This document shows, in pieces, positions 1 through 64,000 of a stretch of 64,000 nt of DNA. Positions within the stretch are counted from its first letter, which is position 1; every line of letters starts with the position of its first letter. Source of the DNA: Spirochaetia bacterium (GTDB lineage: Bacteria; Spirochaetota; Spirochaetia; SZUA-6; Bin103); NCBI GenBank assembly GCA_965203905.1, contig CBDBDQ010000005.1, positions 4,032,001 to 4,096,000 of the forward strand. The letters are read 5' to 3'. The notes under the pieces were generated by a model. The model was not told the DNA's origin and searched no databases. It saw nothing but the letters and a program-made list of their open reading frames with translations. Position numbers and translations under genes: made by a program.

Positions 1-2
1 GC

Positions 3-185
3 GGCGACGGGGCCACCGCGTTGCACCTGGCCGCGTTCGACGGCGACGCGGCAGTGGTCGAGAAACTGCTGGCGCGCGGCGCGGACCGCAGCCTGCGCGA
101 CAACGTGTTCGACGGCACGCCCGCCGGCTGGGCCCACGCCGGCGGCCACACCGAGCTTGGCAACCGGCTGGCCAAGCCCCTATGA
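3..185 (+). CDS. Ankyrin-repeat protein, C-terminal part (truncated by window edge)
   Basis: Frame 3 reads GDGATALHLAAFDGDAAVVEKLLARGADRSLRDNVFDGTPAGWAHAGGH...L*, matching the ankyrin consensus (TxLHxA...LL.GAD); TGA at 183-185. Confidence 0.85.
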   Translation, partial: GDGATALHLAAFDGDAAVVEKLLARGADRSLRDNVFDGTPAGWAHAGGHTELGNRLAKPL

Positions 186-479
186 ATCGTCGCTCAGCCT
201 TGAGGGCATGTCCATACGATCATGGAGGATCCGTACCACCACGATGGCGTTGGGTTCGAGGCGATAGAAGATCCGGTGGCGCCCACTGCTTACGGCGCGA
301 TACTCGGTGGCGGCGAAATCGTACACGCGACCGCTGCGCGGATGCCGAACCACGCGTTCGACGGCTGCGCGCAGTTGTGACAGGTAGTGCTCGGCCTGTG
401 CCAGGCCCCACATCTCCCGGGTGGCATCGTGGATCTGGTCCAGGTCAGCGAGCGCCGCCGGCCGGTAGAGGACTTGCAC
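180..479 (-). CDS. parE: Type II toxin, RelE/ParE family
   Basis: From GTG 479: VQVLYRPAALADLDQIHDATREMWGLAQAEHYL...GRHRIFYR...VVRILHDRMD, typical ParE1 motifs; directly downstream of the antitoxin. Confidence 0.88.
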   Translation of the reverse strand: MQVLYRPAALADLDQIHDATREMWGLAQAEHYLSQLRAAVERVVRHPRSGRVYDFAATEYRAVSSGRHRIFYRLEPNAIVVVRILHDRMDMPSRLSDDS

Positions 480-480
480 C

Positions 481-723
481 TCACCGCGGCCCGGCCCGCT
501 TGCGTGCCAGAAACTCATCCCAATCCAGCGGTATCGCCGGGCCACTCGCTTCGCCCTCCAGCAGTGCGGCCCGCAACGCCCGCTTCCCGGTTTCGGCATC
601 CTCCAGCAGTCGAAGGCCGGCACGCACCACTTCACTTGCGTTGCTGAATCTGCCGTCTTTGATCTGCTCTTCGACGAAACGGCTGAAGTGCTCCCCCAGG
701 GTCACGCTCGTGTTTCTCGCCAT
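481..723 (-). CDS. parD: Type II antitoxin, ParD family (RHH)
   Basis: MARNTSVTLGEHFSRFVEEQIKDGRFSNASEVVRAGLRLLE...LRAALLEGEASG, ParD1-type signature; GGGAG RBS upstream. Confidence 0.92.
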   Translation of the reverse strand: MARNTSVTLGEHFSRFVEEQIKDGRFSNASEVVRAGLRLLEDAETGKRALRAALLEGEASGPAIPLDWDEFLARKRAGPR

Positions 724-744
724 GCGGATCTCCCATCGTGAGGT

Positions 745-773
745 TGTGCTAATACTATATAATACATACTGAC
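745..773. promoter_or_regulatory. AT-rich divergent promoter region between parD and the GH127 gene
   Basis: TATAAT at 758-763 on + strand, 10 nt before ATG 774; AT-rich island in otherwise GC-rich DNA. Confidence 0.55.
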
Positions 774-2639
774 ATGGACTATCCCATCACGCCGGTCGCG
801 TTCACGGCGGTGACCTTTGACGACGGCTTCTGGCTGCCGCGGCTCACGACCAACCGCGAGGTCACCATCCCCTACGACTTTCGCAAGTGCGAGGAGACCG
901 GCCGCATCGACAACTTCGCCAAGGCGGCGGGCCTCATGGCGGGCCCCCACGAGGGAATCTTCTTCAACGACTCCGACGTGTTCAAAGTGGTCGAGGGAGC
1001 AGCCGGCTCACTGAGCCTCCACCCCGACCCCGAGCTCGACGCCTACCTCGACGACCTCATCGCCAAGATCGCCGGCGCCCAGGAGGAGGACGGCTACCTC
1101 TACACCGCGCGCACCATCGACCCCGCCCGGATGGACCCCGGACGGGAGGGGCTCACGCGCTGGTCCAACCTGCTGGTCAGCCACGAGCTCTATAACGTCG
1201 GCCACCTGTACGAGGCCGCCGTCGCCCACCACCAGGCCACCGGCAAGCGCTCCCTGCTGGCGGTGGCGATCCGCAACGCGGAGCTGATCGCCGGTGTCTT
1301 CGGGCCCGGCAAGATCCGCGACGTTCCCGGTCACGAGGAGATCGAGATTGGCCTGGTGAAGCTCTACCGCGCGACCGGGGAGCGTCGCTACCTCGATCTC
1401 GCGAAGTTCTTTCTCGACCAGCGCGGCCAGCCCGACCGCGGCAACCTGCAGTCGAACTACGACAACCCCGGCTACAACCAGGACCATCTGCCCGTGACCG
1501 AGCAGCGCGAAGCGGTCGGCCACGCCGTGCGGGCGGGCTACCTGTACAGCGGCATGGCCGACGTCGCCGCGCTCACCGGCGACCGTGCCTACATCGCCGC
1601 GCTCGACGCGCTCTGGACCAGCGTCGTGGCCAGACGCATGTACCTCACCGGCGGCATCGGGTCCCGCCACCACGGCGAAACCTTCGGCGAGGACTACGAG
1701 CTGCCCAACGCCGAAGCTTACGCCGAGACCTGCGCCGCGCTCGCCAACGTCCTGTGGAACCACCGGATGTTCCTGCTGCACGGCGACGGAAAGTACCTCG
1801 ACGTGCTGGAGCGCACCCTCTACAACGGGTTCCTCTCCGGAATCTCGCTATCGGGCGACGCCTTCTTCTACGCCAACCCGCTCGCCTCGGACGGCGAGTG
1901 GCCGTTCAACGTCCGCACCGGCGCCGTGCGCTACCCCTGGTTCGAGTGCTCGTGCTGCCCTACCAACGTGGTGCGGTTGCTGCCGTCGCTGCCGGGCTAC
2001 GCCTACGCCCACCGGGACGGCGACCTGTTCGTCAACCTCTACGTCGCCGGCACCGCCACCGTTCCCGCGGCCGCGGGCGACGTGACCCTCACCCTGGAGA
2101 CCGGCTACCCCTGGTCCGGCGCCGTCAAGCTCACCGTCGACCCGTCGCGGGAGTCCGCGTTCGCACTGCGCCTCCGTATTCCCGGCTGGACCCGCGGCGA
2201 GCCCGTCCCCAGCGACCTCTACCGCTACCTGGACGCTGCCTCCGAGGCGCCCTCCCTGCGGGTGAACGGCATGCCCGCCGACCTGGAACTGGAGCGGGGT
2301 TTCGCGGTCATCCGGCGTCGCTGGCGCCCGGGCGATGCGGTCGAACTGCACCTGCCGATGCCCGTCCGGCGGGTCGTGAGCCACGCGGGCATCGCGGGCA
2401 ATCGCGGCCGCGTCGCGGTCGAGCGCGGGCCGCTGGTCTACTGCGCCGAGGGGGTCGACAACGGCGGCAATGCCCTGGAGCTAACCCTGCCGGACGGCGC
2501 CGCGCTCGCGGCCGGGCACGACCCCGCCCTGCTGGGCGGGGTGACGACGATCCGCGGGGACGGGATCACTCTGATTCCGTACTACGCCTGGTCGCACCGC
2601 GGCGCCGGCGAGATGAACGTCTGGCTCAAGCACAGGTAA
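774..2639 (+). CDS. Glycoside hydrolase family 127 (beta-L-arabinofuranosidase-like, DUF1680)
   Basis: Motifs FNDSDVFK, HELYNVGHLYEAAVAH, GHEEIE, GHAVRA, YAETCA, WFECSCCPTN, IPYYAW. Confidence 0.93.
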   Translation: MDYPITPVAFTAVTFDDGFWLPRLTTNREVTIPYDFRKCEETGRIDNFAKAAGLMAGPHEGIFFNDSDVFKVVEGAAGSLSLHPDPELDAYLDDLIAKIAGAQEEDGYLYTARTIDPARMDPGREGLTRWSNLLVSHELYNVGHLYEAAVAHHQATGKRSLLAVAIRNAELIAGVFGPGKIRDVPGHEEIEIGLVKLYRATGERRYLDLAKFFLDQRGQPDRGNLQSNYDNPGYNQDHLPVTEQREAVGHAVRAGYLYSGMADVAALTGDRAYIAALDALWTSVVARRMYLTGGIGSRHHGETFGEDYELPNAEAYAETCAALANVLWNHRMFLLHGDGKYLDVLERTLYNGFLSGISLSGDAFFYANPLASDGEWPFNVRTGAVRYPWFECSCCPTNVVRLLPSLPGYAYAHRDGDLFVNLYVAGTATVPAAAGDVTLTLETGYPWSGAVKLTVDPSRESAFALRLRIPGWTRGEPVPSDLYRYLDAASEAPSLRVNGMPADLELERGFAVIRRRWRPGDAVELHLPMPVRRVVSHAGIAGNRGRVAVERGPLVYCAEGVDNGGNALELTLPDGAALAAGHDPALLGGVTTIRGDGITLIPYYAWSHRGAGEMNVWLKHR

Positions 2640-2659
2640 CCGGTATCACGCGCACGTAA

Positions 2660-3499
2660 CTATTTGTCCAGGAGACGCTCGTACTCGATATCGGAGGAGC
2701 GCTTGACGCCATGCTGCGCGGCCCATTCCCGGAGCGCCCACGGGTCAAGTATCGTGCTGGGATTCTTGTGCGCGCCGATCAACTGCCGCGCGATCGGGTC
2801 GGTTACCTTTTGCAACAGCCAGTCCGGCTGCACGTCGTAGTCGAGCGGACTGATCCAACCGTAACTGTATCCCATCATCAGACACTTTCTGGGGACGTCA
2901 GTCCGATTGAGCCCTACCCTGTGGAAGGTACGGCTCTCGAAGAGAAACGCATCGCCGGCCTGCAACTCCAGTTCCACGGCGCCATCCGGATCGTTCCGAC
3001 CCTCGGGAATCTGGAGGCGGCGGGTAAGATTGTTGCTTCCCGGAAGCAGTATCGTGTTCCCGCTGAGTGCGCTCGTGTCGGTGAGCTGATAGGCAATCTT
3101 GATCAGCATGCGCGGATAGCGGTGGGGCCCGAGGTCGAACGGGCTCTCCATGAAATCCCGGTGCCAGTTGGTCGACGGGCTGGCGTCGGGAGGGTCCGGG
3201 TACTTGTAGATGAGGTGCGACTTGGCAAGGCGGATGTCGAAGCTCAGCAGTTGCACCACCAGCGGCACGGTAGTGTCCCACGTAAGCAGGGACAGAAAGA
3301 CGTCATCCTCAGGCAGCACGTTGTCCAGACTGATGCGCCGGGAGTCTTCGTCCCGGTGCTGGCGGGCGATCCTGTCACATGCCGCGGTAACCCGTTGCAC
3401 CATGTCGGCGGGCAACGCCTGACGTACGACCAGGTATCCGTTGCGGTCGAAGAACTCCCGCTGCTCGTCTTCAAGCCGAGTGAATTTCATTCGTTCCAT
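2660..3499 (-). CDS. Phytanoyl-CoA dioxygenase (PhyH) family Fe(II)/2OG oxygenase
   Basis: FFDRNGYLVVRQAL; WHRD (HxD); LPGS; distal His in TFHRVG; start may be ATG 3490. Confidence 0.87.
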   Translation of the reverse strand: MERMKFTRLEDEQREFFDRNGYLVVRQALPADMVQRVTAACDRIARQHRDEDSRRISLDNVLPEDDVFLSLLTWDTTVPLVVQLLSFDIRLAKSHLIYKYPDPPDASPSTNWHRDFMESPFDLGPHRYPRMLIKIAYQLTDTSALSGNTILLPGSNNLTRRLQIPEGRNDPDGAVELELQAGDAFLFESRTFHRVGLNRTDVPRKCLMMGYSYGWISPLDYDVQPDWLLQKVTDPIARQLIGAHKNPSTILDPWALREWAAQHGVKRSSDIEYERLLDK

Positions 3500-3600
3500 T
3501 TGTGCCTCCGAAGGCGTTCGAAGTCAAGCCAGAGCGCACTGAGCACGGCACGGGCCGCAGGTGACAGACGGCCGGTGCAGCCGCTACCCTGTGCAAGCAA

Positions 3601-4674
3601 ATGAAAGCGGCGCTGACGTTCGGACCCGGCGACATACGGGTGGAATCGATGACCGATCCCGTGCCCGATTCCGGAGAGGTCCTCGTCGAGGTGGGCGGCT
3701 GTGGGATCTGTGGCGGCGATTACAGCGGCCACAAGCCGGGCGCGAACCGGTCGGCGAGAGGCCGGGAGCCGACGATCGCGGGACATGAAGTCGCGGGCAC
3801 CGTGGTGGCACGCGGCGCCGGCGTTCAAGGCTTGCCGCTCGGCAGCCGGGTTGCGGTGAGCCCGAATCGTCCCTGCGGACGCTGTCCTCCCTGCCACCGG
3901 GGAATGTCCCACCTGTGTGAGGACCGGATCCCGCACCCACGCCACAAGGGAGGGGGATTCGCCGAACTTACCGCCGTCTTTCCTGAGCAGTGTTACCCGA
4001 TCGACGATGGGACCAGCATGATCGAAGCCGCTGTCACCGAACCGCTCGCCTGCTGCCTGCATTCGACGAGTCGCATCGATGTCCGCCAGGGAGACTGCGT
4101 GGCGATCCTCGGCGGCGGCTTGAACGCACAGTTGTTCCTGCAGTTGACCCGCCTGAAGGGAGCCCGAAGGGTGGTGCTGGTCGACAGCATCGAAGACAGA
4201 TTGCAGGTGGCGTCGCGCCTGGGTGCGGACGAAGTCATCGACTGTTCTGCCATATCGTTCGAGGAAATCGAGTGCCGGTTCGCGCGCGGGGCGGACGTCG
4301 TGATCAACACCCGGGGATCGATGGAATTCACCGAGTTGGCATTCAGACTCTGTGCCATCGGGGCACGTCTCTTGTGCTACGGCGTCGCCCGCGCCGGAGA
4401 TACGGTAGCGGTCGAACCGCACATCATCTGGCGCAAGGAGATTCAGTTGATCGGCGGGCGTTCCTTCAACAATACCTTCGGCGCCGCGGCGGACCTCATC
4501 GACTCGGGGCGGATTCAGGTCGCTCCCTTGGTCACGCGCACCGTGAACCTGGAGCGCTACGCGGAGGTTGTAACCGCTCCGTCCGGCAATCACATCAAGA
4601 CGGTCGTGGTTCCCGATCAGGTGGAGGCGGAGAGTTGCGTCGATTCGGAGGCGGCCAAGCTCCGCCCAGCGTAG
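3601..4674 (+). CDS. Zinc-dependent medium-chain alcohol/sugar dehydrogenase
   Basis: GICGGD, GHE, structural Zn motif CGRCPPC...C, EPLACC, Rossmann-like ILGGG. Confidence 0.9.
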   Translation: MKAALTFGPGDIRVESMTDPVPDSGEVLVEVGGCGICGGDYSGHKPGANRSARGREPTIAGHEVAGTVVARGAGVQGLPLGSRVAVSPNRPCGRCPPCHRGMSHLCEDRIPHPRHKGGGFAELTAVFPEQCYPIDDGTSMIEAAVTEPLACCLHSTSRIDVRQGDCVAILGGGLNAQLFLQLTRLKGARRVVLVDSIEDRLQVASRLGADEVIDCSAISFEEIECRFARGADVVINTRGSMEFTELAFRLCAIGARLLCYGVARAGDTVAVEPHIIWRKEIQLIGGRSFNNTFGAAADLIDSGRIQVAPLVTRTVNLERYAEVVTAPSGNHIKTVVVPDQVEAESCVDSEAAKLRPA

Positions 4675-4699
4675 CGATCCGGCAGCGGGCTACCGGGGC

Positions 4700-5512
4700 T
4701 CATCCTCGCGGCGCGGCGTGCGGCCTCACCCAGTGGCGGTAGAGAGGCTTGACGTCCTCGGGAAGCGCTGCGTAGATCTCCGGCGGCACGGCGGCAACCT
4801 CGTTTTCCGCCAGCCCCGTCGCCTCCAGCATCCGCGCCCGCTCCGGTGACCCGGGCATCAGGATGTCGAGGTTCAACCACCAGGGCGCGTAGCGAACCAC
4901 CAGGCCCACCCGCGCCTCGGTGCTGGTGTTGGGGGTGACGGCGTGCCACAGCCGGCTGTCGCACAGCAGCACGCTGCCGGGTTCTCCGGTAGCGCGGATC
5001 TCTCCGGGATGGGGCCGCCACGGATCGACACCATTGTCGCCGGAAGGATTGTTCGCGGAGCGGTGGCTGCCCGGCACGATGGCGGTGGCTCCGGTCTCGA
5101 TGGAGAACCGAGACAGCATCCAGATCGTGGTCAGGTGGATGACGGCGTCGGGGTAGGGCGCCGGAATGTGGCCGGCGTTGCCCTGGTTGAAGGGCCAGTC
5201 GGCGTGCAGGTTGCCGCGGGTGCAGCCGGGATAGTTGATCTGGCCACTGGTGAATGAGATGCGCACGTGGGGGCCGAACAGCGCCTCGGCTACGCCAAGC
5301 ACCCGGCGGTCGGCGAGATGGCACGCGAAAGATTGCTCGTAGGCGATCAGGCCCTTGCGGTTGCCCACCCGACTCGCCTCGTCGATGGTGCCGTGATGCC
5401 GCACCGCCAACTCGACACGCCGCCGAATGTGGTCCACCTCGTCACCGGGGATGACGCCCTCCAGCACGCAGTAGCCCTGCAGCCGCAGCCGCTCCAGCGC
5501 CGGTTCAGTCAT
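4700..5512 (-). CDS. PhyH family dioxygenase
   Basis: From ATG 5512: LRLQGYCVLEGVI; LHADW; GATAIVPGSH; LWHAVTPN. Confidence 0.88.
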   Translation of the reverse strand: MTEPALERLRLQGYCVLEGVIPGDEVDHIRRRVELAVRHHGTIDEASRVGNRKGLIAYEQSFACHLADRRVLGVAEALFGPHVRISFTSGQINYPGCTRGNLHADWPFNQGNAGHIPAPYPDAVIHLTTIWMLSRFSIETGATAIVPGSHRSANNPSGDNGVDPWRPHPGEIRATGEPGSVLLCDSRLWHAVTPNTSTEARVGLVVRYAPWWLNLDILMPGSPERARMLEATGLAENEVAAVPPEIYAALPEDVKPLYRHWVRPHAAPRG

Positions 5513-5528
5513 GGTTCGTGCCTTCCGC

Positions 5529-6665
5529 TCAGCGCTCGAAGCGCGGCTGGCGCGGGACAGAGTGGCGCTCCAGGCGCAGGTCGCTGCCATCTAGCGGCAG
5601 CCGCACGCGGGCGCCGCCGCGGCGGTGCGACTCGATGCAGGCGAAGATCAGCTCCGTGTTGGCGCGTGCGATGCGGACCCCGCCGCGTGGCGGCTGACCG
5701 GTATCCAGCGCGTGCACCAGGTCCATGATCAGGTTGACGGTAGAACTGCTGCGGGTGAACGGAGGGAAGCTGCCGTGGCGCAGAGTGGGGTGTCCGCGAT
5801 GGTTCACTCCGCCCGGCTCGCGCAGCAGAAATTCGTTGTCCGTCCCCACGGAGCTGATCACCGCCTGCTCGCACACCACCTCGACCTCGAACCGACGGCC
5901 GCTGTCGCAGGCGAACGCGACCACGCCGTTGGCGAACTGCAGGCGCCCGCCGCCGCTCGGATCGCTGTCGAGCAGACCACCGGCAAGCTCGTCGCCGCCC
6001 TGCGCCAGGTGGAACTGCACCCACTCCACCGGCTGGTCGTTGTTGAGCCACAGCAACAGGTCGAAACCATGGCTGCCCATGTTGAACAGGCCGTGCTCCT
6101 GGTGAACCGTCATCGACCGCAGGGTGCCGTACCGGCCGCCGTGGATCAGTTCCTTCATGGCGTCGTAGGGGGTGTCCCAGCGCCGGTTGGTGCCCATGTT
6201 GAAGGCCACGGCGTGGCGCTCCACCGCCGCCACCATGGCGTCCGCCTGCGCGAGTGAAGCGGCCATCGCCTTCTCCGCGTAGATCGCGCGCGCACCATGC
6301 TCGGCGGCATAGATCACGATCTCGGCGCGCTGCTCCGGCTGCGTGGCCACGCTCACGATCTCCGGCCGCTCGCGCGCCAGCATCTCGCGGTAGTCGCGGT
6401 AGCGGTGCGCCGGCGCTACGCGGTAACGCTCGCCGGCGTGCTCCATCACCTCGGCGCGTGGGTCGGACAGTGCCACCAGCTCGGTGCGCGGGCACGCCAG
6501 GTAACCGGCGGCGTGGGAGTAGGCGTGCGGCGAGGCGACCTCGTTGTCGATGAAAGCGCCCATGCGCCCGCAGCCGATCAGGGCGGCCCGATAGCGGCGT
6601 GGCGCTTGCGCACCTGGCGTGTCCGAACCGGCGCGGGCACCGGTCCGGTAACGGTAACTGGTCAT
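5529..6665 (-). CDS. Gfo/Idh/MocA family oxidoreductase
   Basis: ALIGCGRMG Rossmann motif, IYAEKAMA, MGSHGFD. Confidence 0.9.
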   Translation of the reverse strand: MTSYRYRTGARAGSDTPGAQAPRRYRAALIGCGRMGAFIDNEVASPHAYSHAAGYLACPRTELVALSDPRAEVMEHAGERYRVAPAHRYRDYREMLARERPEIVSVATQPEQRAEIVIYAAEHGARAIYAEKAMAASLAQADAMVAAVERHAVAFNMGTNRRWDTPYDAMKELIHGGRYGTLRSMTVHQEHGLFNMGSHGFDLLLWLNNDQPVEWVQFHLAQGGDELAGGLLDSDPSGGGRLQFANGVVAFACDSGRRFEVEVVCEQAVISSVGTDNEFLLREPGGVNHRGHPTLRHGSFPPFTRSSSTVNLIMDLVHALDTGQPPRGGVRIARANTELIFACIESHRRGGARVRLPLDGSDLRLERHSVPRQPRFER

Positions 6666-6733
6666 TGTGACTCTCCCCCTGACCGTAACGCGTTGTTGAC
6701 GATGACGCCACTGCCACGGCGTAATTCGGTGAC

Positions 6734-7813
6734 GTGAAAAGATACCGCGTGGGCATCGTGGGGCTGGGGCGGATGGGCAGCACCATCGACGACGAGGGGC
6801 ACACCGACCAGCCGTACTCCATCGCCGCGTCTTGTTCGGCCAGCGTGCGTCTCGAGCTCGTGGCCGGTGCCGACCCGCTGGAGGAACGAAGAGAAGCGTT
6901 CGGGGAGCGCTGGGGGGTGCCCGCGCTGTACGCCGACTACCGGCGGATGGTGGCCCGGGAGACGCCCGACCTGGTGGCCGTCTGCACTACCGCTTCCGGG
7001 CTGCCGAAGCCGGCGTCAGAGGCGCCGGACGCGGAGTTTCGTCGCGATTCGCACGCCGAGTTGACGGTGGCGCTGGCGGCGGCGGGCATCCCGATGCTGT
7101 ACGTGGAGAAGGCGATGGCCAGCTCGGCGCGGATGGCGGACGCCGCGCGCGCCGCCTGCGAGCGCCACGGCACGATGTTCAACACCGGCGTGCTGCGCCG
7201 CTTCGACAACCGTTATCGTGCGGTACGGGAAGCGATAGCCGCCGGCGCGATCGGGTCGCCGCTTGCCGCGATCCACTTTGCCGCCACCAACCTGATGCAC
7301 GGCCACGTACATTCCATCGATACCCTCTCCTACCTGCTCGGCGACCCGCCCATCGAGGCGGTGCGCGGCGAATTGATCCCGCGCGAGATGCGGATCGCCG
7401 GCGACCACCTGCCGCGCGACCCCGACGCCACCTTCCGGCTCCGTTTCGCCGGCGGTGTGGAGGCGTGGTCAGTGCCGGCAGGAGGTTGGGAGTTCGAGGT
7501 CCTCGGCACCGAGGGCAGCATCCGCTCCCTCAACAACGGGGCCGGAGTGACCCTGCGCCGGACCGCCGGCGCCCGGCGGCGCCCGGCGTGGAGCGAGAAG
7601 CCGTTCGCGTTGCCGGAGCCGGTCAGCCCGGTGGTCGCCTGCCTGGAGGATCTGGTCGCGGCCCATGAGTCGGGCCGGCCCACGCTCAGTCCCGTGGACC
7701 GGAGTGCCCACGTCGTCGAGGCCTGCCTCGCCGTGGCCGAGAGCCACCGCCGCGGCGGCGCCTGGGTGGAACTGCCGCTGGCGCAACGCGACCTCTACAT
7801 CTTCCACGTGTGA
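6734..7813 (+). CDS. Gfo/Idh/MocA family oxidoreductase
   Basis: VGIVGLGRMG, LYVEKAMA, HGHVHSID, FEVLGTEGSI. Confidence 0.9.
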   Translation: MKRYRVGIVGLGRMGSTIDDEGHTDQPYSIAASCSASVRLELVAGADPLEERREAFGERWGVPALYADYRRMVARETPDLVAVCTTASGLPKPASEAPDAEFRRDSHAELTVALAAAGIPMLYVEKAMASSARMADAARAACERHGTMFNTGVLRRFDNRYRAVREAIAAGAIGSPLAAIHFAATNLMHGHVHSIDTLSYLLGDPPIEAVRGELIPREMRIAGDHLPRDPDATFRLRFAGGVEAWSVPAGGWEFEVLGTEGSIRSLNNGAGVTLRRTAGARRRPAWSEKPFALPEPVSPVVACLEDLVAAHESGRPTLSPVDRSAHVVEACLAVAESHRRGGAWVELPLAQRDLYIFHV

Positions 7814-7882
7814 GCGGGCACGCACGCTCCGCGCCACGGGAGTCCATGCCAAACGACGCCCGCGACGGTCCGCTCGCCAGCG

Positions 7883-8875
7883 CTACGGAGTGCTGCTTGC
7901 CGCCGCGCTCGGGTTCAGTTCGCCGATGAGTTGCTCGCGGGAGATCAGTTCCACCGCCGGCGTGTCGAAGCGGCCGTAGCCGTTCCACACCTTCAGGCCG
8001 ACCAGCTCCTTGAGGCGCAGCGGCGCCGCGGCCAGCACTTCCGGCAGCAGGCCGAGGGTGTAGTTCTCCTGCGGTCGGAACTGGGGGCCGCAGTAGGTGT
8101 TGAGCAGGCCCATTCGCGGCTCGTCGGTGCGGTTGGTGCCGGAGCCGTGCCACAGCCGGCCTTCGAAGAACATCGCGCTGCCGGCCGGGGCCTCGATCGC
8201 CACCAGGTCCTCGTCGCGGTACAGCTCCGGCTTCGGCTGGCGGCCGCTCAGGTGGCTGCCCGGCACGACCCGGGTGGCGCCATTGGCGGCGTGGAAGTCC
8301 ACCAGCAGCCACATGCTGTTGACGCAGGCCGGCGGCGCTATCATGGCGGCCGCGTCGCCGACCTCGCCCGCCTCTGCGCGGCTGATCGATCCCACCGGCA
8401 GCCCGAACTTCCCCTTGGGCACCGGCGGCGGCATCCACCAGGCGTCCGTGTGCAGCTCCATGGGAGCGGCGCCCTTGCCAATGATGTTGGCGGTGCTGCA
8501 GGAGAGCTGGTAGTGCTCGCCGAGCACGTGCCCGACCAGCTCCAGGGCCTCCTCCATGAGCACGAGGTCGTGGAAGATCCGGCCCTTGTTGAGCAGCATG
8601 AAGAGGCGCTGGCTCACGCCTCCGGCGGTGACGGAGAATCCCGTCTCGCGCACTTTGCCGGCGGCGTCCGTGAACGCGCCCCAGCGCTGGTCCGGAGCGC
8701 CGTCCATGTAGGCCACGCCGCGCTCACGCTCGGCGGCGCCCTGGGCGGCGAGCCGCTCCCGCGCCTCCCGCAGCGCAGCCGGCGTCAGCGCGTCCGCCAG
8801 CAGGCAGTAGCCGCAGCGCTCCAGGTCCGCCTTGCAGCGCTCCAGATCGGTGGTGAGTCGGGGCAGCTCGGTCAC
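7883..8875 (-). CDS. PhyH family dioxygenase
   Basis: From GTG 8875: DLERCGYCLL; LHTD; NGATRVVPGSH; LWHGSGTN; FRPQENY; TATACT 6 nt upstream of the start. Confidence 0.88.
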   Translation of the reverse strand: MTELPRLTTDLERCKADLERCGYCLLADALTPAALREARERLAAQGAAERERGVAYMDGAPDQRWGAFTDAAGKVRETGFSVTAGGVSQRLFMLLNKGRIFHDLVLMEEALELVGHVLGEHYQLSCSTANIIGKGAAPMELHTDAWWMPPPVPKGKFGLPVGSISRAEAGEVGDAAAMIAPPACVNSMWLLVDFHAANGATRVVPGSHLSGRQPKPELYRDEDLVAIEAPAGSAMFFEGRLWHGSGTNRTDEPRMGLLNTYCGPQFRPQENYTLGLLPEVLAAAPLRLKELVGLKVWNGYGRFDTPAVELISREQLIGELNPSAAASSTP

Positions 8876-9054
8876 GGCGGCAGTATAGCCCGGCGACCGA
8901 ACCGCGAGAACAGCTGCCGTCCCGACCGTCCTGACCGATACATCCATGAGCCCATCAACTGACAGCCGCACCGCAGCGACCGGGACCATCGCTGCCGTCC
9001 GGCCCACGTCGGGATACTCTCCATCCCGTACGCCGGCGCCCGTGCTGGCGCTGG

Positions 9055-9546
9055 TCAGAACTGGTAGACGAGCGGCGGGTCGGCGGCGGGCGCCGGGTAG
9101 AAGAGAAGCAGGACGGTGCCGGAGTGCTGGCCGTAGGCTGCCCGGTAGCGCTCCCTGATCGGCGCGAGATCGAAGCGGAGCTGCCGGGTTGGATAGGCTT
9201 CGCAGGGGTCCTCGTTGGCGTCATGGGTGAGCACCACAGGCAGTTGGACGGGGGAAGACTCGCGGAAGGATTCGGCCGCGGTCAGGACGAACACGTGGCT
9301 GCGACAGCCGCCGCTGTAGGAAACCGAGACGGTGAGGATGTGGCCGCTCACCGCGGCGCCATTCAGGGTGAACGGATCGGTGTGCCGATCGGCAGTGGGG
9401 CCGAAGAGTACCGGCACCAGGGGCTCGGGCCGGGTCGGAGGCACCTCGTCGCGACCGATCGAAACAGGAGCGGCGGCGGCGCGGCAACCGGCCGCGAGGC
9501 AGGCGGCCGCCACCAGCAGCGCGAGGTAAGAGAGAAGTCGCTTCAT
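9055..9546 (-). CDS. Lipoprotein, NigD-like C-terminal domain
   Basis: Signal peptide with lipobox (MKRLLSYLALLVAAACLAAGC); VSYSGGC..H.F and LTHDANEDPCEA...LRFDL resemble NigD-type beta-sandwich proteins. Confidence 0.65.
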   Translation of the reverse strand: MKRLLSYLALLVAAACLAAGCRAAAAPVSIGRDEVPPTRPEPLVPVLFGPTADRHTDPFTLNGAAVSGHILTVSVSYSGGCRSHVFVLTAAESFRESSPVQLPVVLTHDANEDPCEAYPTRQLRFDLAPIRERYRAAYGQHSGTVLLLFYPAPAADPPLVYQF

Positions 9547-9806
9547 GCTACGCACCCCACCGATTGTGTCTCCCGGCCCCCCGGCCGGCCGGCCCAGCCG
9601 GCTCCACCCCATTCGCCAGTAATGATACCATACGGCCTGACCTGCTTGGCGCGGTCCCTCGCCTACCGGATCGTAGCCAGGGCTGGCCGTACGCAGCCGG
9701 ATACCGTCCCACTCGGCGATGCCGCGGCGGTCGAAGGAGAGGCGCCGTCATCGCCCCGCGATGCCGGTGCGTACGCCCGGCGGTAGTCCCAGCGGCAGCG
9801 GGCAAT

Positions 9807-11914
9807 GCTGCGCGACAAGCCGGCTGCAAAATCGTTGCTCCCGCTACCCTCGACCGACACCCGACCGCCCAACTCTCACCCCGCCGAGCGCCGATCACAT
9901 GGCCCCGTCTGGCGGCGGCCCGTCCTCCCGATGCCGGAAGCGGTGGTGAGCAGAACAACGAAGCCTGAGATTACCCGGCTCAGCACTGCCGCCGAGCGCG
10001 AAGGGAACGATGTGGTCGAGTTCCAGCAGGAAGCGGGAGCCGCAGCGCCGCCCGCTATGCGGATCGACGAAACTGCAGCAGCCGCCGTCGCGGCGCCACA
10101 CCTCGCGCCGCACTGGTGCCGGAATGTACCGGGATCGACGCGCCCGGTGGGACGGCTGCGCGCTGCCTGCGGACGGGCCGGCTGGCGCCGCCTGCGTGCG
10201 CGAACGGCCATCGAGCGGCGCTCCTGCCCGCGTTGCCGCCCCTGCCCGCTTCGCTGGCGAAGGAGCGTGGCGACCGCGGTCCACCGCTGCCCGCGCGGTC
10301 GGCATGCTCTGGTCTGCCGGCGGCGTCGGTACGGGGGCGCGGGACCCGCAACCAGCCACCAACTTCGCCGCCGAAGGAGTGGTGCCGGGCGCCGCCAGCG
10401 CTGGCTTTGCACGCACCGGGGAGCTGCCCCTGCAAGTCTCGCGCCCCGCCGGCGGCGCGGACAGCGCTGCCACCGCCGAGGTGCCGGCGCCGCCAATCCC
10501 GCGCGCGGGTTCCGCTACGGACAGCGCTGCCGGCGCCGGGGTGCTGCCACCGGCGCTCGTGCCCTCCGACGGCGTCGCCACTCCGGGTTGCTCTTGCGCG
10601 CCCGACTTCGCTGGCGAAGTCGCCCCGCCTGCCGGCCCTTGCTGCGCCTTCGGCTCCGGCGCCTGGCCCGCGCTTGCCTCCCGGCGCCCACCTCTGCGCC
10701 CGCGCGGCGGCCGCCCCGGGTCGTAGCGCTGCAGGCCGTCCTGCACCAGCCGCTCCACGAGCTGCCCGACCGTCAGGTGCGGGTCCACGTGCGACAGCAG
10801 TGCCCGTAGCTGCTCGATCCCGCACTGACACGCGGCGTCGATCACCACCTTCAGCTCCCAGCGGCCGTCGCCCAGCGCGCGCATGCGATCGGCCGGCCGC
10901 GCCAGCTTGGGAGCCACCCCGGCCAACAACTGCTTCACCTCGCGGGTGCTCTTGCCGCTCGCCTGCTCCACCAGCTCCTGCCGCTGCGCCGCGTCCAGCG
11001 CCGGCACCGGTCGCGCTGGCGCCGCTGCCGCGGCCCCCGAAGCCCCCGCCTCCAGCGCCGTCCCCGTGCCGGCCGGCAGCAGCTCCGGTGCCGCGGATGC
11101 CGAGCCGGGGTCCGTGGCGGCGGTCGCCGTGCGCTGCAGGAGATCGAAGGTGTTCTGCAACTGCGCCGCCGCGCTCAGGGAGAGCGAGCCGTCCTGCAGC
11201 CGCTCGCGTGTCCCGGCGGTATCGGAGCACAGGCGCATGGCTTTGATACGGCGCCAGGCGGCACCCTCGCTATAGCCCAGCTCGCGCACGGCGTAGTCGA
11301 ACAGGCTGGAGAACCCGAGGCGCAGATGGAGGTGGCGTGCGTGGATCTCGCGCAGGTGGTCGAGGACGGCGAGCTGCAGCGCCTGCTCGTGCAGGACGAG
11401 GGACCTGGTGTGCGCCAGCAGCACTTGGTCGGGGAGCCCGGAGAGCGAGGAGGAGAAGCTGGTGGCGGTCGCGGAATCCACGGAATCCATGGCGTAAATA
11501 TAAGCATGGCTGAGAAATGACGGGTTTCGGTGAGTCCCGGACCGGCATCGGGAAGGGCTCAGGCCGGCGCTGGTGGGGTGCTGGAGGGCCTGGAAGGCCA
11601 GGCGGGATGTTCGCAGGGTCGGAAGGGCCGGAACGTGCGGCAGGAGGCCGTCACGAGCAGCGCCAAACCCGTCAAGTGCTCAGCGCATTTTTTGGGCACC
11701 TTTTCTGCTGAATCCTGCACCGCGGCGCCGACATGCCCAGCAACGCATCGGCGGAGACCGGCGCGTTGCTGGTGGCGGCTATCCCCTCTTTTCTGGACAC
11801 GTCGTACAGCGAACGAGCCACACACCCAGAAGGCGGCGATCTGGCAGGCGCCGCGCCGGGGCCATCACCGCAGCTCGCCCACGCACGGAATGCAGACGTC
11901 ATTCAGCATGGGAT
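9807..11914 (-). mobile_element. Dispersed HNH-encoding repeat element, copy 1 (putative selfish element)
   Basis: Colinear similarity to 31277-33345 starting at GCTGCGCGACAAGCCGGCTGCAA and ending near TTCAGCATGGGAT; flanks unrelated. Confidence 0.7.
9895..11490 (-). CDS. HNH endonuclease with DUF222-like N-terminal domain (copy 1)
   Basis: N-term LREIHARHLHLRLGFSSLFDYAVRELGYSEGAAWRRIKAMRL; C-term RYIPAPVRREVWRRDGGCC...RCGSRFLLELDHIVPFALGG...NLRLRCSAHH. Confidence 0.88.
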   Translation of the reverse strand: MDSVDSATATSFSSSLSGLPDQVLLAHTRSLVLHEQALQLAVLDHLREIHARHLHLRLGFSSLFDYAVRELGYSEGAAWRRIKAMRLCSDTAGTRERLQDGSLSLSAAAQLQNTFDLLQRTATAATDPGSASAAPELLPAGTGTALEAGASGAAAAAPARPVPALDAAQRQELVEQASGKSTREVKQLLAGVAPKLARPADRMRALGDGRWELKVVIDAACQCGIEQLRALLSHVDPHLTVGQLVERLVQDGLQRYDPGRPPRGRRGGRREASAGQAPEPKAQQGPAGGATSPAKSGAQEQPGVATPSEGTSAGGSTPAPAALSVAEPARGIGGAGTSAVAALSAPPAGRETCRGSSPVRAKPALAAPGTTPSAAKLVAGCGSRAPVPTPPADQSMPTARAAVDRGRHAPSPAKRAGAATRAGAPLDGRSRTQAAPAGPSAGSAQPSHRARRSRYIPAPVRREVWRRDGGCCSFVDPHSGRRCGSRFLLELDHIVPFALGGSAEPGNLRLRCSAHHRFRHREDGPPPDGAM

Positions 11915-12066
11915 CGCCTTGGTCCGCCCGCACGCGACCCACACCCGGCACGCAGCGCAGGCGCCGGCGTGCTGCCGGCAGACGTGTCTGCGGCATGTGT
12001 GCCACACTCCGCGTCGGTGTTGCGACACGGCGAGGCGATGCCCGCTGCCAATACCACCCGCTCCTC

Positions 12067-14091
12067 ATGGCGACAGCATTGGATTCTCGTCTTGGCCGCC
12101 TCCGGACGCCGTCTCGGGCCGCGCCTCGCCTTGCGAAGTGGGCCCCGGCAAGCCTGGTGGGGATTGCGCTGGTGCTGCTCGGTGCCTGCGCCAGCAGCGC
12201 CGCCGTGGTGCGCGACGGCGCCGATCGGCCGTTCCTGATCGTCGACGCGAGACAGCCGACCCCGGTCGGAGGCGCGGGGCTTCAGCTCCGGTTTTCGGTG
12301 CGCATGTCGGACGGCACGGATCCTCCGGAGCTGGGGTCGGAAGAGATCGCGGTGATGAACGACGAGGCGGGCCACGACTTGGGCGCCGGCGGGGAGGATG
12401 GGAGCCGGTCGGCGCCGCGGCTTCCCGCCGACCTCGCACTGCTGACGGTGCTGGTCCTCGATTTCTCCGACTCGGTGTTCAAGGAAGAGCTCCCGGATCA
12501 CATCCGCAGAGGAGTGGACGGCTATCTGCAGGCGCTGCTGGTGCAGTCGGACGGTGACAGCGCCGAGCTGACGACGGTAAAGGGGAATCATCGGCTCGCC
12601 CTGGTGCAGCTCGGTCGCACCCGGGAGGTCAGGACAGCCCTCGATTTCACCGCCGATCCGGCGGAGGTCGAGCAGGCCGTGGCGGCGCTGGCGGCTGCGG
12701 GCGGACTCGGTACTACCAACCTGTATGCCGGCTACGGCGCCGGGATCGATGCCGTGACGGGCGAGGAAGTGGCGTCACCGTCGGTGCAGCGCGTCGTGAT
12801 CCTGGTCACCGACGGCGCCCACCGGGCCGGGAATACGGAGCAGTTGAGGGCTCAGGCGCTGGACCTGCGGGAGCGGACCGAGAGCGCCGTGTTCACTGTC
12901 GGTGTCGGCGACGGTGAGCACCTGCAACCGGTGCGGGAGCTTGCCTCGCAGCCGCGGTTCTTCCGCGCGACCGACGCCGAGGGAGTGGCGCGGGCGTTTC
13001 AGGAGATTGCCTCCGACATCGTCCGCCTGGCACGCAGCCACTACGTGGTGGGGATCTGCACGCCGGTCGAGCTGGGCAGCCCGACGCTGACGCTCCGGGT
13101 CACCGCGGGCGAACTGTCCGCGGCGCACACCGTGGTCTACGCCACCGACATGCTGGACGGCAACACGACCGACTGCGATCCCGACCAGGTGGCCGCCGCG
13201 TACGCCGGCGCCGATGCCGGCTCCGGCGCCACCCCGCCAGCGCAGGTCGAGCTGCTGCCGGCGCCGGGCGCGGACGCCGAGGAAGCCCGGCCGCAGCTCG
13301 CGGAGGAGGAGCGTCGGCCCCCGGGCAGCCGGTTCCGGGACTGCACCGAGTGTCCGGAGATGGTGGTGGTGCCCGCGGGCAGCTTCCTGATGGGCTCGCC
13401 GCAAACGGAACCGGGGCGGGAGGCCGACGAAGGGCCGCGCCATCGCGTGTGGCTGCCGCGGGCCTTCGCCGTGGGCGTGTACGAGGTGACGTTCGCCGAG
13501 TGGGATGCGTGCCTGCGCGCCGGGGGTTGTGACTGGTATCCGCAGGATGAGGACTGGGGACGCGGCAGGCGTCCGGTCATCAACGTGAGTTGGCAGGATG
13601 CGCAGCAGTACGTGGCGTGGCTGAGCAGCCGCACCGGCGAGCGGTACCGGTTGTTGAGCGAGGCGGAATGGGAGTACGCGGCGCGCGCGGGAACGACGAC
13701 TCCGTTTCACACGGGACCGACGATCTCCCCGGAGCTGGCCAACTACAATGGAGAGCTCACCTACGCAGGTGGCGCCAGCGGCATCTACCATCGCCGGACG
13801 CTGCCGGTAGGATCGTATCCCGCGAACGAGTTCGGGCTGCACGACGTGCACGGCAACGTGTGGGAGTGGGTAGAAGATTGCTGGCACGGAGACTACGACG
13901 GTGCGCCGAACGACGGCAGTGCCCGGGGAGATGCCCGCGCCAGGGCCCGCTGCAACTGGCGGGTGGTACGCGGCGGCGCCTGGTTCTACGATCCGCGGCT
14001 GCTGCGCTCCGCGTACCGGAGCTGGAACTTCGCCGGCAACCGATCGAGCGAGTTCGGCGGCTTCCGGGTGGCCCGGACGCTGGGCCCTTGA
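12067..14091 (+). CDS. Lipoprotein with vWA domain fused to a formylglycine-generating-enzyme (SUMF1/FGE-sulfatase) domain
   Basis: Lipobox LLGAC; MIDAS-like LVLDFSDS, TNLY, ILVTDG; C-term FRDCTECPEMVVVPAGSFLMGS, RLLSEAEWEYAARAG, GLHDVHGNVWEW, GFRVAR. Confidence 0.85.
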   Translation: MATALDSRLGRLRTPSRAAPRLAKWAPASLVGIALVLLGACASSAAVVRDGADRPFLIVDARQPTPVGGAGLQLRFSVRMSDGTDPPELGSEEIAVMNDEAGHDLGAGGEDGSRSAPRLPADLALLTVLVLDFSDSVFKEELPDHIRRGVDGYLQALLVQSDGDSAELTTVKGNHRLALVQLGRTREVRTALDFTADPAEVEQAVAALAAAGGLGTTNLYAGYGAGIDAVTGEEVASPSVQRVVILVTDGAHRAGNTEQLRAQALDLRERTESAVFTVGVGDGEHLQPVRELASQPRFFRATDAEGVARAFQEIASDIVRLARSHYVVGICTPVELGSPTLTLRVTAGELSAAHTVVYATDMLDGNTTDCDPDQVAAAYAGADAGSGATPPAQVELLPAPGADAEEARPQLAEEERRPPGSRFRDCTECPEMVVVPAGSFLMGSPQTEPGREADEGPRHRVWLPRAFAVGVYEVTFAEWDACLRAGGCDWYPQDEDWGRGRRPVINVSWQDAQQYVAWLSSRTGERYRLLSEAEWEYAARAGTTTPFHTGPTISPELANYNGELTYAGGASGIYHRRTLPVGSYPANEFGLHDVHGNVWEWVEDCWHGDYDGAPNDGSARGDARARARCNWRVVRGGAWFYDPRLLRSAYRSWNFAGNRSSEFGGFRVARTLGP

Positions 14092-14113
14092 CCTGCTACC
14101 ATGGCGCCCAACC

Positions 14114-14968
14114 ATGGCCGATTCAGCTCGCTGGCACGTACGTGCCGAGAACGATTGCCTGTTCGTCGACGACGCCGAGCAGGGCGGGGTGGTCCTGCAG
14201 CACAACGCGCGCACCGGGGTGGGGGCGTACATTCACCCGTTGCGCCTGGACGGCGCCTGCCTGACCGCGGACAGCCCCTGGCACCACCCGCACCAGCACG
14301 GCATTCAGACCCGCTTCGTGGGGATCGACGGCAGCGATTTCTGGCACTACCCCGGGCAGCGGCCGGGCCAGACGCTGGGCCGGATCAACCCCGCCCCGCC
14401 ACGGGTGGCCGGCACGGCACCGCCGCGCTGGACCATCGAGGCGCTGTGGCAGCACGCCGACGGCCGGCAGGTGCTGGCCGAGCGCCAGGAGTGGACGTTG
14501 CGCGACGCGGATGGACTCCTGCTGCTGGACCTGGACTGGACCCTGCGGGCGATCCCGGCGCTCACCTTCGCGCCCTACCCCTATGGCGGCCTCTACGTGC
14601 GCATGCCGTTCCACTTCCACCTCGGCGCCTCGGTGGTCACCTCCACCGGCCACCGCGACGGCGCCGCCGAGCAGCAGGCCGCCACCTGGGTGGACCTGCA
14701 GATGCCGCTGGAGCACGGTGGCTGCCGCAAGGGCGACGAGCCGATCAGCGCCGGCATCGCGGTGTGCGACCATCCCGCCAACCCCGGCCACCCCGCCTGC
14801 TGGCGCGTCGACGGTTTCTACGGCATCAATCCGGCGCCGACCATCGCCGGCCCCATCGAGCTGGCCGCCGGTGCGGCCCTGCGCCTGCGCTACCGCCTGA
14901 TCGCGCATCGAGGACCACTGGCGGCGGCGCGGATCGAGGAGCTGTGGGCCGACCACGCGGCACCGTAG
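14114..14968 (+). CDS. DUF6807 ('PmoA-like') family protein
   Basis: YIHPL, HHPHQHGI, DFW, YGGLYVRMP, DHPANPGHPACWRVDG, LRYRLIAHRG. Confidence 0.7.
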   Translation: MADSARWHVRAENDCLFVDDAEQGGVVLQHNARTGVGAYIHPLRLDGACLTADSPWHHPHQHGIQTRFVGIDGSDFWHYPGQRPGQTLGRINPAPPRVAGTAPPRWTIEALWQHADGRQVLAERQEWTLRDADGLLLLDLDWTLRAIPALTFAPYPYGGLYVRMPFHFHLGASVVTSTGHRDGAAEQQAATWVDLQMPLEHGGCRKGDEPISAGIAVCDHPANPGHPACWRVDGFYGINPAPTIAGPIELAAGAALRLRYRLIAHRGPLAAARIEELWADHAAP

Positions 14969-14989
14969 ACAAAGCGCGGCGGTAGCAAG

Positions 14990-15775
14990 GTGGACTTCGA
15001 TCCGTCCATCATTCCCACGCAGCTCAATCCCGACCTCAGCCCCGCGCTGGCGCAGGAGGTGAGCTTCTTCCGCAAGTGGGGCTACCTGGTGGTGGACGCT
15101 GCCCTGACCGTGGCCCAGGTGGAGACCCTGCGCGCCGCGCTGGACGAGACCGCGGCGCGCCTGCCGGCGCGCGATCCCTCAGGCCGCCGCGTCGCGCCCG
15201 GCAAGGGCCAGTTCTACCACCAGCTCCTGGAGGCGGACGAGCGCTTCGTGTTCCTGCTCGACCATGCCCCGGTGCTGACCCGCATCAAGGCACTGCTCGG
15301 CACCTGCGTGCAACTGCACAGCGCCACCGCGCGGGTCACCCGGCCGGGCGCCCCCGACCAGGACTGGCACCGCGACGGCCCCTGGCCGGTCGACCCCGAC
15401 GGCACGCCGATCGGCAGCACGCCGGCGCAGATCAACTGTGGCTACTATCTCGACCGCCTGACCCCCGACAACGGCCCGATCGCCATCGTGCCGGGCAGCC
15501 ATCGCGCTCCCTTCAAGCCGCCGCAGGGACATCCCGAGTTTCCGGACCAGGTCATGGTGCTGGCGCGCCCCGGCCAGGCGGTGCTGTTCAACGGCTGGCT
15601 CTACCACCGCGGAGTGGCGAACCGCTCCGAGCGGCCGCGCCGGGCCTGCATGATGTGCTACCAGAACGCCTGGATGAAGTCGTTCGAGCCGTTCGACGGG
15701 CCGCGCGTCACCCGGCTGCGGGAGCACGGCACGCCGGAGCAGAGACTGCTGCTCGGCGGCGTCCCGCGCTGGTAG
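14990..15775 (+). CDS. PhyH family dioxygenase
   Basis: FFRKWGYLVV; WHRDG; NGPIAIVPGSH; LYHRGVAN. Confidence 0.88.
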   Translation: MDFDPSIIPTQLNPDLSPALAQEVSFFRKWGYLVVDAALTVAQVETLRAALDETAARLPARDPSGRRVAPGKGQFYHQLLEADERFVFLLDHAPVLTRIKALLGTCVQLHSATARVTRPGAPDQDWHRDGPWPVDPDGTPIGSTPAQINCGYYLDRLTPDNGPIAIVPGSHRAPFKPPQGHPEFPDQVMVLARPGQAVLFNGWLYHRGVANRSERPRRACMMCYQNAWMKSFEPFDGPRVTRLREHGTPEQRLLLGGVPRW

Positions 15776-15827
15776 CTCCCGCGTACGGCGGCCGGTCCGC
15801 CGTCCAGGGTGACGATTCAGGTATGCG

Positions 15828-15941
15828 CTACTGGGCGGCCTGCCACTGGTGGTTAGCCTCGGCGGTCAACTCATCGCCGCCGACCTTGCGCCACTGCGCC
15901 ACGTAGGCGTCCCACTCGGCGTCGGCGTCCACCTCGCCCGC
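15828..15941 (-). pseudogene. C-terminal remnant of an ABC-type extracellular solute-binding protein
   Basis: Minus strand reads AGEVDADAEWDAYVAQWRKVGGDELTAEANHQWQAAQ*, the typical C-terminal helix of LplA-like sugar-binding proteins; no start codon or upstream gene body. Confidence 0.65.
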
Positions 15942-15976
15942 GGACCCGATGGAACGAGGACGGGCCGATGTTTTCG

Positions 15977-16006
15977 TTGACCGGGCTCGCCGTGGCGTGG
16001 TAGCTT
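15977..16006 (+). promoter_or_regulatory. Sigma70-type promoter of the rplU operon
   Basis: TTGACC-18 bp-TAGCTT with TG extension, upstream of the GGAG RBS of rplU. Confidence 0.55.
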
Positions 16007-16037
16007 AGCGGCCGGAATTCGGAGTTCGGTTGCAGCG

Positions 16038-16361
16038 ATGTACGCGTTGGTAGAGATTCAGGGCCGGCAGTATCGGGTGCGCGAGGGTGCGCACGTTACC
16101 GTGGAGCGCATGGCCGGCGCCGGTGACACGGTGGAGTTGCACAATGTGCTGCTGGTGGCGCCCGAAGAGGAGGGCAGCGAGCCCCTCATCGGTCGGCCCT
16201 ACGTAGCCGGCGCCAAGGTCACGGCGACCCTGGAGGACCACCCGCGCGGGCGCAAGCTGGTGATATACAAGTACCGCCGGCGCAAGCACTATCGCCGCAA
16301 ACGTGGCCACCGGCAGCCACTCACCCGGCTGCGCATCGACAAGATCGAAGCCGGTTCCTGA
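16038..16361 (+). CDS. rplU: 50S ribosomal protein L21
   Basis: MYALVEIQGRQYRV...KYRRRKHYRRKRGHRQPLTRLRIDKI. Confidence 0.97.
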   Translation: MYALVEIQGRQYRVREGAHVTVERMAGAGDTVELHNVLLVAPEEEGSEPLIGRPYVAGAKVTATLEDHPRGRKLVIYKYRRRKHYRRKRGHRQPLTRLRIDKIEAGS

Positions 16362-16715
16362 TTGCGGCGTGACGAGCGGCCGGTGCTGAGCGTCACGCTG
16401 CACGCCGACGGCGCCGGCTGCCTGCGCCGGCTGAAGGTACGCGGCCACGCGCCGGCGATCGCCTGCGCGGCGATTACCGCCCTGACCCGCAGTGCCGCGA
16501 CGTTGCTGGCGGCGCAGCCGACCCTGGAGTGTCGCGGCGCGGCGCCGCGGCCCGGCGTGCTGGAGTTGCATGTCGGTACCGTGCCCGCGCAGCACCGTGA
16601 CTGGGTACGCGGCATCAGCGCCATGGTCGAGCATGGCGTGCACGCGGTGGCGGCCGAGTATCCGCAGGGTGTCGTGGTAGAGGCCGTGCGCTGGGACCGC
16701 GACGCCGAGGATTGA
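16362..16715 (+). CDS. prp: Ribosomal-processing cysteine protease Prp (YsxB/DUF464) family
   Basis: Lies between rplU and rpmA; KVRGHA...IACAAIT catalytic His/Cys motif. Confidence 0.75.
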
Positions 16716-16726
16716 GGAGAGCGCAA

Positions 16727-16981
16727 GTGGCACACAAGAAGGGTGGAGGAAGTTCCCGCAACGGGCGTGACTCGCGAGGCAAGCGTCTCGGGGTGAAGCG
16801 GTACGGTGGCGAGTTGGTGGCAGCCGGAACGATTCTGGTGCGCCAGCGTGGCACCCGGGTGCATCCCGGCGACAACGTCGGCGTCGGCCGCGATTATACC
16901 TTGTATGCCCGGGTCACCGGCACCGTCGTGTTCAAGAACCGTCTCGGGCGGAAGCTGGTCGCAATCGAACCGTTCGCCTGA
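16727..16981 (+). CDS. rpmA: 50S ribosomal protein L27
   Basis: (M)[27 protein letters not shown]...ILVRQRGT; GAGGAG RBS. Confidence 0.97.
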
Positions 16982-16993
16982 TCCGGGTCGTGA

Positions 16994-18028
16994 GTGGGGG
17001 CGCGATTGGTCGCCGGCGCCGTCTCCCGGTTCGTCGACCGCACGACGATCACCGTTAGCTCGGGCAGCGGAGGGAACGGCGCGGTATCCTTCCGCCGCGA
17101 GAAGTACGTTCCGCGCGGCGGCCCCGACGGCGGTGACGGCGGCCGCGGCGGCGATGTCCTGTTTACCGTCCGCGGCAACGTCCACACGCTGGCACATCTC
17201 GCCGGGCGTCACCACTATCGCGCCGAGAATGGAGCGCCGGGAAGCCGCCGCCGCCGCCATGGAGCGGCCGGCAAGCCGGTGCGCATCGCCGTACCGCCCG
17301 GCACGGTGGTGCGCGACGCCGCCAGCGGCCAGGTGCTGCACGACCTCACCAGGCCCGATGAGGAATGGCTGTGCCTCCGCGGCGGGGCGGGAGGCGCCGG
17401 CAACGCGCGTTTCGCCACCTCGGTGCGCCGGGCACCGCGCTTCGCCACGCCCGGGCGCCCCGGCCGTGAGTTGCTGCTGCAGCTGGAGCTGCGCAGCATC
17501 GCCGACGTCGGCTTCGTCGGTTTCCCGAACGCGGGCAAGTCGACCCTGCTGGCGGCCCTGACCAACGCGCGGCCGCGGATCGCGGCCTACCCCTTCACCA
17601 CCACGACTCCGCAGTTGGGCATGATGCGGCTCGGATCGCCCCCCGCCGCGGACTGGCACGACGCACAGGAGATCGTGCTGGTCGACATTCCTGGCATCCT
17701 GGAAGGCGCCTCGACCGGTGTCGGCCTGGGCTTGCAGTTCCTCGACCACATCGCCCGGGTTCACCTGCTGGCCTTCGTGATCGACCTTACGGGCACGGGA
17801 GATCCGGCGGCGGCGCTGGAACGGGAACTGCGCGCCTACGACCCTGCGCTGGCGCAGCGTCCCCGACTGGTCGTGGGCACCAAGCGGGATCTGGATCCGG
17901 ACGGCGCACTGAGCACCGGGCTGCGCCGCCGCTATGACCGGGAACAGGTGGTCACCGTGTCCGCCCATACGGGCGCGGGCATGGACGATTTGCGCGCTGC
18001 GCTGAGCAGGCTGGCACGCGCGGCGTGA
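16994..18028 (+). CDS. obgE: GTPase ObgE/CgtA (short form without C-terminal OCT domain)
   Basis: FVDR...GGNGAVSFRREKYVPRGGPDGGDGG; GFPNAGKST; YPFTT; DIPG; start uncertain. Confidence 0.95.
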   Translation: MGARLVAGAVSRFVDRTTITVSSGSGGNGAVSFRREKYVPRGGPDGGDGGRGGDVLFTVRGNVHTLAHLAGRHHYRAENGAPGSRRRRHGAAGKPVRIAVPPGTVVRDAASGQVLHDLTRPDEEWLCLRGGAGGAGNARFATSVRRAPRFATPGRPGRELLLQLELRSIADVGFVGFPNAGKSTLLAALTNARPRIAAYPFTTTTPQLGMMRLGSPPAADWHDAQEIVLVDIPGILEGASTGVGLGLQFLDHIARVHLLAFVIDLTGTGDPAAALERELRAYDPALAQRPRLVVGTKRDLDPDGALSTGLRRRYDREQVVTVSAHTGAGMDDLRAALSRLARAA

Positions 18029-18660
18029 GCGGTTCCGAAGCGTACCGCGATACGCGGGCCGGAAGCGTGCGCCCGCGGCAGCCGCGGGTCGCACTGCTCG
18101 GGGGCTCGTTCGACCCGGTGCATCTCGGCCACCTGCACGTAGCCGAGGTGGTGCTCGCCACCGGCCGCTACGACCAGGTGCTGTTCGTGCCGGCTCACCT
18201 GCCGTCCCACAAGCCCGGCACCCTGGCCGCTCCCGACCACCGGCTGAGCATGCTGCGCCTGGCCATCTCCCGTCGTTCCGGTCTCGCGGTATCCGACATC
18301 GAGCTGCGTCGCGGCGGAGTGTCCTACACCGTCGACACCGTGCGCCAGTTGCAGCGCACCGGCACGCTCGGCGTGCGGCCGGGGTTGGTGGTTGGCGACG
18401 ATCTGGGTGCCGAGCTGGACACCTGGCGCGAGGCGGAGACGCTGTTCGGCATGGTGGAACTGCTGGTTGCGCGCCGCATTCGGCAGGCGGCTCCGCTGGC
18501 GTTCCCGCACCGCCGCTTGGCGAACCACCCATTGCCCCTCTCCTCCTCGGAGTTGCGCCGGCGGGTTCGAGCCGGTCAGGTGATTCGCGCTCTGGTGCCC
18601 GACTCCGTCGATGCCTACATCCGGGAGCATGGGTTGTATGGCCGCCGCGGCGAGGGTTAG
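18025..18660 (+). CDS. nadD: Nicotinate-nucleotide adenylyltransferase
   Basis: GGSFDPVHLGH, SYTVDTV, LSSSELR, YIREHGLY. Confidence 0.93.
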   Translation: MSGSEAYRDTRAGSVRPRQPRVALLGGSFDPVHLGHLHVAEVVLATGRYDQVLFVPAHLPSHKPGTLAAPDHRLSMLRLAISRRSGLAVSDIELRRGGVSYTVDTVRQLQRTGTLGVRPGLVVGDDLGAELDTWREAETLFGMVELLVARRIRQAAPLAFPHRRLANHPLPLSSSELRRRVRAGQVIRALVPDSVDAYIREHGLYGRRGEG

Positions 18661-19846
18661 GCGCTCGCGCCGTCGTTCCGACGGCCGCCGCGACCGGAGT
18701 TATCTGTTGCTGGTCCTGATCGTGGTTCTGATTGCCGCCACCGCCTGGTTTGCGGTGACTCAGCTCCGCACCGACGAGGTGGCCGAGTGGCTGCAGGAGC
18801 TGGATCTCCTCGTCGGGCTCAGCGTGGTCTCCGATCCGCATCAGCGGATCGCGTTCGAGGTGCTCCTGATCGACCCGCACACCCGGCGCGCCGGGCTGCT
18901 GTTCATGCCCGGGAATGTCGGCGTCCTGGTGGCCAGCCGCCAGCGCATGGACGCGCTGGAGAGTCTTTACCAGGAGGGCTCCCTGGATCCGCTGTACGAC
19001 CAGATCGCGAAGCTGCTCGGCGTACGCCCCCTGTTCCACCTCGATCTCACCGGTACCCGCATCGCCGACCTGGTGGACCTGATAGGCGGCGCCGAAGTGT
19101 ACATTCCCCACCCGCTGGAACCCAAGCAGGGGGGTGCAACGGGTGGGCTGCCATCGGGATCGGTGCGCCTCGACGGCGACAAGGCCGCGGCCTACCTGAG
19201 CTACTTCACTGCAGGCGAGCCATACCTGGAGTGGGCGGGGCGGGTGCACCGCCTGCACCAGGGGATGATCCGGGGATTGCAGCGCGAGTCACGGATGCTG
19301 CAGCACCGCGACGTGCAGCACTTTATGCATCGGCACATCGGCACCGATCTCTCGGCGGCAGGTCTGGGCACGCTCCTTGCCACCCTGGCCGCGGTGGACG
19401 GCGAGCGGCTGATCTTCCAATACACTATCGGCCAGCCGCGGAACGTGGACGGCCGGCCGCTGGTGTTTCCCCACTACGACGGCGCGCTGTTGCGGGAGGC
19501 GGTGTCGCTCGTGGTGGCGACGTTGGCCGGCGAGCACCAGGAGCCGGCCGCCACGGTAGCGGTGGAGATCCTCAATGGGACCCCGGTCCCCGGCCTGGCG
19601 CGCAATGCCACGCCCGTGCTGCAGAGCTTCGGCTACCGGGTGGTGCGGATCGGGAATGCCGAGCATCATGAGCACGCCACTACGCGGGTGCTCGATCGGC
19701 GCGGCCGACCGGAGCTTGCGGCGCGGGTGGCAGAGTTGATGAAATGCAGCGGGGCGGGCTCCGAACCGGATCCCGCCGTCGATCCGGAGGTCGACGTGAC
19801 CATCGTACTGGGAGGTGATTTCAACGGCCGACGTTGTACCGAGTGA
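18638..19846 (+). CDS. LCP family protein with LytR C-terminal domain
   Basis: N-terminal TM helix; LVDLIGG, LDGDKA; C-term VEILNGTPVPGLA...DVTIVLGGDF. Confidence 0.82.
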   Translation: MAAAARVRRSRRRSDGRRDRSYLLLVLIVVLIAATAWFAVTQLRTDEVAEWLQELDLLVGLSVVSDPHQRIAFEVLLIDPHTRRAGLLFMPGNVGVLVASRQRMDALESLYQEGSLDPLYDQIAKLLGVRPLFHLDLTGTRIADLVDLIGGAEVYIPHPLEPKQGGATGGLPSGSVRLDGDKAAAYLSYFTAGEPYLEWAGRVHRLHQGMIRGLQRESRMLQHRDVQHFMHRHIGTDLSAAGLGTLLATLAAVDGERLIFQYTIGQPRNVDGRPLVFPHYDGALLREAVSLVVATLAGEHQEPAATVAVEILNGTPVPGLARNATPVLQSFGYRVVRIGNAEHHEHATTRVLDRRGRPELAARVAELMKCSGAGSEPDPAVDPEVDVTIVLGGDFNGRRCTE

Positions 19847-20216
19847 GCCTGATCAGCCGGCGCCGCCCGCAGTCGGTTCTCTGGGCGAAGCGCAGGCACG
19901 AGCCCTGCGACAACTACTCGATGAGCACCGTTGCGAGGATGCGCTGGTGCTGGATATCACCGGGGTCAGCGATGTCGCCGACTTCTTCGTGATCGCTACC
20001 GTGCGCAGCTCCACCCATCTGCTCGGGGTATACGGGTACCTGATGGAGTATCTCAAGAGGCAGCGACTGGAACCCCTCACGGGGCCGAAGCGGGTACGTG
20101 ACAACCCATGGCTGCTGGTAGATCTCGGACCTATCGTGGTGCACCTGATGGAACGCGACACCCGTGCGTTCTACGAGCTGGAGAAGCTCTGGTTCAGCGG
20201 GCGGATACTGCACTGA
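19815..20216 (+). CDS. rsfS: Ribosome silencing factor RsfS (Iojap)
   Basis: LVLDITGVSDVADFFVIAT...WLLVDLGPIVVHLM...RAFYELEKLW; start uncertain. Confidence 0.93.
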   Translation: MISTADVVPSEPDQPAPPAVGSLGEAQARALRQLLDEHRCEDALVLDITGVSDVADFFVIATVRSSTHLLGVYGYLMEYLKRQRLEPLTGPKRVRDNPWLLVDLGPIVVHLMERDTRAFYELEKLWFSGRILH

Positions 20217-20242
20217 GAGCCTGCCCGCGGAACCACCGGACT

Positions 20243-20266
20243 GTTCCCGCGCCGCTGGCGCGGAAC
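20243..20266. terminator. GC-rich hairpin between convergent rsfS and the acidic ORF
   Basis: GTTCCCGCGCC-GCT-GGCGCGGAAC inverted repeat; no U-tract. Confidence 0.35.
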
Positions 20267-20298
20267 TCTGAACCGAGCCCGCGCGTACCCCGGGCGCC

Positions 20299-20694
20299 CT
20301 AAGGGTCGAATTCCTCGAAGTCGGCGTCGGCTTCGTCCAAGGTGTCACCGTCGACGCTGAATCCGTCGGAATCCTCGTCAAGGTCGTCATCCCCGTCGCC
20401 TTCCTCGAAGGTGTCATCGTCATCCGCACCATCATCGAAGGCAGCGTCGAAGTCGTCGTCCTCGTCGTCATCATCGAAGTTGTCGTCCTCGTCGTCGTCG
20501 AAGTCGTCGTCGTCCAATTCATCGTCATCGAGCTCGTCTTCGTCTTCGTCGAAGTCGTCATCGAAGTCGTCGTCGAAGTCGTCCACGTCGCTGCCGTAGC
20601 TCCGCAACTCCTCGAAGCCGATTGCAGGGTCGGCGACCGTGGAGAGCGGGTTACCGAAGACGGCGCGCGGCGTTACAGGCAATAACCGAATCAA
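20299..20694 (-). CDS. Small hyper-acidic (Asp/Glu-rich) protein of unknown function
   Basis: TTG start at 20694 preceded by AGAGGAAGG; last ~97 residues ~65% D/E with regularly spaced Phe/Leu; mixed GAC/GAT codons. Confidence 0.65.
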   Translation of the reverse strand: MIRLLPVTPRAVFGNPLSTVADPAIGFEELRSYGSDVDDFDDDFDDDFDEDEDELDDDELDDDDFDDDEDDNFDDDDEDDDFDAAFDDGADDDDTFEEGDGDDDLDEDSDGFSVDGDTLDEADADFEEFDP

Positions 20695-20880
20695 ACCTTC
20701 CTCTCTACCGATGTCCTGTCCGCCACCAGCGTCCCGGGTGGCACCACTGCAATGTAGATTCCACTCGCCCCGTCGTGTCAACGGTGCTGCAACCAAAACG
20801 TGGTTCCGCCGAACGGCCGCCGTACGGGCGAGAGCGAGCGAGCCGGCGCGGTCGCACGCTGGACAGGTCGCCATCGGTGA

Positions 20881-20889
20881 TGGTATACT
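20881..20889 (+). promoter_or_regulatory. Extended -10 promoter upstream of spoVG
   Basis: TGgTATACT about 50 nt upstream of the spoVG GTG. Confidence 0.5.
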
Positions 20890-20941
20890 TTGCTGGTTCA
20901 ACTGGAGGGGTGCCTTGAACCGGCTCCCTCGGAGGGTGCTC

Positions 20942-21223
20942 GTGGAGATCACCGACGTCCACATTACCCGAACCGCCGCTGACGGCAAGCTGCTGGCCTA
21001 CGTCACGGTGACCTTTGATCGCTGTTTCGTCGTGCACAATATCAAGATCATCCTCGGTCGTACGGGCCCCTTCGTCGCCATGCCCAGTCGCAAAACCAAG
21101 AGCGGTCTCTACCGGGACATCGCCCATCCCATCACCTCCGCGTTTCGCGACCTGCTGCAGAGTCGTATCCTGGAGGCCTACGAGCGTTCCGTGCCGGCGC
21201 CCGCGGCCAACGCGGCACCCTGA
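20942..21223 (+). CDS. spoVG: SpoVG family nucleic-acid-binding regulator
   Basis: (M)EITDVHI...GKLLAYVTVTFDRCFVVHNIKII...FVAMPSRK...YRDIAHPI; GGAGGG RBS. Confidence 0.95.
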   Translation: MEITDVHITRTAADGKLLAYVTVTFDRCFVVHNIKIILGRTGPFVAMPSRKTKSGLYRDIAHPITSAFRDLLQSRILEAYERSVPAPAANAAP

Positions 21224-21297
21224 GCGGGAGGGCGCCGGCCCGCCGCCCGGGAGGGATTCTCAGCCGGGCCCCGCTATGGCACAATGGAGCTTTCCGT

Positions 21298-21369
21298 TGG
21301 GACGTCGGCAAGTGGTAAGCCACCGGTTTTTGGTACCGGCACTCGCAGGTTCGAATCCTGCCGTCCCAG
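21298..21369 (+). tRNA. tRNA-Gln (anticodon TTG)
   Basis: Acceptor TGGGACG/CGTCCCA, anticodon arm CCGGT-TTTTGGT-ACCGG, T-loop GGTTCGAATCC; CCA not encoded. Confidence 0.95.
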
Positions 21370-21385
21370 TCGCCGTCACGCCGCG

Positions 21386-21417
21386 ACCGTCACGGAGTGA
21401 GCGCACTCGGTGACGGT
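21386..21417 (+). terminator. Hairpin between tRNA-Gln and rplY
   Basis: ACCGTCACGGAGTG-AGCG-CACTCGGTGACGGT (13 of 14 bp pair). Confidence 0.4.
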
Positions 21418-21516
21418 GCGAGAGACCACGCAGTGACACCACCCGCTCCGGGAACACCACCGCGTATCGCGTAACGCGTGCATCCCGTGACGGGAGCCCG
21501 AACAGGAGATCAACGT

Positions 21517-22143
21517 ATGGCTGACAGAAACCTGACCGCGCAGCTGCGGACCGAGACGAAAAAGGGTGCGGCGCGCCGGCTGCGACGGGCGGGACGCATC
21601 CCGGCCGTCATGTACGGACACCGCGAACCACTTCTGCTGAGCATCGACGCGCGTGAGTTCTCGCGCAAGTTCCAGCAGATTTCGGAGAGCACCATCATCC
21701 ACCTGGCCGCCGGCGACGCCACCTACGACGTGTTGGTGAAGGACTTCCAGGCCAACAACATCATCGAACGTCTGGAGCACATCGACTTCTTCGAGATCGA
21801 GCGCGGCAAGGTGCTGCGTGCCCGCGTGCTGCTGCACTACGTGGGCAACCCCGTAGGGGTTCGCGAAGGGGGCCTGCAGGAACTGCTGGTGCACGAGGTC
21901 GAGGTAGAGTGCCTGCCCCGCCATCTCCCCGAGCGGATCGACGTCGACATCGAGAATCTGGGGGTGGGGCAGTCGCTGCACGTGGCCGACATGCCGGTGC
22001 CGGAGGGAGTCCGCGTCACTACTCCACCCGAGCAGGTCCTCGCCCTGGTCGCCCATAAGGTCGAGGAAGTCGATGAGACCGAAGAAGAGCTTGGCGACGA
22101 GGAACTGGAGGCGGCCGACGAGGAGGGCGCCGACGAGGAGTGA
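21517..22143 (+). CDS. rplY: 50S ribosomal protein L25/Ctc
   Basis: KKGAARRLRRAGRIPAVMYG, HIDF, GVREGG, VECLP; acidic tail; AGGAG RBS. Confidence 0.95.
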   Translation: MADRNLTAQLRTETKKGAARRLRRAGRIPAVMYGHREPLLLSIDAREFSRKFQQISESTIIHLAAGDATYDVLVKDFQANNIIERLEHIDFFEIERGKVLRARVLLHYVGNPVGVREGGLQELLVHEVEVECLPRHLPERIDVDIENLGVGQSLHVADMPVPEGVRVTTPPEQVLALVAHKVEEVDETEEELGDEELEAADEEGADEE

Positions 22144-22236
22144 TCTCCGCGACGGGGCACCGGCGTGGTTCCGCGCTCGCGGCACCGTCCGGCCGGAGTG
22201 TGCCGCCCGCATCTGCCGAGTTGACTTGCGGACCCG

Positions 22237-22818
22237 ATGCGACTGGTGATAGTCGGCCTGGGTAATCCCGGCCGGCGTTATGATCGCACCCGCCACAACG
22301 CCGGGTTCCAGGTGGTGGACTGCATGGCACGGCGCGTCGGGGCTCGCCTCAAACGCCGCCGGAGGCGCAACTATGCCGTGGCCCGCACACTGGTGGGCGG
22401 GCGGCGCCTGACCCTGGTGCAGCCGCTCACCTACATGAACACCTCCGGAGAGGTCATCAAGCCGGTGCTTGCCGAGTGCGACGCCGCGATCGAGGATCTG
22501 CTCGTGGTGTGCGACACCATGGACCTCGACCCGGGAGCCAGCCGTCTGCGTCTCGCCGGATCGTCCGCGGGCAACAAGGGCCTGGCATCGGTGCTCAAGG
22601 TGCTGGGCACCGAGCAGGTGAAGCGCATCTACGTTGGGGTCGGCCGTCCGCTGCCGGGAGTAGCCGTCATCGACCACGTTCTGAGCCGGCCGCCACCCGC
22701 CGCGGCGCGTGCCGTGGCGCAGGCCGTCGACCGGGTGTGCGGTCACCTGGAGGTGCTGCTCGACGGCGATTACCAGCGCGCCATGAACCTGATCAACCAG
22801 CGTGGCGTGCCTGCCTGA
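22237..22818 (+). CDS. pth: Peptidyl-tRNA hydrolase
   Basis: IVGLGNPG...TRHNAGF, PLTYMNTSG, GVGRP. Confidence 0.93.
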   Translation: MRLVIVGLGNPGRRYDRTRHNAGFQVVDCMARRVGARLKRRRRRNYAVARTLVGGRRLTLVQPLTYMNTSGEVIKPVLAECDAAIEDLLVVCDTMDLDPGASRLRLAGSSAGNKGLASVLKVLGTEQVKRIYVGVGRPLPGVAVIDHVLSRPPPAAARAVAQAVDRVCGHLEVLLDGDYQRAMNLINQRGVPA

Positions 22819-23851
22819 CCGGGGCAGCAGCGGCACGGCGGGCGATCCGCTGGCGGCGGCGCGGGCGGCATTGCAGCAGGCCGCTCTGCCGTGCCCGGCC
22901 ACCATCGTGGTCGGCGTCTCCGGCGGCGCGGACTCGCTGGCACTGGCACTGGTGCTGGCGCGGCTGGCTCCCGAGTTGAAGCTGCGCGTGGTGGCGGCCC
23001 ACTACGATCACGGTCTGCGCGCCGCGGCCTCCTGTGCCGCCGAACGCGCGGCGGTGCGCCGGCAGGCGCAGTGCCTCGGCCTGCAGCTGCGCGAAGGTGC
23101 CGCGCCGGCCGGGTTGCTGCGCCGGCTTGCCACGGGGCGCAGCGTGGAAGAGATCGCCCGCGTGCACCGCTATGCATTTCTGTTGCGGGTGGCCGCCGAT
23201 TGTGGCGCCTGCGCCGTGGCCGTGGGGCACCACCGCGACGACGACCTGGAGACGATTCTGATGCGTGCCTTGCAGGGGAGCCTGCGTGGCGGCGGCATTC
23301 CGCGGCGCAGCGGGCTGGTGCTGCGTCCGCTGCTCGGCGTACGCCGGGCGGCTTTGGGCCGCTACGTCGCGGCGACCGGACTTCCGGTTATGGAAGACCC
23401 GAGCAACGCCGACCGGCGCATGCTGCGCAACCGGATCCGCCGTCTGCTGCCGGCCCTGGAAGCGGCGGTGCCGGGGAGTGCCGACAACCTCCCGCGGCTG
23501 GCGGCGAGCGCCGCTTCCTCCTGGCGCCGCGTGGAACGGGACGCGCGCCGGGAGATCCCGTGGCGCTATGCCCGCGGCAAGTGCGGCGCGGTGCGCTATC
23601 GCGTCGCCGCGGCGACGTTCTGGGCCGCCGCCGGGCCGGTGCGCGAGGCCGCGCTGTACCAGGTCTGCGACGCCGTTCTCAGCCGGGGCCACAGCGCCCG
23701 TCATGCACGGCCGCGGCTGCCGCGGCGCTTTCTGCAGCCGCTGCTGCAGGACCTGGCGGAGGTGCGCAGCTTGTGCCTGGAAGGTCACGGGCTGCGCATT
23801 TCGTGCGACCGGGAGCGGGTGCTGGTGTCGCGCCGCGGCGATCGCCGGTGA
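22802..23851 (+). CDS. tilS: tRNA(Ile)-lysidine synthase
   Basis: VGVSGGADS, HYDHGLR, GHHRDDDLET, RPLL, EDPSN, RNRIR. Confidence 0.93.
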   Translation: MACLPDRGSSGTAGDPLAAARAALQQAALPCPATIVVGVSGGADSLALALVLARLAPELKLRVVAAHYDHGLRAAASCAAERAAVRRQAQCLGLQLREGAAPAGLLRRLATGRSVEEIARVHRYAFLLRVAADCGACAVAVGHHRDDDLETILMRALQGSLRGGGIPRRSGLVLRPLLGVRRAALGRYVAATGLPVMEDPSNADRRMLRNRIRRLLPALEAAVPGSADNLPRLAASAASSWRRVERDARREIPWRYARGKCGAVRYRVAAATFWAAAGPVREAALYQVCDAVLSRGHSARHARPRLPRRFLQPLLQDLAEVRSLCLEGHGLRISCDRERVLVSRRGDRR

Positions 23852-24011
23852 GGTGCCGCGGCCCGCGCCCCAAAACGCGGCCATGCGTGCGCAGCGCGGA
23901 AATGGCGGCAATATCGGGCCGGTTGTCGCCCATCCGCATTCGCGCTATCTTAGGGCTGACTGGGTGGGCCCGCTGCCGGCGCGGGCACGCCGAGCGACCC
24001 GAGGGGGGAGC

Positions 24012-25904
24012 GTGAGTAACGGCGACAACGACAACCCGCAGAAAAAGGGTCCCGACTCAGGATTCCCGAAATTCAACTTCAACAACCGCGTCGCACTCAT
24101 CACGCTGCTTATCCTGATCGTCTTCTTCATCTTTTTCTTCGTCTACAATCAAGGATCTTTGACCCAGGAAATCGCCTACTCGGTGTTCCTGAACTACCTC
24201 AACCAGGACATGGTGGAAGCCGTCAAGATCATCGACGGGTACGAGATTCAGGGGCAGCTCAAGGGTCGCCCGGGCGAGTACTTCAAGACCACCATTCCCT
24301 ACTCCGATCCCGAACTGTTACGCAAGTTGCAGGAAAAGACGGTCCAGATAACCGGCGGACCGCGTAACGTATCGCCATTACGCGTGTTCATCGACTTTCT
24401 CCCGTGGGTGCTCGGGTTCTTCTTCATCTGGTTCATGTTCCGCCAGGTTCAGGGCAGCGGCAACCGCGCCTTCTCGTTCGGCAAGAGCCGTGCCAAGCGT
24501 TACGTGGAGTCCAGCAAGAAGATCAACTTTACCGACGTCGCGGGTCAGGACGAGGCCAAGTACGAACTCCAGGAAGTCGTCGAGTTTCTCAAGAATCCGG
24601 GCAAGTTCGCAAAGATGGGAGCGCGCATCCCCAAGGGCGTGCTGCTGGTAGGCATGCCGGGCACCGGCAAGACCCTGCTGGCCAAGGCGATCGCCGGCGA
24701 GGCCAACGTACCGTTCTTCCACATGTCCGGTTCCGATTTCGTCGAGATGTTCGTGGGCGTGGGCGCCAGCCGGGTACGCGACCTGTTCGACCAGGGCCGC
24801 AAGAACGCCCCGTGCATCCTGTTCATCGACGAGCTCGACGCGGTCGGCCGCACCCGTGGCGCCGGCTACGGCGGCGGCCATGACGAGCGTGAGCAGACCC
24901 TCAACCAGATGCTGGTGGAGATGGACGGCTTCGACACCAAGGAGGGCGTGATCATCATCGCCGCCACCAACCGGCCCGACGTTCTGGATCCCGCGCTGTT
25001 GCGGCCCGGCCGCTTCGACCGCCAGGTCGTGGTGGACATGCCGGACGTGCGCGGTCGCGAGGAGATCCTCGGCATCCACATCAAGAAGATTCCGATTGCG
25101 GCCGGCGTAGACTTGAACCGGGTGGCCCGCGCCACTCCCGGCACCTCCGGCGCCGACCTGGCCAACATCGTCAACGAGGCGGCGCTGCTGGCGGCGCGCC
25201 AGAACAAGGAACGGGTGGAGATGATCGACTTCGAGGAGGCCCGTGACAAGATCATGATGGGGGTGGCACGGCGCTCCAAGGTGGTGGAGCCGCAGGAGCG
25301 GGAGATGACCGCCTACCACGAGTCCGGTCATGCGCTGCTGCACTACTACCTGGAGAACGCCGACCCGTTCCACAAGGTGACCATCGTCCCGCACGGGCGT
25401 GCGCTGGGGATCGCCTTTTCGCTGCCGGAGAAGGACTACTACTCGCGCGGCAAGGCCTGGCTACTCGATCGGATCGGCATCACGATGGGCGGCTACGCCG
25501 CGGAGACGATCATCTACGACGAGACCACCACCGGCGCCCAGAACGACATCGAGCAGGCCACCGACCTGGCCCGCAAGATGGTATGTGAGTGGGGCATGAG
25601 CGACGTCCTGGGTCCGATCGCCTACGGCCAGAAGGAGGAACCGATCTTTCTGGGGAAGGAGATCGCCCGGCACAAGGACTACTCCGAGGAAACCGCCAGG
25701 GTGATCGATGCCGAGGTCAAGGAGATCGTGCGTTCGCGGCTGGAGCGGGCCATCGAGCTGCTCCGGGAGCATCGGGATCAGCTCGTGCTGCTGGCCACCA
25801 CCCTGGTCGATAAAGAAACCCTGGATGACGTCGAAATTCGTGAGTTGCTCGGCTTCCCGCCACGCTATCCTGCCGACGGAGACACCACGCAGAAGGCGAG
25901 CTAG
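24012..25904 (+). CDS. ftsH: ATP-dependent zinc metalloprotease FtsH
   Basis: Two TM helices, [29 protein letters not shown]; GTG 24012 after GAGGGGGGAG. Confidence 0.97.
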
Positions 25905-25909
25905 CGCCC

Positions 25910-25939
25910 CAAGAGCGACGCCTGCCGGCGTCGCTCTTG
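25910..25939 (+). terminator. Perfect 13-bp hairpin after ftsH
   Basis: CAAGAGCGACGCC-TGCC-GGCGTCGCTCTTG; lacks a U-tract. Confidence 0.5.
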
Positions 25940-25986
25940 ACCCAGCCTCGCCTTTCCGCCCGGCTCCTGGCGCCACGTCGGTCGCG

Positions 25987-27816
25987 ATGAACACGAGAGA
26001 GTCACGGGCGCGCGCCGTGGCCGGCGCCCTGGCGGCACTTCCGCTGCTGGCGCTGGCCGGTTGTGCCAGCCACGCCCCGGAGGGGCTGAAGACTCCCACC
26101 ACCGCCTACGTCGTGGCACAGATAGAACGGCAGATCGCCGGTGGCGAGTCGCTGAGCGCGATGCAGCGCATCTGGGCCCTGGAGCGCGACTCGACGGCCC
26201 AGGTCGGCGCCGAGGAGCTGGCCGGACTGCGCAGCGCCGCGCTGAGCTCGATGCGCGGTGAGCTGGAGTTGGCATGGCAGGAACAGCGCTACCTGGATGC
26301 GGCGGCACTGGTGCAATCCCTGGCAACAGCCGCTGAGGTGGCCTCGGCCGGGCCGGCCGCCGGTGGCACCGAGGTCGCCGGCCGGTCGCTGCCCGAACTG
26401 TATCGCCACGAGGTGCGGCGCCTGACCGCCGCCGGAGACGAGGTCAGCGCACTGCTGCTGGGACTGCGTGCCATTGCCGAGCAGCCGTATACGGTCACGG
26501 ACCTGCGCACGCTGCGCGATCTGGCTGCGCGCAACGGCAATGCGCGCGCGCTGACGCTGCTGGCGGAGGCGGCAGCGGAGCGCGATCTGGTCCTGTCGGT
26601 CCCGGAGGTGCCGCCGCCACCCCCATTCGCGGACATGCTCGGCGGAATGGTGACCGTCTGGGTGGACCGCGGCGTCGAGCTGCACCGTGGCGTGGGCATA
26701 CCCGACCGGGTGATCGGCAGCGGCTTCTTCATCGATCGCCGGGGGCACCTGCTGACCAACTACCACGTCATCCAGAGCGAGGTGGACCCGAAGTACGAGG
26801 GCTATTCGCGGCTGTTCGTGCGTCTCTCCAGTCAAGGCGACGAGCGGGTGCCGGCCAAGGTCGTCGGCTACGACCGCATCTTCGATCTCGCCCTGTTGAA
26901 AGCCGAGGTGGAGCCGGGTTACGTGTTCGGCTCGGCGGCAGCCGGGACATTGAGTCCGGGGGACCAGGTAGTGGCGATCGGCACCCCCGGCGACGTGTCC
27001 CTCGCCAAGACGGTCACTTCCGGCATCATCTCTGCCACCGGCCGGCGCTTCCTGCAGATGGGCGACGCCCTGCAGGTGGATGCGCCGCTCAATCCGGGCA
27101 ACAGCGGCGGGCCCCTGCTGAACGCGAGCGGGGAGCTGGTGGGCGTGACCTTCGCCGGACTGGAGCAGTTCGAGGGGATCAACTTCGGAATCTCCGACCA
27201 CTGGATTCAGCGCGTGCTGCCGAAGCTGTACCGGGGCGGTGCGGTGGAGCACCTGTGGCTCGGAATCAGCGTGCACCGCGACGGCACTGCACTGGTGGTG
27301 ACCTACGTCCTGCCGGGTTCGCCGGCGGCAGGCGCCGGGATCGTCCCGGGTGACCGGCTGGTACGCGTGGCGCACCACGTGGTGGAGGACATCGTAGGCG
27401 TGCAACGGCATCTCCTGGGCTACCACGGACCTACCCTCGTCGAGCTGGTCGTGGAACGGGACGGTGACCGGCTGCGCCGGCTGGTGGGGCTGGAGCGGCG
27501 CCCGTTCTCTCCCGTTGAGGTGGCGCTGCAGCGCGACACCCGCGACCACGCGCTGCTGCCCCTGTTCGGCCTGGGGGTGCAACGGATCGGCCGCACCCTG
27601 GTTCGCGAAGAGCACCGCGTGACGCGGGTGGTGCCGGGCTCGGTTGCCGACGAGTCGCGGATCTCGGTCGATGACCCGGTGCGAATCGAGGAGTTCGGCG
27701 TGGACCAAGCGTCGCGCACCGCCTGGCTGCGGGTGCTGGTCAAGAAACGGCGCGCCGGCTACCTGCAGGCCTCGGTGCTGTTGGCGGCGGCCCTGGAGCA
27801 GAACCACTTCCTGTAG
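25987..27816 (+). CDS. Trypsin-like (HtrA/S1C) serine protease lipoprotein with PDZ domain
   Basis: Lipobox LAGC; GSGFFI...LTNYHV, DLALLK, NPGNSGGPL; PDZ VLPGSPAAGAGI. Confidence 0.9.
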   Translation: MNTRESRARAVAGALAALPLLALAGCASHAPEGLKTPTTAYVVAQIERQIAGGESLSAMQRIWALERDSTAQVGAEELAGLRSAALSSMRGELELAWQEQRYLDAAALVQSLATAAEVASAGPAAGGTEVAGRSLPELYRHEVRRLTAAGDEVSALLLGLRAIAEQPYTVTDLRTLRDLAARNGNARALTLLAEAAAERDLVLSVPEVPPPPPFADMLGGMVTVWVDRGVELHRGVGIPDRVIGSGFFIDRRGHLLTNYHVIQSEVDPKYEGYSRLFVRLSSQGDERVPAKVVGYDRIFDLALLKAEVEPGYVFGSAAAGTLSPGDQVVAIGTPGDVSLAKTVTSGIISATGRRFLQMGDALQVDAPLNPGNSGGPLLNASGELVGVTFAGLEQFEGINFGISDHWIQRVLPKLYRGGAVEHLWLGISVHRDGTALVVTYVLPGSPAAGAGIVPGDRLVRVAHHVVEDIVGVQRHLLGYHGPTLVELVVERDGDRLRRLVGLERRPFSPVEVALQRDTRDHALLPLFGLGVQRIGRTLVREEHRVTRVVPGSVADESRISVDDPVRIEEFGVDQASRTAWLRVLVKKRRAGYLQASVLLAAALEQNHFL

Positions 27817-27819
27817 CCG

Positions 27820-29631
27820 ATGTCATCCAGCATGAGCCTGACCACCCGCAACTTCTGCATCATCGCCCATATCGATCACGGCAAGTCCACCTTGGCCGAC
27901 CGTTTCATCCAGCGCGCACGCATGGTGTCCGAGCGCGAGTTCCACGATCAGATGCTCGACTCCATGCCGATCGAGCGGGAGCGGGGCATCACCATCAAGT
28001 CCCAGGCGGTTTCGATCCCCTACCGGGTGAACGGTACCGAGTATCGTCTCAACCTGGTGGACACCCCGGGCCACGTCGACTTCACCTACGAGGTGTCGCG
28101 CGCCATCAGTTCCTGTGAAGGGGCGTTGCTGCTGATCGATGCCACCCAGGGTGTCGAGGCGCAGACGCTGTCCAACTTCTACCTGGCGCTGGAGCAGGAC
28201 CTCGAGATCATCCCGGTGATCAACAAGACCGACCTCCCGGGCATCGACTACGACTGGCTGGCCGAGCAGATCGACCGCGACCTGGGGCTGGATCCGGAAC
28301 GGGCGATCCGCGTGTCCGCCAAGCACGGCACCGGCATGGACCAACTGCTGGAGGCGATCGTCACCCAGGTGCCGGCGCCGAGCGGTGCCGCGGAGGATCC
28401 CCTGCGGGCCCTGATCTTCGACTCCGCCTACGATCCCTACCGCGGGGTGGTGGTCCACGTCCGCGTGTTCGACGGCGCCATCGCATCCGGCATGCCGCTT
28501 CGCTTCTGGGCGACCGGCGGCATCCATACCGTCGAGGAGACGGGGACGTTCGGCGTCGGCAGCACCAAGCGTACGCCGCGCCTGGTTGCCGGCGATGTCG
28601 GTTACGTGGTGGCGGGTGTAAAGCAGATCGCCGACGCGCGCGTGGGCGACACCGTGACCTGTGACGACGCGCCATGTATCGAGCCGCTGGACGGGTTTCG
28701 CGAAGTGAAGCCGGTGGTGTTCGCGTCGGTCTATCCGGTCGACGCCGACGACTACGACGAGCTCACCGCAGCCCTGGACCGCCTGGCTCTCAACGATGCC
28801 GCCCTCAGCTTCGAGAAGGACAGCTCCGCCGCACTCGGCTTCGGTTTTCGCTGCGGCTTCCTCGGCATGCTCCACCTGGAGATCGTGCAGGAGCGGCTGG
28901 AACGGGAGTTCGACCTGGCGGTGATCGTCACCGTGCCCACGGTGCGCTACCGGGTCGTGGCGACGGATGGCAGCGAGCTGATGATCGACAACCCGCTGGA
29001 GTACCCCGATCCCGCGCACGTGGAGCTTGCCGAGGAGCCGTTCATTCGTGCGAGCATCATCACCCCCACCGACTACGTGGGAGCCGTGATCAAGCTGTGC
29101 CTCGACAAGCGCGGCGTGCAGCACGCCATGAACTATCTCGATGAGCGGCGGGTGGAGCTGGTGTACGACATGCCGCTGGCCGACGTCGTGTACGAGTTCT
29201 ACGACACCCTCAAGTCGGTAAGCCGCGGCTATGCCTCGTTCGACTACGAGGTCACCGGATACCGCACCTCACGGCTGGTAAGGCTCGACATCCTGCTCAA
29301 CGGACGTCCGGTGGATGCCCTGGCACAACTGGTGTTCAGCGACAACGCCCGCCAGCGCGCGCACGAGATGTGCCGCCGCCTGAAGGACGAGATTCCCCGC
29401 CATCAGTTCAAGGTGCCGATCCAGGGGGCCGTCGGCAGCCAGATCATCGCCCGCGAGACCGTTTCGGCGGTGCGCAAGGACGTTACCGCCAAGTGCTACG
29501 GCGGCGATATCACGCGTAAGCGCAAACTGCTGGAACGACAGAAAGAGGGCAAGAAGCGGATGAAGCAGATCGGCGACGTGCAGTTGCCCAAGTCCGCGTT
29601 TCTCGCGGTGCTCAAGCCGGCCGCGGATTAG
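27820..29631 (+). CDS. lepA: Elongation factor 4 (LepA)
   Basis: RNFCIIAHIDHGKSTLADR, GFRCGFLGMLH, KDVTAKCYGGDITRKRKLLE. Confidence 0.97.
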   Translation: MSSSMSLTTRNFCIIAHIDHGKSTLADRFIQRARMVSEREFHDQMLDSMPIERERGITIKSQAVSIPYRVNGTEYRLNLVDTPGHVDFTYEVSRAISSCEGALLLIDATQGVEAQTLSNFYLALEQDLEIIPVINKTDLPGIDYDWLAEQIDRDLGLDPERAIRVSAKHGTGMDQLLEAIVTQVPAPSGAAEDPLRALIFDSAYDPYRGVVVHVRVFDGAIASGMPLRFWATGGIHTVEETGTFGVGSTKRTPRLVAGDVGYVVAGVKQIADARVGDTVTCDDAPCIEPLDGFREVKPVVFASVYPVDADDYDELTAALDRLALNDAALSFEKDSSAALGFGFRCGFLGMLHLEIVQERLEREFDLAVIVTVPTVRYRVVATDGSELMIDNPLEYPDPAHVELAEEPFIRASIITPTDYVGAVIKLCLDKRGVQHAMNYLDERRVELVYDMPLADVVYEFYDTLKSVSRGYASFDYEVTGYRTSRLVRLDILLNGRPVDALAQLVFSDNARQRAHEMCRRLKDEIPRHQFKVPIQGAVGSQIIARETVSAVRKDVTAKCYGGDITRKRKLLERQKEGKKRMKQIGDVQLPKSAFLAVLKPAAD

Positions 29632-29658
29632 CTGCCCACGGGGCGCTGGCGCTAGCGG

Positions 29659-31206
29659 CTAGAATGCGGCTTGCGTGGGCGGCCCCTGGACCGGCGTGGC
29701 CAGAGCGCGCAGGAAGCGGGCGTAAGCCTCGTCGAAGTTGTCGACCAGCCGGTCGGAGTCGTACACCTGTGCCCGCATGTCCTGGTCCAGGGCCGAGGCC
29801 ACGAAGTAGCCGTGGTAGTTGTCCACCTGTTCCAGCACCGTTTCGTCGGCGTTCCGCTCTTCCAGCAGCTCCAGTACCAGGATCTGGTTGTCGAGCACGA
29901 TCGGTTCCGAGATCTGTCCTGCCTCGAGGCTGAAGGCGCGTCGGAAGAACTCCTCGTAGAAGGGCGCGGTGCGCAGTGCGTCGCTGTCTCCGGCTCGTAC
30001 GGTGCTCACCAGGATCAGGTTCTGAAAGTTGACCGGGAAGAAGTCGCTCTCGACTACCTCGACGCCCATTGTCGCTGCGGCGGGGCCGAAACCGTCGCTT
30101 TGGGCCTGCTGCTGGAACTGCGTCGCCTGTTCCGCGTAGTAGTCCTCGACCTCGCCGCGCTGGTAGCGACCGAGGTAGTCCTGCACCGCGGCGAGGACCT
30201 CGGGGTCGGTGAAGTCGGGCGCCACTTCCGCGGCGTCGGCGCGATAGATCACCTCTCCGAAGCGGCTGGTCAACACCTCGGTGTGCTCCCCGGCGCCCAG
30301 GGCGAAGATCGTCTCCACGGGCGCGGCGCTCTCGAAGTCGCGTTCCAGGTCGTAGAAGTACTTCCACCCCACCTCGCCGCCGGTAGCGATGTCGTCCACC
30401 GAGTACAGTCGCGCCAGCTCCTCGAAGGTGGCCGACCGGTCGCGCAGGCGGCCCAGCACGTCCTCGGCTTCACCGCTGCCGCCACCCAGCAGAATGCGGC
30501 TCAGCTTGATACGCCGGAACAGCGCCGCGTTGTCGCTTCCGTACTGGCCGAGCTCCGCTTCCGGCAGTCCGCTGAAGCGGAACGACGCTACCGCAAAGCG
30601 CCGCTCGGTGGTTGCCATCTGGCGGAAGAACGCGGCGGCCTGCGAGCTGGTCTTGAGGGCGCCCAGATCGGAGAAGTACTGGCGCTCCAGGATCTGTTCC
30701 TCGACCAGCCGGCGATTGGTCTTCTTCTGCGATGCCGGCGTTGCGTTGTACTGCTCTTCGCTGAAGACGCCGCGGATCACGTAGGGCCCGGAGCGGATCA
30801 GCTCGCTGTCGATGCGTTCCTCGGAGACCGCAAGGTTGGCGCCGGTGGTCTCGGCCAGCACCGCAACCCGAAACGCCGCCCGCCGATACGCCTCCCGCAC
30901 CACCGCGCGCGCCTCGGCCGCGGTATCCTCGGTGGCCATCGCGCGCCGCTGCTGCGAGATGCTCAGAATCTGCCGATCGAAGTAGTTGCCCCTGCGATAC
31001 TCGATGTCGATGCCGTCGTAGCTGCCGAACACCGTACCTGAGCCGCCGCTGGCGAAGCGCCCGATGGCGGGGGTGCCGATGAAGGTGACGGTGATGATGA
31101 CGAGGACGATCAGACTGCCCACGTAGAGCAGCGGGTTCTTGGAGCGCTGCGCCGCTATGGCGGCATGGGGGCGCGCCGAACTGGGGCGGTTACGTGTCTT
31201 GGCCAT
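29659..31206 (-). CDS. SurA/PpiD-like membrane-anchored peptidyl-prolyl isomerase/chaperone
   Basis: N-terminal TM, VFGSYDG.DI, parvulin-like TFEELARLYSVD...GGEVGW, GQISEPI. Confidence 0.75.
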   Translation of the reverse strand: MAKTRNRPSSARPHAAIAAQRSKNPLLYVGSLIVLVIITVTFIGTPAIGRFASGGSGTVFGSYDGIDIEYRRGNYFDRQILSISQQRRAMATEDTAAEARAVVREAYRRAAFRVAVLAETTGANLAVSEERIDSELIRSGPYVIRGVFSEEQYNATPASQKKTNRRLVEEQILERQYFSDLGALKTSSQAAAFFRQMATTERRFAVASFRFSGLPEAELGQYGSDNAALFRRIKLSRILLGGGSGEAEDVLGRLRDRSATFEELARLYSVDDIATGGEVGWKYFYDLERDFESAAPVETIFALGAGEHTEVLTSRFGEVIYRADAAEVAPDFTDPEVLAAVQDYLGRYQRGEVEDYYAEQATQFQQQAQSDGFGPAAATMGVEVVESDFFPVNFQNLILVSTVRAGDSDALRTAPFYEEFFRRAFSLEAGQISEPIVLDNQILVLELLEERNADETVLEQVDNYHGYFVASALDQDMRAQVYDSDRLVDNFDEAYARFLRALATPVQGPPTQAAF

Positions 31207-31276
31207 GAAAGGGATCGCAGAGATGATAATGAAGCGCAACGGTCGCGACAAGGGCCGGGGGGCAGGACTCTCCTAC

Positions 31277-33345
31277 GCTGCGCGACAAGCCGGCTGCAAG
31301 TCGTTGCTCCCGCTGCCCTCGGACCGACACGCGAACCCTCAACTCGCACCCCGGGGAGCGCCGATCACGTGGCCCCGTCTGGCGGCATTCCGTACTCCCG
31401 ATGCCGCAAGCGGTGGTGGGCGGCACACGACAAGGACAAGTTCCCTGGCTCGGCGCTGCCGCCGAGCGCGAAGGGAACGATGTGGTCGAGCTCCAGCAGG
31501 AAGCGGGAGCCGCAGCGCCGCCCGCTGTGCGGATCGACGTAAGTGCAGCAGCCACCGTCGCGGCGCCACACCTCGCGCCTCACTGGTGCCGGAATGTACC
31601 GTGATCGCCCCGCCCGGTGGGGCGGCTTCACGCTGCCTCCGGACGGGCCGGCTGCCTCGGGCTGCGGCCGCGAACGGCCATCGAGCTGCGCCGCCCCTCC
31701 CCGCTTCGCTGGCGAAGGAGCGTGGCGGCCGCGGCCCGCCGCTGCCACCGCGGTCGGCACGCTCTGGTCTGCCGGCGGCGTAGGTACGGAGGCGCGGGAC
31801 CCGCAACCAGCCACCAACTTCGCCGCCGAAGGAGTGGTTCCGGGCGCCGCCACCGCTGGCTTGCCACGAACCGCGCCCCTGCAAGTCTCGCGCCCTGACA
31901 GCGCTGCCATCGCCGAGGCGTCGGCGCCGCCACTCCCGCGCGCGGGTTCCGCTGCGGACAGCGCTGCCGGCGCCGGGGTGCTGCCACGGGTGATCGTGCC
32001 CTTCGGCGGCGTCGGCGCTCCGGGTTGCTCTTGCGCGTCGCGCTTCGCCGGCGAAGTCGCCCCGCCCGCCGGCGCTTCCTGCGCCTGCGGCTCCGGCGCC
32101 TGGCCTGCGCTCGCCTCCCGGCGCCCACCCCCGCGCCCGCGCGGCGGTCGCCCCGGGTCGTAGCGCTGCAGGCCGTCCTGCACCAGCCGCTCCACCAGTT
32201 GCCCCAGCGTCAGGTGCGGGTCCACGTGCGACAGCAGTGCCCGTAGCTGCTCGATCCCACACTGGCAGGCAGAGTCGATCACCACCTTCAGCTCCCAGCG
32301 GTCCTCGCCCAGCGCCCGCATGCGATCAGCAGGGCGCGCCAGCTCGGGAGCTACCCCGGCCAACAACTGCTTCACCTCGCGCGTGCTCTTGCCGCTCGCC
32401 TGCGCGACCAGCTCCTGCCGCTGCGCCGCGTCCAGCGCCGGCACCGGTCGCGCTGGCGCCGCTGCCCCGGCCCCGGAAGCCCCAGCCTCCGGCGCCGTCC
32501 CCGTGCCGCCCGGCAGCAGCTCCGGTGCCGCGGGTGCGGAGCCGGGGTCCGCGGCGGCGGTCGCCGTGCGCTGCAGGAGATCGAAGGTGTTCTGCAACTG
32601 CGCCGCCGCGCTCAGGGTGAGCGAGCCGTCCTGCAGCCGCTCGCGTGTCCCGGCGGTATCGGAGCACAGGCGCATCGCCTTTATGCGGCGCCAGGCGGCA
32701 CCTTCGCTGTAGCCCAGTTCGCGCACCGCGTAGTCGAACAGGCTGGAGAACCCGAGGCGCAGGTGGAGGTGGCGGGCGTGGATCTCGCGCAGGTGGTCGA
32801 GGACGGCGAGCTGCAGCGCCTGCTCGTGCAGGACGAGGGACCTGGTGTGCGCCAGCAGCACTTGGTCGGGGAGCCCGGAGAGCGAGGAGGAGAAGCTGGT
32901 GGCGGTCGCGGAATCCACGGAATCCATGGCGTAAATATAATCATGGCTGAGAAATGACAGATCGCGGAGTGTCCCGGACCGGCATCGGGGAGGGCTCAGG
33001 CCGGCGCTGGCGGGGTGCTGGAGGGCCTGGAGGGCGTGGCGGGATGTTCGAAGGGTCGGAGGGGCCGGAACGTGCGACAGGAGGCCGCTACGAGCAGCGC
33101 CAAACCCGTCAAGTGCTCAGCGCACTTTTTTGGCATTTTTTTTGGCAGAATCCTGCACCGTGGCGCCGAAGTGGCAGCAACGCATCGGCGGAGACCGGCG
33201 TTGCGGGTCGGCGGCGACGCGCTCATTCCTGGACGCATCGTACAGCGAGCGGACCACGCACCCTGAATGCGGCGATCTGGCCGGCGCCGGGGCCATCACC
33301 GCGGCTCGGCCACCCACGGGATGCAGACGTCGTTCAGCATGGGAT
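31277..33345 (-). mobile_element. Dispersed HNH-encoding repeat element, copy 2
   Basis: Colinear with 9807-11914 across the downstream non-coding part, the CDS and ~420 bp upstream. Confidence 0.7.
31365..32927 (-). CDS. HNH endonuclease with DUF222-like N-terminal domain (copy 2)
   Basis: First ~100 aa identical to copy 1; C-term LELDHIVPFALGGSAEPGNLSLSCAAHH. Confidence 0.88.
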   Translation of the reverse strand: MDSVDSATATSFSSSLSGLPDQVLLAHTRSLVLHEQALQLAVLDHLREIHARHLHLRLGFSSLFDYAVRELGYSEGAAWRRIKAMRLCSDTAGTRERLQDGSLTLSAAAQLQNTFDLLQRTATAAADPGSAPAAPELLPGGTGTAPEAGASGAGAAAPARPVPALDAAQRQELVAQASGKSTREVKQLLAGVAPELARPADRMRALGEDRWELKVVIDSACQCGIEQLRALLSHVDPHLTLGQLVERLVQDGLQRYDPGRPPRGRGGGRREASAGQAPEPQAQEAPAGGATSPAKRDAQEQPGAPTPPKGTITRGSTPAPAALSAAEPARGSGGADASAMAALSGRETCRGAVRGKPAVAAPGTTPSAAKLVAGCGSRASVPTPPADQSVPTAVAAAGRGRHAPSPAKRGGAAQLDGRSRPQPEAAGPSGGSVKPPHRAGRSRYIPAPVRREVWRRDGGCCTYVDPHSGRRCGSRFLLELDHIVPFALGGSAEPGNLSLSCAAHHRLRHREYGMPPDGAT

Positions 33346-33404
33346 GGTCCTGGGTACGGTACGGGGTGGTACGTGCGGGCTCGGCGGCCGGGGCGTCCGG
33401 GGCG

Positions 33405-33433
33405 TTGACAGTGCGGCGGCCCGTTCCTATATT
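33405..33433 (+). promoter_or_regulatory. Sigma70 promoter for the tRNA-Asp/tRNA-Pro pair
   Basis: TTGACA-17 bp-TATATT followed by a GC-rich discriminator. Confidence 0.85.
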
Positions 33434-33449
33434 GAGCGGGCTGCCAACT

Positions 33450-33523
33450 GGGGGCGTGGCGAAGGTGGTTATCGCGCCGGCCTGTCAAGCCGGAGGCCGC
33501 GGGTTCAAGTCCCGTCGCTCCCG
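33450..33523 (+). tRNA. tRNA-Asp (anticodon GTC)
   Basis: Acceptor GGGGGCG/CGCTCCC, anticodon arm CCGGC-CTGTCAA-GCCGG, T-loop GGTTCAAGTCC; CCA not encoded. Confidence 0.95.
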
Positions 33524-33558
33524 TCCAGTTATCAGGTTCTCCGTTCGTCAAAGATCTA

Positions 33559-33631
33559 CGGGCTGTGGCGCAGTGGCTAGCGCGCTCGGTTCGGGACCGA
33601 GAGGTCGGGAGTTCAAGTCTCCCCAGCCCGA
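33559..33631 (+). tRNA. tRNA-Pro (anticodon CGG)
   Basis: Acceptor CGGGCTG/CAGCCCG, anticodon arm CTCGG-TTCGGGA-CCGAG, T-loop GTTCAAGT; CCA not encoded. Confidence 0.95.
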
Positions 33632-33640
33632 CAGGTGTTT

Positions 33641-33820
33641 CATTGCGGCTCGGAGCCGCGTTCTCGCTCACCGGTGAGGAGCCGTGTTGGGACGCATTGC
33701 GGCTCGGAGCCGCGTTCTCGCTCGCCAGTAAGGAGCCCCGCTGGGACGCATTGCGGCTCGGGGCCGCGTGTTCGTTCACCAACAGGGATTCCTGCTGAAG
33801 GCGTTGCGGCTCGGAGCCGC
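33641..33820. repeat. Tandem array of four ~54-bp units with palindromic core GCGGCTC-G-GAGCCGC (REP-like)
   Basis: Units start at 33641, 33695, 33749 and 33802; the intervening segments resemble each other and degenerate toward the 3' end. Confidence 0.85.
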
Positions 33821-33958
33821 CGCCAGTTCTCTACTCGTTGCGCCCTCCTCCCTTGCGTGTCGACTCCCGCTCCGCCGGGGGATCGTTCCCTCGTGGCAGT
33901 TGGGGTCAGGGTATTGTCGCATCTCCAGTTTCTGCGTCGCGAATCCGAAACTAGGTCT

Positions 33959-34825
33959 ATGGGGTTGACAGCGGGCGGCAGGCGCCCCGCCGCCGGCCGG
34001 CGGACATCTTCGGACCCACGCGCGCCGTGCCCGAGGCGTACGGCACGAAGGCACCGGTTGCTGCTGCTTGCCTCGCTGTTCGTCGTGGCGGGCGCCGCCA
34101 CGGCGGCTGCGGACTCCACGGCCCGCGTCCATCGGGTGGCGGCGGGGGAGACCCTCTACCGGATTGCCAAACAGCACGGGGTGACGGTGGATCTGCTGCA
34201 GCAGGCCAACGACATCTCCGATCCCACGCGGCTCAGCACCGGCCAGAGGCTCACCATTCCCCGCGCGTACCTGATGCGCAAGGGCGACACGATTTACTCG
34301 GTCGGCCGTGCCCACGGGGTAGAGCCCGCCCTCATCCTGGCGGCCAACGAGATCCTCGACCCCACCCAGGTACGCGTCGGGCAGGCGCTGATCATCCCCG
34401 AGCCGTCGGCGCCGTCCACGCCGCGACTGGCGGCGCCCCCTCCCAGCGCCACCTCCGCACGCGGCAGCGGCACGCACCGCCTGTGGCCGATCTCCGGCAC
34501 CCGTACGGCGCTGACCGGCAAGCTCTCCGGTCTCAAGATCAGCGGAACCGAGGGCGCGGCAGTACGCTCGGTGTCGTCGGGGACGGTGCGCTGGGCAAGT
34601 CCGAGCCGCGGCTTCGGCCAGGTGGTCCTGGTCGAGAATCCGCTGGGATACATTTACGGCTACCTGGGGAACGCCGAGACCTTCGTCGACGTGGGCGACC
34701 GGGTCGAGATCGGCACCGAGCTCGGGCGCCTGGGCCTCAATCCCCACGATCAGAAGCCCAACCTCTACTTCCTGGTATTCAAGGATGGACTGCCCGCTGA
34801 CCCGTGGCAGGCGCCACGAGTTTAG
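33959..34825 (+). CDS. LysM-domain / M23 peptidase-like protein
   Basis: Two LysM repeats (HRVAAGETLYRIAK; MRKGDTIYSV), then WPISG...GFGQVVLV...VGDRV; Zn ligands look degenerate (NlpD/EnvC-like); start uncertain. Confidence 0.82.
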   Translation: MGLTAGGRRPAAGRRTSSDPRAPCPRRTARRHRLLLLASLFVVAGAATAAADSTARVHRVAAGETLYRIAKQHGVTVDLLQQANDISDPTRLSTGQRLTIPRAYLMRKGDTIYSVGRAHGVEPALILAANEILDPTQVRVGQALIIPEPSAPSTPRLAAPPPSATSARGSGTHRLWPISGTRTALTGKLSGLKISGTEGAAVRSVSSGTVRWASPSRGFGQVVLVENPLGYIYGYLGNAETFVDVGDRVEIGTELGRLGLNPHDQKPNLYFLVFKDGLPADPWQAPRV

Positions 34826-34831
34826 CCGCGC

Positions 34832-35878
34832 GTGCCCAGCTACCGCTTCTCCCTGGAGTCACCGACTACCCAGGTGCTGTTTGGTGACGACCTGCCGCCA
34901 AGGATACGGGCGGCAGGCAACCGGGTAGTGGTGTTCGACGCCAACACCGCGCGCCTGTTCGGCGAGGGCGTGCCGGATCCGGTGTTGCTGGAGGATCGCG
35001 ACGAGGCCAAGACCTGGAGCGCGGTGGAGCGGGTGTTGCTGGCGGCGCTGGAGCGCGGCATGGACCGGGGCGGCGAAGTGCTCGCCGTCGGCGGTGGCGC
35101 CGTCTGCGACGTCGCCGGGTTCGCCGCCTCCATCTACCTGCGCGGCGTGCGCCTGACGCTGGTCCCCACGACCGTGACCGCCATGGTGGACGCCGCGCTC
35201 GGCGGCAAGACCGGCATCAACCTGCGTCAGGGCAAGAACCTGGTTGGCACCTTCTATCCGGCGCATACCCTCGTCGTGGTGCCGCGGGTGGTGGCCCGGC
35301 TGCCCGACGCCGACTACCGCGACGGGCTCGCCGAGGTGATCAAGACGGCGCTGTTGGGCGATGCCGAGCTGTTGCTCCTCCTGGAGCGGCGGCGCGAGAA
35401 GGTGCTGGCTCGCGAACCGGAACTGGTGCGGGAGTTCGTGAGCCGCTGCATCGCGGTCAAGGCCCGCTTCGTCGCCCACGACCTGCGCGAGGAGCGTGGC
35501 GCCGAGCCGGGCCCCGACGGCACTTCGCGGGCATTCCTCAACCTGGGCCACACCTTCGCTCACGCACTGGAGTCGGCGTCCGACTTCGCCTGGACCCACG
35601 GGGCAGCGGTGGCGTGGGGCATGGTGCGGGCAATGCGCCTGGGGCTCAGACTCGGCTTGACCGATGCCACCTACGCCGCCCGCGTGGAGCGCCTCCTGCA
35701 AGCCTATGGCTATCGCCTGACCGCGCCGGAGGTCACGCCCGCGTCGCTGCTGGCGGCGATGCGGGCGGACAAGAAGCGCAGCGGCAGTGAGCTGCGCTTC
35801 GTGCTCCAGCGCGACCTGGAACAGACCGAGTTGCGCGCCGTGGCGCCGCGCGAGGTGCTGGCGGTGCTCGCCGACTGA
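34832..35878 (+). CDS. aroB: 3-dehydroquinate synthase
   Basis: GGGAVCDVAGF, VPTT...VDAALGGKTGIN, KNLVGTFY, LNLGHTFAHALE, HGAAV, DKK. Confidence 0.95.
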   Translation: MPSYRFSLESPTTQVLFGDDLPPRIRAAGNRVVVFDANTARLFGEGVPDPVLLEDRDEAKTWSAVERVLLAALERGMDRGGEVLAVGGGAVCDVAGFAASIYLRGVRLTLVPTTVTAMVDAALGGKTGINLRQGKNLVGTFYPAHTLVVVPRVVARLPDADYRDGLAEVIKTALLGDAELLLLLERRREKVLAREPELVREFVSRCIAVKARFVAHDLREERGAEPGPDGTSRAFLNLGHTFAHALESASDFAWTHGAAVAWGMVRAMRLGLRLGLTDATYAARVERLLQAYGYRLTAPEVTPASLLAAMRADKKRSGSELRFVLQRDLEQTELRAVAPREVLAVLAD

Positions 35879-35900
35879 CCGCGGCGGACCGGGAGAAACC

Positions 35901-38453
35901 TCACAACAGGTTGGAGACGCGCCGGTAGACGGCGCTGAGACGCGTCTGCTGCTGCTCGTTCAGGGCCTGCTCCGGGGCGTCTGCCAGCGCTTCCAGGGCC
36001 GCCAGGCTGTCGGCCACCGCGTTCTGCAGGTTGCGGCGGGCGGACAGCCAGAACCCGCCCGCCGCGTCGGTTTGCAGGGTCAGAAAGCTCAGCTTGGCGC
36101 CGCCCACCTTGCGTGGGCTCAGGGCCAGCACGAACTGCAGCCGTTCCAGGAGCTGGGCCGCATCCTGCGGCAGGTGCAGGGTGTCACGCGGCCAGTCACC
36201 GTCCACCCGGTGCGCGGGATCGATTTTCTCGAGTACCTCGAACAGGGGCCCGAGGCGTGCGCCGGCCATGATCTCGGCGCCGTCCAGCACGATCCTGCCG
36301 CGCAGGGTGCGGTGACCGGAGAGGCCCCGGCGGCCGGCCCGGCGCGCCAGCGGGGCCGCCTGCTCCCAGGGCAGCGTGACCAGGCGCCGCTTGCCGTGCG
36401 CGGCGACCGCAAACGTCTGCCCCAGGAGGTGGACCTGCGGCGCGTCGCCCGCGACGCGAACGCTGCGGCGCGCGCCAGCCCGCGGATACGGTTCGCGGCC
36501 GCCGGAGGCTTCGCGCTCCCGGCTGCGCCCGGGGCGCTCGCGGGACACGGCGATCAGGTCTGCCAGCAGGTCCGGCGAAATCGCCTGTACCTCCCGCCGG
36601 CTCAGCGGCGACACCGAGCGGGCGTAGGTGCGCGAGGTACGCACGATTTCCCCGGCCACCAGGTAGCGCGCCGGCTGCCGGTACATGGCCGAACCGGGAT
36701 GAATGAAAATGTTGCCCGCGGTAGGACTGCGGTAGCGTCCGGGCCCCGCAGCGACGCATACGAACTGAATCAGCCCGCGGGCCACCGCGCACAGGTAGTG
36801 ACTCAGCGGCCCGCCCCCGGTGATGGGGATGCCGAGGCCGCTGACGATCTCCTCCAGTTGCTCCTTGATGTTGAGGATCTCGTACATGGTACGTGGCTCA
36901 AGGTAGTTGCGGCTGCAGAATCCGTCGCGGTCGTCGCTGTCGCGAAAGTCGGTGAACAGGGTCAGGTATGCCGCCAGATCGCCCAGCGGATGGCGCCACC
37001 CGTGGTGCGCGTGACGCGCCTCCATCTCATGTCCCTCGGGCAGTACGAAGGGGCTCGGCACGGACAGGAAGGCGGTCGCGATGAGCGCTTCCTCGAGCAC
37101 CTCCGGGTAGCGCTGGACCGCTTCGACGATGATCCGGGCGTGGCGTGGCAGAATCGGGAACTGCACCATGAGGCGGCCGACGGCGGTGAGCCGGCGCTCC
37201 TGGTCCAACGCATCCAGCATGCCGAGCAGCTCCACCGCTGCGGCGACCCGTTCGCGGCCGGGAGGAGAGAGGAAGTCGAACTCCTCGAACTCGGTGATCC
37301 CCAGGTCCGCCATGCGCAGCACCACCTCCGACAGGTCGGTGCGATGGATCTCCTCCAGCTCGAACAGCGGGCGCGCCCGATACGACTGCTCGGAGTAGAG
37401 CCGGTAGCAGGTGCCCGGACCCGTGCGCCCGGCGCGCCCGCGGCGCTGGTTGCAGGAGGCGTGCGAGATCGGCTGCTCGGTGAGGGCGGAGGTGAGGGTG
37501 CGGGTGTTGTAGGAATTGATCTTGGCCAGGCCGGAGTCGATCACGAAGCCGATGCCCGGAATGGTGACACTGGTCTCGGCGATGTTGGTGGCCAGCACGA
37601 TCTTGCGGCGGCCGGGAAAGTGGTCGAACACGCGCGCCTGCTCGGCGCGGGAGAGACGCGCGTAGAGGGGCAGCAGGTGCCAGCTCCTGCTCTCGCGCAT
37701 TGCCGCCAGGGCGGCGATGCCGGCACGGATGTCGCGCTCTCCCGAGAGAAAGATCAGCACGTCGCCGGGCTTCCGGGCGCGGTGGATCTGCAACACGATC
37801 TTCTCGATGCTGGCCAGCAGCTGTTCCGGATCGCCGCTGGGCTGGAACGGGCGATATTCGATCCGCACCGGATGTACCGGCGTATCGATGCGGATGATCG
37901 GGCAGCCGTCGAAGTACTCCGCGAACACCTCGGCATTGATGGTGGCGGAGGAGACGATCACCTTGAAGTCGGAGCGCTGGGCGAGCACTCCCTTCAGCAA
38001 CCCCAGCACGAAGTCGATGGTGAGCGAACGCTCGTGCGCTTCATCCACCAGCAGCACGCCGTATTCGCTCAGCAGACGGTCGTGCTTGAGCTCCTGCAGC
38101 AGCACGCCGTCGGTCATGATCTTGATCTTCGTGCGCTCGCCGGTGGTGTCCTCGAAGCGCATCTTGTAGGCGGCGACGTCGGCATCGCCGCCGTCCGCGA
38201 CGAGTTGCGCCCGCACGAAGTCGGTTACCGAGACCGCCGCGATCCGGCGCGGCTGGGTCACCCCGATGCGGCCGTGCGCGGCATACCCGGCGTCATGGAG
38301 TATGCGTGGCAGCTGGGTGGTCTTGCCCGATCCGGTCGGGCTCTCCACCACGATGGCCGGGCTGCGCGCGAGTTGTTCCAGAACCTCCTGTCGCTGGCGG
38401 GCGACCGGCAGCGCTGCGGCGATCTCTGCGATGTGCTCGGGGGCGGGCTGCAT
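35901..38453 (-). CDS. hrpA: ATP-dependent RNA helicase HrpA (DEAH box)
   Basis: SPTGSGKTTQ, TQPRRIAA, DEAHER, SAT, ATNIAETSVT, QRRGRAGR; ATG 38453 preceded by TGgTAGAAT. Confidence 0.9.
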   Translation of the reverse strand: MQPAPEHIAEIAAALPVARQRQEVLEQLARSPAIVVESPTGSGKTTQLPRILHDAGYAAHGRIGVTQPRRIAAVSVTDFVRAQLVADGGDADVAAYKMRFEDTTGERTKIKIMTDGVLLQELKHDRLLSEYGVLLVDEAHERSLTIDFVLGLLKGVLAQRSDFKVIVSSATINAEVFAEYFDGCPIIRIDTPVHPVRIEYRPFQPSGDPEQLLASIEKIVLQIHRARKPGDVLIFLSGERDIRAGIAALAAMRESRSWHLLPLYARLSRAEQARVFDHFPGRRKIVLATNIAETSVTIPGIGFVIDSGLAKINSYNTRTLTSALTEQPISHASCNQRRGRAGRTGPGTCYRLYSEQSYRARPLFELEEIHRTDLSEVVLRMADLGITEFEEFDFLSPPGRERVAAAVELLGMLDALDQERRLTAVGRLMVQFPILPRHARIIVEAVQRYPEVLEEALIATAFLSVPSPFVLPEGHEMEARHAHHGWRHPLGDLAAYLTLFTDFRDSDDRDGFCSRNYLEPRTMYEILNIKEQLEEIVSGLGIPITGGGPLSHYLCAVARGLIQFVCVAAGPGRYRSPTAGNIFIHPGSAMYRQPARYLVAGEIVRTSRTYARSVSPLSRREVQAISPDLLADLIAVSRERPGRSREREASGGREPYPRAGARRSVRVAGDAPQVHLLGQTFAVAAHGKRRLVTLPWEQAAPLARRAGRRGLSGHRTLRGRIVLDGAEIMAGARLGPLFEVLEKIDPAHRVDGDWPRDTLHLPQDAAQLLERLQFVLALSPRKVGGAKLSFLTLQTDAAGGFWLSARRNLQNAVADSLAALEALADAPEQALNEQQQTRLSAVYRRVSNLL

Positions 38454-38534
38454 AGCGCATTCTACCACCGCCGCCGGTGCCGCTGGTCGCGCCGGCACGC
38501 GGAGTGTTAGGCTGACCTGGAAGGCCACGACCGA

Positions 38535-39677
38535 ATGGCACTACCGCGGCAGATGCGCAGCGTGCGCCCGGAGCGCAACGATCAGGAGATCGTGCTGTAC
38601 GTGCGCAGCATCCCGTTCCTTACACCGCGCGAGATAACGGCGACCATCCGTGAGGCGGGCTACGTCGGTCAGGATCGCGCCGTCACCGCCGTGTCCCTGA
38701 TGGCATATCGGCACGTGTCACGGCTGCGCAAGATGCACCTCGAGGGAATCAGCCGCGACCTGCTGCCGGACAAAACCAACCTGTTGCTGGTCGGCCCGAC
38801 CGGTTGCGGCAAGACCCACCTGGTGGAACTGCTGTTCCAGCACATCCTGCACCTGCCCACCATAATCGTCGATCTGACCGGCTACTCGGAGACCGGCTAC
38901 GTCGGTCAGGAGGTCACCTCGATCCTGACGCGGCTGCTGTATGCGGCGGACCTGAACCAGGTCGCCAGCTCGGTCGGCGTGGTGTGTCTGGACGAGTTCG
39001 ACAAGGTGGCCTCCGGACAGAACAATGCGGTGTTCGCCGGTGCCGGAAGCACCAAGGACGTCTCCGGGCTCGGGGTCCAGCGCGAGCTCCTGAAGATGCT
39101 GGAGGCGGCGGAGATCTCGGTGCCGAACGATCTGTCACATTCCGAGTACGGGGCGCGCACGGTGATGTCGACCTCCGATATCGCGTTCATAGGCTGCGGT
39201 GCCTTTTCCGGCTTCAAGGGGATAACGGATGCCGCGCGCGGGGAGGACATCGGCTTTGGCCGCAATGCCACCGGGCACGACCCCGACCGCATCGCCGTGT
39301 CCTATACCGAAGATGACGTGGCCGCCGTGCGCCACTTCCATCGCTTCGGCTTCCTGCCCGAGCTGATCGGCCGGTTCAAGCGCATCGTGCCGTTCCAGTC
39401 CTTGTCCGAGGACCAGCTCACCGACATCCTCAGGCAGAACATTCTGCGCCAGTACCGTAACGAGTTCCGCTTCGAGGAGATTCAGCTCGAGGTCGCCGAC
39501 GCGGTGCTGCAGCTCATGGTGCGCCAGGCGCTGCGCAAGGAGAGCGGCGCCCGGGGGCTGGAGTCGGTGTTCGCGCGCCACCTGGAGGACGCCGCCTTCG
39601 CGGCCTACTCCGAGGAGGAAGTCAAGCGCGTGCGCCTCCGCCTGCGCGGCGACGAGGTGGTCTTCGACCTGGACTGA
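38535..39677 (+). CDS. ClpX-like AAA+ ATPase lacking the N-terminal zinc-binding domain
   Basis: GPTGCGKT, ETGYVGQEV, CLDEFDK, DVSGLGVQRELLK, IGF loop, PELIGR, GARGL. Confidence 0.85.
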   Translation: MALPRQMRSVRPERNDQEIVLYVRSIPFLTPREITATIREAGYVGQDRAVTAVSLMAYRHVSRLRKMHLEGISRDLLPDKTNLLLVGPTGCGKTHLVELLFQHILHLPTIIVDLTGYSETGYVGQEVTSILTRLLYAADLNQVASSVGVVCLDEFDKVASGQNNAVFAGAGSTKDVSGLGVQRELLKMLEAAEISVPNDLSHSEYGARTVMSTSDIAFIGCGAFSGFKGITDAARGEDIGFGRNATGHDPDRIAVSYTEDDVAAVRHFHRFGFLPELIGRFKRIVPFQSLSEDQLTDILRQNILRQYRNEFRFEEIQLEVADAVLQLMVRQALRKESGARGLESVFARHLEDAAFAAYSEEEVKRVRLRLRGDEVVFDLD

Positions 39678-39780
39678 CCGCCCTCCTGCACGGCCCTGAG
39701 ATGGCGGCGGCCGGCCGGTTGCCAAGCCGGGGCGCGCCGGCCTACGATGCCGTGGCCGACACGCCTCATCCTACGCACCA

Positions 39781-40818
39781 GTGCTCAAGCGGTATCGCAG
39801 AACTGCGGACGGCGCTCCTCGCGTCACCGCCAACGTCTACCTCCTCGCCGAACACGGAATTGGCAGCGCGGCCATTGACGCCGGCGCGGTCGGCATCTGC
39901 CAGCGCCTGGCGCGTGCCGGCCACGAGACCTACATCGTCGGCGGCGCCCTGCGCGATCTGTTGACCGGACGCAGTCCCAAGGACTTCGACATCGCCACCA
40001 GTGCGCGGCCGCGCCAGGTTGCGGGCCTGTTCCGCGGCGCGCACATCATCGGCCGCCGCTTCAAGCTGGTGCACGTGCCGTCGGGAGTGCGCATGTTCGA
40101 GGTCGCTACCTTCCGCGGCCCGGATCGCACTACCGCCAACCGTTACGGCACCATGGACCAGGACGCCTTGCGGCGCGATTTCACCTTCAACGCGCTCTAC
40201 TACGCGCCCCGCAGCGAGCGGCTGATCGACTACGTGGGCGGATTCGAGGACATCCGGCGGCGCACGTTGCACACCGTTGGCACGCCCGAGGGATCGTTCA
40301 TCGAGGACCCGGTACGCATGATCCGGGCGGTGAAGTATGCCCGCCTCGCCGGCTTCACCATGGAGCGGCGCTACCGGGTGTTGATCAGCCGTCACGCCGG
40401 CCGCCTGGCCGAGTGCTCGGCGGAGCGGTTGACCGAGGAGCTGGCAAAGATCCTGAGCTGCGGGCGGGCGGCGCCGATCCTGGACTTCGCACACCGCCTC
40501 GGGCTGTTCGCGGTGCTGCTGCCGCGGCTGGACGCGCACGCCGGGGCGCGGCTGCGCAGCTCGCAGATGGGGCAGCGGCTGCTGGAGCTGGATCGGCGGC
40601 TGGCCTCCGCTCCGTCCCCCGGGACCCGCGAGCTGCGCACGCTGATGTTCGGCACGCTCCTGGTGGAGGTAGCGACCATGGACCGTTCGTGGCAACTGGA
40701 GGAGCAGCCGGAGAAAGCGCTGGCGCAGCGCTTGCGGCGGGCCATGGAACCCCTGGTGCTGCCGCAGGTGGATGCCTTGCGGGTGGCAGCGCGCCTGGCC
40801 CGGGACGCCGGCGCCTGA
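39781..40818 (+). CDS. pcnB: Poly(A) polymerase I (class II nucleotidyltransferase)
   Basis: VGGALRD, DFDIAT, PAP signature IIGRRFKLVHV, RRDFTFNAL, EDPVRMIRA. Confidence 0.88.
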   Translation: MLKRYRRTADGAPRVTANVYLLAEHGIGSAAIDAGAVGICQRLARAGHETYIVGGALRDLLTGRSPKDFDIATSARPRQVAGLFRGAHIIGRRFKLVHVPSGVRMFEVATFRGPDRTTANRYGTMDQDALRRDFTFNALYYAPRSERLIDYVGGFEDIRRRTLHTVGTPEGSFIEDPVRMIRAVKYARLAGFTMERRYRVLISRHAGRLAECSAERLTEELAKILSCGRAAPILDFAHRLGLFAVLLPRLDAHAGARLRSSQMGQRLLELDRRLASAPSPGTRELRTLMFGTLLVEVATMDRSWQLEEQPEKALAQRLRRAMEPLVLPQVDALRVAARLARDAGA

Positions 40819-40908
40819 CCGGCCGTGGGAGCCAGCCGCCGCCCGTGGGCGTCGCTTTTTGGCCCATCCCGTCCGATCAACAGGAGTCTGTCGTAGTCCG
40901 CCAGACTC

Positions 40909-41934
40909 CTATTGCCGGCGGCGCGCGGCAGAATCGGCGCCGCCGTCGGCCGCGCGCGGCGCCGACCGGCCGCCACGCGGGCCGCGCTGGCGCTGGCGGC
41001 CGCGGCGCCGCGGTGGCTGCCCGTCGGCGGCTGCCGGCGCCGGCGGCGGCGCACCGTCCGTGGCAGCGGGTGGTCCCACCTTGTCCACCGTGATGTCGAC
41101 CTGGTTGATCAGCAGTCCGGAAAACCGTTCCACGCTGGAGATGATGTAGTCGCGGAGCTGGTGCAGGCGACCGGCCACCGGCGTGTCGAACGGCACCCGC
41201 AACACCACCTCCAGGCCCGGTTGGCGCAGATCGCCGATCACCACCAGGCGCTCGATCTGGAACTCGGGGGCGAACTCGTGCACGCAGTGCAGCACCATCT
41301 GGGTCAGCGCCGCCTCGGAGACGGTCACCTGTCCCCGCCGCTCGAATTCGGGACTGACCACCGTCTTTTCGAATATGCGCCCGCGGCGGCGCAGGAAGTT
41401 GTTGCGCAGGAAGATGGTGATCGAGTCGATGACGATGTTGGCGTAGTCGCGCTTTACCTCGATGGGCGGCACCGGAATGATGTGGCGGCCCTGGGTGCGG
41501 CGCGAGCGCAGCGCGGCGTCGATCTCCTCCTCCGTTGCCACGTCCTCGATGGTGATGATCCTCTGAACCCGCGGCAGCCCGAGCCGTTCCGTGATGCGGG
41601 AGACCATCTTTTCGGAGGTGGCGATGATCAGGATGCGTTGCGCCCGGGTGCGCTCCAGCACCCGGCGTACCTCGCGGGCGTGCGCTTCGTCATGGAACAC
41701 CGCGGTCTTGACCGCCTCGATGCCACCCTGCTCCCGCTTGGCGGAGCGTCCCGCGAGGATCTTCTGCCCCTGGATCAGCAGGCCGTCGTCGATGATTGCC
41801 TCGATGTTGTACTTGCGGGCGATCAACTGGGCGCGGAAACTCTTGCCGGTACCGCTCTTGCCCACCAGTGCCATGACCTGGACCCCGCGCAGCGCCCACA
41901 GGACACCTCGTACCATGCGCCGCAGATCTGCCAC
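40909..41934 (-). CDS. P-loop NTPase-like protein with C-terminal Asp23/Gls24-like domain
   Basis: LVGKSGTGKSFRA, IIDDGLLI, AGRSAKRE, HIIPVP.IEVK; C-term ...IISSVERFSGLLINQVDITV. Confidence 0.72.
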   Translation of the reverse strand: MADLRRMVRGVLWALRGVQVMALVGKSGTGKSFRAQLIARKYNIEAIIDDGLLIQGQKILAGRSAKREQGGIEAVKTAVFHDEAHAREVRRVLERTRAQRILIIATSEKMVSRITERLGLPRVQRIITIEDVATEEEIDAALRSRRTQGRHIIPVPPIEVKRDYANIVIDSITIFLRNNFLRRRGRIFEKTVVSPEFERRGQVTVSEAALTQMVLHCVHEFAPEFQIERLVVIGDLRQPGLEVVLRVPFDTPVAGRLHQLRDYIISSVERFSGLLINQVDITVDKVGPPAATDGAPPPAPAAADGQPPRRRGRQRQRGPRGGRSAPRAADGGADSAARRRQ

Positions 41935-41935
41935 G

Positions 41936-43006
41936 TCAGCTCCCCGTTCCGACCGCTTGCGGCCGGCTCGGGCCGGCCTTCCACGAGTGTGCGGTCTTGC
42001 GCAGTTGTGTCAGCACGGCCGCCTCGGCGCGCCGCGCAGTGCCGCCTCCGAAGCGGCGGTCGAGCGCCAGCCGGGCGGCAGGCGGCAGCGGGGCCACGAT
42101 CGCGACTTCCCGTTCCCGGAGATCGGTTTCCCGGAGATCGTTGCGGATCGCGGCGGCGTGCAGCAGGGGCTGGCTGCGGGCCGGGCCGGCCGCGCCGTAG
42201 CGTGCGTCCCCCAGCAGGGGATGCCCGCGGAGCGCCGCCTGGGCACGGATCTGGTGGCGGCGACCGGTGAGCAGTTGCATCAGCAGCAGGGTGGCGGGAG
42301 TTTCGGCAGCGGTTCGGGCCAGCTCCCAGACCCGCGTGCGCGCCGCGCGCCCGTGGTCGTCGGCCCGTGTCCGCCGCTGCTGCCGGTCGTAGCGCAAGGT
42401 GTCGGTCCACGTCGTGCCGGCGGGGGCAGATGACACGGTTCCGGCCACCACCGCCAGATACAGCTTGAGCACCTGCCCGCTGCGCAGCGCCAGCGACCAC
42501 TGCCGCGCGGCATGAAGGCGCTCCGCGATCACCAGCACTCCACTGGTGATGCGATCGAGCTGATGCACCGGCGCCGGAGCGAAGCTCAGGGCAGCGTCCC
42601 GCGGGGGCAGTTCCCGACCCAATCGGCCCATCACCGAATCCCCGTCGCCATGGACCGCCAGGCCGGCCGGTTTGGCGACCGCCACGACACCGCCGCCGCG
42701 GTACAGAATGGGTGGCGTCGCTCCCGACTCGCGCCGTGCTCCCCGCTCGCGGTCGGGCCGCGGCCGCGGTGGAGAAGCGTTCCGCGCCAGGGCCGCGTGC
42801 ACCCAGATCGTGTCGGCCGGCCGGGTACGGGCGGCCGGCTCCACGCGCGACCCGTTGACGCGAATGTCCCCCTCGCGCAACGCTTGGTAGAGTCGCGACA
42901 GCGGTATCCGCGGCAGCAGCCGGCGTACCACCCGGTCGACTCGCCGGTCGACGTCATCGGCCTGGACTCGGAACGACGCATGCGACGATTGCGGCGGGCT
43001 GCTCAC
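41936..43006 (-). CDS. RluA/RluC-family pseudouridine synthase with S4 domain
   Basis: S4-like RVDRVVRRLL...GDIRVNG; AKPAGLAVH, VHQLDRITSG, TGRRHQIR, HPLLGDARYG; GTG 43006 downstream of TTGACA-18-TACGGT. Confidence 0.88.
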   Translation of the reverse strand: MSSPPQSSHASFRVQADDVDRRVDRVVRRLLPRIPLSRLYQALREGDIRVNGSRVEPAARTRPADTIWVHAALARNASPPRPRPDRERGARRESGATPPILYRGGGVVAVAKPAGLAVHGDGDSVMGRLGRELPPRDAALSFAPAPVHQLDRITSGVLVIAERLHAARQWSLALRSGQVLKLYLAVVAGTVSSAPAGTTWTDTLRYDRQQRRTRADDHGRAARTRVWELARTAAETPATLLLMQLLTGRRHQIRAQAALRGHPLLGDARYGAAGPARSQPLLHAAAIRNDLRETDLREREVAIVAPLPPAARLALDRRFGGGTARRAEAAVLTQLRKTAHSWKAGPSRPQAVGTGS

Positions 43007-43133
43007 CGGGCAACCGTAGCGCCGGCCTGATTTTGCTGTCAACGGAGCGGCGCTGCCGCGAGGTCGCGCGGGCGGCCGGTCGCGATGTGGCGGAACAAGT
43101 GGCACCGTGGCCGCGGCATGGGGGACAGAAGGG

Positions 43134-44723
43134 GTGCGCCACATCGCGACGCTGGCTTTGGCCGCGGGGGTGCTGATCGCGGGCACCTCGATGCTTGGAT
43201 CGCTGGCCGTGTTCGCCGAGGCACTGCAGGTGTGGCGCGGCTACTACATCCTGATCGTCGAGGAAGGTCACCCTGCCGGGGACCCATTCCATTCAGTGGT
43301 CCAACGCCTGCACGCCGCCGGTTTCGGCACGGTGGTCACGGCGCAGACCGCCGCCGAGCGCGTGACGACCTTCGACGGCTACGAGCGGGTAGCGGTCGCC
43401 GATCTCGCAGCCCGGCTGGACCCGCTCGACCCGCGTTACGATCCCTACCTGCGCCGGGTAGCCGACTGGTTCACCACCGGGACCGCCGCGGGCGCTGCGC
43501 GACTGGCGTACGTGGCGAGCTCCCTGCCGCCGGGCGAGTTCGCGCTTCGTAGCGGGCGCGCGCTGTGGAACAGCGGCCTCCGCTGGCGCATCGTGGAGCT
43601 TCCATGGGAGCGCGCGGCCGCGGCGCTGTTGCTGTTCGCGGCCGCCGCCGTGCTGCAGATCTGGCGCCGCGATCCCTGCGCCCCGCGCTGGTGGCGGCTG
43701 TTGCTGGCGTTCCCGTGGGCGCTGCTGGTGGTCCACGGCGAGCTGGCGGCGGCGCTCATTGCGGTGCCCGCGTACCTCGCCGGTGCCTGGTTGGCCGGCC
43801 CCGTTGCGGCCGCTGCCCGGCGACCGTGGCGGGGGCGCTGGAGTTCCTCCACGACGGTGCTGGCCGTGCTGCTCGCCGTGGTCGTGCTGGGCGCCGGCGG
43901 CCCCGAGCTGGCGGCCCGCGGCGGCGTGCCGTGGCCGGCCGCGCTTCCGGTGCGCGAGCTGCGACGGATGGCGCTCTACCTGATCGCGGGCGGCCTGTGG
44001 ACCGCGGCGCTGGCCGGCGTCGGCCTGGCGGTGCGCTGGCTGGCTGCTGCCGCCGCCCGGGTGCGGGACACGGCTCGCGACCGCCTGCGGCGCGGTTCCA
44101 CGCCCGCGGCAATCGGCGCGCGCCGGCGCCTCTCCGGCCTCGGTTCGAGTGCCGTAGTGTGCCTGACCGGCGTCGCCCTGGTGCTGGCCGCGGCGCGCGG
44201 CGAGCCGGTGCCGCGGCCGGCGGCGGTTCCCTCGGGCGCAGGCTTCACGCTTGCCGAGCTGCCCGCCGTCGGGCCCGGGGGGCCGCACGGGCTGCCGGTC
44301 ATCAGCCACTACGTGGCGCATGCGGCCTACCAGGAGACCCTGCAGTTCGGCCGTGCGTTTGCCGTGCCGGCACCGGACGAGCGGGTGACCGTGGATCAGT
44401 ATCGGCGCGCGCAGGACGGTCGCGTGGTGCACGAAGCGGTCGAGGTGGCCCGCTTCTCGGAGCGCTGGCTGCAGGCCACGCTGGACGCGGTGCCGCGCGT
44501 CAGCCTGCCCGCCCTGCTGGTGGCGCAAGGAGGGCCCGTAGCGGCCCGCCACGGACCGTCGCCGCCCATGGCTCGGGACGAGGCGACGGTCTGGATCGTC
44601 CTCACGCTGCTGCTGGCAGCCGGCACCATCGGCCGCCGCCGGCTGCCGAAGCCGGGCAGGCCGGCGGTTGCCAATGCCGCCGCCCCGGGCACGGGTTGTC
44701 GCCGAATGAAATTCTGCCCTTGA
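43134..44723 (+). CDS. Hypothetical polytopic membrane protein
   Basis: Long ORF with several hydrophobic segments and GC3-biased codons; DPLDPRYDPYL motif; directly upstream of prfB. Confidence 0.6.
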   Translation: MRHIATLALAAGVLIAGTSMLGSLAVFAEALQVWRGYYILIVEEGHPAGDPFHSVVQRLHAAGFGTVVTAQTAAERVTTFDGYERVAVADLAARLDPLDPRYDPYLRRVADWFTTGTAAGAARLAYVASSLPPGEFALRSGRALWNSGLRWRIVELPWERAAAALLLFAAAAVLQIWRRDPCAPRWWRLLLAFPWALLVVHGELAAALIAVPAYLAGAWLAGPVAAAARRPWRGRWSSSTTVLAVLLAVVVLGAGGPELAARGGVPWPAALPVRELRRMALYLIAGGLWTAALAGVGLAVRWLAAAAARVRDTARDRLRRGSTPAAIGARRRLSGLGSSAVVCLTGVALVLAAARGEPVPRPAAVPSGAGFTLAELPAVGPGGPHGLPVISHYVAHAAYQETLQFGRAFAVPAPDERVTVDQYRRAQDGRVVHEAVEVARFSERWLQATLDAVPRVSLPALLVAQGGPVAARHGPSPPMARDEATVWIVLTLLLAAGTIGRRRLPKPGRPAVANAAAPGTGCRRMKFCP

Positions 44724-44769
44724 TGGCCGGCGTTCCGATCGTCATGCTTACCGGCGTCGAGGCAACATA

Positions 44770-45901
44770 GTGCTGCAAGAAATAGAGCAACAGATTACTG
44801 ACCTCAGGGCAGCGATCGACGAGTCCTGGAGGTATCTTTGAACGGGACCGGGTGGAACAGCGCCTGCGCGAGCTGGAGCGGCAGACCGAGGAGCCGGACC
44901 TGTGGCAGGACCGGGAGCGTGCCGAGAGCGTCCTGACGCGACTCAAGAGCCTCAAGCGACGCTACGAGCCGTGGCAGAAGCTGCGTGCGGAGGTCGTAGA
45001 CCTGGCCGAGCTGTACGAACTGGCGGTCGCCGAGGAGGCCGTGGACCTGGAGCAGGAGATCACCGCGACTGCCGCTTCCCTGCAGCGCACCTGCGCAGAC
45101 CTGCAGCAGCTCGAGTGGATGAACGGGCCGCACGATGCCGCCGCCTGCTTTCTCACCGTCCACGCCGGCGCCGGCGGGACCGAGGCGTGCGACTGGGTGG
45201 CAATGCTGTTGCGCATGTACACCCGCTGGGCCGACCGGCACGAGTTCAAGGTGGAGATCATCGATCTCATGGAGGTGGAGGGCGGGGTCAAGTCGGTTAC
45301 CGCGGAGGTGACCGGCGACTACGCGTTCGGCTTCCTGCGTGCCGAAAGCGGCATCCACCGGCTGGTGCGAATCTCCCCGTTCGACGCCAGCAAGCGGCGC
45401 CACACGTCGTTCGCGTCGGTGGCCGCATCACCGGTCATCGACGACTCCATCGAAGTGGACATTCGGTCGGAGGACGTGCGCGTGGACACCTACCGTGCCA
45501 GCGGGGCCGGCGGCCAGCATGTCAACAAGACCGACAGTGCGGTCCGCATGACGCACCTGCCGACCGGGATCGTGGTGCAGTGCCAGAACGAGCGCAGCCA
45601 GCACAAGAATCGCGCTACCGCAATGAAGGTGCTGCGCTCCCGCCTCTACGATCACTTCGAAGAGCAGCAGCGCCGCGAACGGCGCGATCTGGAGGGCGAC
45701 AAGCGCGATATTTCGTGGGGGAACCAGATCCGCTCGTACGTGTTTCAGCCCTATACCATGGTCAAGGACCACCGCACCAAGTTCGAGATCGGCAACGTTC
45801 AGGGGGTGATGGACGGGGCCATCGATCCGTTCATCACCGCGTACCTGAAGCAGGTCGGAGCGGGCGGCGCCGCGGCCACGACCAACGGCGAGGGGCGCTG
45901 A
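44770..45901 (+). CDS. prfB: Peptide chain release factor 2, with programmed +1 frameshift at 44836-44841
   Basis: ORF1 GTG 44770...TGG AGG TAT CTT TGA; the +1 frame continues to SPF (RISPFD) and GGQ motifs. Confidence 0.95.
44829..44842 (+). promoter_or_regulatory. prfB frameshift cassette (internal SD plus slippery CTT-TGA)
   Basis: GGAGG-TAT-CTTTGA-A. Confidence 0.88.
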
Positions 45902-47301
45902 TGGAGCTGCCGCGCCCCGGCAGGCCGTTCGCAGTTGCCATGGCAGGCCTGCTGGCGCTTTCTCAGAGCGGCTATGGCGACTCGCCTCCGGCGGACCCGC
46001 GCGCCGACTGGCGGGTGGGCATCACCGCCCTGCGCGCGGTGCACCTGTCAGCGCAGAACGCCTATCTCGCCAGCGCCATTCCGCGTCTGTTGCTGGAGCG
46101 TCTGGCCCCCGTCCGCCGGCACCGGCTGAGCGCCGCTGAACGACTCGGTCGCGCCCGGCTGGTGCTGACCGACGCCACCCGGGTCGCGAGCGAACGTCTG
46201 GCCGAGCTCCAGCGGCGCCGCGATCGGGCGGCGTTGGCACGGACCGAGACCGACGAACTGGAGCAGCAGCTCGCGGAGGCGCACGACCGGCTGCAGGCAC
46301 TGCGTGAGCTGCCGCTCGAGGAGCTGGAGATTGCGGACCACAAGCCGCTGGTCATGACCGAGGTGGGCAGTGACGATCCGCTGCTGCCGGCACCCCGGTT
46401 CTCGCCGCTGCAGGCGGCCCGCGAGGCCGACCTCGACCTGTTGATTACCGGCGAACTGGAGGAGGTCGACGGCGTGCTGTTCATGCAGATCCGTGCGCTG
46501 GACGCGAACCTCGAGCGCCAGGTGCTCTCCTTTCGCGACGTGGTACGCGGTGAGCGACTCGACGAAACCCTCTCCGAGGTCGAGCGGCAGCTCGCCGAGC
46601 TGTTGCTCGGCGAGCCGTGGGGGACGCTCAGGGTGGCGCCCACGCCGGCGCAGAGCGCCGTATACGTGGACGGCGTGTTTGCCGGGCTCGGTGTGGTCGA
46701 GTTGCCGTACCAGGTGCTCGGACCGCACACCGTCCGCGTCACGGCACCGGGCCACGAGCCGCTGGAGCGCACGGTGACGCTGGCCGCCAGCGGGTCCACC
46801 CTGGCGCCGGCCCTGGAGCCGTTGGCGCCGCGGCCGGTCACCGTGGTCTCCGAGCCGCCGGGCGCGACGCTCTACCTCGACTCGCGCTACCTCGGGATCA
46901 CGCCTCTGCAGGTGGCGGCTTCCGAGCGACCCGCCCGCGTGCTGGTACGACTGGAAGGCTATCGCGATGCCGCCCTCGTGCTCCGTTCCGACAGTGCCTC
47001 CCCGCTGCGGATCGGCCTGGTGCGCGACGAGTACGACCTGGCACAGTTCCAGCAGCAGCAGCGCGATCGTTTCTACGTACACTTCGGTACCGCGGTGCTG
47101 TCGCTGGCGGGCCCCATGATCCTGTTCAGTGCGGCGGGGGAAGCGGGACAACGGGTGGCGGCGGGCGGGTCCGCCGGCGCCAGTCACGGCCTGCTGATCG
47201 GCGGCGGAGTCGCCAGCCTGCTGGTGAGCGGCGTGCTGCTGGTACGCACGGTGGCGGCGTTGGGGGATTACCTGGCGGCCGCGGGCGACGGGGCACGCTG
47301 A
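45901..47301 (+). CDS. PEGA domain-containing protein
   Basis: Two PEGA repeats (AVYVDGVFAG; SEPPGATLYLDSRYLGITPL); C-terminal hydrophobic helices; TGATG coupling to both neighbours. Confidence 0.8.
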   Translation: MELPRPGRPFAVAMAGLLALSQSGYGDSPPADPRADWRVGITALRAVHLSAQNAYLASAIPRLLLERLAPVRRHRLSAAERLGRARLVLTDATRVASERLAELQRRRDRAALARTETDELEQQLAEAHDRLQALRELPLEELEIADHKPLVMTEVGSDDPLLPAPRFSPLQAAREADLDLLITGELEEVDGVLFMQIRALDANLERQVLSFRDVVRGERLDETLSEVERQLAELLLGEPWGTLRVAPTPAQSAVYVDGVFAGLGVVELPYQVLGPHTVRVTAPGHEPLERTVTLAASGSTLAPALEPLAPRPVTVVSEPPGATLYLDSRYLGITPLQVAASERPARVLVRLEGYRDAALVLRSDSASPLRIGLVRDEYDLAQFQQQQRDRFYVHFGTAVLSLAGPMILFSAAGEAGQRVAAGGSAGASHGLLIGGGVASLLVSGVLLVRTVAALGDYLAAAGDGAR

Positions 47302-48176
47302 TGGCGCGAAGAGGCGCCGAACGCACCTTCGGTGGGCGGCTGCGGGCGTGGTTCACGCGCACCACGGCGTGGCGGGAGGCGGACTTCGAGGCCCTGGAGG
47401 ACACGCTGCTGGAGGGCGACTTCGGACCGCGGCTGGCGGCCGAGCTGGTGGACGAAGTGCGTGCCAGGCGCCCGCGTGACTGGGAGCAGCTCCAGCTCGG
47501 CCTGGAGGAGGTGCTGCAGCACACGCTGACCACCGCGGTCATCATGCCGCGCCGGCGTCAGCTCACCGTGGTGCTGATGCTCGGCGTCAACGGCGTCGGC
47601 AAGACCACGGCGCTGGCCAAGCTGGCGCACCGGTTCCAGCGCTCCTATGCGGTGATGTTTGCGGCCGCCGACACCTTCCGCGCCGCCGCCATTGAGCAGC
47701 TCCAGCGCCACGGTGAACGCCTGGGGCTTCCCGTGATCCGCCAGGCCCGCGGCGCCGATGCCGCCGCGGTGGCCTACGATGCCATCAGCAGCGCCCGCGC
47801 TCGCGGTATCGAGCTGCTCCTGGTGGACACTGCCGGCCGCATGCACAACCGTGCCGACCTGGTCGCCGAACTGCGCAAGCTGGCGCGGGTGGTCGCGGAG
47901 CGCGCGGCCGGCGCCGGGGCGATCCACCACCTGCTGGCGGTGGACGCCACGACCGGCCAGAACGCCATCGAGCAGGCGCGCATCTTTCACGAGGCCCTGC
48001 GCGTGGATTCGCTGCTGCTGTCCAAGTTCGACTCCTCGGCGCGCGGCGGTACGGCATTCGCGGTGAGCCGTCAACTCGGGCTGCCGTTCTCGCTGCTGGG
48101 CACCGGAGAGGGGATGGACGACCTGGAGCCGTTCGACGCCCAGCGCTTCGCAGCGGCCGTGGTCGGTCGGGAGTGA
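47301..48176 (+). CDS. ftsY: Signal recognition particle receptor FtsY (NG domain only)
   Basis: GVNGVGKTT, DTFRAAA, DTAGR, DATTGQN, GTGEGMDDL.PFD. Confidence 0.95.
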   Translation: MARRGAERTFGGRLRAWFTRTTAWREADFEALEDTLLEGDFGPRLAAELVDEVRARRPRDWEQLQLGLEEVLQHTLTTAVIMPRRRQLTVVLMLGVNGVGKTTALAKLAHRFQRSYAVMFAAADTFRAAAIEQLQRHGERLGLPVIRQARGADAAAVAYDAISSARARGIELLLVDTAGRMHNRADLVAELRKLARVVAERAAGAGAIHHLLAVDATTGQNAIEQARIFHEALRVDSLLLSKFDSSARGGTAFAVSRQLGLPFSLLGTGEGMDDLEPFDAQRFAAAVVGRE

Positions 48177-49366
48177 GGCCGAGGTCCCGGCGCCGGCCTG
48201 GCCGCGCAGCGCGGCGCACCGGTCGGGCCGCGGCTGCCGCGGCGCTGGCATGGGTCGCGGCCGTGCCGCTGGCCGCGGCCGAGTACTATCGCGCGGACCG
48301 CTTCGGTACGCCGCTGGAGCCGCTCGCCGGGAACCCCGGACCCGGCGCCGGCTTCGTGCTGGCCGTGGACACCGCGGCCGAGGCGGAGGCTGCCGGCCTG
48401 CAGGCGCGCCGGCGGCTGCTGCAGGGCGGGGAGACGGTCCACGAATGGCGCCGCACGGCCGCCGGCGGGGGCAGCCTGGAGCAGGAGCTGGAGGCGGGCA
48501 GGATGGTTGCCGAGCGCCGCTACGACGGCGCCGGGCTGCTGCTGGAGGAGCGGCGCTTCGCCGCCACCGGAGAGTTGCACCGGCGCGACGTGCTGCACTA
48601 TCGCGGCTCCACCCTGTACCAGGTTGAGACCTACGATGCCACCGGCGCACTGCTGGCGACGGACCGCTTCGACCTTACCGCGGCCGGCCGCCTGCGTCGC
48701 TTCACCCGGATCCCCCTGCCCGATGCGAGCGGTGCCACCGCTCCGGCCGTGCTGAGCCTGGTGTTCGGCCGGGGACAGGTGATCGAAGAGCGCCATGGCG
48801 CCGGCGACGACGAGCTGATCGTGCGCTCCTCCGGAGGAACCGAATATGCGCGCGAGGAGTGGGCCGGCGACCGGTTGCTGGCCGAGCACCGTTCGCCACC
48901 GACCGCGGCGGACGAGCCGGTGGCAACCAGCATCGACGGTCTCGCGGAGACCCGTACCGAGACCACCTACGACGCCGCCGGACGCCCGGAGGTGGTTCGG
49001 AGTTACGCCGTGAGCGGCGCGGACGACGGCGACCGGTTGCTGGAAGAGCGCCGGTTCCGCTACCACGCCGATGGCTCCCTCGCCGCGCTGGAGGTGGCCG
49101 GAGATTCCGGCATCGAGACCTACCGTTACACTTACGACGCCGGTGGCCGGCGCGTCCGCGAGGAATACCGGCGTCGCGGGCGGGTGGTGCGGGTCACCAC
49201 CTATCCCACGCCCGAGGAACGGATCGACGAGGTGTACAGCGCGGACGCTACCGTGTTGCGGGTGTTCTGGCGGAACCAGGTACGGGTGCGCGAGGAGCTG
49301 CTGCGCGACGGAGCTCTCATCCGCACCCACGAACCGGCTCCGGCCACCGCGGCGGGGTCGTCGTGA
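48173..49366 (+). CDS. Exported hypothetical protein with YD/YwqK-like beta repeats
   Basis: Signal peptide; repeated YDxxG units (RYDGAG, TYDATG, TYDAAG, TYDAGG). Confidence 0.65.
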   Translation: MRPRSRRRPGRAARRTGRAAAAAALAWVAAVPLAAAEYYRADRFGTPLEPLAGNPGPGAGFVLAVDTAAEAEAAGLQARRRLLQGGETVHEWRRTAAGGGSLEQELEAGRMVAERRYDGAGLLLEERRFAATGELHRRDVLHYRGSTLYQVETYDATGALLATDRFDLTAAGRLRRFTRIPLPDASGATAPAVLSLVFGRGQVIEERHGAGDDELIVRSSGGTEYAREEWAGDRLLAEHRSPPTAADEPVATSIDGLAETRTETTYDAAGRPEVVRSYAVSGADDGDRLLEERRFRYHADGSLAALEVAGDSGIETYRYTYDAGGRRVREEYRRRGRVVRVTTYPTPEERIDEVYSADATVLRVFWRNQVRVREELLRDGALIRTHEPAPATAAGSS

Positions 49367-50739
49367 CGGGCCTGCTGCCGCATCATCTGAGGCTGGTGGT
49401 GCGGACCGGGGCGCACCACCTCGGCATTGGCCGCGGCGGACTGCAGACGGCGCCGTTGCTGGCGGTGAGTGGGCTGGCGGTCGGCACCGCTACGCTGCTC
49501 GTGGTGCTGGCGGTGATGAATGGATTTCAGCTCGGTTTCATCGAAGACATCCTCGAAATAGGCTCCTATCACCTCCGCGTCACGCCGCGCGCCGACGCCG
49601 CCCGCGCTGGCACCGGCGAATCCGAGCGCGTCGCCGCCCTGCTGTCCGCGCTGCCCGGTGTCACCGCCGTGGTCCCGTTCGCGGAGATTCCGGCCCTGGT
49701 CGGCAGGGCAGGGAGCGGCGGCGGGTCACGGTCGCGCGGCCTGCTGTTGCGCGTTGTGCCGCCGGAGGTGCGCCGCCTCGACCCCGGGTTCGCGCGCCAC
49801 GTGGAAGTGGTAGCGGGAGAATTCGCCGTCGATACGGCGGCAAGCATCGTCCTGGGCGCCGAGCTGGCCTCGCACCTCCGGGTGTTCCCCGGGGACCAGG
49901 TGACGGTGGTCACGCTCAGCGGTCTGGCCGGCGGCACCGCCGGCGCCGGCCTGCGGCCGCGCCAGGAGCGGCTCACGGTACGCGGGGTGTTCCGCAGCGG
50001 GCTGTACCAGTACGACCTCGGATGGGGCTTCGTCGGCCCTTCCACCGCGCTGGCGGCGACTCCGAGCTCGACCGCGGGCACGCCGCGGATCTACGGCGCA
50101 AAACTGGACAATCGGTTTCGCGACGCGGCGGCGGCGGCGGCGGCGCGCGGCGCGCTGGCGGCAGAGGAGATCGCCGCCGACGTGGAGTCGTGGCGGGTCT
50201 TCAACCGGGCCCTGTTTGCCGCACTGCGCGTGGAGAAGTTGCTCATGGTGGCGATCCTGGGGCTGGTATTTGTCGTGGTGGCGTACAATGTCCTGCAGGG
50301 ACTGCGCCGCCGGGTGGTGGAGCGCAGTGCGGAGATCGGACTGCTGCGCGCTCTCGGTGCGCCGCCGTGGGCGGTGCGCGGCGTGTTCGTCTGGGAGGGT
50401 GTGTTGCTCGGACTGCTGGGCGCCGCGGCCGGCATCGCCCTGGGGCTGCTGCTGGCGCACAACATCGACGACCTGTTCGCGGCGCTGGAAGCGGTGGCCA
50501 ACGCCGCCCTGGCATTGGCGGCGTGGCTCTCCGGTGCGGCCGGTACCGGCACCGGCGTCACCTCGGTGGAGATCTTCTCGCCGGCGACCTTCTACCTGGT
50601 CGAGGTGCCGAGCCGCCTGATCCTGACGGAGGTGCTGCTGGTGGCGGCGTTCACGGTGGCCGCCCCGGCGCTTTCCGGGCTGGCCGCGGCTACCCGTGCC
50701 GGCCGCGTGGCGGCGGCCGCCGCGTTGCGCGCCGAGTGA
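49363..50739 (+). CDS. Lipoprotein-releasing ABC permease (LolC/E, FtsX family)
   Basis: LLVVLAVMNGF, GVFRSGLYQYD, LFAALRVEK, EIGLLRALGA. Confidence 0.88.
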   Translation: MTGLLPHHLRLVVRTGAHHLGIGRGGLQTAPLLAVSGLAVGTATLLVVLAVMNGFQLGFIEDILEIGSYHLRVTPRADAARAGTGESERVAALLSALPGVTAVVPFAEIPALVGRAGSGGGSRSRGLLLRVVPPEVRRLDPGFARHVEVVAGEFAVDTAASIVLGAELASHLRVFPGDQVTVVTLSGLAGGTAGAGLRPRQERLTVRGVFRSGLYQYDLGWGFVGPSTALAATPSSTAGTPRIYGAKLDNRFRDAAAAAAARGALAAEEIAADVESWRVFNRALFAALRVEKLLMVAILGLVFVVVAYNVLQGLRRRVVERSAEIGLLRALGAPPWAVRGVFVWEGVLLGLLGAAAGIALGLLLAHNIDDLFAALEAVANAALALAAWLSGAAGTGTGVTSVEIFSPATFYLVEVPSRLILTEVLLVAAFTVAAPALSGLAAATRAGRVAAAAALRAE

Positions 50740-50784
50740 TCGGTCCGCCACCCCGCCGTGGCCGGCAGGTGACGCTTTGAGGCG

Positions 50785-51468
50785 GTGGCGGTGGCGGTAG
50801 CGGTACGCGCCACGGGCCTGTGGAAGCACTACCCGAGCGCGGCGGGGCGGCTCACCGTGCTGCGTGGCGTGGACCTGGTCATCGAGCCGGCAGCCACGGT
50901 GGCCATTACCGGCGAGAGCGGATCCGGCAAGAGCACACTGCTGAACATCGTCGCGGGTCTGGATCACTTCGGGCCGGGCAGCGTGCAGGTGGGGGGCGCC
51001 GATCTCGGGATCCTGGATGAGGCCGAGCTGGCGCGCTACCGTCGTTCCCTGGGCTTGATCTTTCAGTTCCACCACCTGCTGCGCGACTTCAGCGCCCTGG
51101 ACAACCTGCTGGTTCCGGCGCTTATCCGCGGCCAGCGGCGCGCCCACGCCCGGCGCCGCGCGCGCGACCTGCTGGCCGCCGTCGGACTGGAGGAGCGCGC
51201 CCACTTCTTCCCGGCGGAGCTGTCCGGGGGTGAGCGCCAGCGGGTGGCCGTGGCCCGCGCTCTGGCCGGCGACCCGGTGCTGGTACTGGCCGATGAGCCT
51301 ACCGGCAACCTGGATGAACGCAACTCGCAGGTGGTAGCCGACCTGCTGTTCGACCTGGTGCGGGAGGAGGGTGCGACCCTGGTGCTGGTCACCCACGATC
51401 CGCTGCTCGCGGCGCGCGCCGACGTCGCGTACCGGCTCGCCGGCGGCGTGCTGCAGCGGGCGCCATGA
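50785..51468 (+). CDS. lolD: Lipoprotein-releasing ABC ATPase
   Basis: GESGSGKST, IFQFHHLL, LSGGERQR, LADEPTGNLD. Confidence 0.88.
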   Translation: MAVAVAVRATGLWKHYPSAAGRLTVLRGVDLVIEPAATVAITGESGSGKSTLLNIVAGLDHFGPGSVQVGGADLGILDEAELARYRRSLGLIFQFHHLLRDFSALDNLLVPALIRGQRRAHARRRARDLLAAVGLEERAHFFPAELSGGERQRVAVARALAGDPVLVLADEPTGNLDERNSQVVADLLFDLVREEGATLVLVTHDPLLAARADVAYRLAGGVLQRAP

Positions 51469-52877
51469 GCGAGGGGACCACCCGGTCCGGCCCTGCCCCC
51501 GCGTGGATGAGCTGGCGCCTGGTGCCGCGGCTGGCATGGCGCTACCTGGTGCGCCGCCGCGGCGCGGCCGGCGCCGGCGCCTACCTTGGCGGGGCCGCGC
51601 TCGGCATCGGGCTGAGCTTGGTGCCGCTGATCGTGGTGCTGGAGGTGTCCGACGGCCTCATCGCGGGGATCACGCGCCGCTTCCTGGAAGTGGGCAGCTA
51701 CCACCTGCAGGTGGGCCTGCCGCCCGGGCTGGAAGCCGACGCCGCGCTGCGGCGGCTGCTGCTGGACGACCTCGCCATGCGTCTGGAGCTGGGGGTTGGC
51801 GCGGTGACCAGTGCCGGCCGCGAACGCCAGGGGGTGGCGCTCGCCGCGGCCGGCGCACGCCGCCACGTGGTGACGGTGCGGGCGCTGGCCGAAGACCTGT
51901 ACCGTCGCGACGCCGGCCTGCGCCACTACCTCGGGGTGGTGGCCGGCGGGTTCGACCTGCAGGGCAGGGGGGTGGTGGTGTCGCGCGAGGTGGCGCGGCA
52001 GCTCGGCCTCCAGGTCGGGGACCGGCTGGCGATGGTGACGGCGCTTGACCGCGGCACCAGCCGCGGGGGCTCGGTGCTGGTGCCCAAGCTCACGCCCCTG
52101 GAGGTGCGCGCCATCGTCGCCACCGGCTACCAGGAACTGGACAAGCTCTGGGTGTTCGTGTCGCATGCCACCGGCGAGCGGTTGCTGCCGCCGGGCAGCG
52201 GACGCGACTTTGTCGGCGTCAAGGTCGATGACCCCTTCGCCGACCTGCGTCCGGTACTGGAGGCCGCGGCGACGGTGGCGGGGCCCGGCCACACGCTCCA
52301 TACCTGGTATCAGCTGGAGCGCGCCAACTACGAGTCGTTCGCCACCAGCCGCGCGCTGCTGCTGCTGATCATGGCGCTGATCGTGGCGGTAGCCGGAGTC
52401 AACGTGGCCTCGGCAACGGTTACCGTGGCGCTGGCACGGCGCCAGGAGGTGGCGTTCCTCAAGAGCCAGGGACTGCCGCCGGAGGTGGTCTTCTGGTCGC
52501 TCACGGGCAGCGGCCTGCTGGCCGGTATCCTCGGCGCCGCGATCGGGATCGCCGGCGGTCTGGCGGCGGCCCTCAACATCAACGAGATCGTGGCCGGTCT
52601 GGAGGCGGTCGCTACCGCCGCACGTTACGCGGCCGCGCTGCTGCTGACGCCCGGCGCCGGCGTCCCGGGTGCGGTGACGCTGATCGACCGCGGCTTCTAC
52701 CTGGAGCAGATCCCGATCGACGTGGAGCTGGTGCCGCTGTGCGTCGTTGCCGGTGGCAGCATCACCCTGGCGGCGGTGGCCACCGCAATCCCCGCCGCGC
52801 GGGCCGCGCGGCGCCTGCCGCTGGAGGTGCTGCGCCGCTCGCAGATGGCCGGGGTCGAGGGGCCGGAGGCGCCGTGA
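51465..52877 (+). CDS. Lipoprotein-releasing ABC permease (LolE/FtsX family)
   Basis: LSLVPLIVVLEVSDG, TGYQELDK, EVAFLKSQG, FYLEQIP. Confidence 0.85.
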   Translation: MSEGTTRSGPAPAWMSWRLVPRLAWRYLVRRRGAAGAGAYLGGAALGIGLSLVPLIVVLEVSDGLIAGITRRFLEVGSYHLQVGLPPGLEADAALRRLLLDDLAMRLELGVGAVTSAGRERQGVALAAAGARRHVVTVRALAEDLYRRDAGLRHYLGVVAGGFDLQGRGVVVSREVARQLGLQVGDRLAMVTALDRGTSRGGSVLVPKLTPLEVRAIVATGYQELDKLWVFVSHATGERLLPPGSGRDFVGVKVDDPFADLRPVLEAAATVAGPGHTLHTWYQLERANYESFATSRALLLLIMALIVAVAGVNVASATVTVALARRQEVAFLKSQGLPPEVVFWSLTGSGLLAGILGAAIGIAGGLAAALNINEIVAGLEAVATAARYAAALLLTPGAGVPGAVTLIDRGFYLEQIPIDVELVPLCVVAGGSITLAAVATAIPAARAARRLPLEVLRRSQMAGVEGPEAP

Positions 52878-52910
52878 GCAGCAGGCTGCCGCGGACCGCT
52901 GCACGCGCCC

Positions 52911-52939
52911 TTGATCGGCTGCGCCGCATGGACTATAAC
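52911..52939 (+). promoter_or_regulatory. Possible distal sigma70 promoter upstream of clpC
   Basis: TTGATC-17 bp-TATAAC. Confidence 0.45.
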
Positions 52940-53112
52940 GGCTTGCATGGTGCGCCTCTCGCGCTACGTTCCTCACCCCCCGCACCGCCGTTTGCGCGGC
53001 GGCCACGAATCGACGATACTGAATACAGACTCGGCCTCACGCAGGCACCGGAACCCGCTTGCCGGATCGCAGCATCCAGCCCGGCCATGCAGGCGGATAC
53101 ACGGCATGCATG

Positions 53113-53121
53113 TGGTATACT
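53113..53121 (+). promoter_or_regulatory. Extended -10 promoter upstream of clpC
   Basis: TGgTATACT. Confidence 0.5.
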
Positions 53122-53138
53122 GAGAGGAGCCGTTACCA

Positions 53139-53234
53139 GTGACAGCACAGATCCAAGTTCGAGCACGGCATTACGAAGCACACTCGCGGCATCTCGAACG
53201 ATGCTCGCACGATCGGCGGAAATGGCATGTTTAA
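53139..53234 (+). CDS. Possible 31-aa upstream ORF overlapping the clpC start
   Basis: GAGAGGAG 9 nt before GTG 53139; (M)[30 protein letters not shown]; stop overlaps the clpC 5' end. Confidence 0.3.
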   Translation: MTAQIQVRARHYEAHSRHLERCSHDRRKWHV

Positions 53235-55749
53235 GGGTTTGACACAGCGGGCGCACAAGGTTCTCACGATCCTGGCTCAGGAAGAAGCAAAGCGGTTTCA
53301 TTCGGAGCAGTCGCTGCCGGAGCACGTGATTCTGGCGTTGCTCAAGGATGGTGAAGGAGTAGCCGTCAAGGCTCTGCAGCGCGTAAAGATCAATGTTGCC
53401 GAAATGCAGATGGAGATCGAGCGCACGGTACCGAAGGGTACCGGAGGGCTGATTCTCGGCGACGTGCCGGCGTCCAAGCGGGCGCGGAAGATGTTGGAGA
53501 CCTCGGCCGAGGAGGCTTCCAGCATGGGTCACGAGCTGATCGGCACCGAGCACTTTCTGCTGGCCGCGGCGCGCGAACGCGACGGGGTGGTGACGCGTTA
53601 CCTGCAGAAGTTCAACGTCACTCCCAACATGCTGCGCGAGGCCATCATCCGCATCAACGGTCTCGGTGACGTGCAGCAGCGCAGCAGCGGCAGCAGCGGG
53701 CAACGGCGGCGCAGCCAGAGCTCCACGCGCAAGCCCACGCCCACGCTGGACGAGTTCAGCCGCGACCTGACCACCCTGGCGCGGGAGGGCAAGCTGGATC
53801 CGGTGATCGGCCGCACCCGTGAGATCCAGCGCGTGATCCAGATACTGGCGCGCCGCACCAAGAACAACCCGGTCCTGATCGGGGAGCCGGGAGTGGGCAA
53901 GACCGCCATCGTCGAAGGCCTGGCCCAGAAAGTGGTCAACGGCACCGCGCCCGACGTGCTCCATGGCCGTCGCGTGCTGACGCTGGACCTCGCGTCCCTG
54001 GTCGCCGGCACCAAGTACCGCGGCGAGTTCGAGGAGCGGCTCAAGCGGGTGATGAAGGAAATCACCGGCGCCGGCAACGTGGTGCTGTTCATCGACGAGC
54101 TGCACACCATCATCGGCGCCGGCGGCGCCGAGGGCGCCATCGACGCCTCCAACATGCTCAAGCCGGCGCTGTCACGTGGCGAGTTGCAGTGTATCGGCGC
54201 CACCACGCTCAACGAGTTCCGCAAGTACATCGAGCGCGACGCCGCGCTGGAGCGCCGCTTCCAGGCGGTGTTCGTGGAAGAGCCCGAGGTCGACGACACC
54301 ATCGAGATTCTCAAGGGCATCAAGGATCGCTACGCCGAGCACCACCAGGTGGTATACACCTACGATTCCCTGGAGTCGGCGGCACAACTCTCGCAACGCT
54401 ACATCAGCGACCGCCACCTTCCGGACAAGGCGATCGACCTGCTGGACGAGGCGGGCGCCCGCAAGCGCATCGACAACAGCGTGCGGCCCAAGGAACTCAC
54501 CGATCTGGACGAGAAGATCGAACGCCTCAACATCGAGAAGAGCAACCTGGTGAACAGCCAGAACTACGAAAAGGCGGCTTCCGTGCGCGACCAGGTGCGC
54601 CAGCTCAAGGCGGACCTCGACAACCGCAAGAAGAAGTGGCAGCAGAACCTGCAGTCGGAACAGCGCCTGGTGGACGTGGAGGATATCCAGCAGGTGATCT
54701 CCGAGATCACCGGGATCCCATTGGCGCGGATCGTGCAGACCGAATCGGAACGCCTGCTCAACATCGAGGAGGAGCTGCACCGGCGCGTAGTCAGCCAGGA
54801 CGAGGCGATATCGGTCATCGCGGCCGCGATCCGGCGTTCGCGCACCGGCCTGTCATCGCCGCGCCGCCCGCTCGGTTCGTTCGTGTTCCTGGGACCGACG
54901 GGGGTCGGCAAGACCCTGGTGGCCAAGACCCTCGCCGAGTTCCTGTTCGGCAACGAGGATGCCCTGGTCCGTATCGACATGTCGGACTTCATGGAGAAGC
55001 ACAACGTCTCCCGGCTGGTGGGCGCGCCGCCGGGTTACGTCGGCTACGAAGAGGGCGGCATGCTCACCGAGCGGATCCGCCGGCGTCCCTACAGCGTGAT
55101 CCTGCTCGACGAAATCGAGAAGGCGCATCCCGACGTGTTCAACCTGCTGCTGCAGGTGCTGGAGGAAGGGCAGCTGCAGGATCAGCTCGGGCATACCGTG
55201 TCATTCCGCAACACGGTGCTGATCATGACCTCCAACGCGGGTGCCCGCGAGATCAGCGCGGAGTCCTCCCTGGGATTCCAGGTCGAGCCGGGCGGCAAGC
55301 AATTCTCGGAGATCCGCTCCCACGTGCTGGCCGAGATGAAGCGGCTGTTCAGCCCCGAGTTCCTGAACCGCATCGACGAGTCGGTGGTGTTCCACTCCTT
55401 GAGCAAGCCGGAGTTGGAGCAGATCCTGGAGCTGGAGCTGAACGACGTGCGGAAGCGCCTCGGCGACCAGCAGATCAGTCTTGAGGTGCGCAAGGAAGCG
55501 TGCGAGTACCTGATGGAGAAGGGCTACGACCCGAGGTACGGTGCGCGGCCGTTGCGCCGGGTGCTGCAGAAGGATATCGAGGACCCCCTGTCGCTGGATA
55601 TCCTGAAGGGCAGGTTCCTGCCGGGGAGCACCGCGGTTGCGTATGTCAGGGACGGCAAGCTGCGGTTCCGCCGCCGGCGTTCCAGCACCGCCAAGGCCCC
55701 TGCCCGCAAACAGACCGCTGAGCTGGTAGGTGCCGGTCAGGAGAAGTAA
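53227..55749 (+). CDS. clpC: ATP-dependent Clp protease ATP-binding subunit ClpC
   Basis: Clp N-domain, [11 protein letters not shown] coiled coil ([10 protein letters not shown]), [11 protein letters not shown] tripeptide, YGARPLRR. Confidence 0.95.
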
Positions 55750-55763
55750 CTGCCGCGCACTAG

Positions 55764-55923
55764 GCAGCCCGTGGCGGAACCCAGTGTCGCACCGAGAGCG
55801 GCGAGGCGCCCGGCTGGCAAGGCGCGACGAACGAGCATATCAGGGCATATGTGAACGAGGAGCAACGCAGCCAGCCGGGATGGATCGCTGCTCGAATGCA
55901 GCCGGAGTTCCGCCACGGGCTGC
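55764..55923. mobile_element. MITE-like element (160 bp) with 17-bp terminal inverted repeats
   Basis: GCAGCCCGTGGCGGAAC (55764-55780) ... GTTCCGCCACGGGCTGC (55907-55923), flanked by TAG/TAA; nested internal inverted repeat CCCGGCTGGC/GCCAGCCGGG. Confidence 0.8.
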
Positions 55924-55942
55924 TAAGCCGGCATCCGCGACG

Positions 55943-58921
55943 GTGCCCCGGCTGGCGGCCATCCTGCTGTGGTCGGCCGCCGCCGCAGCCGCCCAGACGG
56001 CACCTGAAGAACTGTTCGAGGACGGCATCGAGGCCTTCGAAGCGGGCCTCTACGAGGTAGCAGCCCGCAACTTTCGTGCGCTGCTGGACTCCGCCCCCGG
56101 GGCACGGGAGGCGGTGCCGGCTTCGTTCCTGGAGGCTCTGAGCCGCTTCTACGCCGCCACCGGCACCGGCGACGCGGAGGCCGCAGCGGCCGCCGCCGCA
56201 CGCTTCGCCGCGCACCAGCGCCAGTTTCCCGACACGCCCTACGGTGACCAGATCTGGTACTGGATCGGCGCGGCCCGCCTGGCGGCGGGCGACGCGGAAG
56301 GCGCGCTCGACGCCTTGCAGCAACATCTGAGCGCGCCCGATGCGGACTCGCGGAAGTACCTGCTGCTGGCGCGTGAAGCCGAGGCCCGCGCGCTGGAGCA
56401 GCTCGGCCGCGGGGTGGAGGCGCTGGAGCGTTACGAGGGGCTGCTCGCCGCGGCCGACACCTCCCCCGATCCCGCGGCGGGACCCCGTTGGCTGGAGCGC
56501 TCCGGCATGTTGCTGCTCGCCCAGGGCAGGTACGCGGCCGCGGCAGAGCGCTTCCGGCGCATCTTCACCGATCATCCGCAATCGCCGCAGGCGCAGGAGG
56601 CGCTGTTCTTCGTCGCCGAGGCGCAGTATTTCGCACAGGACCTCCCCGCCGCCACGGCCGGTTACCGGCGGTACCTGGAGTTCTTTCCCGACGCCGCCTA
56701 CCGCCATACCGCCAGCTTTCGCCTGGCCCGCCTGCTGCTGGATGCCGGTGACCTGGCCGGTGCGCGCCGCTTGACGGAGTCGCTGGCGGCAGGACTTCGC
56801 GCATCCGATGCCGCGCGTGTCCCCGGGGCCGCACCGGGCCCCGCTGATGACCGCGCGGCGATGGCGCTGCTGAGCGGTGACGTCGCCGCGGCCGGCGCCG
56901 ACTGGCGGGCAGCCGTCAGCTCCTACGAGGAGGGGCTGGAGGTGGCCGCAGCCCCCTACCAGCGTCAGGTGCTGGCGATGAACCTGGCCTTGGCCCAGGT
57001 GGAGATCGGTGTTCCGCTGCAGGCGATCGTGAACTTCGAGGAGGCCGCTGCCGGACCCGACTCCTCGATCGCCGAAAGCGCGCACTACAACCGGGCGCTG
57101 CTGCTGGTCGGCGAAGGGCAGCCGGCGGCCGCCGCAATGGCGCTGAATCGGTTCCTGGAACGCTTCCCCGACAGCGAGCATCGGGCGGCTGCCGAGGCTC
57201 TGCTGCTGGACGTGCAGGAGCGTGCGGGCAACCACCGGGGGATGCTCCAGACCCTGGACCGGATGGCCGCCCGGCGCCGCCTGACGCCGCAGGAACAGCA
57301 GCGGCGCGGGACCGCACTGTTGTGGCTGGGGGACGACATTGCCGCGCTCGAGACGCTCGCCCGCAGTAGCGAGGAGCTGCCCCCCGCGGGGCGCGCGGAG
57401 AGCCAGTACCGGATCGGCGCCGTGTATGCGCGGCGCGGAGAGCATGCGCGCGCGGCCCCCTTCTTCAGCGCGGCCCTCGGCGAGGCCGGCGGCAACGACG
57501 AGCTGCGCCAGCGGGCCGGATACGCGCTGGCCGTGACCCACTTCAACACCGGGGAATACGCTCTGGCGTTGGCTCTGCTGGAGGAAGTGACCGACAGCGC
57601 CGAGGGGAGGTGGCTGGCGGACGGCCGCTTCGCCCAGGGGGCGGCGCTGTACCGCCTGGGACGCTCGCGCGAGGCCGCCGAGCACTTCGGACTGGCGGCG
57701 GCGGCCTACGCCGTTCCTCACCCGCCGGAGCGCTCGCGGGAGGACGCGGGAGCGACCGAGGCGGCGCGCGGCTGGCAGGCGCTGGCGCTGTTTCGGGCCG
57801 GCGACTGGGAACCGGCGCGCAGCGTGTTTCGGGAGCTGGCGCGGTCGGCGGCTGCCGACCAGGGCCTGTACTGGTACCGTGCCGGATTGGCATCGGGGCT
57901 GCTGCACGACTTTGCCGCGGCGGAACGGGAGTTGCTGTCCGCGCTGGTGGCGGTGCCCGACGCGGACTCGCTGCGGCCGGCGATCCACTACGAGCTGGCA
58001 CGCCTGCACCTCACGGCCGGCGAGTTGGAGACCGCCGCCGAATGGCTGCAACGCCTGGAGACGGCGTTCCCCGAGCATCGGCTCACCGCCATCGGCCGCT
58101 TGCGGCGGGCCGATACCCTGCGCGACCTGGGACGCCTGCGGGAGGCTGCCGACGCCTATCTCGCCAGCGCGGCGCACAGCGGCGGACAGCGGGAGGATTG
58201 GGCCTCCGGCGTGGCGGAGCTGGCGCGCTACTCGGTCCTGGAGGTGCTGGCGGAGCTGGCGGACGTGACCGGCGTGCTGGAGGCGGCCTGGGGCTATCTG
58301 CTGCACCACCCCTCCGGATCGCGTGCGGAGCAGGTGGCGGCGCGGTTGCAGGCGGCCCTGGCGGCGACAGACGCGGACACCGTGCAGGAGTACTATCGGC
58401 GCGCGACCGCGGTGACGGCAGCCGCGGAGGTGCCCGCGGCGGTGGCGGCCCCGGTGCGGCTGGCCTACGCCGAGGTGCTGCTGGAGCAGGACCTGGCCGC
58501 CGCCGAACGGGTGCTGCGGGAGCAGCTCGAGGCCCCGAGCAGCGAGGACGTGCGCGCCGCCGCACTGCTGCTGTTGGGGCGCGCGTTCGAGACCGGTGGG
58601 CGCTGGGACGAAGCGCAGAGTCTCTACCGCGGCCTGGCGCTCGCGGAACGGGCGCGGGTGGCCGGCCTCGGAGCCTTGGGTGTGGCCCGCGTGCTGGCCG
58701 GCTCCGGCGACGCGGCGGCGGCGGCCGAAGAGTACGGCGCGGTGGCGGTGCGCTTCGCCGAGCAGCCCGAGGTGGCCGCCGAGGCCTGGTACCGCGGCGC
58801 GCTGGCGCATCGCGACGCCGGCGACCCGGAAGCCGTGGCGCTGTTCGTGCGCCGCCTCAGCGAACGGTTCCCGGCGTCGAGCTGGGCGCGGCGCGCGGCC
58901 GAGGAGTTTTCAGCGAGCTGA
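55943..58921 (+). CDS. Exported tetratricopeptide-repeat protein (CpoB/BamD-like repeats)
   Basis: Signal peptide from GTG 55943 (PRLAAILLWSAAAAAAQ); many TPRs ending in FPD/HP.S motifs. Confidence 0.85.
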   Translation: MPRLAAILLWSAAAAAAQTAPEELFEDGIEAFEAGLYEVAARNFRALLDSAPGAREAVPASFLEALSRFYAATGTGDAEAAAAAAARFAAHQRQFPDTPYGDQIWYWIGAARLAAGDAEGALDALQQHLSAPDADSRKYLLLAREAEARALEQLGRGVEALERYEGLLAAADTSPDPAAGPRWLERSGMLLLAQGRYAAAAERFRRIFTDHPQSPQAQEALFFVAEAQYFAQDLPAATAGYRRYLEFFPDAAYRHTASFRLARLLLDAGDLAGARRLTESLAAGLRASDAARVPGAAPGPADDRAAMALLSGDVAAAGADWRAAVSSYEEGLEVAAAPYQRQVLAMNLALAQVEIGVPLQAIVNFEEAAAGPDSSIAESAHYNRALLLVGEGQPAAAAMALNRFLERFPDSEHRAAAEALLLDVQERAGNHRGMLQTLDRMAARRRLTPQEQQRRGTALLWLGDDIAALETLARSSEELPPAGRAESQYRIGAVYARRGEHARAAPFFSAALGEAGGNDELRQRAGYALAVTHFNTGEYALALALLEEVTDSAEGRWLADGRFAQGAALYRLGRSREAAEHFGLAAAAYAVPHPPERSREDAGATEAARGWQALALFRAGDWEPARSVFRELARSAAADQGLYWYRAGLASGLLHDFAAAERELLSALVAVPDADSLRPAIHYELARLHLTAGELETAAEWLQRLETAFPEHRLTAIGRLRRADTLRDLGRLREAADAYLASAAHSGGQREDWASGVAELARYSVLEVLAELADVTGVLEAAWGYLLHHPSGSRAEQVAARLQAALAATDADTVQEYYRRATAVTAAAEVPAAVAAPVRLAYAEVLLEQDLAAAERVLREQLEAPSSEDVRAAALLLLGRAFETGGRWDEAQSLYRGLALAERARVAGLGALGVARVLAGSGDAAAAAEEYGAVAVRFAEQPEVAAEAWYRGALAHRDAGDPEAVALFVRRLSERFPASSWARRAAEEFSAS

Positions 58922-58935
58922 AGGGTCGGCTGCGA

Positions 58936-60177
58936 TCAGCCGGCGGGGGCGCGCAGCAGTGCGGCGCGCAGTGCGCGCCGCCGGCTCTCGCGTACCGGGG
59001 TGAACGGGCGGCGCCGGGCCAGCAGCGGTGCGATGGCGGGCGCCGGCCCATACAGGACGACGTTGCCCGCGGGGGTCACCAGCGGCACCAGCCGCGCCAT
59101 CAGGGTGCGCCGTGCAGCGGCGTTCAAGTCGGCATCGGGGTGCAGCAGGGCGAGATCGTGGGGCGGCGTGGTGGCGGTGTCCAGGGTGATCTCGTGGCGC
59201 AGGGTGAGCGCCGTCTCCGCCACCCCGTTGGCCGTGAGGTTGGCGCGCGTGGCGAGGAGCTGCAGGGCATCGCGGCTCGCCAGCGTAAGGCGCAGCGCGC
59301 CGCCGGTAGGCTCGGGCCGGCCCGCCGCCCAGGTTCGCGCCAGCCACACCGGCAGGTGGCCCTGACCCGGGTTCCAGGCCAGCACCGACAGTGCCGCCGC
59401 GGGCGGCGGCAGGGCGTTGCGGCGCAGCAGGGTCGCCGTGAGCTGCAGCAGGTGGCTGGGGGTGTCGAAGTCGGGCAGCCCGTACAACGTGGCGAGCGGA
59501 TAGCTGAGGCCGCCAATGGCGACATCGCCCTGGTGGCGGCGATAGGCCGTCAGCGCGGTTGCGGCCGGCGGTCGGGCGAGTGAGCGCGGCCGGCCGTGGA
59601 ACACGGCGTGGCGGTTGCCGTGGTGCTCGTGGATCAGCTCCGCGACGGCGCCCAGGCCGCGGCGTACTTCGTCAGCCAGGGGGGCCACGACCACCACGGC
59701 TATCCGCCCGCCGGGCGCGGTCGCCTCCGCGGCCGCCGCCAGCAGCCGCGCCAGCACCGGGGCGCCGGCCTTGGCGGGCAGGTTGGAAACCACCAGTTGG
59801 TGGCGCGCGGGTTCCCGCGAGCCGTCCAGATCGGTGGTGTCCACCCCACCGCGGGTCGTGCAGGCAACGCCGTTGGCCGCGGCGTTGTGGGCGGTTACGG
59901 CGAGCGCCAGGGCGTCCCGGTCGCGCGCGCTCAATGCCGCCGCGAACTGTTTCGCCAGCGCCACCCCCAGCACGCCGGCGCCACAGCCCAGATCGAGAAT
60001 CGACTGCAGGCGGCCCCGCTCCTCCGGATGCGCGGCCAACTCGCGCACCACGCTGGCGAGCAGCAGGCGCGAACCGGTGTCTACGTCGTAACTGCTGAAC
60101 AGGGACTGCGACAGCGCCAGCCGCAGGGTGTGCCCCTCGAACCGGAAGGCGACCGTCTTGTGGAGGTATTCTTTCAC
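58936..60177 (-). CDS. Class I SAM-dependent methyltransferase (MTS/RsmC-like, tandem domains)
   Basis: LFSSYDVDTGSRLLL, ILDLGCGAG, VVSNLPAKAG; degenerate second domain; GGAG RBS. Confidence 0.75.
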   Translation of the reverse strand: MKEYLHKTVAFRFEGHTLRLALSQSLFSSYDVDTGSRLLLASVVRELAAHPEERGRLQSILDLGCGAGVLGVALAKQFAAALSARDRDALALAVTAHNAAANGVACTTRGGVDTTDLDGSREPARHQLVVSNLPAKAGAPVLARLLAAAAEATAPGGRIAVVVVAPLADEVRRGLGAVAELIHEHHGNRHAVFHGRPRSLARPPAATALTAYRRHQGDVAIGGLSYPLATLYGLPDFDTPSHLLQLTATLLRRNALPPPAAALSVLAWNPGQGHLPVWLARTWAAGRPEPTGGALRLTLASRDALQLLATRANLTANGVAETALTLRHEITLDTATTPPHDLALLHPDADLNAAARRTLMARLVPLVTPAGNVVLYGPAPAIAPLLARRRPFTPVRESRRRALRAALLRAPAG

Positions 60178-60182
60178 TGCTC

Positions 60183-60743
60183 CTACGAGGAGCGCTCGAC
60201 ATACTCCCCGGTCTCGGTGTTCACCACGATGCGGTCTCCATCCTTGATGAACAGCGGTACCTTGACCTTGAGGTCGGTGACCGTGGTAGCGACCTTGGTG
60301 ACCCCCGTGGCGGTGTCGCCGCGCTCGGCGTGCGGGGCGTCCTTCACCTCCAGCGCCATCTTGATCGGCAGCTTGATGTCCAGCGGCTTCTCGTCCCACA
60401 CCACGATCTGATAGGTCTCGCCATCGAGCAGGAAGGGGAGGCGCTCCTCCAGCCCCTCGACCGGCACCGTGAACTGGTCGTAGGTCTCCTCGTTCATGAA
60501 GACGTAGCCGTCACCGTCGGTGTACAGATACTGCGAGGGAACGGTGTCGATCTCCACGTCCTCCACCGACTCCTGGCTCTTGTTCACCTGCCGCACCACC
60601 AGTCCGGTGCGGATGTTCTTGAGTTTCAGCCGCACGAATGCCGACCCCTTGCCCGGGTTGACGAATTCCCGCTCCGTCACCAGGTGAGGAGTGCCCTTTA
60701 CGAGCAGATACATGCCCTTGTCCACTGCGCCCGCTTTTACCAT
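60183..60743 (-). CDS. efp: Elongation factor P
   Basis: FVNPGKGSAFVRLKLKN, RGDTATG, VPLFIKDGD, TGEYVER. Confidence 0.96.
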   Translation of the reverse strand: MVKAGAVDKGMYLLVKGTPHLVTEREFVNPGKGSAFVRLKLKNIRTGLVVRQVNKSQESVEDVEIDTVPSQYLYTDGDGYVFMNEETYDQFTVPVEGLEERLPFLLDGETYQIVVWDEKPLDIKLPIKMALEVKDAPHAERGDTATGVTKVATTVTDLKVKVPLFIKDGDRIVVNTETGEYVERSS

Positions 60744-60760
60744 GGTTCGCGCCCACCATA

Positions 60761-61747
60761 TCAGAACAGCTCGGCGCAGGCCATGACGGGACCGATGGCG
60801 GGGAGCCCGAGCAGCAGCGCGTAGAGCCGGTCCACGCCGAGCGCCACGCCGGAGCACGCGCCCGCCGCCGCGAACGCCCGCGCCAATCCGAGGTCGGGGC
60901 GCGGCACCACCCGCGCCGCCCGCTGCCGCCGCGCCTCGCGCTCCAGCAGGGAGCGCAGCGCCGCCGCGTCGGTCTCCTCCTGGAAGCAGTTGGCCACCTC
61001 GATGCCGGCCAGGTACAGCTCCCAGCGCATGGCGTGGACGCCGTCAGCGTGCGTTGCCGCCAGGGTCGGAATCCGCGCCGGGTAGTCGAGCACCGCCAGC
61101 GGGCGGTCGCGGGCGATCCGCGGCTCGATGCAGGTCAGAAAGATGCGGTTGAAGAGCTGCTCCCAGGTGTCACCCGCGGTGGCGGGCAGCTCCAGCCGGC
61201 GCGCGACCGCCCGCAGCCCCGCGGCCGACGCCTGCGCCGGATCGAGTCCCAGTTCGTCCTGCCACAGGCGCGCCATCGACACCTGCTGCAGGGGTGGGCG
61301 CGTGGCCGGCGCGCCGCGCACCCCCAGCACCTCGACTTCGGCGTGCAGGGCGGCCAGGAGCCGCTCGGTGCGGGCCAGCGAGTCGTGGTAGCTCTCGCCG
61401 GCGGCGTACCACTCCAGCATGGTGAACTCGTGGCGGTGGAACGGCCCCTGCTCCTCCACGTTGCGGAAGCAGTGCGCCAGTTGGTACACCCGCGGCATCC
61501 CGGCCGCCACCAGCCGCTTCATCCACAGCTCCGGCGACGGCGTCAGCCAGAGCGGCCGCGAACTGCCGTCGGCATGCCGCTGCTCGCTCGCGAACACGTC
61601 GATGGAGGGCTCCGGAATCAGCCACGGCGCCAGCAGCGGCGTCTCCACCTCGACGAAGCCCGCCTCCTCGAAGAACGCCCGCACGCGCCGGTTCAGCCGC
61701 GCTCGGCACCGCAGCAGGGACAGACCGTCGTGACCGTGTTCCTTCAT
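60761..61747 (-). CDS. epmA: EF-P beta-lysine ligase EpmA (GenX/PoxA)
   Basis: FVEVETPLL, LTPSPELWMKRL, FRNVE...HRHEFTMLEWY, RWELYLAGIEVANCF, GVALGVDRL; no anticodon-binding domain; adjacent to efp. Confidence 0.9.
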   Translation of the reverse strand: MKEHGHDGLSLLRCRARLNRRVRAFFEEAGFVEVETPLLAPWLIPEPSIDVFASEQRHADGSSRPLWLTPSPELWMKRLVAAGMPRVYQLAHCFRNVEEQGPFHRHEFTMLEWYAAGESYHDSLARTERLLAALHAEVEVLGVRGAPATRPPLQQVSMARLWQDELGLDPAQASAAGLRAVARRLELPATAGDTWEQLFNRIFLTCIEPRIARDRPLAVLDYPARIPTLAATHADGVHAMRWELYLAGIEVANCFQEETDAAALRSLLEREARRQRAARVVPRPDLGLARAFAAAGACSGVALGVDRLYALLLGLPAIGPVMACAELF

Positions 61748-61749
61748 CT

Positions 61750-61938
61750 TCAGGTAGAAGGCAGGAGCTGCAGCAGACCCTGCTCGATCAGGGTCCGGAA
61801 GTGCAGCACCGTGGTCGCCGCCAGCGTGCGATCGCGCGCCAGGAGTCCCAGCTCGATGTTGCGATCGAACGCCGCCTCGGTCAGGTTCGCGGACGTGATG
61901 AACACCGCCTCGTCGTCTGCCACCACCGCCTTGGCGTG
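61750..61938 (-). pseudogene. C-terminal fragment of a phospholipase D-family nuclease (DISARM DrmC-like)
   Basis: HAKAVVAD (HxKxxxxD), FITSANLTEAAFDRNIELGLL; N-terminal part absent. Confidence 0.7.
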
Positions 61939-61949
61939 CGATTCTTGCT

Positions 61950-62117
61950 GCCGTAGCGGGTGGTCCACTCGGCGTCGTATGTCGGAGAGCCGGGCGGCAG
62001 GCTCTCGGCGAACTCCTTCCTGACCCGCTCGGCATCCTGCTTCGCCGCGTCCAGCGCCGCCTGGAGCTCGGCGGCACTAAGCTCATCCTGCCACGCATAC
62101 ACGCTCGGCCAGCTCAT
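61950..62117 (-). pseudogene. N-terminal fragment of an unknown gene, joined out of frame to the PLD fragment
   Basis: GAGGA RBS before ATG 62117; MSWPSVYAWQDELSAAELQAALDAAKQDAERVRKEF... Confidence 0.35.
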
Positions 62118-62205
62118 GTTCCTCAGCCTACCGGGCTATGCCGTTCCTCTCAAGCTCAGATGGCGCGTTCGTTCTTCTTGGCTGTCTTGTCCGGTGTTCG
62201 TGGAA

Positions 62206-62496
62206 TCATCGCCAAGCCCGTATACACGCTTGGAGTCGTCGTCCGTTCAAGGCCCCGCGCGCGTCCCTCAGGCGAGACATTTGTGGATCGGATAGCGGTC
62301 TGGGGCGCCCGGTAACGGTGACGACGTAGACAGCCCAGTTATCGACCTTAGTGCCGACAAGCCGTCTGCGAAGGTCCGCAATGGCGGCGTCTGCCGCTTC
62401 GCCGGGGTAGTCGCGTCTGTCGAAGTCGTCACCGTCAAGATCGAGCACCACCGAGAACACGAAAGTCAGTCGGTCCTCGCTGCCGTATCGGCTCAC
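62206..62496 (-). CDS. Hypothetical protein or gene fragment
   Basis: Globular-looking stretch (RLTFVFSVVLDLDGDDFD...NWAVYVVTVTG) in lower-GC DNA. Confidence 0.3.
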   Translation of the reverse strand: MSRYGSEDRLTFVFSVVLDLDGDDFDRRDYPGEAADAAIADLRRRLVGTKVDNWAVYVVTVTGRPRPLSDPQMSRLRDARGALNGRRLQACIRAWR

Positions 62497-62499
62497 GGT

Positions 62500-63459
62500 C
62501 GCGCGGCGGATGAAGGGCAGTTTCCTCGATCAGATGGTGCAAACCCTCAAGCACGAAGCGCTCGATCTCGGAAACGAACGTCCAGGGATGCACCTTCGTA
62601 ATCCCTGCTACGGTATTGATCGCTATAGGTAGTCCCTGCTCCCTGCGCCAGCGCAGGACTCGGCTTGTCACGCCGAGAATCCGCAAGAGGTCGCTCTTCG
62701 CTCGAGTTCCGCGGCTGTGGCAATCCTCTCCGCCATGACCCAGACGGTTTGCAGTCCATCTATTACGGTCTCTTCGGTCGCCGACGCGATCGTATCTTCG
62801 ATGCGCTGCAGGAGCTCGCTGCGTCGCTCCGGAACCAAGTGTACGTAGGCGCTTTCAAGGCGGAGAGCTGCAACCCATGTTCCGGCAACTCGCGCTACGC
62901 GCTCCAAGGCATCTCGCGTGTCGCCTCCATCGATCGGGTTGAATGAAGGGGAGATCACCGCCACGAGGGTATCCACCAAGTCCGAGAATCTCTGCCTGAG
63001 TGCCTCGGTAATCGACCCTATTGGGTCGGGGTCGTGCGCGTCCTTGATGTGTTTTTTGTCGGCGTCCCACCATGCTACAAGGGCGATGCACGATCGTATC
63101 GGCTTCTTCGGAGGACCACGTAGCAGTTCCGCTGGCTCCGACAATCTCATTGCAAGGAGTGTGACCGCCATCCACCTCGACACTAATCGACTTACGTCCG
63201 GCCTGCACGGGGAGCCGCGCGTTGAGAACCCACTTCTCGAATATCGATACCGGATCATGCCGCGCCGGTGAGGTAGCGTCAGGAACCCGAATCGAAAAAA
63301 GTCCGTGTCCGACGGCATCTCTGCATCGTCCAAGCGATCCCACAGAGCATCGGCGAATTGGTCCGTCCACTGACCGAGAAGCCCCCACTCGTGTAGCTTT
63401 CGAAGCGTAAGCACTGCCCAGGTTACCGAATCCTGCCGCCATCCTGTGAATTCCCCCAC
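62500..63459 (-). pseudogene. Frameshifted fragments of a large helical protein, possibly the C-terminal region of a Dsr1-like SIR2 defence protein
   Basis: Protein-like segments spread over different frames (LRKLHEWGLL...ALWDRLD...TDFFRFGFLTLPH; RWRREQGL...FVLEGLHHLIEET); family call is from recollection only. Confidence 0.4.
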
Positions 63460-63498
63460 CTGGTGTCAACCACGCGACATGCGAGCGCCGGCAACGGC

Positions 63499-63527
63499 TT
63501 GACACACCCCGACGTGTCCTTTAGGTT
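63499..63527 (+). promoter_or_regulatory. Sigma70 promoter with internal palindrome
   Basis: TTGACA-17 bp-TAGGTT; GACAC...GTGTC inverted repeat overlaps the -35 box and spacer. Confidence 0.6.
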
Positions 63528-63539
63528 GTGGCATTATTC

Positions 63540-64000
63540 ATGGCGAAGTTCATCGTCCGTCGCGTTCTGTACATGATTCCCACGCTGATTGCAGTGTCCA
63601 TGCTGTCGTTCCTGATCATACAGGCGCCGGCCGGGGATTACGCCGATACCTACGTCGAGGGGCTGCGGCGGCTGGGTCAGGTCATGGAACAGGGCCAGAT
63701 AGATGCGCTTCGTGATCTCTACGGCTTGAACGACCCGATACATGTTCAGTACCTGAAGTGGGCCTCAGCCCTCCTCCGCGGCGATCTTGGGCGGTCGTTT
63801 GCCTGGAACCAGCCGGTCAAGACCCTGTTATTGGAACGCCTGCCGTGGACGATCTTGATCTCGTTGTGCTCCTTGCTGGTCGTGTACATGATCGCCATTC
63901 CGATCGGCACGGCCTCTGCAGTCAATCAATATTCGGTTCAGGACTACGTCTTTACAACCATCGGCTTCATCGGATTGGCGGTGCCAAACTTCCTCTTTGC
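63540..64000 (+). CDS. Peptide/nickel-type ABC transporter permease (DppB/OppB family), truncated by window edge
   Basis: MAKFIVRRVLYMIPTLIAVSMLSFLIIQAPAGD...YGLNDPIHVQYLKW...GDLGRSF...IGLAVPNF. Confidence 0.9.
   Translation, partial: MAKFIVRRVLYMIPTLIAVSMLSFLIIQAPAGDYADTYVEGLRRLGQVMEQGQIDALRDLYGLNDPIHVQYLKWASALLRGDLGRSFAWNQPVKTLLLERLPWTILISLCSLLVVYMIAIPIGTASAVNQYSVQDYVFTTIGFIGLAVPNFLF

Follow-up and report, generated by a model that had tools for sequence, protein, structure and literature searches.

A multicopy HNH nuclease-gene cassette in Spirochaetia and its likely kinship with 13E12-type repeats

In a 64-kb stretch of spirochaete DNA (64,000 nucleotides, hereafter the window) we describe a repeated cassette made up of an approximately 215-nt 5' module with a promoter-proximal region, a single ORF encoding an HNH protein, and a short 3' tail that stops abruptly. 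The reading that we prefer, at a probability of roughly 0.45, is that of an old, high-copy, stand-alone selfish nuclease gene, guided to DNA by its own protein and spread long ago by repair or recombination that the nuclease itself started. By way of intermediate relatives, the family would form a spirochaete branch of the DUF222 (13E12-type) HNH superfamily, distantly related to the mycobacterial proteins of that name.

The cassette and its protein

When 4108 nt of the window (positions 8807-12914) were compared by blastn with the whole 64 kb, the sole non-self match paired 9807-11926 with 31277-33358, at 89.276% identity over 2126 columns. An earlier note on this DNA had described a colinear repeat pair with unrelated flanks, and both the search and an alignment of copy A (9807..11926, minus strand, 2120 bp, 89.3% identical to copy B) with copy B (31277..33358, minus strand, 2082 bp) bear this out: only 17 of 50 columns are identical beyond the boundary on the 5' side of the gene, and 20 of 39 ungapped columns beyond the boundary on the 3' side. 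The alignment also places the reported shared boundary string at 9807 and 31277, where it is the 3' end of the unit on the gene strand, and it recovers the conserved non-coding flanks, which extend 88 nt after the stop and 436 nt before the start. Per ORF, tRNA and domain annotation, both copies do lie between divergent neighbours, i.e., copy A between an ORF at 9055-9612 (minus strand) and a vWA/FGE-sulfatase ORF (plus strand), and copy B between a SurA/PpiC-like ORF at 29659-31251 (minus strand) and a tRNA-Asp gene at 33449-33527 (plus strand). A preference for tRNA genes as targets was considered and rejected, as only 3 of the 60 loci scanned have a tRNA within 4 kb.

The 3' tails (copy A, 9807..9894; copy B, 31277..31364; both minus strand) are identical at 78 positions and differ at 9, with 2 gap columns (p-distance 0.10), and the similarity stops sharply at 9807/31277, which in copy B leaves 26 nt before the TTG start codon of the SurA/PpiC-like gene. 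No further copy of the tail was found in the window or in related loci, and the window holds no solo remnants of the unit ends or of the 5' module. The module itself (copy A, 11491..11705; copy B, 32928..33141; both minus strand) is 90.2% identical between the copies, with a p-distance of 0.088 and no gaps over -215..-46, and shows a -10-like box immediately ahead of the ATG, blocks of conserved sequence, and A-tracts at its outer edge. It can be aligned with 11 loci of six other metagenome-assembled genomes (MAGs) at a mean column identity of 70%; a promoter tool found no sigma-70 consensus in the module of copy A. Terminator-like hairpins at the outer edge (window 11676-11699; L032:3808-3823) were rejected as a conserved feature because they occupy differing alignment positions and occur at about the rate expected by chance.

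Farther upstream, the two window copies alone have in common a segment (copy A, 11706..11926; copy B, 33145..33358, ending 91 nt from the tRNA-Asp gene; both minus strand) that is 82.4% identical and is probably a hitch-hiking remnant. Over -436..-216 its p-distance is 0.168 with 9 gap columns, a neutral-like divergence, no reading frame is open in both copies, and no related locus contains a match. Of the non-coding DNA that the earlier note had moving with the unit, only the ~215-nt module and the 88-nt tail belong to the family unit, and not everything that the two copies share outside the gene is functional.

The ORF of each unit carries an HNH domain alone by Pfam, and the unit encodes no transposase, as the note had said. 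No DDE, HUH, serine or tyrosine transposase domain of the kind that defines a classical insertion sequence was found in the unit, and no transposase, recombinase or reverse transcriptase domain was found among the 39 other window ORFs scanned. The window copies likewise have no terminal inverted repeat (TIR) or target-site duplication (TSD): of the inverted pairs shown for each copy (the 25 longest), not one links the two ends, and comparing short words between the stretches upstream and downstream of the copies gave no recurrent match and no direct terminal repeats.

ORF A (9895-11490, minus strand) encodes 531 aa and ORF B (31365-32927, minus strand) 520 aa, the latter with its HNH residues intact. 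The protein of ORF A is laid out as a helical N-terminal domain, a linker, an alpha/beta middle domain, a long disordered linker and a zinc-finger HNH domain, the disordered linkers being rich in Ala, Pro and Gly. Its AF2 model has pLDDT above 90 at residues ~20-125, 165-260 and 455-525 and below 50 at residues 135-152 and 282-437, while a separate model of residues 1-265 has a pLDDT of 86.5. The HNH domain (9898..10125, minus strand; residues ~456-531, with PF01844 at 482-521) is the only Pfam match in both window proteins, with E-values of 2.3e-4 and 6e-5 that lie just above the cut-off. The Cys/His-flanked HNH motif that had been noted is indeed intact: in a 48-sequence family alignment C472, C483, H493, N507, C512 and H515 are invariant, and D492 is conserved in at least 90%. 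Profile matches in the PDB (ZRANB3 HNH, the En domain of a group II intron maturase, Cap5, the HNH of Cas9/IscB, and McrA) are confined to this domain. PADLOC assigned neither window protein to any defence family at E<=1e-3.

The N-terminal helical domain (residues ~10-130) and the middle domain (~160-260), encoded at 10711..11463 on the minus strand, are the presumed DNA-recognition part. Searches of PDB folds with the full-length and the 1-265 models gave 0 matches at E<=1e-3; the HNH domain is the one part that can be recognised, and the two preceding domains correspond, by these models, to no solved fold. The top matches to the N-terminal part, which are weak, are the DNA-binding domains of ParB/Noc/SopB, with a ParB/Noc-like probability of at most 0.69, and DNA binding by the N-terminal domains is an inference only. 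Between copies A and B, dN/dS stands at 0.03, 0.15 and 0.28 for the folded domains, against ~1 for the linkers, and the folded domains are under purifying selection; this low dN/dS and the invariant catalytic and zinc residues mark the protein as functional.

Copies, age and kinship of the family

The suspicion that this pair belongs to a high-copy family proved correct, as 23 of the 120 homologs among those listed sit on the window's own 7,785,191-bp contig, and one protein of the collection from that contig (P0006) is identical to ORF B. There are at least 24 paralogs on this 7.79-Mb contig, most of the 24 being full length at 427-569 aa, and a further 63 loci in eight Spirochaetia MAGs (35, 9, 7, 4, 3, 3, 1 and 1 per MAG, the 35 being in OZ241863.1). 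What is repeated is the whole cassette, non-coding ends included, at unrelated intergenic sites, and the HNH gene is the sole part common to every subfamily. Decay is of the kind typical of selfish DNA, with about 29 of the 65 copies scored as disrupted or cut short in a crude test.

Within the window's genome, the 24 paralogs (276 pairs) reach at most 88.7% amino acid identity, with a median of 82.3%, and since no pair exceeds 89% the expansion is old. Two loci from two species that share both flanks and are syntenic (L001/L004) differ with a dN/dS of 0.14-0.21 at a dS of 0.5-0.75, which is purifying selection in place, unexpected for a purely selfish copy; another locus that is shared (L008/L011) shows little divergence. 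No empty site was found among the 63 loci, and likewise no insertion event or recent copy was seen. The earlier picture of a high-copy family stands as to copy number, but with paralogs no more than 88.7% identical and a syntenic ortholog pair under constraint, i.e., with copies that are old and selectively maintained, an ancient expansion fits better than an active spreader.

The suggested link to DUF222-HNH proteins is real by way of relatives (phmmer and Pfam), but it is transitive only, and the N-terminal domain of the window proteins has no DUF222 match. DUF222 (PF02720) did not match the window proteins at E<=0.01, nor their N-terminal 230 aa at E<=10. It was found in the equivalent region of 12 of 48 phmmer relatives at E<=0.01, two of them above the gathering score (P0236 and P0267), and the relatives that bear it lie at E ~1e-45 to 1e-57; it is because PF02720 occurs in these relatives and not in the window proteins that membership is transitive. 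A cluster named DUF222 in the Atlas was matched with a score of 0.94, and the superfamily comprises 15,300 cluster representatives at E<=1e-3.

How the cassette may have spread

Under our preferred reading, the N-terminal and middle domains would read DNA sequence directly, so that recognition would lie with the protein and not with an RNA guide, and the HNH domain would nick or cut. In the past the cassette would have increased in number as DNA, copied by repair or recombination that its nuclease set off in the manner of intronless homing, with neighbouring DNA copied along as a consequence, and would at times have been carried inside larger units bounded by inverted repeats. Copies would then have persisted, apparently because the intact nuclease is selected. 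This is consistent with the at least 24 paralogs and 63 further loci, with an HNH gene that alone is universal, with the lack of a transposase, recombinase or reverse transcriptase in the window, with sharp 3' ends beside variable 5' limits, with the decay of many copies, with a functional protein, with the want of support for RNA guidance, and with the evidence of co-copied neighbouring DNA, namely the drmMI scraps described below and the window segment -436..-216, which diverges neutrally and with indels. Counting against it are the missing insertion events, empty sites and recent copies, the ceiling of 88.7% identity among the 24 paralogs, the selection in place at L001/L004, the TIR and junction duplications of one lineage, and fold searches that lend the presumed DNA binding of the N-terminal domains no PDB match at E<=1e-3.

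The lineage of the OZ241863.1 type adds a further complication. The unit is bounded there by an imperfect TIR of ~25 nt (14-20 of 28 ungapped matches), which in 5 of 6 copies scores higher than any of 2000 random 28-mers; among the 65 sequences searched, 16 loci have the left end and 18 the right. Three of the eight copies having both ends are flanked by junction-flush duplications of 11, 8 and 7 nt, whereas duplications of at least 7 nt occurred in 2 of 56 mismatched controls. Additionally, L006:288-916 is a 630-bp internally deleted, MITE-like derivative that keeps both ends. The statement that there is no TIR or TSD is therefore true of the window but not of this related lineage, and the repeats and duplications point to a cut- or copy-and-paste of the transposase type, not to repair-based copying.

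An alternative that might account for these features is a non-autonomous transposon whose transposase is encoded at another place and acts in trans, with the HNH gene as a passenger or a retention aid whose protein reads the DNA, much as IscB and TnpB are proposed to be retention aids that cut emptied donor sites. We regard this as unlikely overall, though it deserves serious thought. The TIR, the duplications and the 630-bp derivative favour it, as does a unit with no transposase of its own. Against it, the window copies, the second OZ241907.1 subfamily and OZ251573.1 yielded no recurrent TIR, five of the eight two-ended copies have no duplication, and five independent copies have no left repeat and begin instead at a direct repeat of the end motif that lies internally. 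In the window, the 13-nt end motif of the OZ241863.1 subfamily is absent, the single match with 2 mismatches being at chance level, and what is common to all subfamilies is the HNH ORF, not the ends. No candidate transposase was found in the window ORFs or in the few ORFs of L012, L019 and L036.

Sequence from the 3' end of drmMI, a DISARM gene, lies just upstream of the cassette in 19 of 31 aligned copies in OZ241863.1, as counted by eye (31 of the 35 loci, with L037, L047, L052 and L059 left out), and tblastn supports such a scrap in 8 loci. Only L019 retains the whole gene (PADLOC DrmMI, 1280 bits; Pfam MmeI/Eco57I domains), and no drmMI/MmeI-like gene was found in the window, where the best tblastn E-value is 0.43. 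Across the related loci, the 3' ends of the cassette are sharp and the 5' limits variable.

A paralogous family that the host keeps for DNA damage response, recombination or genome plasticity, and that has lost its mobility or never had any in the usual sense, is in our view decidedly unlikely. The old age of the copies, the predominance of full-length paralogs, the purifying selection at L001/L004 and the small divergence at L008/L011 would suit it, and such roles have been proposed for mycobacterial 13E12 proteins: for M. tuberculosis, the available text of PMC13157036 treats 19 DUF222 proteins as conserved, SOS-induced drivers of inversions. Such a family would hardly be expected to repeat as a whole cassette with non-coding ends at unrelated intergenic sites, to number from 1 to 35 copies across eight MAGs with about 29 of 65 broken, or to bear TIRs, duplications and MITE-like derivatives in one lineage; nor is there a PADLOC defence match.

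It is a long shot, we think, that an undescribed class of autonomous element has the DUF222-HNH protein as its one mobility enzyme and so as a new type of transposase, with N-terminal domains that would bind the ends and an HNH domain whose staggered cuts in the target would lead to copy-and-paste insertion. The conservation of the HNH gene alone across all subfamilies and the strong constraint on two folded non-nuclease domains agree with it, and in the OZ241863.1 lineage the TIRs would imply symmetric recognition of the ends by one protein and the 7-11-nt duplications a staggered cut. However, HNH enzymes are hydrolytic nucleases and are not known to have strand-transfer activity, most subfamilies, the window's included, have no TIR, and there are no recent copies.

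The earlier note had also entertained a programmable nuclease, with the 5' module as the scaffold of an RNA guide. The module does adjoin the nuclease gene and shows conservation among 13 sequences of seven MAGs (the structure alignment, window copies included), the window module alone folds better than its shuffles (z = -3.74, a value that none of 200 shuffles equalled), and there is a weak NCBIfam match to the HNH part of IscB. Covariation gives the fold no backing: on the 13 modules RNAalifold predicts a negligible consensus structure on either strand (sense, -4.1 kcal/mol, 12 pairs, covariation term -1.19; antisense, -4.7 kcal/mol, 16 pairs, covariation term +0.53), and at the gathering cut-off Rfam detects only three tRNAs in the whole window. 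The subfamilies holding most of the 63 loci have no 5' module at all, and carry a TTGACT-17-TATACT promoter that ends 6 nt before the ATG. Scores with the guided_IscB profile were 15.9 and 19.6 bits, where the cut-off is 175, and the match covers only profile positions 183-238 of 314, in the HNH segment, with the RuvC domain that HNH would split missing. Because the module lies wholly inside the unit, flanking DNA cannot supply a guide, and we consider an RNA-guided nuclease very improbable indeed.

Relation to known systems

The closest likeness is to the REP13E12/13E12-repeat DUF222 and HNH proteins of mycobacteria and other Actinobacteria, which have the same architecture, helical at the N-terminus and with a zinc-finger HNH at the C-terminus, and whose repeats, like the spirochaete cassettes, are multicopy per genome, with no associated transposase and no explanation for their spread. 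The spirochaete cassettes differ in that PF02720 misses the window proteins, in their host, a high-GC Spirochaetia MAG, in the conserved ~215-nt 5' module of part of the family, and in reaching at least 24 to 35 copies per genome. The window proteins also owe their 520-531 aa to long Ala/Pro/Gly linkers, while many relatives have about 300-350 aa.

In the intronless homing of phages, an HNH nuclease gene stands alone under its own promoter, flanking DNA is co-transferred, the limits vary and no transposase takes part, and free-standing HNH homing endonuclease genes share all of these features with the cassettes described here. Homing endonucleases occupy one allelic site adjoining their target, whereas the spirochaete cassettes occupy dozens of unrelated intergenic sites per chromosome and are selected at fixed loci. 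Transposons with TIRs that are MITE-like or carry cargo resemble the OZ241863.1 lineage (a ~25-nt TIR, 7-11-nt duplications, internal deletions and drmMI scraps), but those features were not found in the window copies and the other subfamilies, and no matching transposase was identified. IscB and TnpB elements (OMEGA) are also multicopy nuclease genes without a transposase of their own, with conserved adjoining non-coding DNA and, at a distance, a similar HNH; in contrast to them, the spirochaete cassettes have no RuvC, conserved structured RNA, IS200/605 ends or TnpA. The available text of PMC4810608 describes ISC/IscB and TnpB as nuclease genes on non-autonomous transposons of the IS200/605 type.

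The finding offers no new programmable nuclease, and is best read as a known but unexplained kind of repeat, of which the spirochaete cassettes are a variant. The earlier note's remark that no spreading mechanism is established for the 13E12 repeats still agrees with the literature searched (PMC10589994 and PMC13157036, in the text available), where these genes are described as mere repeats or as drivers of inversions. With 15,300 cluster representatives, the DUF222/13E12 HNH genes rank with the most frequent of the bacterial repeats that still want an explanation, and a nuclease that is itself the mobility enzyme, if true, would account for the spirochaete cassettes and for the long-puzzling 13E12 repeats alike. 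The spirochaete genomes provide 24 to at least 35 diverged copies with clear boundaries, a 5' module, co-copied DNA and, in one lineage, TIRs and TSDs, and such copies and boundaries make the spread and upkeep of the cassette directly testable.

The two window copies and their protein

When the window was searched by blastn with a 4.1-kb query around copy A, the sole non-self match paired that repeat unit (9807-11926, minus strand) with copy B (31277-33358, minus strand) at 89.3% identity over 2126 columns. Similarity is lost abruptly at either end of the pairwise alignment (A1): 17 of 50 columns are identical beyond the boundary 5' of the gene, and 20 of 39 ungapped columns beyond the 3' boundary. 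The observation in an earlier note of two copies with unrelated flanks was confirmed as a whole. Each copy has one long ORF, encoding 531 aa in copy A (9895-11490, minus strand) and 520 aa in copy B (31365-32927, minus strand). Since the ORFs lie on the minus strand, the left boundary that the note called sharp is indeed sharp but marks where the unit ends on the 3' side, 88 nt past the stop codon; the conserved upstream DNA, put there at 420 bp, is present and extends 436 nt before the start. Divergent neighbours flank both copies, as described. The reported lack of mobility hallmarks also holds: searches at both ends found no terminal inverted or direct repeats and no flanking duplication within the window, and transposase, recombinase and reverse transcriptase domains are absent from the window's 39 other ORFs.

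Copy A lies within a cluster (774-15775) of four PhyH-type dioxygenase ORFs and two GFO/IDH/MocA oxidoreductases, together with a zinc alcohol dehydrogenase, a GH127 arabinofuranosidase and a DUF6807 ORF. Close to the window start, an ORF at 180-635 (minus strand) encodes a ParE toxin domain (E 6.9e-18). A tRNA-Asp/tRNA-Pro pair (33449-33632, plus strand) starts 91 nt past the outer 5' boundary of copy B; such proximity to a tRNA is no general feature, occurring in 3 of 60 related loci.

Pfam searches of both ORFs retrieved HNH alone, with E values of 2.3e-4 and 6e-5, slightly over the cut-off. The catalytic residues, previously read as intact, and the zinc residues are intact in both copies and invariant across a 48-sequence family alignment. 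PF02720 (DUF222) did not match the window proteins, nor did relaxing the threshold to E<=10 with the N-terminal 230 aa bring a match. In the equivalent region it matches 12 of 48 relatives from the phmmer list at E<=0.01 (two above the gathering score), and a language-model look-up with the N-terminal 265 aa returned a neighbouring cluster named DUF222 (score 0.94). Through these two results the DUF222 label is supported transitively, and the window proteins would form a divergent branch under it. AlphaFold2, supplied with the 48-sequence alignment, predicted confident folds at residues ~20-125 (helical), ~165-260 (alpha/beta) and ~455-525 (HNH), separated by linkers with pLDDT <50; a separate model of residues 1-265 had a mean pLDDT of 86.5. 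Foldseek against the PDB retrieved nothing at E<=1e-3 for either model. Above that value, the HNH part resembled the Gme HNH nickase, McrA, Cap5 and colicin DNases, and the N-terminal part gave weak ParB/Noc/SopB-like matches (probability <=0.69). Matches in a PDB-sequence profile search were confined to HNH domains, and PADLOC returned none for the window proteins. The disordered linker carries three copies of a near-palindromic 17-nt motif in copy A (10249-10265, 10363-10379 and 10606-10622) and three in copy B (31704-31720, 31818-31834 and 32043-32059), coding for short Ser/Pro/Ala-Lys-type peptide repeats; the linkers of related copies have similar repeats.

Copy number and inverted-repeat-bounded units

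A word-indexed protein search, with 8000 candidates scored, yielded 1131 homologs at E<=1e-3, and among the 120 matches listed of these, 23 lie on a contig of 7,785,191 bp. One of them, P0006, is the copy B protein in every letter, which makes this contig the source of the window; counting copy A, it carries at least 24 paralogs. Compared in pairs, these are 71.4-88.7% identical (median 82.3%, 276 pairs), and there are no young copies among them. A scan of species-representative genomes located 63 loci in eight MAGs, all Spirochaetia or Spirochaetales and none of them the window's own genome (35, 9, 7, 4, 3, 3, 1 and 1 loci). The family is therefore high-copy, as had been proposed, and extends well past the window's two copies. 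Among 1.84 billion cluster representatives, an exhaustive phmmer search matched 15,300 proteins at E<=1e-3; tightening the threshold to E<=1e-10 left 7,081, and to E<=1e-30 left 732. Many of the proteins are just 300-350 aa long. Given a window G+C of 69%, a 7.79-Mb contig and nearest HNH-bearing relatives all labelled Spirochaetia, this would be an unusually large, high-GC spirochaete genome.

For the OZ241863.1 lineage, 31 of 35 loci were aligned (L037, L047, L052 and L059 were left out). Its copies have a sharp 3' end ~125-150 nt past the stop, closing with a 13-nt motif. A second, direct copy of the motif lies ~80 nt before the ATG, and five copies at unrelated sites start there. Many copies have the end sequence inverted farther upstream, yielding an imperfect ~25-nt terminal inverted repeat (TIR) with 14-20 ungapped matches of 28; five of six copies exceeded the maximum of 2000 random 28-mers. 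The 65 sequences searched yielded 16 loci with the left end and 18 with the right. Of the eight copies having both ends, three show duplications flush with the junction (11, 8 and 7 nt) and the remaining five show 3-5 nt; mismatched controls had duplications >=7 nt in 2 of 56. L006:288-916 is a 630-bp internally deleted derivative of this type of unit, keeping both inverted-repeat ends; MITE-like, it lacks most of the HNH gene.

The DNA from the left repeat to the HNH gene is debris of the DISARM methyltransferase gene drmMI. An intact drmMI (L019:3-3893; >1297 aa, Pfam MmeI/Eco57I domains, PADLOC DrmMI 1280 bits) terminates immediately upstream of the HNH copy; an internally deleted one lies at L036:2047-3885 and drmMI-type sequence at L027:2703-3887. 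Elsewhere drmMI consists of scraps of 50-300 codons (19 of the 31 aligned copies by eye, 8 loci by tblastn). These scraps are decayed 3' parts before many HNH copies in the same genome as L019. A larger inverted-repeat-bounded unit of drmMI and the HNH gene thus appears to have been copied in this lineage, and afterwards to have decayed by losing internal sequence.

The search for a recurrent TIR was negative in the window, in the second OZ241907.1 subfamily and in OZ251573.1, and the HNH gene is the sole universal component across subfamilies. Set beside both the TIR-bounded units and their restriction to part of the family, mobilisation of the cassette in trans by an unlinked transposase is a possible, rather unlikely explanation. 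L032 and L043 have a 23-25-nt motif in common, with one inverted copy in L032. The best target-site duplication, a perfect 10-11-nt flanking one, belongs to L057:5599-8379; this copy, of a different subfamily, adjoins the genes that also form the right flank of L001 and L004 in two other MAGs, which could be site preference or chance. Flank segments of L002 (OZ241907.1) match, inverted, parts of the flanks of the OZ241863.1 copies L049 and L055, which suggests rearrangements close to HNH copies between OZ241907.1 and OZ241863.1. Adjacent Uma2 (putative restriction endonuclease) ORFs, L012:1766-3085 and L012:2904-3827 (both minus strand), lie upstream of an HNH copy.

Selection and literature on movement

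Comparing copy A with copy B gave dN/dS values of 0.03 (N-terminal domain), 0.15 (middle domain), 0.28 (HNH domain) and ~1 (linkers). L001 and L004 have both flanks in common and so are orthologous copies in two species, with dN/dS of 0.14-0.21 at dS 0.5-0.75; L008/L011, a second shared locus, have few differences. A crude reading-frame test scores ~36 of the 65 copies as intact and ~29 as broken or truncated. That the copies are a gene family kept by the host, its mobility over, is an improbable account.

The freely accessible full texts searched contained no description of how REP13E12/DUF222/13E12 repeats move, and those that treat HNH along with inverted-repeat ends, target-site duplications and transposases contained none either. 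REP13E12/HNH/DUF222 is listed among repetitive elements (PMC10589994), and 13E12 proteins are placed at inversion breakpoints and called SOS-induced (PMC13157036). PMC12236494 was discarded as a DUF222 source, the term there being DUF2225. It is quite improbable that the HNH protein is a transposase of a new kind.

Non-coding DNA and the favoured reading

Upstream of the ORF, segment -436..-216 differs between copies A and B at 0.168 differences/site with 9 gap columns, within the range of ORF synonymous divergence (0.11-0.33); no reading frame is open in both copies, and no related locus matches it. Segment -215..-46 differs at 0.088 differences/site without gaps and is alignable with 11 loci of six other MAGs at a mean column identity of 70% (A2). 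With the inner segment kept in six other MAGs and the outer not, the family-level unit consists of the ORF, preceded by a 5' module of ~215 nt and followed by the 88-nt tail; the outer 220 nt look like a passenger. The earlier idea of a unit including non-coding DNA survives for module and tail and probably not for that outer part.

On either strand RNAalifold found almost no structure common to the modules (12 pairs at -4.1 kcal/mol on one, 16 pairs at -4.7 kcal/mol on the other), and Rfam retrieved tRNAs only. Taken by itself, the window's own module does fold better than shuffles (z -3.74). Subfamilies with the majority of loci lack the module; their genes follow a TTGACT-17-TATACT promoter whose end is 6 nt from the ATG. 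No consensus promoter was found in the window by the promoter tool; inspection by eye places a -10-like box 7 nt ahead of the ATG. We conclude that the module is a promoter-proximal or regulatory region. As a guide-RNA scaffold it was rejected on its negligible shared structure, the Rfam result and its absence from the most populous subfamilies; the suggestion of a programmable nuclease falls with it, and RNA guidance is very improbable. Terminator-like hairpins with a T-run, antisense to the HNH gene (window 11676-11699, plus strand; L032:3808-3823, minus strand), lie at the module's outer A-rich edge, at differing alignment positions and about as often as chance.

The reading that we favour, at roughly 45% and partly overlapping with its rivals, is that each repeat belongs to a selfish nuclease cassette of the DUF222/13E12 kind, guided by protein, which would have multiplied as DNA in the distant past. 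The cassette's own nuclease probably began the copying, host repair or recombination probably finished it, and the cassette may at times have been carried inside larger TIR-bounded units. What emerges is an old expansion after which some copies decayed and selection retained others, with the cassette at present perhaps partly kept by selection.
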